Source: a virus (lineage: Duplodnaviria; Caudoviricetes). From it: 64,000 nt of DNA. Positions 1 through 64,000 of this stretch are shown here, in pieces. The stretch covers positions 32,001 through 96,000 of IMG/VR virus record IMGVR_UViG_3300032327_000953; one strand, given 5' to 3'. The position numbers and the translations under genes were made by a program. Below the pieces are notes generated by a model. That model had not been told where the DNA came from. It did not search any database and worked only from the letters and a program-made list of their open reading frames with translations. Each line of letters starts with the position of its first letter. The first letter of the stretch is position 1.

Positions 1-11500: not shown

Positions 11501-12963
11501 ATCGTATTAACATTATAGTTTGTGTTATATGCAACGGTGGGGACTGATTTGATAACAAGCTGTGCTGGATCAGTTCCGATAAATCTTTTCCATGCGTAAG
11601 GTTGATTTTCATATATACTAAGTGGATGATAAATTGTAATAAGATTTTGACTATTATCAAATTTTTGTATATTATATATGGCTGATGTTGTTGAGTCATA
11701 ATTATCAAAAGGTAGTATGCCTCTACGATCAAATGGAACAAGATCTGACTTTAATATTGGATTTACTTTTTGTATTGGAACAACCGTATCTGGCGGTATG
11801 ATTATTGGTGTTGAAGATATTTCTGTTGGATCTACTAGTTCCAATTCCCAATATGCTATTTCTTCGACATCTCTTGGTGTTGTATATTGAAAATAAGGAG
11901 ATTTAACATAGTTGAAAAAAACATCTGGAGTCAAACAACAAGGAATTGAAACAGAATCTTTGCATTCATTTTGATAGGATGGCCATGGTGCTCCAATAGC
12001 TAAAGACTTATTTGCTGAGTATTTTGTATTATCTTTTAAAAATTGCTGAAAACCTTCCAAAATATCATTATCAGCATTAATAGATCCAGCAGCATTAGGT
12101 CCTCTCCATTCAAGATAATCTGTATATGCTTCAATATTCAAAAAATTCTCAAGTACAACATTTTTTTGAAAATATTTAGCTAAATTAAATGGTTCTGTTT
12201 TCTCAACAATACTTTTAATATACATTTGTATAGTTGGCTGGTCAGCTGCGTATGATGAGGTACGCCAGTTCATACCAGTTGATATTTGTAATGGAGATTT
12301 TTTAAGAATCTGAGAGTCTACTGCAAATGGAGCCGCAGCATCAGGAGCTCTATATCTCCAATAATCAATGGCACCAGAACCAATAGAACCATTACCTTCC
12401 GTGAAAAGAGGAACTGCAATATAAATTAAATTTTTGGTTAAATCATTTATAGTGGGATATAAATTTTTAAGTAATGTAATACTTCCTAAATCGGGTTTTT
12501 CCCAACGTTTATTATTTTTACCAGGAAGATTTGTTTGAGTCCATGACCCACCATAGTTGCCCTTTAGTCCAAGACTATCAAAAAGATTATAATAACAACG
12601 ATTACCATTAACAACATTAGAAGCTGAAAAAGAAGACACTAACTCTTTGCATCTTATGCGAAGATTTTTCATTCTATTTGGATAAATTCTAATAACATAA
12701 GTACTATTTGGAGAATTAGAACCATCTTTAGAAACAATTTCTATATCATAGTCATTTTGACCGCCATAGTCCAAAGCTTTGCCTTGAGTAACCTGATATT
12801 TGGTATCGATAAGTAACCATTCCCAGCCATAATCAGATCCAACAATTTTAGTTTGACGGCTACGCGTACTGATAGAAGTTATTGCCATATTGGCTGAATT
12901 AGTCATAGGATAACTAGTTTTAATATATGACAGTATTTCTTTACCAGTTTTTTGTGATGGCAT
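8560..12963 (-). CDS. Tail fibre or adhesin (1467 aa) with a LamG/concanavalin-A-like domain and three Pro/Thr-rich linkers
   Basis: [12 protein letters not shown]...[13 protein letters not shown]...[19 protein letters not shown]...[20 protein letters not shown] (about 9780-10470) is typical of phage LamG fibre domains. TPT-rich blocks lie at about 10480-10710, 9380-9780 and 8680-8990. Confidence 0.75.
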
Positions 12964-12979
12964 AATTCAAATTTCCTAA

Positions 12980-14518
12980 TTATTGAAAACGTGTAGGAGT
13001 TGGAGTGGGAGTTGGTCTAATACCATAATGTATTCTGCTGGTAGTTGGAGTAATGCTTGGAGTTACAGATGGAGGACAGAAGTTTTCGTCACAAACAGCT
13101 AAAGTCAAGTAAGATGTTGTAACAACACCAGTATCAAGATTGATAAGTCTCACTTCAACAATAGTTCTTACTTTATCAGAAATACTTATATATGTTCCAA
13201 ATTTTTGTGAAGAAAATCCAGTGGATAAATATCCTGAGTTCGGCTCAAATATTGTTCCGATATCATTATCTAAATCTTTAGGGAATGGAACACCCTTATC
13301 AAATACTCTGAACTCGTAATAGTAGTTAGCAGTATCATTAAGATTATTTGCTGTAACTCCAATGAATATTTTAGCACAGCTTTCGCAATTATCTATCTTC
13401 AATAATGAACCATCATCAAATGATACCATATGTCTAGGTAGTGTTGGGGTAACTGTGGGCGTTGGAGTTGGCATATTAGAAACTCTATCAATATCAAAAC
13501 AATAATTGTCTTCTGATAGTATAGCTTTAGTTGTTTTATCTACTAGTTTAATATACAAATCATAATGTCCTGGATAACTAATATAAAGAGTTCTATTAAT
13601 ATACCAATCATTAGGAATACTTTTTATAGTAAACTCAGCATCATCAATAATGTATTTTTTAGTTCTGATTAGGTATTCTGAATCTTCTAGCTCAGAAAAT
13701 GTTCCATATCCATCATATTCATATAGTCCATCAATACTATAGTCCTTATTAACTAGCCAGACTATACTACGATCTTCTAAACTAGAACTAAATTGTGAAA
13801 TTAATGTATTGTTATTAACTAATAGTTTTTTATTACTGCCACTCAAGGATAATGATGTTTTCTGTAAAATTATTTTATCTAAAACTCTAACATACTCTGG
13901 ATCAGGACAACTTACCAAGTCCAACATAACATCATATTCATTAAGATCTGATGCTCCAGAAATTTTAATGGTAATGGGGAATGGTTTCTGCTCTTTGAAG
14001 TTGAGATCAACTTGGTATCTCTGAGTTTTATCGTCTCCAGTGAAGCCTAAATTAATAGCATTGCTAAATGTTATATCTTTTTCAATCATTAATGAAGGAG
14101 CATATGTGGTGTCAAAATCATACCAAGTATATGGAAGTTCAGCTCCAGCTTTGTTAAAAATTATAATGCCCTGACCGGGATCTATTCTTTTTAGCTGATT
14201 AAACTTGTCTGTTACTCCAAAAAATCCCAAATAACTAGAAGAATTATTTGGATCAATAGCATATATCTTTTCTATTTTATTAAAAAATTCAGCATAATAT
14301 CTAGTTAATGATCCATTATTAAAAATATATAGTCCATTTTCTTTTGGTTCATTTTGCTTAGTTAATAAAACTAAATCGTTATTTACAAAATATGGATTAG
14401 TTGCATTGTTTATATTGATATTAACATCAAGAGTATAATCTGGAACTAATCTAAAAGGTTCGGTTCCTTTGTATTTTGTAATAGTTACCAAGTCATTAAT
14501 AATGTGTGAATTTATCAT
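12980..14518 (-). CDS. Virion-associated protein (512 aa) with Pro/Thr linkers
   Basis: DLVLLTKQNEPKENGLYIF resembles the VLVKxQ...NGIY motif of phage fibre or collar proteins; contains TPTPT tracts; sits in the fibre cluster. Confidence 0.55.
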   Translation of the reverse strand: MINSHIINDLVTITKYKGTEPFRLVPDYTLDVNININNATNPYFVNNDLVLLTKQNEPKENGLYIFNNGSLTRYYAEFFNKIEKIYAIDPNNSSSYLGFFGVTDKFNQLKRIDPGQGIIIFNKAGAELPYTWYDFDTTYAPSLMIEKDITFSNAINLGFTGDDKTQRYQVDLNFKEQKPFPITIKISGASDLNEYDVMLDLVSCPDPEYVRVLDKIILQKTSLSLSGSNKKLLVNNNTLISQFSSSLEDRSIVWLVNKDYSIDGLYEYDGYGTFSELEDSEYLIRTKKYIIDDAEFTIKSIPNDWYINRTLYISYPGHYDLYIKLVDKTTKAILSEDNYCFDIDRVSNMPTPTPTVTPTLPRHMVSFDDGSLLKIDNCESCAKIFIGVTANNLNDTANYYYEFRVFDKGVPFPKDLDNDIGTIFEPNSGYLSTGFSSQKFGTYISISDKVRTIVEVRLINLDTGVVTTSYLTLAVCDENFCPPSVTPSITPTTSRIHYGIRPTPTPTPTRFQ

Positions 14519-14523
14519 TATGA

Positions 14524-15168
14524 TTAGATCATTTCTACTTTAATAACGCCTAAAGAACTATTATCATACGTTCCATCCTTGAATTTTGCAGATAATGGGA
14601 TGGGCTTACCATTAATAATATACACGAACTCAAATCCCTTCTCCGCATAATCTGCTACAGCCGATACTCTAGCAACCACTTCAAATGGGCCATCTATTTT
14701 TGATGCAAATAGAACATTGTAGGATTGTGGTAGTCCATTGATTGGTGATAATATGGGATTGAATCGTATTGAGTATCCTGTGGTTGTGCTAATGCTAATT
14801 CCGTATTTGGCTACATTGTAGGTTAGCTCTGTAAAGTTGTCTGGGGCCTCTAGAATAAAACCATAATTATTTGAGGGTAAAGTATTGCCATTTAAACATA
14901 CGGTGATTCCTGGGAAGTATACGATGTCCCCGGTTACTAATTTGGTATATAGATTACCTGTGATAGCATTTAGTACCAGTTCTCCCACTACCAGATCGTC
15001 TGAGCATGGATGATTAGTTGTGGTTTCGTCTCTTTTTAATACTATTCTATTTTGATAAGGTATAAATCCATCAACAATAGCTTTATGGTCTATAATAGCT
15101 GGTGGTTCTGGTTGAGTATTATTTGATTGATCAAATTTTGGGGCGCTAAGATTTTTTGGAAAAGACAT
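14524..15168 (-). CDS. Fibre-associated protein (214 aa) with an Mtd/hyaluronidase N-terminal-like motif
   Basis: IVLKR...LVVGELVLNAITGNLYTK resembles the IxLKR...GE...D...LY N-terminal attachment motif of phage fibres. Confidence 0.55.
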   Translation of the reverse strand: MSFPKNLSAPKFDQSNNTQPEPPAIIDHKAIVDGFIPYQNRIVLKRDETTTNHPCSDDLVVGELVLNAITGNLYTKLVTGDIVYFPGITVCLNGNTLPSNNYGFILEAPDNFTELTYNVAKYGISISTTTGYSIRFNPILSPINGLPQSYNVLFASKIDGPFEVVARVSAVADYAEKGFEFVYIINGKPIPLSAKFKDGTYDNSSLGVIKVEMI

Positions 15169-15175
15169 ACTTCAC

Positions 15176-18100
15176 CTAATTGGTCCCTTCTTCACAAACA
15201 TTGGTTTGATTATTACATTGTCCTCTAAATTTTACCACTCCACCATCTATAGTACGGAAATTTTTAAGTTCATCAACATATAGAGATGTTATTTTGATAT
15301 TTCCGACCATGCTAAAATTAGCAAAAACTGGAGCATATTGCTTTGGATTAGTTTCGCTAATTGGCTGATCTGGCTTTTCTCTATATTCTCTTATTGATGT
15401 TACTAATAGTGGCGATAGTGCCGAATAGTTGAAGACTAGTTGTTTAGTTGGACCTTTTTGATCTGGAGCTTGATAGTCTAAATATTTAAGATGACTTCCA
15501 GATACCAATCCCTTGTAACTAAATAATAATGACTGATCTTCTATAATAGTTCTACCACTATTATCTTTAGAACCAATCATCAATCCATCAGTATAAGTCA
15601 AACCTCTAACCGAAAGCTGAGCATACTGTGGCAGTGAGTCTTTGGCTCCAACAACCACGATATCATCAACAACCTTTGTGGTTTTTACTAATTGACGTTT
15701 AACTATTCTATACTTTACTTGACTATTAACTATACCACCAGTAGTATTTCTAGCAATATTACCAATCTTATTTTCTATCATTCCAAGATTAATATCTTTG
15801 AAAGAGATGTTGATAGAACCAGCAGCAACAGATTTTACAATAGCCTTGGTATCTTGATATGTATCATAAATAATTTCAACTATATCTCCAACTTTAATAT
15901 CTGTAGTAATACCAGTAATCTTATTGTCTGATTCAGCGTATGTTCCAATTAGATAGTCTGAATATAGATTATAGTCATAGTATAATTCGCTATTTATATT
16001 CTTTTCTAATTCTGGAGTTACATTAGTAATAGTCTTTTCGCCAAATCCATAGATAAATGGAATCTTGCTATTAATCTGAACAGTATTAGTTTTATTCTCT
16101 GCTACAATTAAAGAAGGAACAGAGTTTTGTTTGGTTGAACCATATACTGCAAAATTGATATTCTTACCATTTGCATTAAAGGCTGTCTCTATATTCTCTC
16201 TATTACTAATTACCGTATCTGGTGTTGTTCCTGGGAAATTGAATGTTAGGTAGCCGCCAATGCTTTCAGAAATGATAGCGACTTTTCTTAATGCTGAAGA
16301 AGAGTCTAATAGGTATGTTGCGTCTGCGACTTTAGATAATGTCTTATCTAGAACCACTGTTGTTCTGTTAGATCTATTATTTATAGCCTGACTTAAGTAT
16401 GTGGTATTTAATCCAACAACTCTGGCTCTTTCTATAAAACCAACTTCTGATAGCTGTCCATTAACCTCGGACATATACTTGTAATAGATTCTAACAATAT
16501 CACCAATATTGAATCGACGAGTTGCATCTCCATCAATAACAACTTCGGTAGTCTGTGATTCATTATTAAAATCTAATAAACCAGCCAAGGCATTAGTATA
16601 TCCATAATAGAATAAGTTTTCAGTACCATCAATATTCATTTCATTAGCATTGAGTGGTAGAGAAGATTCATTAAAGTTATTGATAAAATCAGTTTCTCTA
16701 TTTGGTAGAGGGTTCTTAGCAAATAATAAGCTATTTCTTGTAACCCCTCTTAGTCTCAGAACTGGATTTGATGTAACATTCTCATTTGTTATATTGATAT
16801 TATCTCTATACAATCTGGCACTATCAGAATCTAATCCTTCTACAGCAGTATTTGACACTATGCTTATTGGATCTAGTGGACCTTCTGTTAATTGAACATT
16901 TTGAACTCCAGCATTTCCTGTGGTTGTTAGAGTATTATTTGAAGAAACAGAACCGCCAAGAGGTGTCCATGTTGCTAGTCCATAGCTGTCGGACATCAAA
17001 ACCATTCCTTGAGTTGTCTCAAAGATTGGCTGTCCCTTAGCATCTACTGCTTCAATTAGCTGTCCATCAGCATTTGTTGTTAACGCTCTTCTGAAACCCT
17101 GTCCAATTCTAAGACCACTAGATGCTATCCAGCCTCTAACAGTAAGATCTGCAAAATTAAGACCACTTTGTACTGGATCGCATGGTTCGCACACATTAGC
17201 AGGAACCTTGGCTGGAAGCCAGCTTGGACGATCCGTATGAATCATAAACGAATTAATAGAAGAATTGAAATAGAATGCTGGAACTGTGGTTAGGAATGGG
17301 AAGCTAGCATCTTCTCGTCCTAATCCGGCTTGTTTCCATGATGCGTACTGACTAACATTTCCAAAAAGGAATTTGGATACTGTATCGTGAGGATATTTGG
17401 ATCCCGTACCATAAATAACAAAGTCTATTTCATCTCTACCTAAATTAAATGCTGTTGGTACTGCTCTTTGTATTGTGGAATATTTACCCTCTAATGGATT
17501 GGATCCTGGGCTAGTTGAGCTTGCGGTTTGGTCATAGAACCACCAACTTTGATACTGCTTACCTTCATATGTTCCTCCAACCATTGGTCTAATAATATTG
17601 AAATCATTGGTAGTTGGATTTGTAAATGGTGCAAGGTGCGGAGAAACTAGCTCATCATAGTTATATTTGTATTTGGGGACAACATAACTATTTTTACCAG
17701 CAAAATCTTTTTTGGGAATTGTAGATAGAATAATTTGTGGGGAAGATAGTCCGCCTGGGAATAGTTGGTTGGCTGGATCAACATCTTCACCCTTATCCAA
17801 ATCAACAGGTTGTGAATAGTCTAGTTTTCTTCTTCCAATACTAAATATAGACTGTTGTGCTTGACCAGCTTTTTCTAGATGTCTCTTAAACTCACTATTA
17901 GACCCGGCAATAGTATCAGATGGAGTTATATATGCTGCTGATTCTGGGATGAAGTATAGAGCATTATATTGTCTTGGAATAAAATGACTTGTATCTGTTT
18001 TTTGTTTGGCTTTAGCTAGATCTACTAACTTCTGGATATAGTCTATACGACCAGGATTAACAGCTAATAATTTTTCAACATCCTCAATTGGATAGCCACC

Positions 18101-21100
18101 AACAGATCTTCTATGCTCATCCAAAGTCATAACTGCATACTTATCAACACTCATAAATTGATCAAATAGTAATCCGCTTCTGCTAATATTACAGCCAGAT
18201 GGTTCGTAAGTCATGGTATTCAACTGCCATGATTGATTTTGAACTATCGCAGTTGTGCTAATTGGTTGTACTTTACCATTAGTAGCTGGAGTTCCACTAT
18301 AATAGACTAATGTTCCTGGATATCCACTAACATCAATTTTAATACCAGCAACCCATTCGGCATTACCTTCACCATCTGTTGCAGATAAGAAGTATCCTGG
18401 GGCGGCTCCGCTATGTAGCACTAAACGATCAGTATCCAATATATCAGTCATTATACCAGAAGATTTGATATTACCATTAACATCTAATGCATGTTGTGGG
18501 TAATTATTATTAATACCAACATAACCATTTCCACTAGACAAAACAGAAAATACTGATGGTTTATATATGCTATCATTTAATACATTGAAAGAATTTTCAA
18601 TAGCATCTGAATTGATAATAACACCACGTACATAAACGCCGGTACCAACAAGCTCCCCTGGAACAGAATATGTTGTTGGGGGATTGGTATTTGGATTAAT
18701 AACAGTAGTTCTTACTCCGTCTTTTTTGCCTCCAAGATCAAAAACCTTAATAGCATTAGTATCAAAACCAAGTTTAATAGAATTTGGATCAGTATTTTTA
18801 AGATCAAAACCCAATGCCCCTTGGAATAATGATTCTGAAGATGGAAAGGCTGGCTTAATATCCTTGGCTGTTCCATTAGCATTAAGAGTATATGTAAGTG
18901 GTTTATAAATTTGATTATTCTGTCCAACTATTAGACCAGAAGCTGATGATACATCGCTAAGTTTGTGCCAGTCTATGCCGATTTGATTGTTTGATCCAGC
19001 AATTGTCGCATATGTTGATCCTATAACTGTATTACCACTACCATTAACGTTTGTAGATCCATCATTATAGTGGGCAATGCTGAATGTGAGGGTGCTAGGA
19101 ATCTGGTTAGGATAGTATTCTTCTATAAATGTAGAAATAGATACTCTATTAGCTAATACTTGAGGTGTTCCAGGATAATAGGCATCAAAGAATATTGCCT
19201 TAAAGCCATTAACAATCTCTGGGGCTTTAGATATAGCGCCAATATATGTTGGAATTGGTATACCATTATCATAAATTTGAACAATAGCTTTATCGGTAAT
19301 AGCATACTGCCAAGAAACATCATTATTCAATAACAAGCATTGGTATGTTGTACTATATGTTCCGCTTCCTATGATGGTATGATTAATTCCAGTGAAATCA
19401 TATCTACCTCTATCATCATAGACCAGAGGAATAGATAGTCTTTGACCCTTAGCAATGATAGTATTATCTTTACCAAAAATTTGAGAATGACTATTAACCG
19501 AAAGATTATCTGTACCAACTACCTGAGTATCTCCATTTATAGCATTATTACTACCTACTACAATATTTCCACTAGCAGATACTGTATTGTCACTGCCAAT
19601 AATGGTCGATTCGGTTAGTCCACCTTTGTTGTTGAAGCCGATATGAATATGATCCATTAAGCCACTAGCGGCATAGTTATTAGTTAACAGTATGTTTCTA
19701 TCGCCAGAAATATTATTGTCGGATCCTAGGATAGTATTATCATAACCATTGACCGATACACCATGACCAACTATTAATCCAGATGATCCAACTACAGTAT
19801 TTTCATTACCTACATTGATAACTGGTCTAGAATATTTAGCAATTAATTCATCTTGTTTAGTTACTGAGAGAATATTAATGCTTGTGGCAACTCCGGTAAA
19901 AGCCACTCTTGGTTCTATTACCAGATTTGTTAGCACAGCATAAGACGATTGAACAACCCCAGACCCAACAATACCATTATTAACAGAATATAAGAGCTTA
20001 TCGTCAACTCTAAAATTGCCGATTAAACCAGAACTACCAGCACTAGTAAATTTAGTGCCGTTATCTGTTACTGCGAATAATATTGATGTTGAAGGTATAT
20101 TATATACATTTTTAATAGTATTATTTGTACCGATCAATAAACTATTATTAATACCAGAACTTACGACATTATTCTGCCCAACAAAAGTAGAATACTTATA
20201 GTTGTTATTATCGAAAGTGTTATTAAGTCCATATATTGTTGATTCTGTGAATATTCCAGATAGTTTAGCATTGGCACCAACTAACAAGTTATCTTGTCCA
20301 GTAAGCTGATTGTTGTAGCCTAGAACAACATTATCAGAACCACTAACTCTAATATTAGAGCCGACACCTAGAATATTATTACCTGTTGCTGAAATACTGG
20401 TACCAACTATTGTTCCAGAAGAACCTATGAATAGTCCAGAATTTCCAATAGTTACACTATTTGTACCACTACTTCTTATGTTATTACCCATAGCTAGCAT
20501 ATTGTTTCCGCTAGCAACGATATTTGATCCAACAGAAATACTATTTAAAAGATTGATAGTATTATTAGAGCCAATAAGAGTTGATAATGATGAGATACCA
20601 ATATTATTATTGCCTACTGATAAACCACTAACTACTGTTAACGAGTTATTATTACCCAAGATTACGCTATTAATGGTGCCAGAGCCTATGGTATTCAACG
20701 AACCATTAAGCATTAAAGCATTTATTCCGCTACCAGTATTACGATTACCAAATAAGATAAGTCCACTGGCATCAAAAGTATTTACATTACCAACAATAGT
20801 AGAATAATCAGAAGTACTATGTGTATTAATAATATCAGAGATTTTCTGAGTTTTGATATTATTGAGATTTCCAAATACTGATAAATTATTACCACTAGCA
20901 GAAATATCACTACCAATAACGATTATATTATTACCAGATAGTTTGCTGTCGCTACCGATAACAAAGTTTGATGTTCCATAATATCCAACAGCAACAGTTT
21001 CATCGATAGCTGTCCACTGACCAATATTCGCAATATAATATCCATTTAATACATTGTTATTAGTAACCTGTACGATATCTCCAGATTGTAGATCGTCTAA

Positions 21101-22573
21101 ATCATTCCATTCTAATCCAGATAGAGTACTAATATTGGCTTCTGAAAGATTATATTTTGCGCTATTTTTAATAAAGTCTATACTATTATTGGAACCCAAC
21201 ATATATACATCATTAACATGATCTAATGTGTTGTTATCTCCAACAATCTTACTATTTGTTGTTTTATGAGTTGTATTATCCTTACCAAAAACACCAACTT
21301 GTGAAGATGATGAGAGATCATTATTGCCAACTTCTAAATTAGCAAGATCAAGCTTCATCACATTATATGGAGATCCAGATACATCAACATTAACTAGAAA
21401 CTGACCACTAGAATGTCCTTTATTTGGATTTAGTATTTTTGATTGTATTTGAGCATAGTTTATAACATTTCTATTGCTATTTCTAGCAGACATATTAAAA
21501 CTACCACCAATGCTACCAACTGCTGGAACAACATCAGGATTATTAAATAGAGTTAATGCAACACCAGCTGATCCGCATGTTCCCTCAAATACGGCACATC
21601 TACCAACCATATGAAAGTTTGGTGAAGATTCATATAAAGGTAAACTTGGAGTATTGATAGCAACTTTACCATCTTTTGTTACAGCAAAGAAGTTTCCACT
21701 ATTTAATTTTACACTTATTGGATATATACCAGAACTTTTAATTTGTGATGAGCTTAATACAACATCAGCATTAAGAATATTATTATTTTCTCCAAAATAT
21801 AAAGTCTTACTAGTATTATCCCAGAATGCTTTGCCACCAGAAGCTACGCTATTTTTGTTAAATTGTAAGGAATTATTTGTGCCGCCAACTACTGATCCAG
21901 CACTTTCTCCAGCCAATGCTTCTGTTGAGAATAGCTTATACCATAATCCACCAGATGTTGCAGCTAGCTCAAGGTAATTTCCAACTCCACTTAATGAGAT
22001 ACTAGAGACCGAGGCGCCACCATTAACTACAATATTATTACTTCCAGAAGCATTGATATTTAGAATATCTGAGCCATTGGTCTTGGATGAAACTAAAAAT
22101 CCATACTTAACATTTTCTGTATAAATATTTGCTGGGGGTAGACTAACATTAATACTACCACTAAGAGCAACAACATAGTCTGATGTTTGTAGTTCTGGGA
22201 CAAATGAAGAATTTTTGGTGATTAGCTCATTAGCTGAAACTCTATGGTTGGCAGACGCATCATTAAATACTGTGACTTCTCCATAGGTGCCGCCAACTAG
22301 TGTTCCATATTTAGCTAGTATCCTTTGAACATATAATTTACGATATCCAAAATTATCAACATCATATGTGGCTATAACTACAACATATGCATTTTGTGTT
22401 GTTTGTTGAATTTTAACATAAAGTACATCCCCAACACCAACATTATTAGTAAATGGTCGATATCCATTTAGCAGTAGGCCTGTGTCTATGAATTGTACTA
22501 TTGTTGGATTGGACGATCCATCAAGAGTTAGTGTTCCTAGTTCTCCAATCAGATCATAAAATTTGATAGACAT
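15176..22573 (-). CDS. Long trimeric tail fibre or tail-tip protein (2465 aa) with YadA-like beta-roll repeats
   Basis: Directly follows the TMP. Many short GxxNxI/V repeats (GSNNSI, GNNNIG, GTNNTI); fibre-shaft motifs LQFNKN, GYVGINNNYPQHALDVNG and GYFLSATDGEGNAEW. Confidence 0.75.
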   Translation of the reverse strand: MSIKFYDLIGELGTLTLDGSSNPTIVQFIDTGLLLNGYRPFTNNVGVGDVLYVKIQQTTQNAYVVVIATYDVDNFGYRKLYVQRILAKYGTLVGGTYGEVTVFNDASANHRVSANELITKNSSFVPELQTSDYVVALSGSINVSLPPANIYTENVKYGFLVSSKTNGSDILNINASGSNNIVVNGGASVSSISLSGVGNYLELAATSGGLWYKLFSTEALAGESAGSVVGGTNNSLQFNKNSVASGGKAFWDNTSKTLYFGENNNILNADVVLSSSQIKSSGIYPISVKLNSGNFFAVTKDGKVAINTPSLPLYESSPNFHMVGRCAVFEGTCGSAGVALTLFNNPDVVPAVGSIGGSFNMSARNSNRNVINYAQIQSKILNPNKGHSSGQFLVNVDVSGSPYNVMKLDLANLEVGNNDLSSSSQVGVFGKDNTTHKTTNSKIVGDNNTLDHVNDVYMLGSNNSIDFIKNSAKYNLSEANISTLSGLEWNDLDDLQSGDIVQVTNNNVLNGYYIANIGQWTAIDETVAVGYYGTSNFVIGSDSKLSGNNIIVIGSDISASGNNLSVFGNLNNIKTQKISDIINTHSTSDYSTIVGNVNTFDASGLILFGNRNTGSGINALMLNGSLNTIGSGTINSVILGNNNSLTVVSGLSVGNNNIGISSLSTLIGSNNTINLLNSISVGSNIVASGNNMLAMGNNIRSSGTNSVTIGNSGLFIGSSGTIVGTSISATGNNILGVGSNIRVSGSDNVVLGYNNQLTGQDNLLVGANAKLSGIFTESTIYGLNNTFDNNNYKYSTFVGQNNVVSSGINNSLLIGTNNTIKNVYNIPSTSILFAVTDNGTKFTSAGSSGLIGNFRVDDKLLYSVNNGIVGSGVVQSSYAVLTNLVIEPRVAFTGVATSINILSVTKQDELIAKYSRPVINVGNENTVVGSSGLIVGHGVSVNGYDNTILGSDNNISGDRNILLTNNYAASGLMDHIHIGFNNKGGLTESTIIGSDNTVSASGNIVVGSNNAINGDTQVVGTDNLSVNSHSQIFGKDNTIIAKGQRLSIPLVYDDRGRYDFTGINHTIIGSGTYSTTYQCLLLNNDVSWQYAITDKAIVQIYDNGIPIPTYIGAISKAPEIVNGFKAIFFDAYYPGTPQVLANRVSISTFIEEYYPNQIPSTLTFSIAHYNDGSTNVNGSGNTVIGSTYATIAGSNNQIGIDWHKLSDVSSASGLIVGQNNQIYKPLTYTLNANGTAKDIKPAFPSSESLFQGALGFDLKNTDPNSIKLGFDTNAIKVFDLGGKKDGVRTTVINPNTNPPTTYSVPGELVGTGVYVRGVIINSDAIENSFNVLNDSIYKPSVFSVLSSGNGYVGINNNYPQHALDVNGNIKSSGIMTDILDTDRLVLHSGAAPGYFLSATDGEGNAEWVAGIKIDVSGYPGTLVYYSGTPATNGKVQPISTTAIVQNQSWQLNTMTYEPSGCNISRSGLLFDQFMSVDKYAVMTLDEHRRSVGGYPIEDVEKLLAVNPGRIDYIQKLVDLAKAKQKTDTSHFIPRQYNALYFIPESAAYITPSDTIAGSNSEFKRHLEKAGQAQQSIFSIGRRKLDYSQPVDLDKGEDVDPANQLFPGGLSSPQIILSTIPKKDFAGKNSYVVPKYKYNYDELVSPHLAPFTNPTTNDFNIIRPMVGGTYEGKQYQSWWFYDQTASSTSPGSNPLEGKYSTIQRAVPTAFNLGRDEIDFVIYGTGSKYPHDTVSKFLFGNVSQYASWKQAGLGREDASFPFLTTVPAFYFNSSINSFMIHTDRPSWLPAKVPANVCEPCDPVQSGLNFADLTVRGWIASSGLRIGQGFRRALTTNADGQLIEAVDAKGQPIFETTQGMVLMSDSYGLATWTPLGGSVSSNNTLTTTGNAGVQNVQLTEGPLDPISIVSNTAVEGLDSDSARLYRDNINITNENVTSNPVLRLRGVTRNSLLFAKNPLPNRETDFINNFNESSLPLNANEMNIDGTENLFYYGYTNALAGLLDFNNESQTTEVVIDGDATRRFNIGDIVRIYYKYMSEVNGQLSEVGFIERARVVGLNTTYLSQAINNRSNRTTVVLDKTLSKVADATYLLDSSSALRKVAIISESIGGYLTFNFPGTTPDTVISNRENIETAFNANGKNINFAVYGSTKQNSVPSLIVAENKTNTVQINSKIPFIYGFGEKTITNVTPELEKNINSELYYDYNLYSDYLIGTYAESDNKITGITTDIKVGDIVEIIYDTYQDTKAIVKSVAAGSINISFKDINLGMIENKIGNIARNTTGGIVNSQVKYRIVKRQLVKTTKVVDDIVVVGAKDSLPQYAQLSVRGLTYTDGLMIGSKDNSGRTIIEDQSLLFSYKGLVSGSHLKYLDYQAPDQKGPTKQLVFNYSALSPLLVTSIREYREKPDQPISETNPKQYAPVFANFSMVGNIKITSLYVDELKNFRTIDGGVVKFRGQCNNQTNVCEEGTN

Positions 22574-22586
22574 ACTTGATTACTCT

Positions 22587-25500
22587 CTATTTAGACCTTC
22601 TAGGTGTTGATATGCCGCCTTCATTATCCTTAGACAATTGACCAAATGCTTTATCTATTTCATCTAAAATCATAGTTTGCATTCTTTCTTCCATAGTACT
22701 AAATACAGCAGCACCATTAAGATGTACATTAACGTCATGTTGTCCAGTTATGCTAATAACAGGGGGCACATTAAGTTTTAATAGACTTTCTGTAAATTGG
22801 TCAAATTTAGTAGCAAAGTCACCCAAAGCGGTTAATGCGGCCTCATCAAGCTTGATATTTCCAATATTGAGTTGTGATAGTGCTTCTCCAAAAGCTTGTA
22901 CGCTAGTATCAAACTGTTTAATAGCGGCCAAAGTAGCACTATCAAATCCCATGCTATATGAATTAGATACACCACTAGCTGCGCCAACCTCAGCTCCACG
23001 ACTAAAATATCTGGGAGCTATAACTCCACCACGACTAGCATATGATGCTGCTGGTGTTCCTCCTCCTTGAACGGCTGCTGCTATTGCTCCTTGACTAGCA
23101 TTACCACTATTAATAGCTTCTAAAATTGGTAAGTATTTACCAGTAGATTCTCTATTGATCACATATTCACCAGGAGTTAGCATAGCAGGAACAGTATCTG
23201 TGCCTTTTGGAGTCCAATTTACTGGGGCCTTTCCTCCTGCCGCCCTATAAATTAATCCACCCTTTGCTCTGGTTACTGGTTCTTGTTCTCCGGCAACCTT
23301 CTTTACTTCTGATTCACTTGCTGACTGAGGCATTCCTACTTCTTGAGTACCAGCATTAGCTACTGCTTGATCTACTACAGAACCTGATGTTCCTGCTGCT
23401 TGTGTTTCTGGTTTTGGTTGAGAAGCATCTCTTTCCATTGCTGTTATAGTATTATTGGTCCCATGTTTTCTATTTTTCATATAATAAAAACCATATTTGG
23501 TACCTTGAGCTGATGGCATTTGTGCTTCATCATAAATCCTTTCAATAGGATCAAAAGGCACTGTTGTATCACTAGCAGCTTCTCCACTAAGTCCACCAGA
23601 AAACATCTCCCAACCTTTTTTGGCTGTGGGATATAAAGCTTTCATTTCTTGCCAATATTCTTGACCTTCTTTAGTAAAGACTCTTGGTAATGCTCCTGGC
23701 GCAAAATTATCACTGTAAAATTTATTAATTAATCCAACTACACCCTCTGCTTTATCTCTTTCCTTATAATCTCCAGAATTTAATCCAGGTATATTAGCTG
23801 TAGCAGTTGCTAAAAGTTCTTTGACTTTTGTCATAAATTCATCAGGATTATACAGGGCTCCTGCTAATGACTCTGCGCTAATCTCTGGTACTGGCATTCC
23901 AGCTGCTTGTATGGTACTTTTAACACCGCCGATCAATGATGGTAAAACTGCCTCTGGAAATAAGGTTTCTCCTTCTAAACCAACTGGTCTCATTAATAAT
24001 TCATCTCGTGCAGTTAAGAAGGCTTTTAATGAGGTAAGTTGATCTGAATATTCGGACCATAATGTTGACCATTCTTCAGTTCCTGGATCTCCGCTTTTTG
24101 CCCATTTTGTAGCATATCTGTCGCCAAGTTGTAATAATGTTCCTCCAAGAACTTCTCTATAATCTGGTTCGTAGACCGTTTCAAGGTTCATGAATTGATC
24201 TCTAACAGCATCAATATCTGTTGGGAGAGCAATATCAACTAGTTGATTACCGCTAGGACCACCAATACCTTTCATGACTGATGTTGTTCCACTCTTATCA
24301 GTAGAGATAGCTTTTTCACCACCCATAAATTGTTTGTATGTAGCAGCTATAGCTGTCGCTTGGTCCTGATTTAATTTAGCATCACCATTACCGCTAATTA
24401 ATTGATTAAATCTTTGAGCTCCTCTTTGTTGAGCAGCAAAGCCTAGAATGAAGTCTGCAAAATCGTCTTGTTTAATTATCTCTGGGATATTCCAGAATTT
24501 TCTTTTAGCTTCTGTTTGTTTACCTCTAGCGGTTCCATCTTTTTTCTTTACTGTAGCCAATGCAACATTTTCTGTAGTAGTCCATTTATCTAGTTCACTA
24601 CCATACTTACTATAGAGTCTTTCGCTAGCTTTGCTAGATATGGCGGCAGCTCCTTCTTCTCCTGCTGATATCTGACCCAAAAATCTTCCGGCACTCATAT
24701 ACTTGCCAAAAGCAGTCTCAGTAGTCATATTTTGAACTTCTGCTAATTTTTCTTTACTTTGACCTTGTGCTTTTTGAGTTACTGATAATACCTTACTTTT
24801 AATCCATGAGATATAATCTATGGCATCTAATAAATCTGTTTGATTCTTAATTTCTTCCGGTGGACTCATTCCATCTTCTGATGCTGCTTTCATCCAATCT
24901 GAAGATGTTTTTAAACCACTGATCATTGGGATATCAACTTTTTTGACATTCTGCCATACAGTATTACCAAGAGAAGGAATATGTTCTGGTTTGATAAGAA
25001 TCTGAGATGCTTCTTGCTGCATCTTCTTTCTTTTTTCGTCTTTGCTCATGGATGTATCTTGAATAGCAGCTAACTGCATAGCTTCAGAAATTAATGGTAA
25101 TTTGCTAATAATCAAATCTCTAGCATCACTATATGGAATATTTTCTCCTAATTTATAGTCATCGCTATAAAATAATGTATTAGCAGTCTTTAATAATGAC
25201 GCAGCTCCAGACTGTTCTTGAGCATCAGTCTTAACTCCCTCTCTACGACTAGTTCTAGCAGATCTTATGTCACTAGATGCTTTGAATGCTTTTTCTGCAA
25301 CTATTGGATTATACATAGTGGCTAGCTTTATTCCAGCCAAAGAAAAATCTGGAATATCAAAATTACTTACTGCCCATTTTTGCACAGCAGTATCCAGTGA
25401 TTCTTCATTGCTAAAGTATGGTAGTTCGCTATCTGCACTCTGATTTAAAGTTTGGAATGGACTCACTGCTTGAGTACCACGATCTACAGTTCTACCTCTA

Positions 25501-28500
25501 ATAAATAGACCCTTTGTAGCAACATCAGCCCCATCTGTTAAAAATGATTTCTTAGCTTTTGGATCATATTCTGTATCTTCAGGATTTAATAGTGGTATAG
25601 ATTCAAATTTCTGAAAATCAAAAAATACAGGAAGTTTTCTCTTGGATGATGGTAAATCAATCATTTTATTATAAGAAGTTTGGGGAGATATATTTAATCC
25701 AATCTTCTCTTGCATGATTTGTTCTTGAGCTTTTTCCATTTGTGCTTCTGCAACTGCCCCAATTAATCCAGTATCTGTTGTCCATGGAAGAGGTTCAAAT
25801 TTAGTGCTATCCGTACCTTGGAAAACTTTGAATCCTGTACTATTACCACCATCCCATATTTTTCCCTCTGCGGCTGCTTTTTTATTGGTTTCGCTAGAAA
25901 TAATTGATGCCCATCTGCTTCTAACAGCTTTCGTATAAACTGTAAGCATATCATTGGTTTCGCCAGATGATTCTTTTGGTTTTGCATCACCAACTGGTTT
26001 ATCTGTTGTAGAATAACCCCATTTAAATAAATCTTTTTTGTCATCAGCTAATTCTGATTTATTGAAAGAATATTTGAATTTAGTACCTTCAGCTAATGCA
26101 GTTAATATTGCGTTTGTCTTACTTAGTTTTTGTGCTGCTGGGGGTTTAGTTGTCCAGAATTTAGGATCATAACCACCAGCTTTATCCGTTGTGGTCAATG
26201 GTTTAGTTTCTGATAAGTCGTCGTAATAATCTCTAAATATCTTTTGTAAAACTGAGAAATCTTCAATATTTCCTTGGCCTGCTAGTGCTGCAGTATTGGA
26301 GAAGTCCAGCCCCTTTGCTTTATAAAAAGAGTTAGCTGCTTCTGATTTTTCATCTGAACCTAGTGTTGGATATCCACCTGGAGTAAATTGTAGTAGATTA
26401 TCTACTGAACTTAATTTTGGAAAATCTTCAATATTAAGATCACCAGCTGATTTAACAGAGCTGGCAAACATAAACTTTTGCCCATTCTCTTTAGATTCTG
26501 GACCAAAGCCATATTGTGAATATGCTGTGCCTCCAATAGTTACTTTTGCTTTTGGTGCTGTCTTAACTTTTTCCCATTTTGCCGCTTTGTCTAGAGCATT
26601 CATCCATGGAGTAATAGCATTAAATTGATCTTTAGCTTCATCTAATGTTAATGTATCTGCTCCTGTATTTATTGTATTTCCTAAAATAGTCTCATTTATC
26701 AACTTTGAAGGATACTTGAAATCAGACATTACCATAGACTCTTTAAGTTTATCCATAACAGTATTTGCGGCATTAGGAACTGCTCCGGTAGCAATAGCAT
26801 TACCGACTCCTCCAATAGCACCAATAGTACCTCCACCAACTGTTCCGGCAGCTGCTCCGGCAACCGTATTCCCGAATTTTCTTGCAACAATTTGCTGTCC
26901 AGTAGCACCCCAACCAATTTTTGATAATATTGATTCTGGAATTAAATATTTGATTAAGTCTACTGTTGGTCCTCTAACTTTATCGCTAATCCAATCGAAT
27001 AGCCTTTTACCTCCAGGAAATCTTTCAAATATTCCTGGAATAAAAGAACCCAACTTAGCAACCACTGATTTGGGCATAAATCTAGTCATCCATTTCAATG
27101 CACCAGCAACACCCTTACCGATAAAGCCTGCTCCTGGAATAGGAAGTAAATTAGTAATAGCTCCTAAACCTTCTAGTGCTCCTCCAATAAAATCTCTATC
27201 AACAAATATTTTCTTGACTGCATCGATACCAGAAACAACAGCACCTAAACCAGGAACAAATTTCATAGCTTCCCATATGTATCCAGCAGCATTAGCAGCT
27301 ATACCATCTTGTGCAAAACCCATGCTTGTCATGGCCGAATGAGCACTAGAGGTTGATCCGGTAAAATTACTAGCAACAGCTCCTGCCAATGCATCAGAAT
27401 TTCCTGTAGCAGATGCTCCAAGAGCGGCACCTTTAATAGCTCCTTTACCAGCACTATCAAGAGCATTAGATGCTACATTACGAGATAAAGTAAAATCGGG
27501 CAATACTCCAAAAATAGGTTCGTTGATTTGACCAGTAATTTTATCTAATAATGGATTACCCATTGAACTATATAGTTTATCAGAAGTTCCATTAAATGTT
27601 GGTATGGAGTATGGTTTAATAAACTGTATAAATCCTTCATCTGATTTTAACTTTTCCAAATTTGCTTTAACATCATTCTCTTTACCTCCAGGACCAAAAG
27701 TAGCATAATCATTAAATTTAGTATATAGCGTATTCTTAGCTGGGTCAGCATCTGCAAATCTTCCTTGATCTGGAGGCTTTAGCATGTCTGATACCCATCC
27801 ACCCTCAGAATAATATTTAACACTACCACCCTTAGAATATCCATTATTTATAGCATGTAATAGGGGACCATTAGCTGAGGCGGCACTCTTGTTAACAACA
27901 AATTCACCGGGCGTTAACATTGCCGGAACAGTATCTGAGCCTTTAGGTTTGAAAATTGAACCTCCAACTGCTCTATATTCTACAACTCCTCCTGTTGCCA
28001 TTCCTGGAATATCTGGGGTTTCTCTGGCACCACTAGATACTGTTGTAACCTTAGTGACTCCAGACTGTAAGTGGTTATTAAGTTTATTGATTCCTGCTGC
28101 TGTATCTTTAGCATTAGCATTAGCATTAGCTTGTTGTACTCCACTTAAAGAATTAGAAAAAGCAGTTTGTGCTTGTGTTCCAATTTGTTGTGCTAAAGTA
28201 CCATCAAGCATTGCTAGATAGTGATTAGCTTGAACCTGTAAAGCATTTGCTTCTTTGTATTGTTGTATAGCTTCTGCCATCTGAGGATCTTGTTCTGGAT
28301 TTCTCAAACCTTCCAAAACTTGATTAAACATGGGGCTCATTTCAACCCCAGATTCGGTCATCATTGATTCTAGCATATTGGCTTTGAGCTGATTTTGATT
28401 GTCTCCAAGATATGGCGCAAGCATCTTGAATGCTTCCATTGTGTCTCCGCGATCTTGAGCGGCAGCTTGATCAGCAGCTTCTTGAGCATCCTGCATACTT

Positions 28501-31500
28501 CCACCATTCTTTAAAGATTCATTATATGCTTCTTGAACTCTTATAGAATCCCACATATTATTGGCTTGACCATTCATATTACGGTCAAGACGCTCAAAAG
28601 ATTGATTAAGTTTAGCTTGTTCTTTTGGAGTTGATGTTACAAATCTTTCTAGTATGCCCAAACCAGCTTCATTCTTAGCTTTGATCTCTGACATTTTTGC
28701 TAATGCAGCATCAGCCACTTCTGTGCTTTCAGCTAATGATTTTAGTGCAGCATAGTTTTCTCTTAATTGCATTGTTGTACCAGAAAGTTGGCCAGTAAAT
28801 GCCATTAGATCTTTGGCACCCTTTGGTCCTCTTTGTGCAGCAGCGTCAACCGAGGCTTGTTGATTTTGTCTGGTCATTTCTAAACGACCAATATTATTCA
28901 TTATTTGTCTTGGATCAGACGTTCCTGCCTGACTCATTACCCCAGCATTAGCTGCACTCTTTGATGATTCAAAGGATATATTCTTACCCAAATTTTTTGC
29001 TAGGGTCATCTCTCCTCTAGTTCTGATATCGTCTGCTCTTCTCATTTTTTCATTAGAACTGATCTGTAATGCTACAGCCTCATTCATAGACTGGGCATAA
29101 TTATTTACTGACTGTTGATAAAATTCTAATGCTTTTAATGCGGCTTCTTGGGCTTTTTTAGTTGATTGAACAGTTTTACTAAATGCTGAAGCTTCTCCAA
29201 AGACTTGCTGATAGTTGATTTTATCTTCACCGCTCTTTTGAGATTCAGAAAGAGATGACGATATATCCTTAGATAAAGCTTTCTTTAAACCTTCATCAAT
29301 ATTTAGATTGCTTAAATCTTTCTCTATATTTTGGCTTATCCTAGCTTCAATTTTACCGCTACTAGCGCCTGGATCTTCTTGTATAGTTCTATTAATAGTG
29401 GATAATATTGTATTCTCTAAGTCTGGACCAAACTGTAATAATCCCTTCATATCATTAGCTTGTGGGCCAAAAAATTGAGACCCAACATCGGCAGCCTTTG
29501 ATCTTTCATCAGCACTGTACATATTAGGATTTTGCAGTACATTGGATGCGTCGATTCTCGTTGTTCCTATTTTAGCATCTCCAGTCATGGATGCTTTTAA
29601 TAAATCTGTCTGGTCTGCTAGCTTACTCATAGAATATGTAACAACATTAATACTTTGTTCCATATTGCCCAACATGCGCTCCAAACCATAAAGCATTTTG
29701 GAGCTTTCATTATTTGCTTCTTCGCTATTTTTATTTCTAATATGCTTAACTTCTTGATCTCTAACATTATTAGCAGCTACTAGACTCATTAGTTCTTGTT
29801 TTCTAACATCTCTCGCTTGCTGAGATAATGATAGATCAGCATCTATTGATCTTAATTGCTGTTCAGTTTCAGCATTGGAACGAGCTAAAACTTCTGCTTG
29901 CTGTTTCCAGTCTGGTGAATTCATAATATCTGAAGAAGATTCTCCCTTTCTAAATCTTTCTGATATTACTCTTTGTTGTAGTTCTGCTGGTTTTTTAAAT
30001 TTCTCAGCAGTTTCGGCTGCTTTTTGTGGAATTAATTCTCTTGTATATTGTTCTTGGGTTCGTCCAGTAGCGTCGGTCAAAGATCCAATATATGCCATCA
30101 TACCTTTTTTATCTAATATATCAGCTCTTTGAGCTCTGCTTTCTTGTCCACCTGCACCAAGAGCTAATCCTTCTCCAATAATATTAGTCATTGCCCATTT
30201 AGGATTAGTGCTAGTAATATCAGATTGAGTTCTAGCTTCTTTTGCGGCATTCATTATTGCTGTGTTGGCTATCTGTAACTGTCCAGCATTATCTATTGTA
30301 TTTCTACTATATGTATCTAAAGCTTGTTCAGCATATTTTAGATTGTTGTCAAAAGCTTTAATTGAAGCATCTAATTTATTTTGTCGTAGAGCATCTGTCA
30401 TATCAATGAACAATGATGCCATTGCATTTCCGGCTGTAACAGCAATACCCACCGGTCCTGCTAATGCTGATAGCGCTCCAGATACACCACTAACAATTTG
30501 TGGTAAATTACCAGCTAGTTTACCAACCAAGCCACCACCTTTGCCAAGACCAGAAGCTATTCTATTTAAGAATCCGCTAGCTGCAGAACTAGAGAATCCA
30601 GAAGCAAAACCCTCTACTTTACGACCAGCATCAATCAAATAGCTAGAAAAATTATCTAAGTATTTTTTCGTATTATCAGATAAAGCAAAATCGCTAAAAG
30701 TTTGTATAGCCCCATTTGCCGCTACAAATAGTGCGGTAGTATTTCCAATAGATCCAGATAAGCTTTGTAATGCTTTTCCAGCTAAATTACCAGTACCAAC
30801 AAAGCTAGCCAACATACTACTACCAAAAGCAAATGATGCTGATAATTTAGTAAAATTAGTTGTCATTGTGCTAATAGCATCAGCATTATCTTTAGCCACT
30901 TTAGAATAATCTGTTGTATCTGGTGCTGGCGCTCCACCTCTGGCTAGTGATTCTGCTGCTGGTTTAATATTTCCGGGAGTCAAAGTAGCTCCACCACGAA
31001 CCTTAGCTATTCTAGCAGTAGCTTCTGTTATTGCTGCTGTTTCTTCAGCTGTTGCTCCTACTAGTCTTTGTTGAGCTATTGCTTGTGCTGCTGCTTGACT
31101 AGCTGCATCTGCCCTAGCTTTAGCTTCTGATGCTGTTGCTCCAGCCAATCTTTCTGCTTGATATGTTTGAATCTTAACTGCTTTTGCGGCAGCTTCCATT
31201 TCCATCATGTATCGTTGAATTGCTGCTTCTGCATCTCCAGATAATGGATTTCCTGTTGGTGGTCCCGGAGGTATTGGTGGACTTCCTGATCCTCCAGCAC
31301 CAGATGGGGTCGGACCTGTGGGCATACCAAAAGCATCAGGAGTATCAAATGGACTATATGTATAAGGAGCCTTTTGCATTGATCCTGGATATCCTAAACC
31401 GCCACCAGAAGGCTTTGGTGCTGCTGCTGATGATCCTGCTAGACCTCCCAAAAGATCTTCTCTTGTAAGACCATTAAGTACCTTCAAGAAAGAATCTAAT

Positions 31501-34500
31501 TGTGCAGTATCTTTAGAGAGACTCTCTGCCATTGCTTTTGCACCAATTTCCACAAGTTCAAACGATGGAATATTATTGGCAACGCCATTTCTCTTTCCTC
31601 CACCGGTAGCCTCATATCCAACCATTCGTTGAACCATTTGCAGCATAACCTTGGGATCTTGCATTGGATTTCCAAGATGATACTTATCCGAACTTTGATC
31701 AGGATTCTTGCTCATGAATAATTGCTTGCCAATATCCCAATTAGCCCAACTCTGACTTTGACCAGCAGCACTAATTTGACCAGAAGGAGTCTTTACTCCG
31801 GTCATAACAGAAGAGAACATGTCTCTAAGCTGTTTAACCAATGCGTCTACCTGAGCAGGATCTTGATGAGCTAACTCTGCAGCATATTCTCTGCCTCTAC
31901 CGCTAATGGGAGTATCTTTACCAGACACATCGCTATAGTTCATTCTTTTTTCATAGAAGTCAATATCTCTTAAACTAAGATCTGGTTCTACTGGAGCAGA
32001 TGGTGTTGATGCCGCTACATTTAAAGGAGTTGGTTGACGACCACCAACAGCACTTCTCATCATGGTCATCAGATCTAATGCTTCAAATGGGGCTTTTCCT
32101 TCAGCTTCTCTTTCGGCATTTTTTCGTTTACGACCGAATGTTGCTTCTCTGCCAGTTTTAGCATCTGACACAGTATCTCTCATATTCTCGATATCATTAG
32201 AAGAATATCCACGAGAAGAGGCTATTTCTGATTGTCTAACTCTAGCTCTATCTAACTCGATATCTCCAAGAGCTTTATTTCCAGCACTTGTCATTGCTCT
32301 CATAGAATTTACAACATCATCACCTAAAGTAGCAAAATTACTTCTTACAACTTTTTGTATCTCAATTAGAGATTTTCTCATAGTTTCCCAAGAACTTGTA
32401 TCAATAGTTGGTAAATCTATTTTATCTACAGCACTACTGACTTCATCGCTAAAAGTTGCCATTACAGCAGCCATACTAGATCTAAATATAGACATTTCTG
32501 CAGGAGTCACCGCTTCTCCACCCATCTCGAATCTTTGTATTCCAACAGCTCCACCTTTATTATATCGTCCATATTTATTCATGGTATTTAATTTACCATA
32601 ACCAATCTTCTTAGCTTGTGCTTGTGGAACTACTAATTCTCCTGGAGTTAATAATGCTGGAACTTCTCCTCCGGAAGCAAACCCTTGAGATCCTCCTAGT
32701 CCTAATTTTGCAACACTACTCTTTCGTATAACAAAATCACCAGCAGTTAATGAAGCAGGGACGGTGTCTCTGTTTCCTGTTCCGGGAACAATACCGCCAC
32801 TAGCAAATTTGGGGGTACGAGCAGCAAAATAAGATAATGCCATTGCTCTAGAGTCTGGTTTAGCATCGGGTCTTACAACATCCGGACCTTTAATTAAATT
32901 AGGGCTTTTACTATAACCAGTTTGTAATACCCATGCTGGATCATCAGCTGGTGGCCACGTTTCTTTTTTTCCATATAATTTTGGATCTAATAGAGCTTCA
33001 TTATGTGTCCAGTCTTTTGGTTCTAAGGGGGTTTTTTTAACATCTCCCCTATTTTTGAAATAATATTCCCATACTTTTTTAGCATCACCACTAACTACTG
33101 ATCTGTCAGAAGTTAACATTGCTCCTTTTTCGGTGACTGCTTCCATCAATATGTCATAAAGTCTTGGGCCATATCCTTTGGTGGCACTAGATAAGCCAAC
33201 ATAATATAGATTATCTCTTAATTTATAAGCACTAGCATATCCTTGTCTACTATTCTCTTGTCCACTCTTTAGATATCCAGCACTAATCATTCCAGAATCT
33301 TCAGTAATACTAATTTTACCGTATTGTTTTTCTTTTTTCTGTTCAGCTTCAGCAACTCCACCCACAGCAAATCTTCTAACTCTGCCACCCAAGGCTAATT
33401 TAACAGCCTCTGCTCCACCAGTTAGATAACTTCCAATCTCTTCTCTAACTTTCTCTAAACTACTACCATCAATTGTTCTTTTAACTTCTGTTGGAATACC
33501 AGGGTCAATACCAGGAAAGAATTGGGCTGCACTACCTAAACCGTCAGGATAGTCTATGGCTCTGTTCTGTTTAGCGTCTGGTCTTACTGGAGCGCCTAAA
33601 ATAGCCAAAGCTTTTTCTATTATGGCACCCTCAATATTACCCTGACCCATTTTCTCATCTAGTTCTGATGTTGTAGATTGTGGTTCAATATATTGAAATC
33701 CTTTTTTACCAGCTTTATGAGCAGCTCTGATGTTATCTAAGTTATCATCAATAAGTTTTTCTTGTTGTTGTAAATTAGCAGCTTTTAATGATGCAATATT
33801 GCTACTAGCTCCACCACTAACACCAGTAACATCATCTTCAGAATAAGGTAAACCTAAACGCTGTAGTGTTGAGGCAAGAAGATCAGCCGTACTTTGTGGT
33901 CTGGCTGTTAGTATTCTGGTTCTTTTAATGAACGATGGGTCTTGGTCTATTAAGGATTTTAATTTATCTGCTAGTCTTGTTGTTCTTGCTTTTCCAAGAG
34001 CTGCTTTTACTGCATCTCTATTTGAATATTGTGGGATATCAGGCTTGCCAGCAGCATCAAGAATGTCTGCTCCCTCAACTAATGTTTTGTCAAAATCAAA
34101 AGCTAAGTTTTCGCCACCACCAAAAATATTTTTATTCTGTACATTCTCTGCAAATTTTTGAGCAAGTGCTGATGACTCCTTCTGCATTTGTCTTGCTTCT
34201 TCCAAATATGTGCTGCCAAAACCTCTGGCGGTAGCATAAACATCAGTGCCTCCAATATTCCATTCAAATTCTTTTTCATAATCCATTGGTAATAAACCAG
34301 CAATACCAAAATGAAGAGCCTTAGCTTGATACTCTTCTAATCTTTTAGCTTCTGCAGCATCTCTTATACCTTTTGCATCTAAAGCTTTATTGATAAAGTC
34401 TGCTGCTTGTTCTAAGCCTTTACCAGCTTTAATATTTCCTGCCTGTAATAGCGAGCTTAATGTTCTATCTCCACTACCAATACCAAGTATTCTTTTAACT

Positions 34501-37500
34501 CCAGCGGGACCACCCAATCCACCCAACTGTTCTAGTATAACATCCTGAATACTTTTACTTTTTTCTTGGGCCAATTGAGCAACTCTACCAACTGGCATTT
34601 GAGCTTGTGAGCTTTGACCCATAACTCTCATTGCCGGAACATTGCCCATAGTTGCTGGTGCAGAAAAGTCTAGAGCGTAGTTTTGTGGATCTTTTTGGGC
34701 TAATGCATCTAATAATTTATATGGGGTAAATCCAGTAGCAGATTTCATCTTTTGTTTTTTAGTTCTTAACTCTTTTAGAACTTCTACTTTAGCTGCATAT
34801 TCTGGATCTTCCTCTATTTTTTTGGAATCTATTCTTTTAATTCCAAGAGCTTCTATCTCTTTATCTATGTGGCTCATTTCCGCTTGAGCTTCTTTTTGAG
34901 CTTGTTCTATAAGAGATGGTAAAACACTAGCTCTATTTTGTATTTTTCCAATATTATTAGAAACGAGATCATATACGCCAGGAGATAATACTGATTGAAG
35001 TTTAGCCATATCTCCAGCTATAATTAAATCTCTAACCATTGTTCCACTAATGCCGCCAGTTCTTTCTATACTCTTAACGTCATATCCAGCTTGTTTATAT
35101 TTTGCTGTTTGATCTTCTGTTTTATCTGCAACAAAGGCTGTGCTACCTTTACCAGGAATTAATACTTGTCTTCTGTCGGAACCTTGTTGAGTGATATCAA
35201 AACCTTGAGGAACCTCAAAATCTCTTGGTTTGGGAAGTACAGTGGCACCCTTTGCTCCGAAACCAGCCTTAGCCAATAATACTCTAGCGTCTTGATCAAA
35301 TATGGCTGTGCGATAAGATGATGGATCTACGGCCTCATTAGCTCCAACTAATGCTATAAAATCTTCTGGAGGAATACCCATAGCAGCAGCAGCATCCATA
35401 ATCGATTCATGACCAGCTGTAGTTGGAGCAAATCCACCCCATGTGAAACCAATTCTCTTCTTAATAATATCTACTAATTCATTGCCACTCTTTCTTCTTA
35501 GTCTACCAGAACCGCTTCTTCCTAATACTGTAGATTTAGCTCCTAGCTTATCTGATAATAATGCCTCGCCAACAGCAGTATCTGTTGAAACGCCCATGGT
35601 AGTTCCAGGTTGACGACCCTCTAAACCGATCCCCGTAACATCTCTTGACCCTCTTTGATCTTTTACTCTGCTTCTTTCTGCACTAGTGGTTGAACTTAAT
35701 GTATATGCTCTATCAACATCTCCAAAGAAATCATCCATTTTAGTTTTACTTACACTACTAGTAAGAATTAATATTTCAGTAGCCCTATCAATATCTTCTG
35801 GACTAAGAATTGGAAATCTTTCTGTTTGTCTTAGTTTAGCGCTATCTGTGCCTTGACCACGAGCTAATGTTGTTTTACCGCTACCAGCAACGCCATATAT
35901 TGCTCTTAGTTTTTGAATATTAGCAGATTTTCGCGCATTAACAGCTAGCTTGGTAAGATAGTCTGAATAGATTCTTGGACCTTCAGATCCTGTTTCTTTC
36001 ATTCCTTTTTCTACAACAGCTTTATTAGCTTCATTGGCTATAACATCATAATCAATATATCCTACTTTTCTTTGAGCTACTCCACCTTTTTCAAATTTTT
36101 GAATTATACCGCCAAGATTTTTTTCTTCAAATCTACCTGTTAATAGTTTTTTCTCTTTTAGTTTTGCTACTAGATCAGGAGCCTTAAACATTGGCCTACC
36201 AAAAACATCATACTGATTAGTACCTTTAAATATCTTTGTTAAGTCATCTGAACTTTTACTGGAAGCCCACTCTGTTGTTAGATCTTTAGCCTGCTGGGCT
36301 TTCTTTTTTTCTTTTGCTGTATAGTTTTTAGCTCCTTTACCCTTAACTTCATATGTATCAGCACCAACCAAACGAGTTAAAGTTTTATATGGAGTAGCTG
36401 TTGGAGTAAAATCAACCCTTAAACTGTCTCCATCGTACACACTATCTAGTTCTACTTTAGAAACACCACCACCCTTTTTGAATTTCTGAACACCATTATT
36501 TATTTTATGAAGATTACTGGATCCAACAGCTCTTGCAGATTTTTTATTAACAACGAACTCGCCAGGAGTTAATAGTGCAGGAACGCTATCGGTATTACCT
36601 GATCCTGGAACGCTACCTCCCCTAGCAAATTTTCTAACTACTCCACCACGATTTAAGGTAGGGCCTCCACCACCAGGAGGTAAACTAGAAAGATTATTAT
36701 TCAGAGATGTAATCTCATTCAATAGTTGTGTCATAACACCATTGCCAAGATTATCTATTGAGGCAGTTAGTGGGTTAATAGCTGTGGTAAGATTATTTAA
36801 TGCTGTTGTTGTTTTATCAAGAGCAGCACTATTGTCAGTATATGAATCAGCTATCTTTTGGGATTTTGCGGCGGCTGCTTGATCCTGACCTCCAGCTGGG
36901 GATCCATTTGGTTTAACTTTTCTTAGTCCTCCAACGAAACCACCAACAAAACTAGTTAATGCTTTGGCTCCTTTGATAGCTCCAATAGCGGTAATAATTG
37001 GTAGTAATGGTTTAGCAACATCTGCAACTTTGATAAAGGTATTAGCTAGACTCAATCCAAGGCTAACTAATGTTTTAAAACTATCACTATTGCCAATATC
37101 TCTAATTAATGCAACAAAGGATTCTCTTGTTTTTGAAAATTGAACTGCTAATGATGCTTGTGCTTTCACAGCATCCATAGCTAATGATGATTGTCCTCTT
37201 TGAGCCACACCCAATGCTTGTTGAGCAGTAGCGAACTCTTGGATTAATGGCAGAACCTTGCCGATCTGTCTGAAACCACCAAGTTCTTCTACAATTCTGG
37301 AAAAGCTAGTATCTCTTGGATCTAGCTTACCCAATCCTTCGCTTAATAATTTAACTGCTTTATAAGCTCCTACGAATTTACCTTCAACATCAAGAAGATT
37401 AACACCATATTCTTTTAAGGCGTCAATGGTATCTTCTCTTTGAATTCTAGTAAAGATGGTTCTTAAACCGGTAGCAATAGTTTCTGCACTTTCACGAGTG

Positions 37501-38465
37501 GTAGCTCGTACGCTAGTAAATACCGCAATAAATTCATTTAGAGCATCTGTTCCTTGACTAACGCCTTTACTTGCAGCAGCAAACACACCACCGGTACGCT
37601 GAATAGCGGTAATAATATCACTAGCTTCAACAGCAAAACCAGCAGCAACAGCATTAATAGAACCTAATGCTTTATCTAAATCTTCTGTACTAATTTTGAA
37701 CTGACGCATTAATGCGATACTACCTTCGACCGTATCATTAAGGTTGTCGAATGATGGGGCCAAAGCTGTTAATGCCAATGCTTTAAGGGCTTGATCTGTT
37801 TCTCTGGCGCTAAAACCAGCTTGTGCTAATGTATCAGATATCTTAATAAGATCAGAAGAAGCAACTCCCAATCCTGTGGATAATCCAGTAATGGTATCTG
37901 TTATTCTACTAAGCTGATCATATGATTCGCCAGTAATCTGAGTTAATCTTACTAACTGTCTATCAAAATCAATAAACTCTTGAGTGGCCTTCGATACAGC
38001 ATTAAGTAGTCCAAAGATTGCTCCTGTGGCAAAATTAAATGCGGCAAAACGACGAACAGCAAGAGCAGACTGTCTACCAAATTCTTCCATCTCACTTCTT
38101 GCTTCTACTGTTCCTTTTTTCAATTTAGCCATCTGCTGAGTGGTGGCTTGTGCTGATGATACTATCTGGGACATGGAGGAGTTTGATCCATTAAGGGCTC
38201 CTCCAAGACTATTGATAGCACCAACCAAACTAGTGATATTGGTGGTTGTTGATGCAGAAGCTTGGGCTGTTATTTGTAGTTCTTTATTTAGACGGGCCAA
38301 AGCATTTGATGTATTAAGTATTGATCTTTCTGCTGATTTATCTAACTTAACTTTAACGGTAGCGTCTACGGTACCAATCTCTCTTCTAATAGCAGATGCT
38401 ATTTGTCTGAGATTACCTGGTCCTCTTAAATTAAGTTCAGCTGTAAGATTAAAACCTTTTGCCAT
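22587..38465 (-). CDS. Tail tape measure protein (5292 aa) with inserted enzymatic domains (SNase-like, P-loop kinase, HIGH nucleotidyltransferase, HAD phosphatase, GNAT)
   Basis: Lies after the tail tube and chaperone block. N-terminal Ala/Leu-rich TMP core (FDRQLVRLTQITG...SDTLAQAGFSA...INAVAAGFAV...ETIATGLRTIFTRI) and five DxVPAxLTxG(E/D) TMP motifs. Enzyme motifs are listed under findings. Confidence 0.92.
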   Translation of the reverse strand: MAKGFNLTAELNLRGPGNLRQIASAIRREIGTVDATVKVKLDKSAERSILNTSNALARLNKELQITAQASASTTTNITSLVGAINSLGGALNGSNSSMSQIVSSAQATTQQMAKLKKGTVEARSEMEEFGRQSALAVRRFAAFNFATGAIFGLLNAVSKATQEFIDFDRQLVRLTQITGESYDQLSRITDTITGLSTGLGVASSDLIKISDTLAQAGFSARETDQALKALALTALAPSFDNLNDTVEGSIALMRQFKISTEDLDKALGSINAVAAGFAVEASDIITAIQRTGGVFAAASKGVSQGTDALNEFIAVFTSVRATTRESAETIATGLRTIFTRIQREDTIDALKEYGVNLLDVEGKFVGAYKAVKLLSEGLGKLDPRDTSFSRIVEELGGFRQIGKVLPLIQEFATAQQALGVAQRGQSSLAMDAVKAQASLAVQFSKTRESFVALIRDIGNSDSFKTLVSLGLSLANTFIKVADVAKPLLPIITAIGAIKGAKALTSFVGGFVGGLRKVKPNGSPAGGQDQAAAAKSQKIADSYTDNSAALDKTTTALNNLTTAINPLTASIDNLGNGVMTQLLNEITSLNNNLSSLPPGGGGPTLNRGGVVRKFARGGSVPGSGNTDSVPALLTPGEFVVNKKSARAVGSSNLHKINNGVQKFKKGGGVSKVELDSVYDGDSLRVDFTPTATPYKTLTRLVGADTYEVKGKGAKNYTAKEKKKAQQAKDLTTEWASSKSSDDLTKIFKGTNQYDVFGRPMFKAPDLVAKLKEKKLLTGRFEEKNLGGIIQKFEKGGVAQRKVGYIDYDVIANEANKAVVEKGMKETGSEGPRIYSDYLTKLAVNARKSANIQKLRAIYGVAGSGKTTLARGQGTDSAKLRQTERFPILSPEDIDRATEILILTSSVSKTKMDDFFGDVDRAYTLSSTTSAERSRVKDQRGSRDVTGIGLEGRQPGTTMGVSTDTAVGEALLSDKLGAKSTVLGRSGSGRLRRKSGNELVDIIKKRIGFTWGGFAPTTAGHESIMDAAAAMGIPPEDFIALVGANEAVDPSSYRTAIFDQDARVLLAKAGFGAKGATVLPKPRDFEVPQGFDITQQGSDRRQVLIPGKGSTAFVADKTEDQTAKYKQAGYDVKSIERTGGISGTMVRDLIIAGDMAKLQSVLSPGVYDLVSNNIGKIQNRASVLPSLIEQAQKEAQAEMSHIDKEIEALGIKRIDSKKIEEDPEYAAKVEVLKELRTKKQKMKSATGFTPYKLLDALAQKDPQNYALDFSAPATMGNVPAMRVMGQSSQAQMPVGRVAQLAQEKSKSIQDVILEQLGGLGGPAGVKRILGIGSGDRTLSSLLQAGNIKAGKGLEQAADFINKALDAKGIRDAAEAKRLEEYQAKALHFGIAGLLPMDYEKEFEWNIGGTDVYATARGFGSTYLEEARQMQKESSALAQKFAENVQNKNIFGGGENLAFDFDKTLVEGADILDAAGKPDIPQYSNRDAVKAALGKARTTRLADKLKSLIDQDPSFIKRTRILTARPQSTADLLASTLQRLGLPYSEDDVTGVSGGASSNIASLKAANLQQQEKLIDDNLDNIRAAHKAGKKGFQYIEPQSTTSELDEKMGQGNIEGAIIEKALAILGAPVRPDAKQNRAIDYPDGLGSAAQFFPGIDPGIPTEVKRTIDGSSLEKVREEIGSYLTGGAEAVKLALGGRVRRFAVGGVAEAEQKKEKQYGKISITEDSGMISAGYLKSGQENSRQGYASAYKLRDNLYYVGLSSATKGYGPRLYDILMEAVTEKGAMLTSDRSVVSGDAKKVWEYYFKNRGDVKKTPLEPKDWTHNEALLDPKLYGKKETWPPADDPAWVLQTGYSKSPNLIKGPDVVRPDAKPDSRAMALSYFAARTPKFASGGIVPGTGNRDTVPASLTAGDFVIRKSSVAKLGLGGSQGFASGGEVPALLTPGELVVPQAQAKKIGYGKLNTMNKYGRYNKGGAVGIQRFEMGGEAVTPAEMSIFRSSMAAVMATFSDEVSSAVDKIDLPTIDTSSWETMRKSLIEIQKVVRSNFATLGDDVVNSMRAMTSAGNKALGDIELDRARVRQSEIASSRGYSSNDIENMRDTVSDAKTGREATFGRKRKNAEREAEGKAPFEALDLMTMMRSAVGGRQPTPLNVAASTPSAPVEPDLSLRDIDFYEKRMNYSDVSGKDTPISGRGREYAAELAHQDPAQVDALVKQLRDMFSSVMTGVKTPSGQISAAGQSQSWANWDIGKQLFMSKNPDQSSDKYHLGNPMQDPKVMLQMVQRMVGYEATGGGKRNGVANNIPSFELVEIGAKAMAESLSKDTAQLDSFLKVLNGLTREDLLGGLAGSSAAAPKPSGGGLGYPGSMQKAPYTYSPFDTPDAFGMPTGPTPSGAGGSGSPPIPPGPPTGNPLSGDAEAAIQRYMMEMEAAAKAVKIQTYQAERLAGATASEAKARADAASQAAAQAIAQQRLVGATAEETAAITEATARIAKVRGGATLTPGNIKPAAESLARGGAPAPDTTDYSKVAKDNADAISTMTTNFTKLSASFAFGSSMLASFVGTGNLAGKALQSLSGSIGNTTALFVAANGAIQTFSDFALSDNTKKYLDNFSSYLIDAGRKVEGFASGFSSSAASGFLNRIASGLGKGGGLVGKLAGNLPQIVSGVSGALSALAGPVGIAVTAGNAMASLFIDMTDALRQNKLDASIKAFDNNLKYAEQALDTYSRNTIDNAGQLQIANTAIMNAAKEARTQSDITSTNPKWAMTNIIGEGLALGAGGQESRAQRADILDKKGMMAYIGSLTDATGRTQEQYTRELIPQKAAETAEKFKKPAELQQRVISERFRKGESSSDIMNSPDWKQQAEVLARSNAETEQQLRSIDADLSLSQQARDVRKQELMSLVAANNVRDQEVKHIRNKNSEEANNESSKMLYGLERMLGNMEQSINVVTYSMSKLADQTDLLKASMTGDAKIGTTRIDASNVLQNPNMYSADERSKAADVGSQFFGPQANDMKGLLQFGPDLENTILSTINRTIQEDPGASSGKIEARISQNIEKDLSNLNIDEGLKKALSKDISSSLSESQKSGEDKINYQQVFGEASAFSKTVQSTKKAQEAALKALEFYQQSVNNYAQSMNEAVALQISSNEKMRRADDIRTRGEMTLAKNLGKNISFESSKSAANAGVMSQAGTSDPRQIMNNIGRLEMTRQNQQASVDAAAQRGPKGAKDLMAFTGQLSGTTMQLRENYAALKSLAESTEVADAALAKMSEIKAKNEAGLGILERFVTSTPKEQAKLNQSFERLDRNMNGQANNMWDSIRVQEAYNESLKNGGSMQDAQEAADQAAAQDRGDTMEAFKMLAPYLGDNQNQLKANMLESMMTESGVEMSPMFNQVLEGLRNPEQDPQMAEAIQQYKEANALQVQANHYLAMLDGTLAQQIGTQAQTAFSNSLSGVQQANANANAKDTAAGINKLNNHLQSGVTKVTTVSSGARETPDIPGMATGGVVEYRAVGGSIFKPKGSDTVPAMLTPGEFVVNKSAASANGPLLHAINNGYSKGGSVKYYSEGGWVSDMLKPPDQGRFADADPAKNTLYTKFNDYATFGPGGKENDVKANLEKLKSDEGFIQFIKPYSIPTFNGTSDKLYSSMGNPLLDKITGQINEPIFGVLPDFTLSRNVASNALDSAGKGAIKGAALGASATGNSDALAGAVASNFTGSTSSAHSAMTSMGFAQDGIAANAAGYIWEAMKFVPGLGAVVSGIDAVKKIFVDRDFIGGALEGLGAITNLLPIPGAGFIGKGVAGALKWMTRFMPKSVVAKLGSFIPGIFERFPGGKRLFDWISDKVRGPTVDLIKYLIPESILSKIGWGATGQQIVARKFGNTVAGAAAGTVGGGTIGAIGGVGNAIATGAVPNAANTVMDKLKESMVMSDFKYPSKLINETILGNTINTGADTLTLDEAKDQFNAITPWMNALDKAAKWEKVKTAPKAKVTIGGTAYSQYGFGPESKENGQKFMFASSVKSAGDLNIEDFPKLSSVDNLLQFTPGGYPTLGSDEKSEAANSFYKAKGLDFSNTAALAGQGNIEDFSVLQKIFRDYYDDLSETKPLTTTDKAGGYDPKFWTTKPPAAQKLSKTNAILTALAEGTKFKYSFNKSELADDKKDLFKWGYSTTDKPVGDAKPKESSGETNDMLTVYTKAVRSRWASIISSETNKKAAAEGKIWDGGNSTGFKVFQGTDSTKFEPLPWTTDTGLIGAVAEAQMEKAQEQIMQEKIGLNISPQTSYNKMIDLPSSKRKLPVFFDFQKFESIPLLNPEDTEYDPKAKKSFLTDGADVATKGLFIRGRTVDRGTQAVSPFQTLNQSADSELPYFSNEESLDTAVQKWAVSNFDIPDFSLAGIKLATMYNPIVAEKAFKASSDIRSARTSRREGVKTDAQEQSGAASLLKTANTLFYSDDYKLGENIPYSDARDLIISKLPLISEAMQLAAIQDTSMSKDEKRKKMQQEASQILIKPEHIPSLGNTVWQNVKKVDIPMISGLKTSSDWMKAASEDGMSPPEEIKNQTDLLDAIDYISWIKSKVLSVTQKAQGQSKEKLAEVQNMTTETAFGKYMSAGRFLGQISAGEEGAAAISSKASERLYSKYGSELDKWTTTENVALATVKKKDGTARGKQTEAKRKFWNIPEIIKQDDFADFILGFAAQQRGAQRFNQLISGNGDAKLNQDQATAIAATYKQFMGGEKAISTDKSGTTSVMKGIGGPSGNQLVDIALPTDIDAVRDQFMNLETVYEPDYREVLGGTLLQLGDRYATKWAKSGDPGTEEWSTLWSEYSDQLTSLKAFLTARDELLMRPVGLEGETLFPEAVLPSLIGGVKSTIQAAGMPVPEISAESLAGALYNPDEFMTKVKELLATATANIPGLNSGDYKERDKAEGVVGLINKFYSDNFAPGALPRVFTKEGQEYWQEMKALYPTAKKGWEMFSGGLSGEAASDTTVPFDPIERIYDEAQMPSAQGTKYGFYYMKNRKHGTNNTITAMERDASQPKPETQAAGTSGSVVDQAVANAGTQEVGMPQSASESEVKKVAGEQEPVTRAKGGLIYRAAGGKAPVNWTPKGTDTVPAMLTPGEYVINRESTGKYLPILEAINSGNASQGAIAAAVQGGGTPAASYASRGGVIAPRYFSRGAEVGAASGVSNSYSMGFDSATLAAIKQFDTSVQAFGEALSQLNIGNIKLDEAALTALGDFATKFDQFTESLLKLNVPPVISITGQHDVNVHLNGAAVFSTMEERMQTMILDEIDKAFGQLSKDNEGGISTPRRSK

Positions 38466-38488
38466 ATGATCTTATCCTTATAGGGTAC

Positions 38489-38527
38489 AAAAAATAACAC
38501 CAACAGACTCCCTGCCTGCTGGTGCTA
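38489..38527 (-). terminator. Rho-independent terminator immediately upstream of the TMP gene
   Basis: Minus strand TAGCACCAGCAG-loop-CTGTTGGTGTTA (12-bp stem with two G-U pairs) followed by TTTTTT. Confidence 0.65.
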
Positions 38528-38562
38528 TTCTGTGAGCAAAAATATGGATATGAGACAAACTA

Positions 38563-39489
38563 CTAAGATGCTTTAACAACAGATTCTGTTTCAACAGTGG
38601 TAACTGCAACATCGACTGCTGGTGTGGACGTAGCTGTTGATGCTTCTGGTTGTGGAGTTTCTTCTGCTTTTGGCTCATTTTTCACATCTTCTTCTAAAAT
38701 AATTGGATTACCATCTTCGTCTAAGAATGGCTTATATTCAACAACATACTCGCCATCCTTATCAACCCTATTGCCAAACTTATCCACAAAGTTACCCTTA
38801 TCATCAACATATCTACCATTCTCATCAACTAGTCTACCATCGGCATCTGTTAGTTGTCCCTGTTTATTAATGTAGCGTAGCTTTTCATCAATAAACTTAA
38901 ATTTCTTCAAGAACTTATTTTCCGGCAAATTCAATTCATAGTCATTATCCAATCCATAAAGCATGGAAGCCAAATGCTGAGCAGCCACTATAGCAACTTC
39001 CTCATTTGACCTGTTTAAATAGTCCTCCATATTGCTAAAATATGGCTGTTTGTTACTATCATTATACACCAAGCATGATGATACAAGATAGTTAAATCTA
39101 GCGTTGTCTGCTTGGCCTTCAGCGCTATGATTATCAAGAGATGTTCTTACTGAAATTAATGATCTAATTTCCTCTCTATCTTTCTTCATCTGAATAGCAA
39201 TCTCCTTGGCTTCCTTTAGGGAGATACCACCCTTTGCTAACTTTCTTTCAGAATCAAGAATATCCTGCTGTAGCTTGGTGAACTTGATCTGTTTATCCTG
39301 ATTCCACAGACCTTGATCCTCAAGCAACTCATCCATCTTGGCTCTTACCACGCATTTGGACTTGATAGCGTCTGTAAAGGCTTGGTTATAAACTTTCTGA
39401 GCTTCCCTCTGATCATTTATAGAGGGGGTTTTAACAAGAAATTCTGTTTCCTTTTCATTAATCTTAATCTTGAATGTCTTAGTCTTCAT
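38563..39489 (-). CDS. Putative tail assembly chaperone-region protein (308 aa)
   Basis: Position between tail tube and TMP; charged helical sequence; acidic Thr/Ala-rich tail; ATGA overlap with the upstream gene. Confidence 0.5.
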   Translation of the reverse strand: MKTKTFKIKINEKETEFLVKTPSINDQREAQKVYNQAFTDAIKSKCVVRAKMDELLEDQGLWNQDKQIKFTKLQQDILDSERKLAKGGISLKEAKEIAIQMKKDREEIRSLISVRTSLDNHSAEGQADNARFNYLVSSCLVYNDSNKQPYFSNMEDYLNRSNEEVAIVAAQHLASMLYGLDNDYELNLPENKFLKKFKFIDEKLRYINKQGQLTDADGRLVDENGRYVDDKGNFVDKFGNRVDKDGEYVVEYKPFLDEDGNPIILEEDVKNEPKAEETPQPEASTATSTPAVDVAVTTVETESVVKAS

Positions 39490-39800
39490 TGATCATCTCC
39501 TGTCTGTGGTGGATAACTGGGCTTAACGTAAAACTTGTAATTGTACTTGTATTTTGACCTAATAAATCTGGTAACTTCTGAAATAGCAGAACGCATCTGA
39601 TGATTGCCGTTATTTAATATAAGCATTCTAGTACGTTCCCACAAGTCTCTAAAATCTAATTCTTTGTCTGTAAGATCTTCTTCATTTTTATCAAGACCCC
39701 ACAAATGTCCAAAAGATTCTTCAAATTTAGCTAGTGATCCAATCATAGTTGTTTGAAATCTTTTTTCTAGATTATAATATACTTCATTATCTGGATTCAT
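39486..39800 (-). CDS. Hypothetical protein (104 aa), tail assembly region
   Basis: Translationally coupled to its neighbours (2-nt gap upstream, ATGA overlap downstream). Confidence 0.55.
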   Translation of the reverse strand: MNPDNEVYYNLEKRFQTTMIGSLAKFEESFGHLWGLDKNEEDLTDKELDFRDLWERTRMLILNNGNHQMRSAISEVTRFIRSKYKYNYKFYVKPSYPPQTGDDQ

Positions 39801-39802
39801 AA

Positions 39803-40855
39803 TTATTTCCTATTGTTATTACGTTTAGCATTTAATTGATTAAGTAAATCTCTTTGAACATCTGGCAATTGAGATTCTTGTAATTCAGAACCACCAACAC
39901 TTCTTATAGCGCTAAATTTTTCTTTCATTCTATACAAACCAGCATTATCATTAGCTTTGAGTATCTCTTTGGTCTCTTCTTTAGAATTGCTAACGAAGAA
40001 GACCTCGTCGGCTTTTTGCATCTTTTTGCTACCAAGCATATTTTGAGCTTTGGTCTTTGACTTGGTTTGTTCGTTCTTTCTTTTTTGTACCGTCATCCAT
40101 CCTTCAAGAGCATCTTCATCATCTATGATTACTTCGCTTGGACATTCTGGATGTTCATATATCGAATCAAACATTTTAGTAATATTTACTAAAGCTCTTT
40201 GCTCATCGGACCATTCACACACTGATCCGTCAAAAACCTTTTCTTTATTTGACGATGACCAGTAGGATTTCCATATGTCTGATCTTGCCAATTCTCTTAT
40301 GGTAGTAACAGAAGGTAATGAAGAAGATATCTGATTAGTAATACCATTCAAGAAAATAGAGTTTTTATTCTTAGAATCTTTGAATACTTTCTTATTCTTA
40401 TAGTAAAGAGTATTCATTATTAAGTATTCATTGCGTATCCTACCAGCATAAGCTTCTAATGTATATTGGTCTAAAGAGTGCTGTGCTGTTAATATCCTGT
40501 CTTTTTGCATATTCATACTTTTAATTTGCTTTTTAATATCCTGTCTCCTAGAAAGCTGAATATAGTTTTCGTATAATTCAACCTTCAAATTTTCCAGTCT
40601 TAGATCAATTTGCTTTAGAGCTTCATGATTCTGAGTTCTCCAAACTCCATTATCAATCAAGATTAGCTCAGTATCCTGCAATAATATCCAATCGCTATAA
40701 AGATTTTCATTATAGATTTGTTGGTACAAAATATCTGCTCGATATTTTAAATCTACAGAAGCTCTTCTTAACTGATATAATTTTCCCTCATAATGAAGGT
40801 ACAAAAAACCAGCAATAATCCTAGAAAGTAATAAGTCTTTATCATTCCGTATCAT
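39803..40855 (-). CDS. Hypothetical protein (350 aa), tail assembly region
   Basis: Long helical, charged ORF downstream of the tail tube gene. Confidence 0.55.
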   Translation of the reverse strand: MIRNDKDLLLSRIIAGFLYLHYEGKLYQLRRASVDLKYRADILYQQIYNENLYSDWILLQDTELILIDNGVWRTQNHEALKQIDLRLENLKVELYENYIQLSRRQDIKKQIKSMNMQKDRILTAQHSLDQYTLEAYAGRIRNEYLIMNTLYYKNKKVFKDSKNKNSIFLNGITNQISSSLPSVTTIRELARSDIWKSYWSSSNKEKVFDGSVCEWSDEQRALVNITKMFDSIYEHPECPSEVIIDDEDALEGWMTVQKRKNEQTKSKTKAQNMLGSKKMQKADEVFFVSNSKEETKEILKANDNAGLYRMKEKFSAIRSVGGSELQESQLPDVQRDLLNQLNAKRNNNRK

Positions 40856-41009
40856 TGCTAGAGTAAGCCGTGTCCTTTGATAGTTTCTTCTTTAAGTCCA
40901 ATATTTCCTGATCTTTTTCTTTTATCTTTTGCTGAAAAGACTCTAATATTTTTTGAGCCTGATTAACATCAGCATATAATTTTCCAATAATCATAAATAA
41001 GTCATCCAT
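40842..41009 (-). CDS. Small coiled-coil protein (55 aa) below the ORF-track cutoff
   Basis: AGGAG RBS then ATG at 41009: MDDLFMIIGKLYADVNQAQKILESFQQKIKEKDQEILDLKKKLSKDTAYSSNDTE, TGA at 40842-40844; overlaps the next start by 14 nt. Confidence 0.75.
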   Translation of the reverse strand: MDDLFMIIGKLYADVNQAQKILESFQQKIKEKDQEILDLKKKLSKDTAYSSNDTE

Positions 41010-41076
41010 TTTACAATCTCCTAAGTCTAACCGAAAGTTCCTATTTCAACCGAATGTTACAAACTGACACAACCTA

Positions 41077-42339
41077 TTAGGCTGTTGTGCCAGTATCATT
41101 ACCATCAGTGCCACCACCAGTTCCGAATGTTGCTCCTCCATTGGTAGCAACACCAGTAGCAGTTCTACCACAAGTATTAAAACCACGACCATTATATGGT
41201 GCCTCTGTTACGTTATACTTTGCGCCTTGATCAACATAGAATGAATTATAGCCAGTGTAACTGTATGTTACGGTTACGTTACCGCCACCAGTATCGCCAC
41301 CACTATAATTAACACTTGTTAATCTGCTATTCTTACCTAGATAGAAATTCATGCCCTTCGCATCATCATTTCCATTGTCATCAGCAGTTGGTCCGCAAAG
41401 TCTCAAGAAAATTTCTCTTGGCTGTAAGTTACGAGTATTAGCTGCACAAGCTCCGCTCTTTAGGAAGTCAGAGGCACTAACGTCAAACTCTGTACCAATA
41501 ACTTCGAATTCGCTAGTTACCTCAAGAGGAACATTAACGAAGCGAGTATATGGAGCACGACTACCTAGCTGATAGAGTGGCTCACGACCAAGATCGCAAC
41601 TAACTGTTAGATTAGTAATATGTGGAACAACGTACTTTTGTCCATCCCATGGCATAATGATACCACCATCCCATGAGGTTGTGCCAGTTGGAAGTACTGA
41701 ATTGCCTAGATCAATATTCCATCTTCTGGCAATACCAGTAGCTCTTAGATTATCAAAACCTGTTGTTGTTCCAGCAGTTGGGTGAACTTGATTGGCTCCA
41801 GCATTACTACCTAGAGCATCTTCATTATTGTACCATACTTTATTATTTCCAACGATAGTAGCTTCTTCTGTAAAGTTACCGTCAGTAGCAAAAGTATAGG
41901 TAATTGAAGATAAATACATGCCTGTCATCTTAACAACATAGCCTAGTGTGCCAGTAACATTCTGATTATCAATATCACTACCAACGAATAATCTTACATT
42001 GCATCTGCGAGGAGCAAGCTCAAGAACATTTTTACCAGTTGTAGAAGGAGTAGCTCCTGCGCCACCGAGTGCTAAAACATAAAGAGGATCAGTATAGTCA
42101 ATAACCTTATTTAAGGTAACTTCGATCTCGGGATTATCATCGAGAACGTCGTACTGATCGAATTCACCAAGTTGGAAAATATTCTCAAGGTTGAAATTAG
42201 TTGAAATACCAACGCTTTGTACGCCGAATACGCTTCTCCAAGCTCCCTCAGTTTCTGGAGTATCGTCAATACCAGGACCATTGACACCCTGCATTTGCAC
42301 TGCTTGTACGGCGTAATAAATTCTATTTGCACTTGCCAT
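41077..42339 (-). CDS. Major tail (tube) protein (420 aa)
   Basis: Canonical position after terminator/neck genes and before chaperones and TMP; strong GAGG RBS; beta-rich with tube-like motifs (VQSVGISTNFNLENIFQLG, LGREPLYQLGSRAPYTR). Confidence 0.75.
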   Translation of the reverse strand: MASANRIYYAVQAVQMQGVNGPGIDDTPETEGAWRSVFGVQSVGISTNFNLENIFQLGEFDQYDVLDDNPEIEVTLNKVIDYTDPLYVLALGGAGATPSTTGKNVLELAPRRCNVRLFVGSDIDNQNVTGTLGYVVKMTGMYLSSITYTFATDGNFTEEATIVGNNKVWYNNEDALGSNAGANQVHPTAGTTTGFDNLRATGIARRWNIDLGNSVLPTGTTSWDGGIIMPWDGQKYVVPHITNLTVSCDLGREPLYQLGSRAPYTRFVNVPLEVTSEFEVIGTEFDVSASDFLKSGACAANTRNLQPREIFLRLCGPTADDNGNDDAKGMNFYLGKNSRLTSVNYSGGDTGGGNVTVTYSYTGYNSFYVDQGAKYNVTEAPYNGRGFNTCGRTATGVATNGGATFGTGGGTDGNDTGTTA

Positions 42340-42401
42340 TTCACACCTCTTATGAGTATTTGTAAGATTATTTGAATGTAGGCTTCATTACCAACTAATA
42401 G

Positions 42402-42407
42402 TACACC
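42402..42407 (-). promoter_or_regulatory. GGTGTA motif, candidate phage late promoter upstream of the tail tube gene
   Basis: TTGGTGTACTATTAG in the intergenic gap; the same core recurs in other gaps. Confidence 0.5.
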
Positions 42408-42429
42408 AAGAATTTGTAAATTTTTACAA

Positions 42430-43380
42430 TTAGACTATGATCTCCAAGTCTAGTCTAATAGTTGAGTAATAAATACTTAAATTTAGCACATCCATATCCA
42501 TTACGGAAACATTGTTAATATAACCATTTCTCCATAAATATTCACTATCATCACTAACTAATTGATCATAATTTTGACCAGATAAATTTTTTGAACCATT
42601 AGGATTTAGCGAATATATTTTGTTTTTTACCACTTTACTCAAGTCATATAATCTAATATTTTTGTCTTTTTGCAGTCTAATAATATCCACTATATTGTTC
42701 TTCTCAACATAATTTTCAGCAAAAACATGTAATAAAACGCTCTGATTGGCCCAATACTTTGTGGACCCTAACTCATATCCTTTAAAATCAGATCTTGATA
42801 TTGGTTCTACAATAATTGTGGGTAATTGTATTCTGTGGTTTGCGGGGATATTCTTATCAACATCTCCGGTCTTAAATGTATATTCTTGTAGATATTTCCA
42901 GTCAGAAAAGCTATCGTTAGATTTGTATGTTTGTATGCTCTTGAATGAATAGTTCATTTGAACATCTGTTGTGGTGCTAATAGGATTATTAAATATGACC
43001 CTACCTAGCTCATAATTGAAAGAATATGGATAAGTTACATTTCCAGTAGGGCCAGGAATAAATGCATTATTAACATAAATTCCACTAATAGTTATTGGAG
43101 AGGATTCACTATACATAATTCCAGACTCATAAACCCATTGTTTTTTAAAAGTCTCCCAAACTTTACCATTGGCATAAGCAGGATCGGTAACAACTGATAG
43201 TTTGTGAAATCCCGCCGTATTATTGATATTATTTGTGGGCCTATTAATATTTACAAATCCACCAATATTTAAGAATCCCCAGTCTAGAAAGTGTTTGATA
43301 TTATGTTCTAGTTGAGTATATAGCAGATATTGACCAAGACTTTCTACATTTTGAAAGTGTGATTGATAATTGCAACTCAT
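42430..43380 (-). CDS. Putative tail terminator or tail completion protein (316 aa)
   Basis: Immediately precedes the tail tube; C-terminal QLPTIIVE...VLLHVFAE...IRLDLEIIV pattern resembles terminator folds. Confidence 0.55.
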   Translation of the reverse strand: MSCNYQSHFQNVESLGQYLLYTQLEHNIKHFLDWGFLNIGGFVNINRPTNNINNTAGFHKLSVVTDPAYANGKVWETFKKQWVYESGIMYSESSPITISGIYVNNAFIPGPTGNVTYPYSFNYELGRVIFNNPISTTTDVQMNYSFKSIQTYKSNDSFSDWKYLQEYTFKTGDVDKNIPANHRIQLPTIIVEPISRSDFKGYELGSTKYWANQSVLLHVFAENYVEKNNIVDIIRLQKDKNIRLYDLSKVVKNKIYSLNPNGSKNLSGQNYDQLVSDDSEYLWRNGYINNVSVMDMDVLNLSIYYSTIRLDLEIIV

Positions 43381-44027
43381 ATAATTGCTCTTTCTATTTC
43401 TTCTTGTATAATATTACTAATAGATTCATCTAGAGAGTCTATGGCTCTTGTTGCCCAATTATTAGATATTGTTCCGGCGAATTCTGGGGGAACTCTCCAA
43501 TTGCTAGACTTATCTTTTTTCATAATGGCAAATCCAGTTCTGGAAGCTCTATTTGGTCCAAATACCACAGAATAATCTTTTACTATAATTTTTCCACCAT
43601 CTAATAATAGCCATTTAAGCCAAGGTAAAGAATAACCATTGGATTCATCTGTTACGGTTGCGGCTGGCAGCATCAGCACATCTGCAAAATCTGAAGATAT
43701 CATTGATAGTGAGAATCCACCAGATAATCCCTGATTATTCATTTTTATTATGCTTTTTTCTAATGACATATTATTAATCCAGGTATCGATAATAGAATCT
43801 GCCCTATTCTGAGAATCTGGAACTCCAAGTTCATATCTTAGATTTCCTCTGGTTAAAGCCTCATATTCTGGTTGAGCTTGCAAGGCATTTTTTACAGCAG
43901 CTCTAATTTTTGTCTGTATCTTGGGGATTGAGGAATTGAATACGTCTTGCATTTGATCTTTCAAACTCTCTAAGATCATTTTGCGTATTTGACTATCAGA
44001 TTCAACAAGTTTGAGGTTATATCTCAC
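43377..44027 (-). CDS. Putative neck or tail completion protein (HK97 gp10-like position)
   Basis: Synteny closure-neck-terminator-tube; LPWLKWLLLDG and RVPPEFAGT motifs. Start probably GTG at 44027 behind GGAG; the ORF track extends it to 44051. Confidence 0.5.
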   Translation of the reverse strand: MRYNLKLVESDSQIRKMILESLKDQMQDVFNSSIPKIQTKIRAAVKNALQAQPEYEALTRGNLRYELGVPDSQNRADSIIDTWINNMSLEKSIIKMNNQGLSGGFSLSMISSDFADVLMLPAATVTDESNGYSLPWLKWLLLDGGKIIVKDYSVVFGPNRASRTGFAIMKKDKSSNWRVPPEFAGTISNNWATRAIDSLDESISNIIQEEIERAII

Positions 44028-44530
44028 TATGTTTGTCTCCAAATAGCCCACACATAATTGGTATCTCCAAAACCAACTACTTGTGGACCTCCACCTAAAG
44101 TGTATGTGGCGTTGTCTTCGGAGCCAAAAGTAATATAATCAGCACTAGTTAGTTTATTAACAAGTTCAGCTTTACAAAGAGTTTGAACAGTACCACCATC
44201 CGGAATTCTCATTGTTTTTGAACCCCAATCATACCAAGGACTAATATTAGCTAATACTGCTAGATATATAATTTCCACATTGCTACTAGACATATATCCT
44301 TTACCTAGACATACTGGACATATGGAATTATCTTCGAATGGATTAGAACCAGTACCATTGTATACGTTAGAAGATCTATTAGCAATTGGGTCAATCTCGC
44401 AATTATTGCAGTATACTGGCTTTGATGATCCATATTTAAGTTTGCATGGAATGGTCAGGGCAGTTTCTTCCAAAAGAGAATCTATGGCCTGATTAAATAG
44501 TTTTTTCATATCAGATGTGATAATGCTCAT
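44027..44530 (-). CDS. Putative head-closure or head-tail joining protein (167 aa) with two CxxC motifs
   Basis: Synteny; GGAGG RBS; CNNC and CPVC motifs. Confidence 0.5.
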   Translation of the reverse strand: MSIITSDMKKLFNQAIDSLLEETALTIPCKLKYGSSKPVYCNNCEIDPIANRSSNVYNGTGSNPFEDNSICPVCLGKGYMSSSNVEIIYLAVLANISPWYDWGSKTMRIPDGGTVQTLCKAELVNKLTSADYITFGSEDNATYTLGGGPQVVGFGDTNYVWAIWRQT

Positions 44531-44560
44531 GTAACCTCCAGAGTATGGGTCTATGTTCTA

Positions 44561-44566
44561 TACACC
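44561..44566 (-). promoter_or_regulatory. GGTGTA motif, candidate phage late promoter
   Basis: CCGGTGTATAGAACATAG about 30 nt upstream of ATG 44530. Confidence 0.5.
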
Positions 44567-44577
44567 GGGTAAACTAA

Positions 44578-45522
44578 TCAATTATAATATAGATCGTTCT
44601 TAATTTTAGTGTATTTTTTCCAAAAACCATTCTTGTTATTATGTTTCCAATTGATGAGCAAATGCTTTGGAGAAATCTGAAATTTAGTTCCAGAATATAA
44701 AATATTACTATCAATATAACATGTATTATCATAACAAGAAATTAAATCATACTTTGAAGAATTGTCTTTATGAACAAGTGTAATTTTACTATCAATATAA
44801 CCATTTGCAAATTGTAGATTTGATAAATTGATTATGTAACCAAAAATTCTCTCTAGTGAGTGTGGGATTTGTCCTTCTACAGAATCTGATATTGCTCCTT
44901 CTGGAAGCATCTTATAAACACTATCAATAATATCGTTTGTAAAATACCTTTTAAAAATTTTGGTACGTGACATAAAAATAGATCCGGCAAGAAATGACAA
45001 ATCATGCCTAGCTATCTGCTCTACTGGAATATGTAGATAATTATGTAAAATCTGGTATATTAACTCTGTGTTAAATCCTTCTCTTTCTCTATCAAGTAGT
45101 AGTCCCGTATTTCCTATTGCTCCTATGGAACTATTGAAATTCATAAGATCAATATTATTATGAAAAATATCTTCGTTACCTATTAGAGAATTAACAAGAA
45201 GACTTCTCCAAGAAATATTTTTATGAATACCCCACAAAGATTTTTTAGAGTGTAGTTTAATAAAATATGGATATTCATCTTCATCTAGTTCTTTAAGCTG
45301 TAATAAGAATGGCCCTATATCAACTCCCTTATTTGGAAAAACTAGTGTTTTGCAAGAGAATGATTCTTGGGCATCTTCTGATATTAAGGAGTTGTTCTTA
45401 CATAAATCATCTGAGGAAAGAGCTAAGAACAAATCTATTTCAGATTTAATTGGTTCTAGTAGCTGTTTGTATTCTTTCCAGAGTGCCGTATCATATAAGT
45501 ACAATAATACTGCTGTTTTCAT
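44578..45522 (-). CDS. Rhamnan synthesis F (RgpF)-like glycosyltransferase (314 aa)
   Basis: FPNKGVDIGPFL, FIKLHSKKS, WRSLL, FLAGSIF and HSLERIFG are characteristic of the RgpF family. Confidence 0.8.
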   Translation of the reverse strand: MKTAVLLYLYDTALWKEYKQLLEPIKSEIDLFLALSSDDLCKNNSLISEDAQESFSCKTLVFPNKGVDIGPFLLQLKELDEDEYPYFIKLHSKKSLWGIHKNISWRSLLVNSLIGNEDIFHNNIDLMNFNSSIGAIGNTGLLLDREREGFNTELIYQILHNYLHIPVEQIARHDLSFLAGSIFMSRTKIFKRYFTNDIIDSVYKMLPEGAISDSVEGQIPHSLERIFGYIINLSNLQFANGYIDSKITLVHKDNSSKYDLISCYDNTCYIDSNILYSGTKFQISPKHLLINWKHNNKNGFWKKYTKIKNDLYYN

Positions 45523-46061
45523 ACTTTATTGATAAACAGGGTTCCTGTCCATATTATATTTTTGCTATTAAGTCCATTAACAATAAAATTAAAAGATCCA
45601 GTAGTATTATCTATAGATAGAGATATAACAACGCTTTCCATACCAGAATCAACAAATGATGTTGTGGATGGTGATCCTACTATCGAAAGAGTACCGCTGC
45701 TATTTCTTTTTATTGCTCCTTGCATATTAAATGATGAACTAGTATCATCAGTAATATTATATGCTGAAATCATTGCTAAAAAGTTTTGAGTTGTGGATAG
45801 TGGTAGATATGTGCTGGAATCCACTAGGGAAAGAGTATATGAGGAATTATTTGTTGTTGTTCCTGATAGTTTGATTATTTCTTTTGGGGTATTGACTGGA
45901 CCAGTTTTTCCTCTTGGGCCTCTTGGGCCGGGTGGTCCTGGAATACCTTGCTTACCAGCTTGTCCTGGAGTACCAGAATTAAACTCAATAATAGTTGATT
46001 GTATAAAATTATCTATTATAGATAGCTTATCTGTTCCATTAATAAGAATTGCTTCTGCCAT
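45519..46061 (-). CDS. Small virion protein (180 aa) with a short Gly-Pro-rich collagen segment
   Basis: GTPGQAGKQGIPGPPGPRGPRGKTGP followed by a beta-rich domain ending IIWTGTLFINKV. Confidence 0.65.
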   Translation of the reverse strand: MAEAILINGTDKLSIIDNFIQSTIIEFNSGTPGQAGKQGIPGPPGPRGPRGKTGPVNTPKEIIKLSGTTTNNSSYTLSLVDSSTYLPLSTTQNFLAMISAYNITDDTSSSFNMQGAIKRNSSGTLSIVGSPSTTSFVDSGMESVVISLSIDNTTGSFNFIVNGLNSKNIIWTGTLFINKV

Positions 46062-46063
46062 AA

Positions 46064-47488
46064 TTATTCTTCTGCTATATTATATTTTAATAGTTTAGGA
46101 TCATTAACTGTTCCAGTAATAGCACTATCTATTGTGAATGTGGTCTTGGCTGTTCCAGTAGAATATGATGGAGTTGAGTTGATCTTTCTGGTTGTGGCAA
46201 CAATGCCCGAACCATTATTATATTCAATAATAACAATATCTCCAGATGCTAATGCATATGTTATATCTCCATCAATAGAAACTGAAGTTCCTAATAGTGT
46301 TATATCTCTATGAAGATTACCACAAGCATTAAAGTTTAGTGAACTATTTGATGATTCATTTTGATAATACACAATAAGTTTTACAGCACCAACGAGACCT
46401 GAATCTTTTTCGTTATAGTCCACAGCATATAGTTTCCAGTCTCCAAATACATTCATTCCTTCGAATGTTTTTAATCCACTGCTGTATACAGTTATATTTT
46501 TATTACTGTCTGATGTATCAAATGCGCCAGAAGGTAATGGATATCTTAAAGATGCTGGATTAGAGCATCCTGGTAAAGTTACAGATAAGTTCTTATTATC
46601 TATTAATGTATTTTTATAGTCTGTTATATTCGATGTTGACGGAGAGGATCCATCTGGTCGAGCTACTGCATAATCTGATATTATAAAAGATACATTTTTT
46701 GGTTGGTTATTATAACTAAATTTGTTTTGATCTAATAGAATAACACCACTACCATTATGCACTAAAAGAACTCTTAAGTCTGTTGGATTAGAATGAGAAA
46801 AACCATCGAATAAAACGTCAATTCTCTCTATGGTTCTAGATTCTGTAACGCTTAAAGATGCTGGAAAAGGACTGCTTTTGCCATATGGATTTTCATTACC
46901 AGCAAGAATTCTATCTTTAAAATAAATGACAGATTCTGATGTGGACGTATTGTATACTGGGAAAATATTAGCATTTCCGCCAATAAATTCACAAGGAGAT
47001 CCAACACAACTATCCAATATGCTGTAACTTGATAGATCCTGTTCTGCTCCAAAAATAGTTTGAGCATCTTCTGTAAGAGAGCATGAAGGTAAAGATGCTG
47101 CTGGAATAAGACGTTTTTTAATAGTGATAGTTCCTTGAACAAGTCTTTTAACAATTCTGGATCCGCCATTATAGAACAAATCAGGATAAGTAATTTCTAG
47201 TTCGTAGTTAGCAGTAGGCCAGGTATAACTATTGGTCGTTTCTGCTGGTAGTCTTAGAGAGATGAGTCCTTTCTCTGGAAACATTCTTAATGAATATGCT
47301 GTGGTTGTGGTATTTCCTGTTGTGGTCAATGTGATAAGATCAGTATTTGGTCCACTTAAAGGCTTAATACGTAATACAACACAACAGTTAGAAATATCCA
47401 TAGCGATATTAGAAGTATTTAGATAACTAAAATCTATGGCAAAAATTGTGCCTTGTTCTATAATAAAATTATATTCTGTTGCTGCCAT
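46064..47488 (-). CDS. Virion protein (474 aa): BppU/LtfC-like N-terminal domain plus proprotein-convertase P-domain
   Basis: N-terminus YNFIIEQGTIFAIDFSY is paralogous to 63381..63785. IERIDVLFDGFSHSNPTDLRVLLVH...FEGMNVFGDWKLYAVDYNEKDSGLVGAVKLIV matches the P-domain pattern (about 46370-46860). Confidence 0.65.
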   Translation of the reverse strand: MAATEYNFIIEQGTIFAIDFSYLNTSNIAMDISNCCVVLRIKPLSGPNTDLITLTTTGNTTTTAYSLRMFPEKGLISLRLPAETTNSYTWPTANYELEITYPDLFYNGGSRIVKRLVQGTITIKKRLIPAASLPSCSLTEDAQTIFGAEQDLSSYSILDSCVGSPCEFIGGNANIFPVYNTSTSESVIYFKDRILAGNENPYGKSSPFPASLSVTESRTIERIDVLFDGFSHSNPTDLRVLLVHNGSGVILLDQNKFSYNNQPKNVSFIISDYAVARPDGSSPSTSNITDYKNTLIDNKNLSVTLPGCSNPASLRYPLPSGAFDTSDSNKNITVYSSGLKTFEGMNVFGDWKLYAVDYNEKDSGLVGAVKLIVYYQNESSNSSLNFNACGNLHRDITLLGTSVSIDGDITYALASGDIVIIEYNNGSGIVATTRKINSTPSYSTGTAKTTFTIDSAITGTVNDPKLLKYNIAEE

Positions 47489-48003
47489 TATGAGTACATG
47501 TCTCTACTTCTATAAGGATTAACGTGTAATGTTCTTGGATCAAATTTATTACCAACGAATGGACTAAGAACAGCTCTGATAGCACTAGCCTCTTTAACAT
47601 CCCAATGTGAAACTAATTCATCATACGCGGCACATGGTCCCTCTTCTATAATCATTTTAATTCCAGCAAGACTCCCAGCAACACTTAATTGTGCTGGTCC
47701 CAAAGCTGCGCGAATACCCTCAAGTGCAGCTTTTGTTCTCAAAACACTTTGATCTATTATACAGGCTGTTTTTAAAGATACTAAGCTTATGAAAATACTA
47801 TCATCATATGATGTTGGATCTGGGATGATGGCTGGTTTGACCACATTAACAGTATATTTATTATCCAATGAAACATCAAATTGTACATATTTTGCCGCAA
47901 CAGCAATAACTTGAAGTATTCTTTCATCAGAATATGTTGGAGTTTCTGATAAGTCGTTAATAAGAGTTCTTACAATAATTGGAATTTCAGCTTTCCAAGA
48001 CAT
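47488..48003 (-). CDS. Putative head-tail adaptor (SPP1 gp15-like position, 171 aa)
   Basis: Helical protein starting IVRTLINDLSETPTYSDERI; first conserved neck gene downstream of the capsid region. Confidence 0.6.
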   Translation of the reverse strand: MSWKAEIPIIVRTLINDLSETPTYSDERILQVIAVAAKYVQFDVSLDNKYTVNVVKPAIIPDPTSYDDSIFISLVSLKTACIIDQSVLRTKAALEGIRAALGPAQLSVAGSLAGIKMIIEEGPCAAYDELVSHWDVKEASAIRAVLSPFVGNKFDPRTLHVNPYRSRDMYS

Positions 48004-48041
48004 ATTTAAACCCTATGGGGGAAAATGGTAATAACTATAAA

Positions 48042-48047
48042 TACACC
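48042..48047 (-). promoter_or_regulatory. GGTGTA motif, candidate phage late promoter
   Basis: AAGGTGTATTTATAG about 40 nt upstream of ATG 48003. Confidence 0.5.
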
Positions 48048-48118
48048 TTATATTTGCTCTTATTTATGAATGTGTTGCTTATTTGAATATTTTAAGATAA
48101 TTGGCTAATATGTATATT

Positions 48119-48147
48119 TTGACCAACGGTATGTTTCTTGCTATAAT
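48119..48147 (+). promoter_or_regulatory. Sigma70-type promoter with extended -10
   Basis: TTGACC (48119-48124), 17-nt spacer ending TGc, TATAAT (48142-48147); lies 35 nt upstream of GGAGG-ATG 48183. Confidence 0.8.
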
Positions 48148-48182
48148 GAGTGATAGTCATAAAAAAGCAACTGGAGGAATCA

Positions 48183-48722
48183 ATGTCGTCATCTTTAACT
48201 TTAAAGCAAATTTGTTCAATATATGCTACAGATAAGAATTGTCTGCATTGTTATGTGGACGAAGCTTATGAGGAATTACTTAAAGAAGTAAGATACTCTG
48301 CCAATAAAGTTTTAGAAATTGGAGCATATAACGGGGCTAGTATAATGATGTGGAAGGACTATTTTACTAAAGCCGAAATTTTTACAATAGATAATGTACC
48401 ATGTCCCCAGATATCCGGGAGAGAAAGAATTCATGCTTTACTCGGAGATGCCTATAGCTATGAGACTCTAAAAGAGCTACCCAATGATTTTGATGTCATA
48501 ATAGAAGATGGATCTCATAAGATTGAGGATATGAGTTTTGTGGTTGTTGAATATGTTAAAAAACTCAAGCCAAATGGAGTATTGGTCGTAGAAGATATTC
48601 CAGATTTTAATTGGACTAATATATTAAAAAATCTGATACCGGACAACTATAAAGTTGAGGTAAGAGATCTTAGAAGAGTTCGTGGTCGTTATGACGATAT
48701 ATTAATGATTATTAGGGCTTAG
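48183..48722 (+). CDS. Class I SAM-dependent methyltransferase (about 179 aa)
   Basis: VLEIGAYNGAS (motif I), IFTIDN, FDVIIEDGSH, LKPNGVLVVED. GGAGG RBS supports ATG 48183; the ORF track starts at 48150. It is the only credible plus-strand gene. Confidence 0.85.
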   Translation: MSSSLTLKQICSIYATDKNCLHCYVDEAYEELLKEVRYSANKVLEIGAYNGASIMMWKDYFTKAEIFTIDNVPCPQISGRERIHALLGDAYSYETLKELPNDFDVIIEDGSHKIEDMSFVVVEYVKKLKPNGVLVVEDIPDFNWTNILKNLIPDNYKVEVRDLRRVRGRYDDILMIIRA

Positions 48723-49155
48723 GATACTTAGCTTTAACCGAAGCTATCTTAGCTTGCATATCTAAAAAGGCTTGTGAAGTCATACCCTTCCACATAGCAT
48801 CTAGTTGATCTCCTAATGATGGATATTCATTCCTTCGTAAAGCATAATAGTCGGGAATAGATGGTTTGACTATTTCTTCTTTACTGATAGGAACTTCCGT
48901 TGATTGTCCTGTCATAGGGTCATCAATAGTTTTTGTTTTGGGTTCTAGTTCTGTCCAAGCTAGTTCTTTCTGGTCTATATCGTTAAGGATAGACTGTTGA
49001 GCAGATTCTAGGAATTGGTCGATATTTTCTATATTAGGTGGAATAAAAATTTGCCAATTATAAGTATTATCATTATGTTGAACTTCAATATAGGCAAGAG
49101 CCCTATTTTCATCTGGTAAGTTGGATGCTAATCCTACTAAATTAATATTAGACAT
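48712..49155 (-). CDS. Phage fibre-associated or assembly protein (about 147 aa)
   Basis: C-terminal YYALRRNEYPSLGDQLDAMW...IASVKAKYPKP motif is common next to phage fibre genes; GGAGG RBS before ATG 49155. Confidence 0.65.
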   Translation of the reverse strand: MSNINLVGLASNLPDENRALAYIEVQHNDNTYNWQIFIPPNIENIDQFLESAQQSILNDIDQKELAWTELEPKTKTIDDPMTGQSTEVPISKEEIVKPSIPDYYALRRNEYPSLGDQLDAMWKGMTSQAFLDMQAKIASVKAKYPKP

Positions 49156-49981
49156 TTTCTTCCTCCTTATGGTTGGAACCCTTGGGTAGTCTTTCGTGCC
49201 ATCTCTTGTCAAGATATGATCTATCTACTTCTGTTAATACTCCATTCACTGGAATATTAGTGTGGTAGTTGGTAAGATCAACATCTGGGTGGGCGGTATA
49301 TTTTCCACTAGCCAAGTCAATATGTAAACATTGAACATTAGTATCCACTAGTATTTGAGTACCCCTCTTATGAATTCGATGCATAAAGAAGTTATCTTCT
49401 CCAATAAAAGGAATATCTTCGGCAACCCCGTTAGCAATACAACAGAATGGTAGTTCTGGTTCTTCTTCTTTCATCTGCTTCAAAATCTCTACAGGAATAA
49501 GCATAGCATCCATTCCACACATATGAGCTTTTAGTAATTGTCCCGGATCAACATTTGGTACAATAATCCAATTTTTTTCTTTGGTCATAATCATAGCATC
49601 ACCAAGTTTGATATAATAAACTCCAACAATTATACTGCCAGGATTTTCTTCAGCAGTTTTATGCAGTGTCTTGAAGGCGTGGTAAGGAACGACAGTGTCT
49701 TCGCCAATAAAAAACATATATTTAGCATTACTCTCTAATACCTGTTCAATCAAATAATTTCGTGCAACATCTACCTTCTCTCCATAGATATCACAAAATC
49801 CATGAGAAAATCCGTGAAGATCAACATGCTCTTCTCCTAGTCCTTGGCGACCATTAAACTTTTGTGCGGGTTCTTCGTTCTCGCACCTTCTTGGTTGGGC
49901 AATAACTACGTAAGGAGCTATATCTTTAGAGGTTTCAACAATATCTCTAAGAGTTTCCATTATTTTATCTTTACTATACAT
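49148..49981 (-). CDS. GT-A fold (family 2-like) glycosyltransferase (277 aa)
   Basis: VDVARNYLIEQVL, YMFFIGEDTVVP, CGMDAMLIPVEIL, GEDNFF and LVDTNVQCLHID. Confidence 0.75.
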   Translation of the reverse strand: MYSKDKIMETLRDIVETSKDIAPYVVIAQPRRCENEEPAQKFNGRQGLGEEHVDLHGFSHGFCDIYGEKVDVARNYLIEQVLESNAKYMFFIGEDTVVPYHAFKTLHKTAEENPGSIIVGVYYIKLGDAMIMTKEKNWIIVPNVDPGQLLKAHMCGMDAMLIPVEILKQMKEEEPELPFCCIANGVAEDIPFIGEDNFFMHRIHKRGTQILVDTNVQCLHIDLASGKYTAHPDVDLTNYHTNIPVNGVLTEVDRSYLDKRWHERLPKGSNHKEEENV

Positions 49982-49996
49982 AATCTTATTTCCTTA

Positions 49997-50407
49997 TTAT
50001 AACTTATTAAAAAATGAACTTAATGCTATATTTTTAAAATCAAATCCAGATAATGTGCTAATTTTTGTTCCATTAGCTGCCGAGTATGGAATGAATTGAA
50101 TATCTCCAGTAGATGTCAATACTCCTCCATAATAAGCTCCAGTTGAACTACTATATAATAAGCTATATGTACTGACGGTGCCAGAAGAGTTTATTTTTTG
50201 TCCAACAGCAGCAGCATAAGGGATAAAGTGGACATCTCCATTTGGTGATAAAACACCACCTTGATAAGCACCACTACTATTAGTATATATTAAACTATAT
50301 GTACTAACTGTTCCACTACTATTAATTTTTTGACCAACAGCGGCTGCCGAAGGAACGAAATGAGTATCTCCATTTGCGGCTAAAACCCCACCAGCATAAA
50401 TACCCAT
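49997..50407 (-). CDS. C-terminal three-repeat piece of a 43-aa-repeat beta-propeller protein (136 aa)
   Basis: Starts mid-repeat (MGIYAGGVL); three GGVL-x-x-NGD repeats; ends SSFFNKL like the paralogues (FLNKF). Confidence 0.7.
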   Translation of the reverse strand: MGIYAGGVLAANGDTHFVPSAAAVGQKINSSGTVSTYSLIYTNSSGAYQGGVLSPNGDVHFIPYAAAVGQKINSSGTVSTYSLLYSSSTGAYYGGVLTSTGDIQFIPYSAANGTKISTLSGFDFKNIALSSFFNKL

Positions 50408-50410
50408 AGT

Positions 50411-50905
50411 TTATAATTCTCCTTTTTGCAAACTTTGCCAAAGTAATATATCATTAAAATATATTTCTATTACTTTATTTTCTTGTTCTTTAGTTAATAT
50501 TGGTTTTTGAGATTCATCTACTGAGTCAAGTTTTGGTAATGGTACAGTGATTCCGATCCAATCTGCACATTCTTGTAGTTGATCTTCAAAACGAAAATAT
50601 TTTACAAAATTTCCACTTGGTAGAGGTTTATATCTTGGGTGACTTAATTGATATTCTACTGTCGAATTAGCATGAGCAACCATACTTTTAAATCTTTCAA
50701 TAGGATTTCTAACAATTATACCAACATTTTCTTGAGTTCCATCGAATGATAAGTCTTCTGGAAAGGCTGCTGCTGCGTGTGCGAAATTCTCAAGTGAGAT
50801 TTCTGGCCAGAATGTTTGCATAGCGGCCATTGCTATAGAATGACTAGCAGTTCGTGGGGCCAATAACAGATATTTTCCATTTGGAGCATGAAGAAGAAAT
50901 CCCAT
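50411..50905 (-). CDS. Sulfotransferase family 2-like protein
   Basis: APRTASHS (5'-PSB-like), VRNPIERFKS (3'-PB-like), FRFE, and a C-terminal EQ..V..IY..D..LW pattern. AAGGA RBS before ATG 50905. Confidence 0.7.
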   Translation of the reverse strand: MGFLLHAPNGKYLLLAPRTASHSIAMAAMQTFWPEISLENFAHAAAAFPEDLSFDGTQENVGIIVRNPIERFKSMVAHANSTVEYQLSHPRYKPLPSGNFVKYFRFEDQLQECADWIGITVPLPKLDSVDESQKPILTKEQENKVIEIYFNDILLWQSLQKGEL

Positions 50906-50923
50906 AAATAATCCTTTCAAAAA

Positions 50924-52300
50924 TTAAGTAAAATATAAAACTACAGCACCAAGACCATTCCCTCCACCATATCCACTAGTGATTTTTGTGGGCGTTCCCT
51001 TTTTGATTGCTCCACCGGAACCAAACGCAGCAGTTGTACCTTGATCCTCTGTGGCTTTTCCTCCAGCTAAAGTCACTGCTGCTTTTAGGCCAGATATGTC
51101 AATCATCGGGGTGCGTTGGAATGTTGTTGTTGCGCCGTCTGCTCCACCTAATGCTCCATAGGCTTCTCCGGTCCAATCGCCATCTTGTGCATTTCCTCCG
51201 TTCGCACCACCATCACCACCAGTAAATGATCCACCGCCAAATCCCGGTGTATTACCGAGCCAACCGCTATAGCCTTTAATTATTGTACTAGAAAAGGTAA
51301 CACTTGTTGTATTGGTAGCGCTAGTTGAAGATGTAGTAGTATTGATACCAGTGCCAATTGCATAAGTTACGCTTGCACCTCCGCTTACACCTGTCCATGT
51401 TTTATAAGCAACACCGCCAGCACCTGCTAAAGAACCATAGCCTCCGCCTGTTGTTCCGTCGATACCTCCCGGCCCAACAGCCCAAGCCTTCATGGTTGTT
51501 GCTCCTGCGGGTATAGTGAAGCTTGTGCCAGAAGTTAAAATATAAGCAACAGGAGAGAAACCTCCGCCTCCAGCGGCTACGGTATATACCAAACTATATG
51601 TGCTCACCACGCCAGCACTACTAATCTTCTGACCAACAGTAGCATTAAATGGAATAAAATTTATATCACCATTAGGTGCCAATACTCCACCATAATAAGC
51701 ATTAGATGTTGTATATACTAAACTATATGTACTCACCACACCAGCACTACTAATTTTTTGTCCTCTGTTTGCACTACATGGAATAAAGTGAGTGTCACCG
51801 TTTGTTCCTAATACTCCACCAACATACGCTGCTGATGTTGTGTAGACTAAACTATAGGTGCTCACCACTCCCGAACTATTTAATTTTTGTCCAACAGCAG
51901 CACTAAAAGGAATAAAATTTATATCACCGTTTGGCGATAAAACTCCACCGGCATAAGCTGTTGCAACTGTAGAATACACTAAACTATATGTACTAACTAT
52001 TCCAAGGTTACTAATTTTTTGACCTCTATTTGCACTATGCGGGATAAGGTTGATATCTCCGTTTGAACTTAATATCCCTCCTATGTAGGCAGAAGATGTG
52101 GTATATACTAAGCTATAAGTACTAACAACAGCATTAGTAAAAACAGCAGAGCCAGTGGTTGATTCATCCAATATGGTTTTTAATTTGTTCCACGCCACAA
52201 GACCAGTATCTATAGAACTATTATCGCTAGATGGAACTGCTCCATTAACAAGACTTTGAACTTCCAATAAAAATTTTGGTGAAACTAAATGAGTACTCAT
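50924..52300 (-). CDS. Chimeric fibre protein: four 43-aa propeller repeats plus a glycine-rich fibre-tip domain (458 aa)
   Basis: Paralogue N-terminus and four repeats, then an abrupt switch at about 51580 to ILTSGTSFTIPAGATTMKAWAVGPGG...GYGGGNGLGAVVLYFT. Confidence 0.75.
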   Translation of the reverse strand: MSTHLVSPKFLLEVQSLVNGAVPSSDNSSIDTGLVAWNKLKTILDESTTGSAVFTNAVVSTYSLVYTTSSAYIGGILSSNGDINLIPHSANRGQKISNLGIVSTYSLVYSTVATAYAGGVLSPNGDINFIPFSAAVGQKLNSSGVVSTYSLVYTTSAAYVGGVLGTNGDTHFIPCSANRGQKISSAGVVSTYSLVYTTSNAYYGGVLAPNGDINFIPFNATVGQKISSAGVVSTYSLVYTVAAGGGGFSPVAYILTSGTSFTIPAGATTMKAWAVGPGGIDGTTGGGYGSLAGAGGVAYKTWTGVSGGASVTYAIGTGINTTTSSTSATNTTSVTFSSTIIKGYSGWLGNTPGFGGGSFTGGDGGANGGNAQDGDWTGEAYGALGGADGATTTFQRTPMIDISGLKAAVTLAGGKATEDQGTTAAFGSGGAIKKGTPTKITSGYGGGNGLGAVVLYFT

Positions 52301-52301
52301 A

Positions 52302-53429
52302 TTAAAACTTATTTAAAAATGGTGAACAACATAATCCAATATTTAATGGTTTAGCTGGAAGTATTGATATTTTTTGTCCTACAGCAGCATAGTGTGGTAT
52401 TGAATAAATATCTCCATTCGAAGATATTACTCCTCCAATATTGCTATTAGAATTAGTATATACCAAGCTATATGTACTTACAATCCCATTGGTATCTATT
52501 CTTTGTCCTACTCTTCCATTATAATTCATCAAATAAATATTTCCATCTGGTCCGATTACTCCGCCAGTGTAACCATCTCCTACTGTATAGATTAAACTGT
52601 ATGTACTAACAATACCATCTATATTGACTTTTTGTCCTACTGGCGCTCCTCTGGGTATAAAATGAATATCTCCGTTTGGCGATAAAACACCGCCAGCATA
52701 AGCATAAGCTGCCGTATATATTAAACTATATGTACTTACCACTCCACTACTGCTAATTTTTTGTCCTACATTAGAACTAAAAGGAATAAAATAAATATCT
52801 CCCTTTGGACCAAGAACACCACCAACATAATTAAGAGATTGTGTACGAATTAAACTATATGTACTTACCACACCACTAGCACTTATTTTTTGTCCACGAT
52901 TGGTAGAAAATGGAACAAAGTAAATATCTCCATTACCAGCGACAACTCCTCCTGAGTAATTACTAACAGACGTATAAACAAGGCTATAAGTACTAACAAT
53001 ACCAGCACTACTAATCTTTTGACCAACAGCGGCATTCAAAGGAATAAAGTGTATATCTCCATTATTAGCCAAAACACCGCCATAATAAGCTGATGTTGTT
53101 GTATAAATTAAACTATATGTACTAACAATACCATTGCTATTAATTCTTTGTCCAACAGTAGCGCTATGTGGAATAAAATTTATATCTCCATTTGGCGATA
53201 ATATCCCACCGGAATAAGATCCTACTGCGGTATAAACTAAGCTATAAGTACTAACAATAGGACTACTAAAACTTTTTCCATTATTAGCTGACTTTTCCAA
53301 TAATGTCTTGATCTTATTCCAAGCAACTAGATCGGTACCTATGCTACTATTATCGCAAGTTGGGATAGCTCCTCTTGCTTTGTTTTGAACTTCCGTTCGC
53401 CATGTTGGTGATATGTCGTATATTGCCAT
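52302..53429 (-). CDS. Seven-repeat beta-propeller-like protein (375 aa)
   Basis: Seven copies of the about 43-aa unit GxVSTYSLVYTxxxxYxGGVLxxNGDIxFIPxxAxVGQKI. Confidence 0.8.
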   Translation of the reverse strand: MAIYDISPTWRTEVQNKARGAIPTCDNSSIGTDLVAWNKIKTLLEKSANNGKSFSSPIVSTYSLVYTAVGSYSGGILSPNGDINFIPHSATVGQRINSNGIVSTYSLIYTTTSAYYGGVLANNGDIHFIPLNAAVGQKISSAGIVSTYSLVYTSVSNYSGGVVAGNGDIYFVPFSTNRGQKISASGVVSTYSLIRTQSLNYVGGVLGPKGDIYFIPFSSNVGQKISSSGVVSTYSLIYTAAYAYAGGVLSPNGDIHFIPRGAPVGQKVNIDGIVSTYSLIYTVGDGYTGGVIGPDGNIYLMNYNGRVGQRIDTNGIVSTYSLVYTNSNSNIGGVISSNGDIYSIPHYAAVGQKISILPAKPLNIGLCCSPFLNKF

Positions 53430-53432
53430 AGT

Positions 53433-54569
53433 TTAAAATTTGTTTAAGAAGGATGAACAACAAGTTCCAATATCAAAAGGAAGGGATGCTGTGGTAGAGA
53501 TTTTTTGACCAATCCCACCCTGAAATGGAATAAAATAAATGTCTCCATTTGGAGCCAAAACTCCACCCACATAAGCATATGCGACTGTTCTAATTAAACT
53601 GTATGTGCTAACAACTCCACTGCTGCTAATTTTTTGCCCTCTATTAGCACTCAATGGAATAAAGTGAATATCTCCATTTGGAGCCAGTAATCCTCCGAAA
53701 TAGGCTTCGTTGACGGTGTATACCAAGCTATAAGTGCTAACCACGCCGCTACTACTTATTTTTTGTCCTACTCTGGCTTGTCTTGGAATAAAATGAACTT
53801 CTCCATTTGAAGACAATACCCCGCCACAATAAGCATTACCAGATGTGGTGTAGACTAAACTATAAGTGCTGACCACTCCGCCACTGCTAATTTTTTGCCC
53901 AACCCCCGTCACTTGTGGAACAAAATGTATATCTCCGTTAGCCGCTAAGACTCCACCAACATAGGTTTCACTGGTGCTTGTATAGACCAAGCTATAGGTA
54001 CTGACAACGCCACTGCTGTTTATTTTTTGTCCCACAGGCGCTGTTGCTGACACAAAATGAATGTCTCCGTTTGGAGCAACTACTCCACCGAAATAAGCAC
54101 CAGTAGTATTAGTGTAAATTAAACTGTATGTACTAACTACGCCGCTGCTGTTTATTTTTTGACCAACTCTTGCCGTATTTGGAACAAAATGAACATCTCC
54201 ATTTGAAGCTAAAACTCCACCAGCATAGGCGTTGGATGTTGTGTAAACTAAACTGTAGGTGCTAACAACTCCACCACTACTAATTTTTTGTCCAATATTG
54301 GCTACTCTAGGGATAAAGTGTATGTCTCCATTGGGAGTAATAATTCCTCCTCCAAATACTCCCGCACTATAAACCAAACTATAAGTGCTAACTATAGGAT
54401 TACTAAAAACGCTCCCGGCAGTAACACTTTTGTTCAAAAGACTTTTAAAGTTATTCCAAGAAGCTAAAAAGGTATCAATACTACTATCATCACCAGATGG
54501 TAGAAAACCATTAGCTGCTATTTGAACATTGTCATCCCATTTTGGAGATATAATATTAATGTCTGGCAT
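53433..54569 (-). CDS. Seven-repeat beta-propeller-like protein (378 aa), paralogue
   Basis: Seven copies of the same unit; shares the N-terminal SPxW..VQ...G..P..D.SSI.T.L..WN and the C-terminal FLNKF. Confidence 0.8.
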   Translation of the reverse strand: MPDINIISPKWDDNVQIAANGFLPSGDDSSIDTFLASWNNFKSLLNKSVTAGSVFSNPIVSTYSLVYSAGVFGGGIITPNGDIHFIPRVANIGQKISSGGVVSTYSLVYTTSNAYAGGVLASNGDVHFVPNTARVGQKINSSGVVSTYSLIYTNTTGAYFGGVVAPNGDIHFVSATAPVGQKINSSGVVSTYSLVYTSTSETYVGGVLAANGDIHFVPQVTGVGQKISSGGVVSTYSLVYTTSGNAYCGGVLSSNGEVHFIPRQARVGQKISSSGVVSTYSLVYTVNEAYFGGLLAPNGDIHFIPLSANRGQKISSSGVVSTYSLIRTVAYAYVGGVLAPNGDIYFIPFQGGIGQKISTTASLPFDIGTCCSSFLNKF

Positions 54570-54570
54570 A

Positions 54571-57500
54571 CTACACTCCTATTACCGTTACTCGGTATTG
54601 GTTTGTTGTTGGTGCAGATACAAATATTACTTGGATAGAATTGGTACCCACATAAAGTATATCAGGATAAACATAATAACCAGTGGCAACTTCTCTAACG
54701 ATGACGAAAGAGTCGCTAGTTACACCTAGACTATGGGTGACTGTATAGGTGGTGTTAATTCCATCTCCTATTGTTGTGGAATATGTTGATGCTATACCCT
54801 TTGTGCCTTGAACACCTTGGCTATTTAGATTACCCTGAACACCTTGAAGACCTTGGGTTCCTTGACTATTTAATGTGCCCTGTACTCCTTGAGTCCCTTG
54901 ACTATTTAATGCTCCTTGTACACCTTGACTTCCCTGACTACCATTAGATCCAACAACTCCTTGAACACCCTGCAAACCTTGAACGCCTTGACTTCCGTTC
55001 GATCCGGCACTACCAACGGTACCTTGTACGCCCTGACTGCCTGCCCCAGCTACTCCCTGAGTTCCTTGAGATACTGTAGATGCTATAGTAAGAGTATCAG
55101 TGCCTGCATCGTAATTGAGAGATATTGCTGTACCTCCCTGTAATGATGTTGTTAAATTAGCATAACCTCCTTGTAGACCCTGTAATCCTTGACTACCAAG
55201 TAAGCCTTGACTTCCAACACTTCCTTGAACTCCTTGACTACCACCCAATCCCTGAACTCCCTGAGAGCCTTGAATGCCCTGATTTCCATTAGATCCAGAT
55301 GAGCCGGTATTGCCTTGAGCACCCTGACTACCGTTAGATCCAGATGATCCGACAATACCTTGACTACCTTGACTTCCAACAAATCCATTAGAGCCAACTG
55401 TTCCTTGAGTTCCTTGGCTGTTTAATGTTCCCTGAACACCCTGTAGGCCTTGTAGACCTTGACCACCTATACTTCCTTGGAGTCCTTGTGAGCCTTGGTT
55501 GCCCACCAAACCTTGAACACCCTGACTGCCTGTATTACCTAAAGTACCCTGAGTGCCTTGACTACCATTAGATCCGGTACTACCAACGGTACCTTGAACG
55601 CCTTGACTACCGATGCTACCTTGAACACCCTGACTTCCGATACTTCCTTGAAGTCCTTGTGAGCCTTGACTGCCCGTATTACCTAATGTGCCTTGTGTTC
55701 CTTGACTACCATTTGATCCAGTACTGCCAATGGTACCTTGAGTTCCTTGGCTTCCAGCCCCAGTAGTTCCTTGTGTTCCTTGAGATACTGTAGATGCTAT
55801 CGTTAAAGTATCTGTTCCAGCATCATAATTAAGAGTTATTGCTGTACCACCTTGTAATGAAGTGGTTAAGTTAGCATAACCTCCTTGTAGTCCCTGTGTT
55901 CCTTGTATTCCTTGACTACCGATGCTACCTTGAACACCTTGACTACCGATGCTACCTTGAAGTCCCTGCAAACCTTGAATACCCTGACTGCCAATAACTC
56001 CTTGGATACCTTGTAATCCTTGAAGTCCCTGACTTCCACTTAATCCCTGAGATCCTTGACTACCAATAATTCCCTGTAAACCTTGACTTCCTTGAACTCC
56101 CTGAGTTCCTTGTAGACCTTGAACTCCTTGTAGTCCTTGAGAACCTTGAAGCCCTTGACTTCCTATAGTTCCTTGAAGACCTTGAGTTCCTTGAGTTCCT
56201 TGACTACCTTGACTTCCAATACTACCTTGAACACCTTGGGTTCCTTGGCTACCTTGGCTTCCGATGCTTCCGATGCTTCCTTGTGAACCTTGAGATCCTT
56301 GACTACCAATAATACCTTGAAGGCCTTGTAAACCTTGAATTCCTTGACTACCGATACTTCCTTGAGCCCCTTGTAAGCCTTGAACTCCTTGGCTACCAAC
56401 TAAGCCTTGAACACCCTGAGAGCCTTGAGACCCTTGACTTCCAGCATTACCTTGGAGTCCCTGCAGTCCTTGTAACCCCTGACTTCCGATACTACCTTGA
56501 ACGCCTTGACTACCAATAATACCTTGAATTCCCTGTAATCCCTGACTGCCCTGAGACCCAACAAGACCTTGAAGTCCTTGTAATCCTTGAGATCCTTGAT
56601 TTCCAGATAAACCTTGTAAGCCTTGCAAACCTTGAATTCCCTGAGAACCAATACTTCCTTGAACTCCTTGAGAACTTTCTAATCCTTGAACACCCTGATT
56701 ACCCTGTAATCCTTGTACTCCTTGACTACCAATGCTACCTTGAACACCCTGCAAACCTTGACTCCCCTGGCTGCCGATAGTACCTTGAATTCCCTGCAAG
56801 CCTTGACTACCGACAGTTCCTTGAAGTCCTTGGACTCCTTGGCTACCAATACTTCCTTGAACTCCCTGTATCCCCTGTAAACCTTGTATACCCTGACTAC
56901 CAACCAAACCTTGAACACCTTGTCTTCCTTGCAGCCCTTGAGAACCTTGGCTACCTATGGCTCCTTGAACGCCCTGCAAGCCTTGAATGCCTTGTAAACC
57001 TTGGTTACCTTGGACTCCTTGTAAACCTTGACTGCCAATATTTCCTTGAACTCCCTGAGTTCCTTGAGATCCCTGACTACCAATGGTTCCTTGTAGTCCT
57101 TGTAGGCCCTGTAGTCCTTGAGACCCTTGACTTCCGATACTCCCTTGAACCCCTTGTGTGCCTTGACTACCTTGACTACCAGCCAAACCTTGAATACCTT
57201 GCAATCCTTGTAGTCCTTGACTGCCGATACTTCCTTGAACTCCTTGCAAGCCTTGGCTACCCTGACTGCCAACCAAACCTTGAACACCTTGCAACCCCTG
57301 CAAACCCTGCAAACCTTGAACTCCCTGTAATCCTTGAGTTCCTTGTAATCCCTGCAATCCCTGTAATCCTTGGACACCTTGAAGTCCTTGATTACCCTGT
57401 AAGCCTTGAGATCCTTGCAGTCCTTGAACGCCTTGATTTCCCTCTAATCCTTGAATACCTTGGACTCCTTGCACTCCTTGAACGCCTTGTAGTCCCTGTA

Positions 57501-57771
57501 ATCCCTGAATACCTTGAACTCCTTGAGTACCTTGCATTCCCTGTAATCCTTGAACCCCATGTGATCCTTGAAGTCCTTGTGATCCTTGAACACCTTGTGT
57601 ACCTTGAACTCCAGCGATTGGTAATAATGACCATTTAAGTTCACCATCTCCAATTTTTAGTATATTATTTGTTGTATCATATCCTGGCTCTCCAGCCTCT
57701 AATACTGGATCGACATCTATCCACTCAGCATATGAACCTTTGCGGAGCATGAAAATATTATTTGCAGGCAT
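54571..57771 (-). CDS. Collagen-like fibre protein (Gly-X-Y with Y mostly Gln) with an Mtd/hyaluronidase-like N-terminal domain
   Basis: [35 protein letters not shown], then roughly 290 Gly-X-Y triplets, and a C-terminal [17 protein letters not shown] domain. Start probably ATG 57771 (MPANN); the ORF track gives 57816. Confidence 0.88.
54800..57612 (-). repeat. Coding 9-nt-period collagen repeat with two copies of a 34-aa interruption
   Basis: Plus strand shows CCTTG/CCCTG every 9 nt; interruptions at about 55783-55884 and 55068-55170. Confidence 0.9.
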
Positions 57772-57811
57772 AATTGATCCATTTATAAAGGTGGTCAGGG
57801 ATATAGTAATA

Positions 57812-57817
57812 TACACT
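57812..57817 (-). promoter_or_regulatory. AGTGTA variant of the candidate late-promoter motif
   Basis: TAAGTGTATATTACTAT about 40 nt upstream of ATG 57771. Confidence 0.35.
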
Positions 57818-57858
57818 TATTTGATGCATACTATATCTATCTGCATATATTGACAATA

Positions 57859-59841
57859 TTAATGGAATATATGTTTCTCTATATTTTTGATACTATTGTT
57901 ATACATTGGTTCAAATTTTGAATAATCTATCAAATCCGGATGAATCCACCAATCTTCAAAAGGAGTACTATCGTCCATAGACACATCTCCAATTAATAGT
58001 TTATACCCTAAAGATTGAAGATAATTTCTAGATTTTTGTCTGTATGATCTGGTCATATCCAAATAGTAGTCATGCTCATATGTTATAATTGAGAATCTAT
58101 ATTTATCAAAAGGAATAGATAATAGAGTTTCGAATGTTTTGCCCGGAGGTTCGCAATCTAACTGTAAGTAATCAAAGTCCGTACCCATATTCAAATCATT
58201 TAATATACTGCTATAGTTTAATTTAGTAGCATCTCCCTGCATAATCTTATTAGATCTATTTGATTGAAATCTATTAACTAATTCTGTATTAATGTCTATA
58301 GATAATCCTTTCCACCCATATTGTTTTTCTAATAGATAAGTATTATTGCCAAAATATGGATCTCCAGCCCCTATCTCTAAATATTTACCATTTCTCTTAC
58401 CATTTGTTGCAGCTAATACAAACAGGTCTTGATATGACTGTGAATAATTCTCTTCTATGTCCTGAGCGCCATCAAATTTAATCTTTAATTTATTATATTG
58501 GTTTTTATGGTATTTAAGATGTTTCTGTCTTTTCTTCTCTATTTCTGTGAGTTGGTACTCAATGGTGGATAGTTGGCTTTCTGTTAATTTATGGTCACTA
58601 TCTATTATAGTATTTAGTAATGATCTAGACTGTTCTATTTTATCCCAGCTATTAGCTCCAGTTGCCCTGCACAATAATATAGACTCTTTACCAAAATATC
58701 CTATATCTATCCTGAGTGAAATATTATTAAAATCACAAATTTCTGAAGCTATAGAAGAATAAGTATAGCAGTCATACCATTGATGGTATTTTTCATAATG
58801 CTTTGAAAGTAGAAAGTATGCTTCCGGTCTTTTTGGTAATAAGGTAATAGCATGTTTTAATAAATGAGTTGATGTAAAGTCCCTACTTTTTTGAGCATCA
58901 AAACAGAAATATCCACGTATTAGACATTCATAAGATAAGTTAATATCGTTTGTTCTTTCTGCGCATCTTAGGTAATGACTAAATGCTGATGCTGTATGTC
59001 CTAATTTTTCATATTCATAAGCCATATCGAAATTCAGCTCTGCATTTTCTGTATCTAAAGCAAATCTGGTAGTCAGATCAATAGTATTAATATCAGATAT
59101 TTGTTTTTTATGTCCTTCATTTTTCCACCAATTTAAAATATAGTTATAAGAATTAACATGTATTTGATCGTTAGATTGTGAGAAATTAGTATTTGTATTA
59201 TTAATATCTTCAACAAAAAGAGGCATATTATATACAGATCCAATTCCTTCAAATAGTATATTTTCTACAATTGGAAAAAGGTCATATGTTACATACTCTC
59301 CGGGACTGATCTGAATTTTAGCATTAAAGTTATCAAGGTTAAAATGAGTATCAGAAATGTAGTATTTGCTAATTAGCTTTTTGGCGTATTCTCTTTTAAT
59401 TAAATAAGCCTGACATCCCCAGTCACTATTTAATCTTGATCTGGTTTTTATCTCTATATTATCAAAAGATTCTCTAATGCAACTAAGTTGAATACATTCC
59501 CAGTCTTGAGGTAGAGAGTATATAAAATATGAGAAAGTAAAGTTCCAATAATCGATAGTCTCTAAACTAATATCGTCTTCCATTATCATAACATATGGAT
59601 CTTCTGATGAGTCTAGCCAATCTTTAATAGCTAATAAATGAGAGGTTGTGGGTCCCTTACTATTATCATGTATATCATTTATGTATTTACCAGTAAGAGC
59701 AAATCTATCTACTTGATATGGTTTAAATTTTACTATTTTATAGTTATCTATATTATAAGCAGAACATTGATCTATGAAATTATCTATCCTATGGTCTGAT
59801 CCTTCTGTGGTTATGCAGATAATGCTCGATGATTTAAACAT
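57859..59841 (-). CDS. Fusion protein: GT25-like glycosyltransferase, TPR region and FkbM-like methyltransferase (660 aa)
   Basis: N-terminal SHLLAIKDWL, MIMEDD, WGCQAYLIKREYAKKL; middle TPR-like segment (AITLLPKRPEAYFLLS); C-terminal YSQSYQDLFV, YLEIGAGDP, GWKGLSID, DYLQLDCEP, ITYEHD. Confidence 0.8.
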   Translation of the reverse strand: MFKSSSIICITTEGSDHRIDNFIDQCSAYNIDNYKIVKFKPYQVDRFALTGKYINDIHDNSKGPTTSHLLAIKDWLDSSEDPYVMIMEDDISLETIDYWNFTFSYFIYSLPQDWECIQLSCIRESFDNIEIKTRSRLNSDWGCQAYLIKREYAKKLISKYYISDTHFNLDNFNAKIQISPGEYVTYDLFPIVENILFEGIGSVYNMPLFVEDINNTNTNFSQSNDQIHVNSYNYILNWWKNEGHKKQISDINTIDLTTRFALDTENAELNFDMAYEYEKLGHTASAFSHYLRCAERTNDINLSYECLIRGYFCFDAQKSRDFTSTHLLKHAITLLPKRPEAYFLLSKHYEKYHQWYDCYTYSSIASEICDFNNISLRIDIGYFGKESILLCRATGANSWDKIEQSRSLLNTIIDSDHKLTESQLSTIEYQLTEIEKKRQKHLKYHKNQYNKLKIKFDGAQDIEENYSQSYQDLFVLAATNGKRNGKYLEIGAGDPYFGNNTYLLEKQYGWKGLSIDINTELVNRFQSNRSNKIMQGDATKLNYSSILNDLNMGTDFDYLQLDCEPPGKTFETLLSIPFDKYRFSIITYEHDYYLDMTRSYRQKSRNYLQSLGYKLLIGDVSMDDSTPFEDWWIHPDLIDYSKFEPMYNNSIKNIEKHIFH

Positions 59842-64000: not shown

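Follow-up and report, generated by a model that had tools for sequence, protein, structure and literature searches.

Tsui and Hendrix are said to have described in 1983 that the tape measure protein gpH of phage lambda matures to gpH* (plus gpHC). The mature gpH* has about 78 kDa, and the glycine-rich region gives rise to a fragment of about 14 kDa (PMC12617516). In phage T5, the cut in pb2 follows R1127 and gives pb2* and pb2C (Linares et al., 2023, PMC10038345; for DT57C, PMC10713586); no other tape-measure cleavage is known to have been mapped exactly, and this one separates an enzymatic C-terminal piece from the ruler. Chaban et al. (2024) describe gp96 of Thermus phage P23-45, in which a tape measure protein and a virion RNA polymerase are fused into a chain of 5,002 aa, and report no processing (PMC10770324).

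Here, the tape measure protein (P0001) of an uncultured 238-kb lake phage was analyzed, whose gene lies in a window of 64,000 nucleotides, the whole stretch of DNA under study. According to a preliminary description, a short motif ending in a glycine pair punctuates the cargo boundaries of this protein and is either a cleavage site or a cassette-swapping joint. We found that the motif is a peptide-level element that exists in two forms, a 13-aa seam and a module of ~85 aa.

The tape measure gene and its recurring motif

22587..38465 (-), tape measure protein gene P0001, a single ORF of 5,292 aa

The protein is of the TP901/PhageMin_Tail type, with an N-terminal PhageMin_Tail domain (PF10145, aa 190–385, E 2.6e-23, above the Pfam cut-off) and matches to PHROG tape-measure families. 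The homologue set comprised 119 giant tape measure proteins of 3,245–7,724 aa. A megablast search of the gene against cultured phages and a PDB sequence search with aa 600–2000 gave no match, and tblastn with aa 560–2000 retrieved single-module matches only, in 7 records including Gordonia phage tape measure proteins. The ORFs beside P0001 share its orientation and are very large (2,465, 1,467, and at least 2,207 aa); with the exception of one Laminin_G_3 domain they carry no Pfam or PHROG tail annotation, so that no chaperone or protease candidate can be named there.

All 12 short and five long motif copies named in the preliminary description were recovered within this ORF. The short copies are listed by first base, strand, and first residue.

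36635 (-), RKFARGG, aa 611
36488 (-), QKFKKGG, aa 660
36101 (-), QKFEKGG, aa 789
33377 (-), RRFAVGG, aa 1697
32810 (-), KFASGG, aa 1886
32684 (-), GFASGG, aa 1928
32567 (-), RYNKGG, aa 1967
32537 (-), QRFEMGG, aa 1977
27980 (-), EYRAVGG, aa 3496
27818 (-), KYYSEGG, aa 3550
23252 (-), IYRAAGG, aa 5072
23012 (-), RYFSRG, aa 5152

RYFSRG lacks the second glycine. The long motif, D-x-VPA-x-LT-x-G-[ED]-x-V, was found at aa 626, 1900, 3511, and 5090, with a fifth, degenerate copy (EVPALLTPGELV) at aa 1934, in agreement with the sites given previously (about 36560, 32750, 32650, 27910, and 23170). The pattern [KR][FY]xxGG occurs 7 times in P0001 (0.30 expected) and GG.{3,6}[FY].{2,3}GG 9 times (0.19 expected). 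Neither the seam motif nor the module was present in any other ORF of the 238-kb genome, and no paper describing the motif was found in the literature.

The short copies had been regarded as separate elements. Most of them turned out to be the flanks of the ~85-aa module, in which seam-like sequences surround an invariant DTVPAMLTPGEFV core. The stand-alone seam has the consensus GG-x-[VI]-Q-[KR]-F-x-x-GG and is present in P0001 as only two intact copies and one decayed copy, alongside five copies of the module.

36453..36659 (-), module copy 1 (aa 603–671; RKFARGG, DSVPALLTPGEFV, QKFKKGG), module HMM 72.9 bits, pLDDT <50 at aa 596–641 and 656–666
32697..32822 (-), module copy 2a, truncated (aa 1882–1923), module HMM 26.3 bits
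32502..32669 (-), module copy 2b (aa 1933–1988), module HMM 54.4 bits
27768..28022 (-), module copy 3 (aa 3482–3566), module HMM 104.5 bits, breakpoint cluster at aa 3540–3580
23040..23312 (-), module copy 4 (aa 5052–5142), module HMM 88.8 bits, ends 150 aa before the C-terminus
36081..36119 (-), stand-alone seam NLGGIIQKFEKGG (aa 783–795), pLDDT <50 at aa 780–794, start of kinase-cassette homology
33357..33395 (-), stand-alone seam ALGGRVRRFAVGG (aa 1691–1703), pLDDT <50 at aa 1678–1711, breakpoint cluster
34563..34592 (-), decayed seam VGRVAQLAQE (aa 1292–1301), intact GG-L-I-Q-[KR]-F-x-x-GG at this place in relatives

The 120 proteins carry 2–8 modules each (mean 4.5) and a total of 417 stand-alone seams. 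Within the seam, Q is conserved at 53%, K/R at 81%, and F at 75% across the family, and the residue preceding the first GG is not conserved. At E ≤ 1e-3, a search with the module profile retrieved 15,536 cluster representatives; at E ≤ 1e-30 it still retrieved 864 proteins, and the best 150 matches contain 3–12 module copies each. No Pfam-A or NCBIfam family covers the module, and a PDB search with its profile gave no match. The last module of the family proteins ends at a median of 148 aa from the C-terminus, close to the position of module 4 in P0001. Spacing is irregular, with 129, 908, 188, and about 1,500 aa between seams in P0001 and 39–3,535 aa between modules in the family.

Cargo domains and cassette exchange

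36129..36467 (-), cargo 1, staphylococcal-nuclease-like (aa 667–779), AlphaFold2 pLDDT about 80–96, Foldseek
33396..36080 (-), cargo 2, P-loop kinase-like / HIGH-nucleotidyltransferase-like / HAD-like block (aa 796–1690), motifs and fold matches
32814..33332 (-), cargo 3, GNAT-like (aa 1712–1884), AlphaFold2 pLDDT about 86–95, Foldseek

The domain boundaries are as described before, with AlphaFold2 folds predicted at aa 667–779, 796–1000+, and 1712–1884 and seams on their flanks. The pLDDT is below 50 at aa 656–666, 780–794, 1678–1711, and 1885–1944 and reaches 80–96 in the domains between. In the AlphaFold2 models, the seams and modules sit in unstructured segments between independently folding domains.

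The top Foldseek matches of cargo 1 were staphylococcal nucleases (probability 1.00, E 1e-3, TM(target) 0.45–0.51), and cargo 3 matched many GNAT acetyltransferases (probability 0.75–0.99, every E ≥ 0.02). The translation of cargo 2 contains Walker A, T-x-GH, ISGTMVR, and DFDKT motifs, and this block gave P-loop fold matches in Foldseek and a weak Pfam match to PF16581. Scans of cargo and modules against Pfam and NCBIfam yielded weak hints only, for the NTase and the GNAT. Among the families of motif-delimited segments, cargo 1 belongs to F2 (39 members), cargo 3 to F3 (32 members), and cargo 2 to F5 (24 members), which has 13 distinct neighbour families upstream and 12 downstream; overall, cassette families have 12–18 distinct neighbour families. 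The search for a free-standing gene of the nuclease cassette gave no match. Three matches to free-standing kinase-block genes were discarded, as all are located on 2.5–5 kb contigs and are probably fragments.

Seams and modules mark the places where related phages gained, lost, or replaced cassettes. Insertion and deletion breakpoints in the homologous tape measure proteins coincide with the motif, as the preliminary description had proposed to check. Homology breakpoints in the 119 homologues were 4–6 times commoner on the motif than expected, and 30.6% of 68,176 HSP ends lay within 15 aa of a motif (4.9% expected), with enrichment in 120/120 proteins. Both junctions were located ≤15 aa from a motif in 50 of the 194 insertion events (null mean 0.63, maximum 5), and at least one junction in 138 of them (null mean 21.9). 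Homology to the kinase cassette begins at aa 783–785 in more than 20 homologues, at subject positions ranging from 591 to 2127, and 77 HSP ends or large-gap edges fall within P0001 aa 1680–1719. At the DNA level, a 2.7-kb block 80% identical to the relative L008 begins 7 nt ahead of one seam and stops 5 nt ahead of the following one; in L008, its start lies 7 nt upstream of the first GG codon in the seam, and in P0001 it terminates at aa 1690.7. At the protein level, identities of 0.42 and 0.46 (background 0.34) did not discriminate between a seam that moves with the upstream cassette and one that moves with the downstream cassette; only the few recent DNA-level exchanges favour the latter, the seam staying with the downstream cassette.

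Breakpoints also cluster at P0001 aa 1260–1300, around the decayed seam, where the homologue P0024 carries an insertion of about 1,070 aa. The domains on both sides of this P0001 seam were kept when it decayed, so some seams can be dispensed with. For the proposed cassette-swapping joint, the pattern is strongly supported, since cargo indels and replacements break at the motif with residue and nucleotide resolution, but a DNA-homology mechanism is not.

DNA joint, structural connector, or cutting site

It is quite improbable that the seam is primarily a DNA recombination joint, at which short homology in seams or module cores would drive co-infecting phages to exchange cassettes, the peptide being a by-product. 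Such a joint would fit the coincidence of breakpoints with seams, the seam GGAVQSFMAGG, which recurs in three unrelated contexts with 8–9 of its 11 codons unchanged (about 4.6 expected) and includes an exact match of 29 nt between L006:2950-2978 and L008:7027-7055 whose surroundings are unrelated on either side, and exact runs of up to 36 nt shared by module cores of different phages. However, the seam copies within P0001 share at most 12 identical bases, are 24–62% identical, and use varied glycine codons; its five module cores share ≤11 nt, and the longest exact match between seams of different loci has a median of 7 nt. Exact matches between module cores are near those obtained with resampled synonymous codons (≥22 nt, 173 vs 153 ± 21; ≥30 nt, 16 vs 8 ± 4). 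Islands of exact DNA match, 119 of 150 of them in module cores, were rejected as evidence of DNA exchange because this control accounts for nearly all of them; the identities in module cores are due to peptide conservation and codon bias. Particular residues are kept across thousands of proteins, which argues for selection on the peptide, and since the seam DNA is not conserved beyond coding need, the seam is a peptide-level element and not a DNA homology site. A chance or low-complexity artefact, in which glycine-rich linkers merely look alike, could draw on the 9.4% glycine content of P0001 and its common GG pairs (69 vs 47 expected). This reading is virtually certain to be wrong, refuted by 0/2000 composition-preserving shuffles attaining either motif count, by the conservation of the non-glycine seam positions, by module HMM scores of up to 104 bits, and by the breadth of the profile matches down to E ≤ 1e-30.

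Tentatively, we regard the seam as a universal connector of a large family of giant modular tape measure proteins, possibly kept for a common partner, most likely a cleavage-maturation machinery. One such partner recognizing the seam would account for its conservation; it would probably be the apparatus behind the proteolytic maturation of tape measure proteins seen with lambda gpH (gpH* + gpHC) and T5 pb2. Cleavage of the precursor would yield a ruler part from the N-terminus, the enzymes in free form, and a tip anchor from the C-terminus, all of which would exit the tail before the DNA does. Selection would then account for the cassette swapping at seams: a joint would survive only if it left intact domains with a working seam between them, and DNA homology would not be needed. 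The seam itself may be a cutting site, as it derives from the region in which lambda gpH is cut. Lambda gpH, whose cut maps just upstream of the module, and T5 pb2 lend this indirect support, which is weakened by the search for a suitable protease having found none and by the enclosure of internal sites after assembly. In a more far-reaching form, which we consider unlikely, the giant tape measure proteins would be true polyproteins, each seam being cut at its N-terminal edge in the T5 register, inside the assembled tail, by a self-catalysed or tube-assisted reaction without a dedicated protease; the seam-tagged enzymes would be ejected ahead of the DNA, and the conversion of lambda gpH to gpH* would be the same reaction.

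A ruler must remain intact until the tube is built, and afterwards its internal sites are enclosed. An external protease could therefore not reach them, and cleavage would require self-cleavage or a co-assembled protease. No peptidase family was detected at E ≤ 0.01 in any part of P0001, of which about 3,100 aa have no assignment. In the complete 238-kb genome, no GG-specific protease and no C39, C48, C5, JAB, NlpC/P60, or S78 peptidase was found; the only protease found was a ClpP-like gene about 125 kb from the tape measure gene. An OTU search gave no match either, but carries no weight because its control failed. The negative protease search and the inaccessibility of internal sites after tube assembly are in line with an uncleaved structural connector that stays covalent, a reading we hold to be somewhat unlikely. 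It would have one of three roles: it would bind to the lumen of the tube, to the tail assembly chaperone, or to sister chains; it would give the slack needed to stack three to six copies of each globular cargo inside a narrow lumen; or it would load cargo into the lumen as an N-terminal tag, as in contractile injection system effectors. Seams and modules predicted to be unstructured as monomers fit an element that folds only on a partner, the conserved hydrophobic/aromatic residues between the glycine pairs fit a short pairing strand, and the corresponding lambda region (gpH about 690–817) is not resolved in cryo-EM (PMC12617516). On the other hand, the highly irregular seam spacing speaks against periodic docking, Q-[KR]-F would not be conserved in a mere slack linker, and lambda and T5, the only experimentally studied relatives, are cleaved at or beside the element.

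Should the seam serve in processing or loading, a plug-in system that delivers ready-made enzymes to the host through the tail would exist in thousands of long-tailed phages, with nuclease-, kinase-, acetyltransferase-, and ADP-ribosyltransferase-like domains among the cargo, and tape measure proteins would be a delivery route besides being rulers. The seam also offers a concrete hypothesis for where and how lambda gpH is cut, a question that dates from the 1980s: the predicted site is the N-terminal border of the module KFHFATGG...GEFV. Even if never cut, the seam is a widespread building block, found in 15,536 cluster representatives and missing from Pfam-A and NCBIfam. Cataloguing it would improve tape measure protein annotation and show where cargo domains start and end.

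Comparison with described systems

The seam resembles GG-directed processing sites (C39 double-glycine leaders; adenain / ULP / ASFV pS273R-type polyprotein sites) in ending with G-G, in a hydrophobic/aromatic residue a few positions upstream, and in a multi-product precursor. The spacing of the hydrophobic residues in C39 leaders differs, and no cognate C39, C48/ULP, or C5 adenain peptidase was matched in the complete genome. Polyvalent proteins are likewise very large, virion-delivered strings of shuffled enzymatic domains (nuclease, GNAT, ART, kinase-type) with a likely role in counter-defence (Iyer et al., 2017, PMC5512222). The P0001 family also carries many effector-type domains in architectures shuffled between relatives. 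Polyvalent proteins often have their own MPTase peptidase, whereas no MPTase or similar peptidase was found in P0001 at E ≤ 0.01. Tape measure proteins do not occur in Iyer et al. (2017, PMC5512222), and no universal seam peptide is described there. Like P0001, gp96 is a giant tape measure protein with enzyme cargo, in its case a functional enzyme that is taken into the host (PMC10770324), but it has one N-terminal enzyme instead of multiple cargo domains; it showed no module HMM match and no seam, only two chance-level pattern matches.

The T5 pb2 cut lies two residues before GG-MM-Y-P-G, with a GE..VV stretch in addition, a resemblance to seam and module core that is visual only. It precedes the GG motif, unlike GG-directed systems, which cut after GG. 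With the module HMM, no domain of pb2 scored above threshold, so the site region R1127|AEGG shows no sequence match; T5 has a P1 Arg at a single site, whereas the P0001 family conserves no particular residue directly ahead of the first GG.

Residues 733–796 of lambda gpH match the module HMM modestly (17.8 bits, i-E 1.5e-5 in a search of 122 sequences). Published gpH fragment sizes place the cut near residues 710–730, just upstream of KFHFATGG (730–737). The link between the lambda cut and a putative cleavage of P0001 is positional only. P0001 shares with lambda gpH both this similarity and a copy near the C-terminus: as in the P0001 modules, seam-like flanks (KFHFATGG and GYATGG) surround a GEFV core in gpH, and, like module 4, the lambda module precedes a tip-binding tail. 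Lambda gpH has one module and no cargo in 853 aa, whereas in P0001 five modules and stand-alone seams fence enzyme-like domains, and its four internal module copies exceed the lambda pattern.

Modules and seams in the tape measure protein

The virus record that holds the window (record positions 32001–96000) is complete (238,135 bp, with direct terminal repeats). Based on an N-terminal PhageMin_Tail domain (PF10145, aa 190–385, E 2.6e-23, Pfam) and N-terminal matches to PHROG tape-measure families, the product of a 5,292-codon ORF was assigned as a giant tape measure protein (TMP P0001, to which amino acid numbers refer). Downstream of its gene lies a putative tail-tip apparatus, which is nearly all unannotated, since its ORFs gave no Pfam or PHROG match apart from one Laminin_G_3 domain. 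Tail assembly chaperones are usually encoded directly upstream of the TMP gene; the two ORFs found there matched no family.

Window 1–22573, minus strand: giant ORFs downstream of the TMP gene (2,465 aa, 1,467 aa and one of 2,207 aa or more), together with smaller ORFs
Window 22587–38465, minus strand: TMP gene, single ORF of 5,292 codons
Window 34563–34592, minus strand (aa 1292–1301): decayed seam VGRVAQLAQE between the nucleotidyltransferase-like and HAD-like parts
Window 38563–39800, minus strand: a 104-aa and a 308-aa ORF with a 4-nt overlap, directly upstream of the TMP gene
TMP aa 603–671, 1882–1923, 1933–1988, 3482–3566 and 5052–5142, minus-strand gene: five module copies (module HMM)
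TMP aa 783–795: stand-alone seam NLGGIIQKFEKGG
TMP aa 1691–1703: stand-alone seam ALGGRVRRFAVGG

The preliminary description had noted short (K/R)FxxGG-like motifs, some with a longer extension, at cargo boundaries. All 12 short motifs and the long copies were found in the TMP where it had placed them. The pattern [KR][FY]xxGG occurred seven times (0.30 expected) and the form with two glycine pairs, GG-x(3-6)-[FY]-x(2-3)-GG, nine times (0.19 expected); counts as high were reached in none of 2,000 shuffles for either. Alignment of the copies resolved two tiers, a module of ~85 aa with the long motif as its core and a stand-alone short motif, the seam. Most of the short copies are glycine-flanked module ends, and only two, at aa 783–795 and 1691–1703, stand alone. 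The family consensus of the module reads GG-IV-Y-A-S-GG, ~8 residues, GTDTVPAMLTPGEFVVNK, ~12 residues, L-x-x-IN-SG, Y-S-K-GG-VV-K-Y-x-x-x-GG.

Among 5.8 billion proteins searched, 119 were homologous TMPs (3,245–7,724 aa); all are metagenomic, and their contigs are as long as 241 kb. Every family member carries modules (2–8, mean 4.5), and stand-alone seams were found 417 times across the 120 members, with the consensus N-x-GG-x-[VI]-Q-[KR]-F-A-x-GG-V-A (Q 53%, K/R 81%, F 75%). The motif is real and family-wide. A linker needed for flexibility alone would not keep these three residues. Within the whole 238-kb genome, motif and module are confined to the TMP gene.

The cargo between these elements was modeled with AlphaFold2 and family alignments (input aa 596–1000 and 1640–1995). 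Confident domains were obtained at aa 667–779, 796–1000 and 1712–1884, while pLDDT fell below 50 at aa 596–641, 656–666, 780–794, 1678–1711 and 1885–1944, exactly the seams and modules. In Foldseek, the first domain matched staphylococcal nuclease (probability 1.00, E 1e-3, TM by target 0.45–0.51), the second P-loop NTPases, and the third many GNAT acetyltransferases (probability 0.75–0.99, every E ≥ 0.02); signature motifs of the kinase/nucleotidyltransferase/HAD block are readable in the translation. The nuclease, kinase-block and GNAT assignments made earlier, and their boundaries, agree with these predicted folds, whose identities are assigned with moderate confidence. Precomputed Pfam matches to other cassettes between the same seams comprise EF-hand (PF13202, PF00036), SHD1 (PF03983), ADP-ribosyltransferase exoenzyme (PF03496) and PF28597, in the homologues P0012, P0018, P0026–P0028, P0057 and P0102.

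Cassette breakpoints

Relative to P0001, HSP ends and large gaps clustered at aa 500–540, 660–680, 760–800, 1260–1300, 1680–1720, 1880–2000, 3540–3580 and 5040–5080. In an all-against-all comparison (HSPs ≥ 200 aa), 30.6% of 68,176 HSP ends lay within 15 aa of a motif compared to 4.9% expected; the enrichment was seen in 120 of 120 proteins, and 20.1% remained near a motif after clustering (4.9% expected). Distinct insertion events whose flanks share 45% identity or more numbered 194; both junctions fell within 15 aa of a motif in 50 of them (randomized motif positions: mean 0.63, maximum 5) and at least one in 138 (21.9), although breakpoint and cassette-context counts ignore shared descent and independent events are fewer than the raw numbers suggest. 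The coincidence of indel breakpoints with the motif, proposed earlier as a check, is far above random.

The cassettes also change neighbors. When motif-delimited segments were grouped at ≥ 75% mutual coverage, the nuclease family (39 members) had 16 distinct downstream neighbor families, the kinase-block family (24 members) 13 upstream and 12 downstream, and the GNAT family (32 members) 15 upstream and 18 downstream. The homologues P0004 and P0005 hold an extra 430-aa cassette with its own seam (GG-MVQRFADGG ... GG-KVQKFAEGG) between nuclease and kinase block. At the breakpoint cluster aa 1260–1300, P0001 lacks a motif. Relatives have GG-L-I-Q-[KR]-F-x-x-GG exactly where P0001 reads VGRVAQLAQE, and P0024 has ~1,070 aa inserted at this position; seams can thus be lost, leaving two cassettes joined via a degenerate stretch.

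At the DNA level, an IMG/VR locus (L008) shares a 2.7-kb block with the kinase-to-HAD cassette of the P0001 gene (80% nucleotide identity; cds nt 2346–5072, aa 783–1690). The block starts 7 nt ahead of the first GG codon of the upstream seam of L008 and ends 5 nt ahead of its next seam. Across 79 loci, 38 DNA HSP starts (~11 expected) fell between −15 and +30 nt relative to the start of a seam and none just upstream, and HSP ends were concentrated in the 60 nt preceding the seam. Of seven seam pairs with identical peptide and one changed flank, five kept the downstream flank, including all three pairs with every codon identical. These starts, ends and retained flanks suggest that the moving unit is the seam with its downstream cargo. 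A protein-level test of whether the seam travels with the upstream or downstream cassette was ambiguous.

Possible roles of the seam

A conserved peptide connector at the edges of swappable cassettes is a well-supported description of the seam. It had been proposed as a protease site or as a homology joint for cassette recombination. The joint stands insofar as breakpoints do fall at the motif, whereas DNA homology as the mechanism mostly does not: the longest exact match of seam DNA between loci has a median of 7 nt, and in the P0001 gene the 45-nt seam segments are 24–62% identical, share at most 12 bases and vary freely in their glycine codons. Long-motif copies reach 64–84% identity over 50 nt, and the five module cores have at most 11 identical bases in common. 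Exact matches of 22–36 nt are common among module cores of unrelated phages; however, synonymous-codon resampling with the family's own usage gave almost all of them (≥ 22 nt, 173 core pairs vs. 153 ± 21; ≥ 30 nt, 16 vs. 8 ± 4), so they are not taken as evidence for exchange at the DNA level. What does not fit this picture is the seam GGAVQSFMAGG, present in three unrelated contexts in different phages (L006/L007, L008 and L021) with 8–9 of 11 codons identical (~4.6 expected) and including a 29-nt exact island (L006:2950–2978, L008:7027–7055) with unrelated flanks on both sides (23–31% identity). Seams may occasionally outlast a change of both neighbors, but so small a sample carries no weight. 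Recombination driven by DNA homology is regarded as improbable, and as a minor contributor.

Cleavage is tentatively favored as the most likely function. Against this reading, no C39, C48, C5, JAB, NlpC/P60 or S78 peptidase was detectable in the complete 238-kb genome, and no peptidase domain within the TMP. The only protease found is encoded ~125 kb from the TMP gene and is probably the prohead protease:

Contig C1:195570–196061 (the phage's own genome, outside the window): ClpP-family protease gene (PF00574, 65.6 bits)

A further point against it is that the ruler must remain intact during tube polymerization, and its internal sites are shielded afterwards; internal seams could thus be cut only if the TMP cleaved itself or an enzyme were assembled along with it. 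Second to cleavage ranks a structural or loading role of an uncleaved seam, which is rather unlikely.

Distribution and relation to known tape measure proteins

At E ≤ 1e-3, the module profile matched 15,536 of 1.84 billion cluster representatives, and 864 matched at E ≤ 1e-30; the best 150 of the 15,536 hold 3–12 copies each in proteins of 935–7,872 aa. Neither Pfam-A nor NCBIfam has a model that covers the module, and the PDB contains no matching chain. A literature search found no description of the seam; the polyvalent-protein paper leaves tape measure proteins unmentioned (PMC5512222). The published giant enzyme-bearing TMP gp96 of P23-45 has neither module nor seam.

Lambda gpH matches the module HMM at residues 733–796 (17.8 bits), with the same layout (KFHFATGG, PAGIVHRGEFV, LMRGYATGG). 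For the published gpH* of ~78 kDa and a ~14-kDa fragment from the glycine-rich region (PMC12617516), computed masses place such a cut at about residues 710–730, just ahead of the module. In T5 pb2, cleavage follows R1127 (PMC10038345), within FVPR|AEGGMMYPG...GEHGTEVV, a region that resembles a seam plus compressed core, yet does not score against the module HMM. The stretch GEHGTEVV (pb2 residues ~1128–1150), earlier read as a metallopeptidase motif, can be aligned visually with the invariant PGEFVV core of the module and may instead be a diverged module copy, although the HMM does not support homology. In the T5-like phage DT57C, the cleaved C-terminal piece remains in the tip after ejection (PMC10713586); on these grounds, cutting at the last module would make sense. 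In the family studied here, the median start of the first module is aa 560, with 99% of members having it begin ahead of aa 700, and the last ends a median of 148 aa ahead of the C-terminus, an architecture that fits this picture of tape-measure processing.

What the first reader, a model, noticed from the sequence alone, without database searches (positions are those of the whole stretch)
32860..36465. Tape measure protein carries a polyvalent enzyme cargo (nuclease, kinase, nucleotidyltransferase, HAD phosphatase, GNAT)
Seen: residues about 670-1870 of the 5292-aa TMP are globular, not helical, and contain five catalytic signatures in a row. These are DGD...RLVGAD-x-x-E...D-x-x-GR (D678, SNase-like), GVAGSGKT (G858, Walker A), GGFAPTTAGH...ISGTMVR (H1019, HIGH/TxGH nucleotidyltransferase), FDFDKT...ILTAR...K...IDDN (D1457, HAD motifs I-IV) and KGYGPRLYD...SDR.VS..A..VW (K1763, GNAT-like). 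Established: TMPs are ejected into the cell during DNA delivery, and polyvalent multi-enzyme proteins are known in phages and conjugative elements. TMP-borne enzymes are usually peptidoglycan hydrolases. Inference: this TMP delivers a pre-made anti-defence or host-takeover toolkit at injection, before any phage gene is expressed.
Basis: partly seen in the sequence, partly recalled or inferred. Interest (0 to 1): 0.92.

Follow-up and report, generated by a model that had tools for sequence, protein, structure and literature searches.

The report
Tape measure protein carrying swappable enzymes
The only tail tape measure protein of a complete 238-kb uncultured jumbo phage has a 1,240-residue block of conserved nucleic-acid and nucleotide enzymes built into it, in linker-bounded cassettes that related phages swap, so the phage probably delivers ready-made enzymes into the host with its DNA.

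Summary
Window 22587-38465 (-) is one 5,292-aa ORF and the only PF10145 tape measure protein (TMP) in a complete 238,135-bp phage genome. All five motifs sit at the stated residues.

- **Confirmed folds (4):** staphylococcal-nuclease with its catalytic residues aligned; a P-loop domain rigidly packed onto a HIGH nucleotidyltransferase (NMNAT/PPAT-like, Z 14.5); a capless HAD phosphatase (T4 Pnkp-like, Z 11.9).
- **Not shown:** "kinase" (Walker A plus a zeta-toxin-like fold, Z 8.3). "GNAT" is also unconfirmed; that module resembles a "large polyvalent protein associated domain".
- **Possible sixth module:** a PD-(D/E)xK-like nuclease at aa 1608-1690.

The modules evolve under purifying selection (dN/dS 0.05-0.25). 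They are bounded by an [FYW]xxGG linker, and the whole block is bracketed by copies of a TMP C-terminal motif. More than 200 giant TMPs from metagenomes share this plan. Close relatives differ by whole cassettes, including ADP-ribosyltransferases, exchanged at the linkers.

Delivery at injection is inferred, not shown. The precedent is Thermus phage P23-45 gp96, a TMP fused to a virion RNA polymerase. This is therefore a new variant of a known kind. This scan has already flagged the same family in other genomes.

The parts
22587..38465 (-). Whole 5,292-aa tape measure protein ORF (P0001)
   Evidence: It is the only PF10145 match in the complete 238,135-bp genome.
36666..38465 (-). N-terminal TMP core, aa 1-600 (PF10145 region aa 190-385; TM-like segments near aa 140, 270 and 470-495)
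   Evidence: PF10145 E 2.6e-23; TMP PHROGs 4211, 28 and 167; hydrophobic segments.
36501..36647 (-). Long motif copy 1, aa 607-655 (GG..KFARGG..D.VPALLTPGEFVV), which opens the cargo block
   Evidence: The same motif lies near the C-terminus of ordinary TMP PHROG profiles.
36111..36452 (-). Staphylococcal-nuclease-like module, aa 672-785
   Evidence: Profile vs PDB thermonuclease E 3e-4, catalytic residues aligned. phrog_452 endonuclease E 1e-3.
35466..36059 (-). P-loop NTPase module, aa 803-1000 (Walker A 858-865); kinase-like but unproven
   Evidence: AF2 pLDDT 89; zeta toxin 6epg_B Z 8.3; only Walker-A-level sequence hits.
34866..35459 (-). HIGH-class nucleotidyltransferase module, aa 1003-1200 (TAGH 1016-1019, ISGTMVR 1139-1145), packed onto the P-loop domain
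   Evidence: NMNAT Z 14.5, PPAT Z 13.0, TmcAL Z 9.9; MJ0951 E 5e-6; pTM 0.84 for the two-domain model.
34134..34865 (-). Conserved connector, aa 1201-1444; fold unknown, not modelled
   Evidence: Found in relatives; dN/dS 0.12-0.18.
33666..34121 (-). Capless HAD phosphatase module, aa 1449-1600 (DFDKT 1457-1461, TAR 1520-1522, K1561, DD 1573-1574)
   Evidence: T4 Pnkp phosphatase Z 11.9, Pnkp1 Z 11.2, AphA Z 9.7-10.5. Atlas clusters T5 dNMPase / HAD_PNKP TM 0.70. Motif residues conserved.
33396..33644 (-). Small module 'mid2', aa 1608-1690; possible minimal PD-(D/E)xK nuclease (E1617, D1638, E1660-x-K1662). It is among the most widespread modules, in 107 of the 120 TMPs tabulated
   Evidence: Conservation. 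The named clusters shown by the language-model search belong to restriction-endonuclease-type families, scores 0.81-0.83, a lead only. dN/dS 0.07.
32826..33332 (-).
   Evidence: AFDB cluster hits E 1.8e-8 to 1e-7, including a 'Large polyvalent protein associated domain' protein. Weak GNAT leads. No Pfam, PDB or PHROG hit.
32586..32810 (-). Long motif copies 2 and 3, aa 1886-1960, which close the cargo block
   Evidence: 75% DNA identity over 81 nt to copy 1.
27898..27947 (-). Long motif copy 4 (aa ~3511)
23161..23210 (-). Long motif copy 5 (aa ~5090), the normal TMP C-terminal position

Best explanation
This is the phage's genuine, single tape measure protein, and it doubles as a carrier for a string of active enzymes. 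An ordinary TP901-type TMP core (aa 1-600) ends in the usual TMP C-terminal motif. That motif has been duplicated, and three cassettes sit between the copies, each bounded by a short [FYW]xxGG linker:
1. A staphylococcal-type nuclease.
2. One large multi-domain enzyme: P-loop NTPase, HIGH nucleotidyltransferase, connector, capless HAD phosphatase and a small PD-(D/E)xK-like domain.
3. An LPD-like domain.

Inferred mechanism: the few TMP copies per virion are expelled from the tail at infection, C-terminal membrane-inserting parts first. The N-proximal cargo follows just ahead of the DNA and reaches the cytoplasm. The ATP-using modules can only work there. The enzymes then act catalytically on host nucleic acids, RNA ends or nucleotide/NAD-type metabolites before any phage gene is expressed. 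Cassettes are exchanged between phages by recombination at the conserved linkers.
For: Shown:
- TMP identity, and the only TMP in a complete genome.
- Fold and catalytic-residue evidence for SNase, HIGH NTase and HAD.
- Confident two-domain P-loop/NTase model, pTM 0.84.
- dN/dS 0.05-0.25 in five modules against three related phages.
- The strict linker occurs 8 times against 0.46 expected. It lies at cassette edges in 74-100% of relatives against about 10% background for five of the six edges (62% downstream of SNase), and essentially never inside cassette 2: 0-3% at its internal junctions.
- Close relatives differ by whole cassettes with breakpoints at linkers.
- ART cassettes occur in 5 of 10 sampled inserts.
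- There are 59 recurrent segment families in 204 giant TMPs.
- LPD-like match.

Precedent: the TMP-fused RNA polymerase of P23-45 is in virions and transcribes pre-early genes (PMC10770324).

Inference: ATP-dependent folds need the cytoplasm. A cargo made only of enzymes fits delivery in very few copies.
Against: - There are no virion, processing, expression or activity data.
- The substrates are unknown.
- 'Kinase' and 'GNAT' are unproven.
- Several folded 15-45 kDa domains from several chains would not fit side by side in a tail-tube lumen, so storage must be unfolded or staggered. That is unexplained.
- No peptidase motif (HExxH) is present in this protein to separate the modules.
- No sheath or gp25 family was detected, so tail type is unknown.
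- All modules fall below Pfam gathering scores.
Confidence: 0.6

Rival explanations
1. The enzymes work in the producing cell late in infection, on nucleotide supply, nucleic-acid processing or virion modification. They are fused to the TMP only for co-expression. After assembly they are inert passengers or are clipped off.
For: The TMP is a late protein made in an ATP-rich cytoplasm. Nuclease, 3'-phosphatase and kinase sets serve nucleotide recycling in other phages (earlier scan notes, not tested here). The HAD module resembles T5 dNMPase clusters.
Against: - A TMP is needed in only a few copies per virion, a poor way to express metabolic enzymes.
- The cassette structure, ART cassettes and LPD-like domain match delivered-effector systems.
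- P23-45 shows that TMP-fused enzymes are delivered and used.
Confidence: 0.15
2. The cargo acts outside the cytoplasm, at the cell surface or in the periplasm during penetration. The nuclease would clear extracellular or biofilm DNA, and the HAD domain would act as an acid phosphatase like AphA or e(P4). This parallels the known peptidoglycan hydrolases in TMPs.
For: SNase is a secreted enzyme in staphylococci (textbook knowledge). AphA and class C acid phosphatases are among the HAD fold matches.
Against: The P-loop and HIGH nucleotidyltransferase folds need nucleoside triphosphates, which are not available outside the cytoplasm. They share one linker-free cassette with the HAD domain. The best HAD matches are the cytoplasmic T4 Pnkp type.
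Confidence: 0.1
3. The modules are decayed enzyme relics kept only as filler that sets tail length or packing. There is no catalysis.
For: All modules fall below Pfam gathering thresholds. TMP length does set tail length (established; quoted in PMC12619734).
Against: Catalytic residues are invariant across 12-58 divergent homologs. dN/dS is 0.05-0.25. The cargo is more conserved than the helical remainder between close relatives: 90% against 76% identity in P0004.
Confidence: 0.05

Closest known systems
Thermus phage P23-45 gp96 (also P74-26, G20c, TSP4): 5,002-aa TMP fused to a virion RNA polymerase (PMC10770324)
   Same: A giant TMP of about 5,000 residues carries a cytoplasm-acting enzyme in its N-terminal third. 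The enzyme is in virions and works before phage gene expression.
   Different: - gp96 carries one enzyme, a two-barrel RNA polymerase with a DFDGD motif. This protein has no D-x-D-x-D motif at all.
- Here there are several unrelated small enzymes in linker-bounded, swappable cassettes placed after the TMP core.
- Delivery and activity are untested here.
Polyvalent proteins of phages and conjugative elements (Iyer et al. 2017, PMC5512222)
   Same: Many unrelated effector domains sit on one large polypeptide presumed to enter with the DNA. ART domains are frequent. Cassette-like variability occurs. One module here matches a protein named for an LPD domain.
   Different: - That paper does not mention tape measure proteins.
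- A term search found no SNase or HAD domain there. Its kinases are Ser/Thr/Tyr-type and its NTases are Pol-beta-type.
- Later work by the same group describes head-packaged effectors fused to MuF or portal domains (PMC9503650).
- The separating metallopeptidase typical of polyvalent proteins is absent here.
TMPs with peptidoglycan-hydrolase motifs or domains (e.g. mycobacteriophage TM4; Piuri & Hatfull 2006, cited in PMC12619734)
   Same: An enzymatic activity is embedded in a tape measure protein and used during infection.
   Different: Those enzymes act on the cell wall. The folds here are nucleic-acid and nucleotide enzymes, two of which need NTPs. No wall-hydrolase family was detected.
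T4 polynucleotide kinase-phosphatase (Pnkp) and bacterial Pnkp1
   Same: A P-loop domain plus a capless DxDxT HAD phosphatase on one chain. The HAD module's best structural matches are T4 Pnkp (Z 11.9) and Pnkp1 (Z 11.2).
   Different: hhalign against T4 Pnkp aligns only the Walker A and DxDxT motifs, probability 47% and 10%. A HIGH nucleotidyltransferase and a 245-aa connector lie between the two domains. No ligase partner was seen.
NadR and other NMN/NaMN adenylyltransferases; TmcAL and citrate-lyase-ligase-type HIGH enzymes
   Same: The NTase module's best fold matches are NMNAT/NaMNAT (Z 11-14.5), with NadR at Z 10.3. The best sequence-profile match is the TmcAL homolog MJ0951. Atlas and AFDB matches include citrate lyase ligases.
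   Different: Domain order is the reverse of NadR. The motif is TxGH, as I recall it is in PPAT. The substrate cannot be assigned from the fold.
Sle1-type effectors of actinobacterial contractile injection systems (PMC13277306)
   Same: TMP-related proteins serve as a reconfigurable platform with exchangeable functional domains that are ejected from a tail-like tube.
   Different: Those are cargo of a bacterial nanomachine, not the ruler of an infectious phage. No sequence relationship was tested.

Membership tests
TP901-type phage tail tape measure protein (PF10145) | Match to the family profile above the curated cut-off | tested here: met
   83.4 bits against a cut-off of 33.2, E 2.6e-23, aa 190-385. 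It is the single match in the complete genome. TMP PHROGs match.
TP901-type phage tail tape measure protein (PF10145) | Sets tail length and is present in the tail lumen | not testable with these tools
   Needs virion imaging and proteomics.
Staphylococcal nuclease (thermonuclease) superfamily | Sequence-profile similarity over the whole domain | tested here: met
   Profile of 12 homologs against PDB: thermonuclease E 3e-4, profile positions 15-115. The query alone is below Pfam's threshold. Relative P0073 carries PF00565.
Staphylococcal nuclease (thermonuclease) superfamily | Ca-binding and catalytic residues (SNase D21, R35, D40, E43, R87) | tested here: met
   DGD, R..D..E and GR are invariant in 12 homologs and align to DGDT, RLLLVDTPE and YGR. 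The SNase residue numbers are from my own knowledge.
HIGH (HUP-class) nucleotidyltransferases, cytidylyltransferase-like | (H/T)xGH motif and C-terminal ISxT/xxR motif | tested here: met
   TAGH 1016-1019 and ISGTMVR 1139-1145. H, S, T and R are invariant in 53 homologs.
HIGH (HUP-class) nucleotidyltransferases, cytidylyltransferase-like | Fold | tested here: met
   NMNAT 1f9a Z 14.5, rmsd 2.5, 153 aligned; PPAT Z 13.0. Foldseek E 2e-6. The Pfam PF01467 score is only 15.7 against a cut-off of 21.
HAD phosphatase superfamily | Motifs I-IV (DxDxT, S/T, K, DD) | tested here: met
   D1457, D1459 and D1574 are invariant and T1461, K1561 and D1573 nearly invariant in 44 homologs. Motif II rests on T1520 of the ILTAR motif, next to invariant A1521 and R1522; its own conservation was not scored.
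HAD phosphatase superfamily | Fold | tested here: met
   T4 Pnkp phosphatase Z 11.9, Pnkp1 Z 11.2, AphA Z 9.7-10.5. Foldseek E 3e-5.
P-loop kinases (zeta toxin / PNK / NMP-kinase type) | Walker A | tested here: met
   GVAGSGKT 858-865. The first Gly of the motif and its G-K pair are invariant in 56 homologs.
P-loop kinases (zeta toxin / PNK / NMP-kinase type) | Kinase-type fold with catalytic base and lid arginines | tested here: inconclusive
   One match, zeta toxin 6epg_B, Z 8.3, which is in the 'middling' range. Invariant D and R residues exist but were not mapped. hhalign to T4 Pnk aligns only Walker A.
GNAT acetyltransferases | Family profile match or GNAT fold match | tested here: inconclusive
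   No Pfam, PHROG or PDB-sequence hit. No GNAT appeared among the PDB fold rows, which the HAD domain filled. Weak leads: language-model neighbours carry PF00583, and one Atlas cluster has PF00583 in 15% of members, TM 0.49. The strand-GxG-helix arrangement is GNAT-like.
Polyvalent proteins (Iyer et al. 2017) | Several unrelated effector-type domains on one polypeptide tied to the DNA-delivery apparatus | tested here: met
   Four or more unrelated enzyme folds inside the TMP. LPD-like match. ART cassettes in relatives.
Polyvalent proteins (Iyer et al. 2017) | Processing metallopeptidase that separates the units | tested here: not met
   No HExxH motif in P0001 and no peptidase family hit.
TMP-fused virion RNA polymerase (P23-45 gp96 type) | Two-barrel RNAP with a DxDxD metal motif | tested here: not met
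   No D-x-D-x-D anywhere in the 5,292 residues.
T4 Pnkp family | Detectable sequence homology of kinase and phosphatase domains | tested here: not met
   hhalign aligns only 20 and 15 columns, probability 47% and 10%. The resemblance is at fold level only.

The most novel reading that the evidence does not exclude
A widespread lineage of uncultured jumbo phages uses its tape measure protein as a programmable effector-delivery polyprotein. Dozens of cassette families are exchanged by recombination at an [FYW]xxGG punctuation signal. That signal may also mark where the protein folds, hinges or is cut after ejection. The conserved P-loop / nucleotidyltransferase / HAD / PD-(D/E)xK cassette would be a pre-made RNA-end-repair or NAD/nucleotide-restoring machine that disarms abortive-infection defences before the first phage transcript is made.
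Probability: 0.3. Interest if true: 0.85.

Novelty: new variant of a known kind. Interest (0 to 1): 0.62.

Why it matters
TMPs are usually treated as rulers and channel formers that at most carry a cell-wall hydrolase. The single known exception is the RNA polymerase fused to the P23-45 TMP.

This family would show that the tail lumen is a general route for protein delivery. It comprises more than 200 giant TMPs with dozens of recurrent, linker-bounded cassettes. The cargo repertoire (SNase, P-loop/HIGH-NTase, Pnkp-like HAD, ART, LPD-like) is largely different from that of head-packaged polyvalent proteins.

It offers:
- a testable system for how folded enzymes are stored in and expelled from a tail tube;
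- a catalogue of candidate first-minute counter-defence enzymes;
- a natural design for loading proteins into phage-derived injection devices.

No cultured phage in GenBank carries these modules, so the biology is so far visible only in metagenomes.

Tried and rejected
**Searches that found nothing**
- DNA (megablast) and protein (tblastn) searches of 50,697 GenBank phage records: no match.
- Pattern scan of GTDB genomes with the P-loop/NTase alignment: no relatives.
- A 5.8-billion-protein search with the 'GNAT-like' profile: only 8 short hits, none annotated as GNAT.

**Searches that gave only sub-threshold or motif-level hits**
- Pfam, NCBIfam and PHROG scans of single modules and of all alignment members.
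- PDB sequence-profile searches for the P-loop, HAD and GNAT-like modules.

**Limits of the fold searches**
- The two-domain models were dominated by the NTase and HAD domains. The P-loop and GNAT-like domains were poorly sampled in PDB.

**Readings rejected**
- T4 Pnkp family membership: hhalign aligns motifs only.
- RNA polymerase cargo: no DxDxD.
- Assembly chimera: the same collinear architecture recurs in over 100 independent ENA, JGI, NCBI and Logan assemblies, and the genome is complete with terminal repeats.

**Could not be done or was uninformative**
- Neighbouring genes gave almost no family hits, and no sheath or gp25 was found, so tail type is unknown.
- dN/dS for the SNase module was not usable, because the three fetched relatives lack an orthologous SNase.

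Full report
**1. What is there**

Window 22587-38465 (minus strand) is a single uninterrupted ORF of 5,292 codons. Residues 190-385 match the TP901-type tape measure family PF10145 (E 2.6e-23, 83 bits against a cut-off of 33), and residues 30-580 match several TMP PHROGs.

The window is bases 32001-96000 of a 238,135-bp IMG/VR virus record. That record has direct terminal repeats and is rated 100% complete. This ORF is its only PF10145 match. No sheath or gp25 family was detected, so the tail type is open. The surrounding late-region genes are almost all without family hits.

**2. The five signatures**

I collected over 200 homologs, aligned each module and predicted two structures from those alignments:
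- aa 800-1200: pLDDT 89, pTM 0.84.
- aa 1445-1895: pLDDT 84.

*Nuclease.* A 12-sequence profile hits thermonuclease chains in PDB at E 3e-4 across the domain. The invariant DGD, R..D..E and GR align with SNase DGDT, RLLLVDTPE and YGR, the metal-binding and catalytic residues.

*Nucleotidyltransferase.*
- The 50 Foldseek rows shown are all HIGH-class nucleotidyltransferases: PPAT, NMNAT, NadM, FAD synthetase and a phosphoethanolamine cytidylyltransferase.
- An exhaustive structural search gives NMNAT Z 14.5, NaMNAT Z 13.3, PPAT Z 13.0, NadR Z 10.3 and TmcAL Z 9.9.
- The sequence profile hits the TmcAL homolog MJ0951 at 5e-6.
- Atlas and AFDB neighbours include citrate lyase ligases and viral cytidylyltransferase-like proteins.
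- The fold class is secure. The substrate is not.

*HAD.*
- The motif residues are invariant (D1457, D1459, D1574) or nearly invariant (T1461, K1561, D1573) in 44 homologs, and motif II sits in the conserved ILTAR segment.
- The best structural matches are the capless phosphatase domains of T4 Pnkp (Z 11.9) and Pnkp1 (Z 11.2), with AphA chains at Z 9.7-10.5.
- Atlas neighbours are T5 5'-deoxynucleotidase / HAD_PNKP clusters, TM 0.70.
- hhalign against T4 Pnkp aligns only the DxDxT motif. This is a fold-level resemblance, not family membership.

*P-loop.* Walker A is invariant and the domain packs confidently against the NTase. Beyond Walker A, the only evidence for a kinase is one match to zeta toxin at Z 8.3. 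'Kinase' is plausible but unproven.

*'GNAT'.*
- There is no Pfam, PHROG or PDB-sequence hit.
- The best fold matches (E 1.8e-8 to 1e-7, 21-23% identity) are small uncharacterised proteins and one annotated 'Large polyvalent protein associated domain'.
- GNAT families appear only among language-model neighbours and in one weak Atlas row.
- I call it LPD-like, with a GNAT-like strand-GxG-helix arrangement and unknown activity.

*A sixth module.* Residues 1608-1690 are among the most widespread modules, present in 107 of the 120 TMPs in the module table. They have invariant D1638, K1662, R1663 and T1664, arranged as E...D...ExK. The named clusters shown among their language-model neighbours belong to restriction-endonuclease-type families, at scores of 0.81-0.83 that count only as a lead.

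**3. Anatomy beyond the finding**

*Long motif.* A motif (GG..D.VPAxLTPGEFVV) occurs five times, at aa 626, 1900, 1935, 3511 and 5090. In ordinary TMP profiles it lies near the C-terminus. Here copies 1 and 2/3 bracket exactly the cargo block. The architecture therefore reads as an ordinary TMP core whose C-terminal motif was duplicated, with cargo inserted between the copies.

*Short linker.* A linker [FYW]xxGG (KFARGG, KFKKGG, KFEKGG, RFAVGG, KFASGG, RFEMGG and others) occurs 8 times in its strict form, against 0.46 expected from shuffles. Its frequency at module edges across relatives:

| Position | Relatives with linker |
|---|---|
| Upstream of SNase | 100% |
| Downstream of SNase | 62% |
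| Upstream of the P-loop/NTase unit | 83% |
| Downstream of the small module | 74% |
| Either side of the LPD-like module | about 80% |
| Background | about 10% |
| Junctions inside the P-loop-to-small-module block | 0-3% |

The units are therefore three cassettes: SNase, one large multi-domain enzyme, and the LPD-like domain.

**4. Evolution**

- Module presence varies independently across 120 giant TMPs of 3,000-7,700 aa from contigs up to 248 kb.
- P0002 (84% identical in aa 1-770) has a 485-aa insert between SNase and the P-loop, flanked by linkers. The insert contains an ADP-ribosyltransferase domain.
- P0008 replaces the LPD-like cassette with about 940 aa of other sequence, resuming at the KFASGG linker.
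- ART domains were found in 5 of 10 sampled inserts and in one further cassette family.
- Cutting 204 giant TMPs at the linker gives 59 recurrent segment families.
- dN/dS against three related IMG/VR phages is 0.05-0.25 for the P-loop, NTase, connector, HAD and small module.
- The cargo is more conserved than the helical remainder.
- No homolog exists in 50,697 GenBank phage records, and none was found in GTDB genomes by a pattern scan.
- An assembly chimera is excluded by the many independent assemblies that share the architecture.

**5. Mechanism**

*Shown:* a genuine sole TMP carries several selected, catalytically intact enzyme folds in swappable cassettes.

*Established elsewhere:* TMPs are held in the tail tube and expelled into the envelope at infection. 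In P23-45 a TMP-fused RNA polymerase is virion-borne and transcribes pre-early genes (PMC10770324).

*Inferred:*
- The cargo follows the membrane-inserting C-terminal parts into the cell, ahead of the DNA.
- The NTP-dependent modules can act only in the cytoplasm.
- Only enzymes, not stoichiometric inhibitors, make sense at a few copies per virion.

What the enzymes do is open. Three candidates fit the evidence:
- Host nucleic-acid breakdown plus nucleotide reprocessing. SNase leaves 3'-phosphates (my knowledge), which a Pnkp-like phosphatase could remove.
- RNA end-healing.
- NAD- or CoA-type adenylyl transfer.

I put about 0.6 on delivery as early-acting effectors. Rivals are late-cell function (0.15), extracytoplasmic action (0.1) and inert filler (0.05).

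**6. Novelty**

The polyvalent-protein paper does not mention tape measure proteins, and a term search found no SNase or HAD domain in it. Literature searches found no description of TMP-borne non-wall enzymes other than P23-45 gp96 and the TMP-related CIS effector Sle1.

This is a new variant of a known kind. The same family has already been flagged by this scan in other genomes.

Noticed in passing
It is among the most widespread modules in the family and has an E...D...ExK pattern. The named clusters shown among its language-model neighbours are restriction-endonuclease-type families. It may be a second, minimal nuclease.
   Followed up: partly
window 22587-27947 (-), aa ~3511-5292 of the TMP: A second stretch (aa 3550-5090) is also bracketed by the long D.VPAxLTPGEFVV motif. 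It contains Gly-rich hydrophobic runs and about 1,500 residues with no family hit. Its segments are shared with only 7-12 relatives, so it may be a second, more variable cargo or receptor-proximal compartment.
   Followed up: partly
window 54571-57816 (-): A 1,081-aa collagen-like tail fibre protein with very strong PHROG matches (E 7e-200). It lies in a local G+C peak of 0.43-0.44, against about 0.35 for the window.
   Followed up: no
window 1-22573 (-): Downstream of the TMP lie three further giant ORFs (2,465 aa, 1,467 aa and an open-ended ORF of at least 2,207 aa). They have almost no family hits and are presumably distal tail or baseplate proteins.
   Followed up: no
window 52302-54569 (-): Two adjacent paralogous ORFs (375 and 378 aa) match the virginiamycin B lyase beta-propeller family (E 1e-13 and 5e-11) inside the structural gene block.
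   Followed up: no
window 44578-45522 (-) and 57859-59841 (-): An RgpF-like rhamnan synthesis protein and a glucosyltransferase are encoded among the virion genes. This hints at glycosylation of virion parts or of the host surface.
   Followed up: no
relatives P0007 and P0013 (7,512 and 7,279 aa): Some giant TMPs of the family carry EF-hand domains (PF13202, PF00036) according to precomputed Pfam hits. That would be another unusual cargo type.
   Followed up: no
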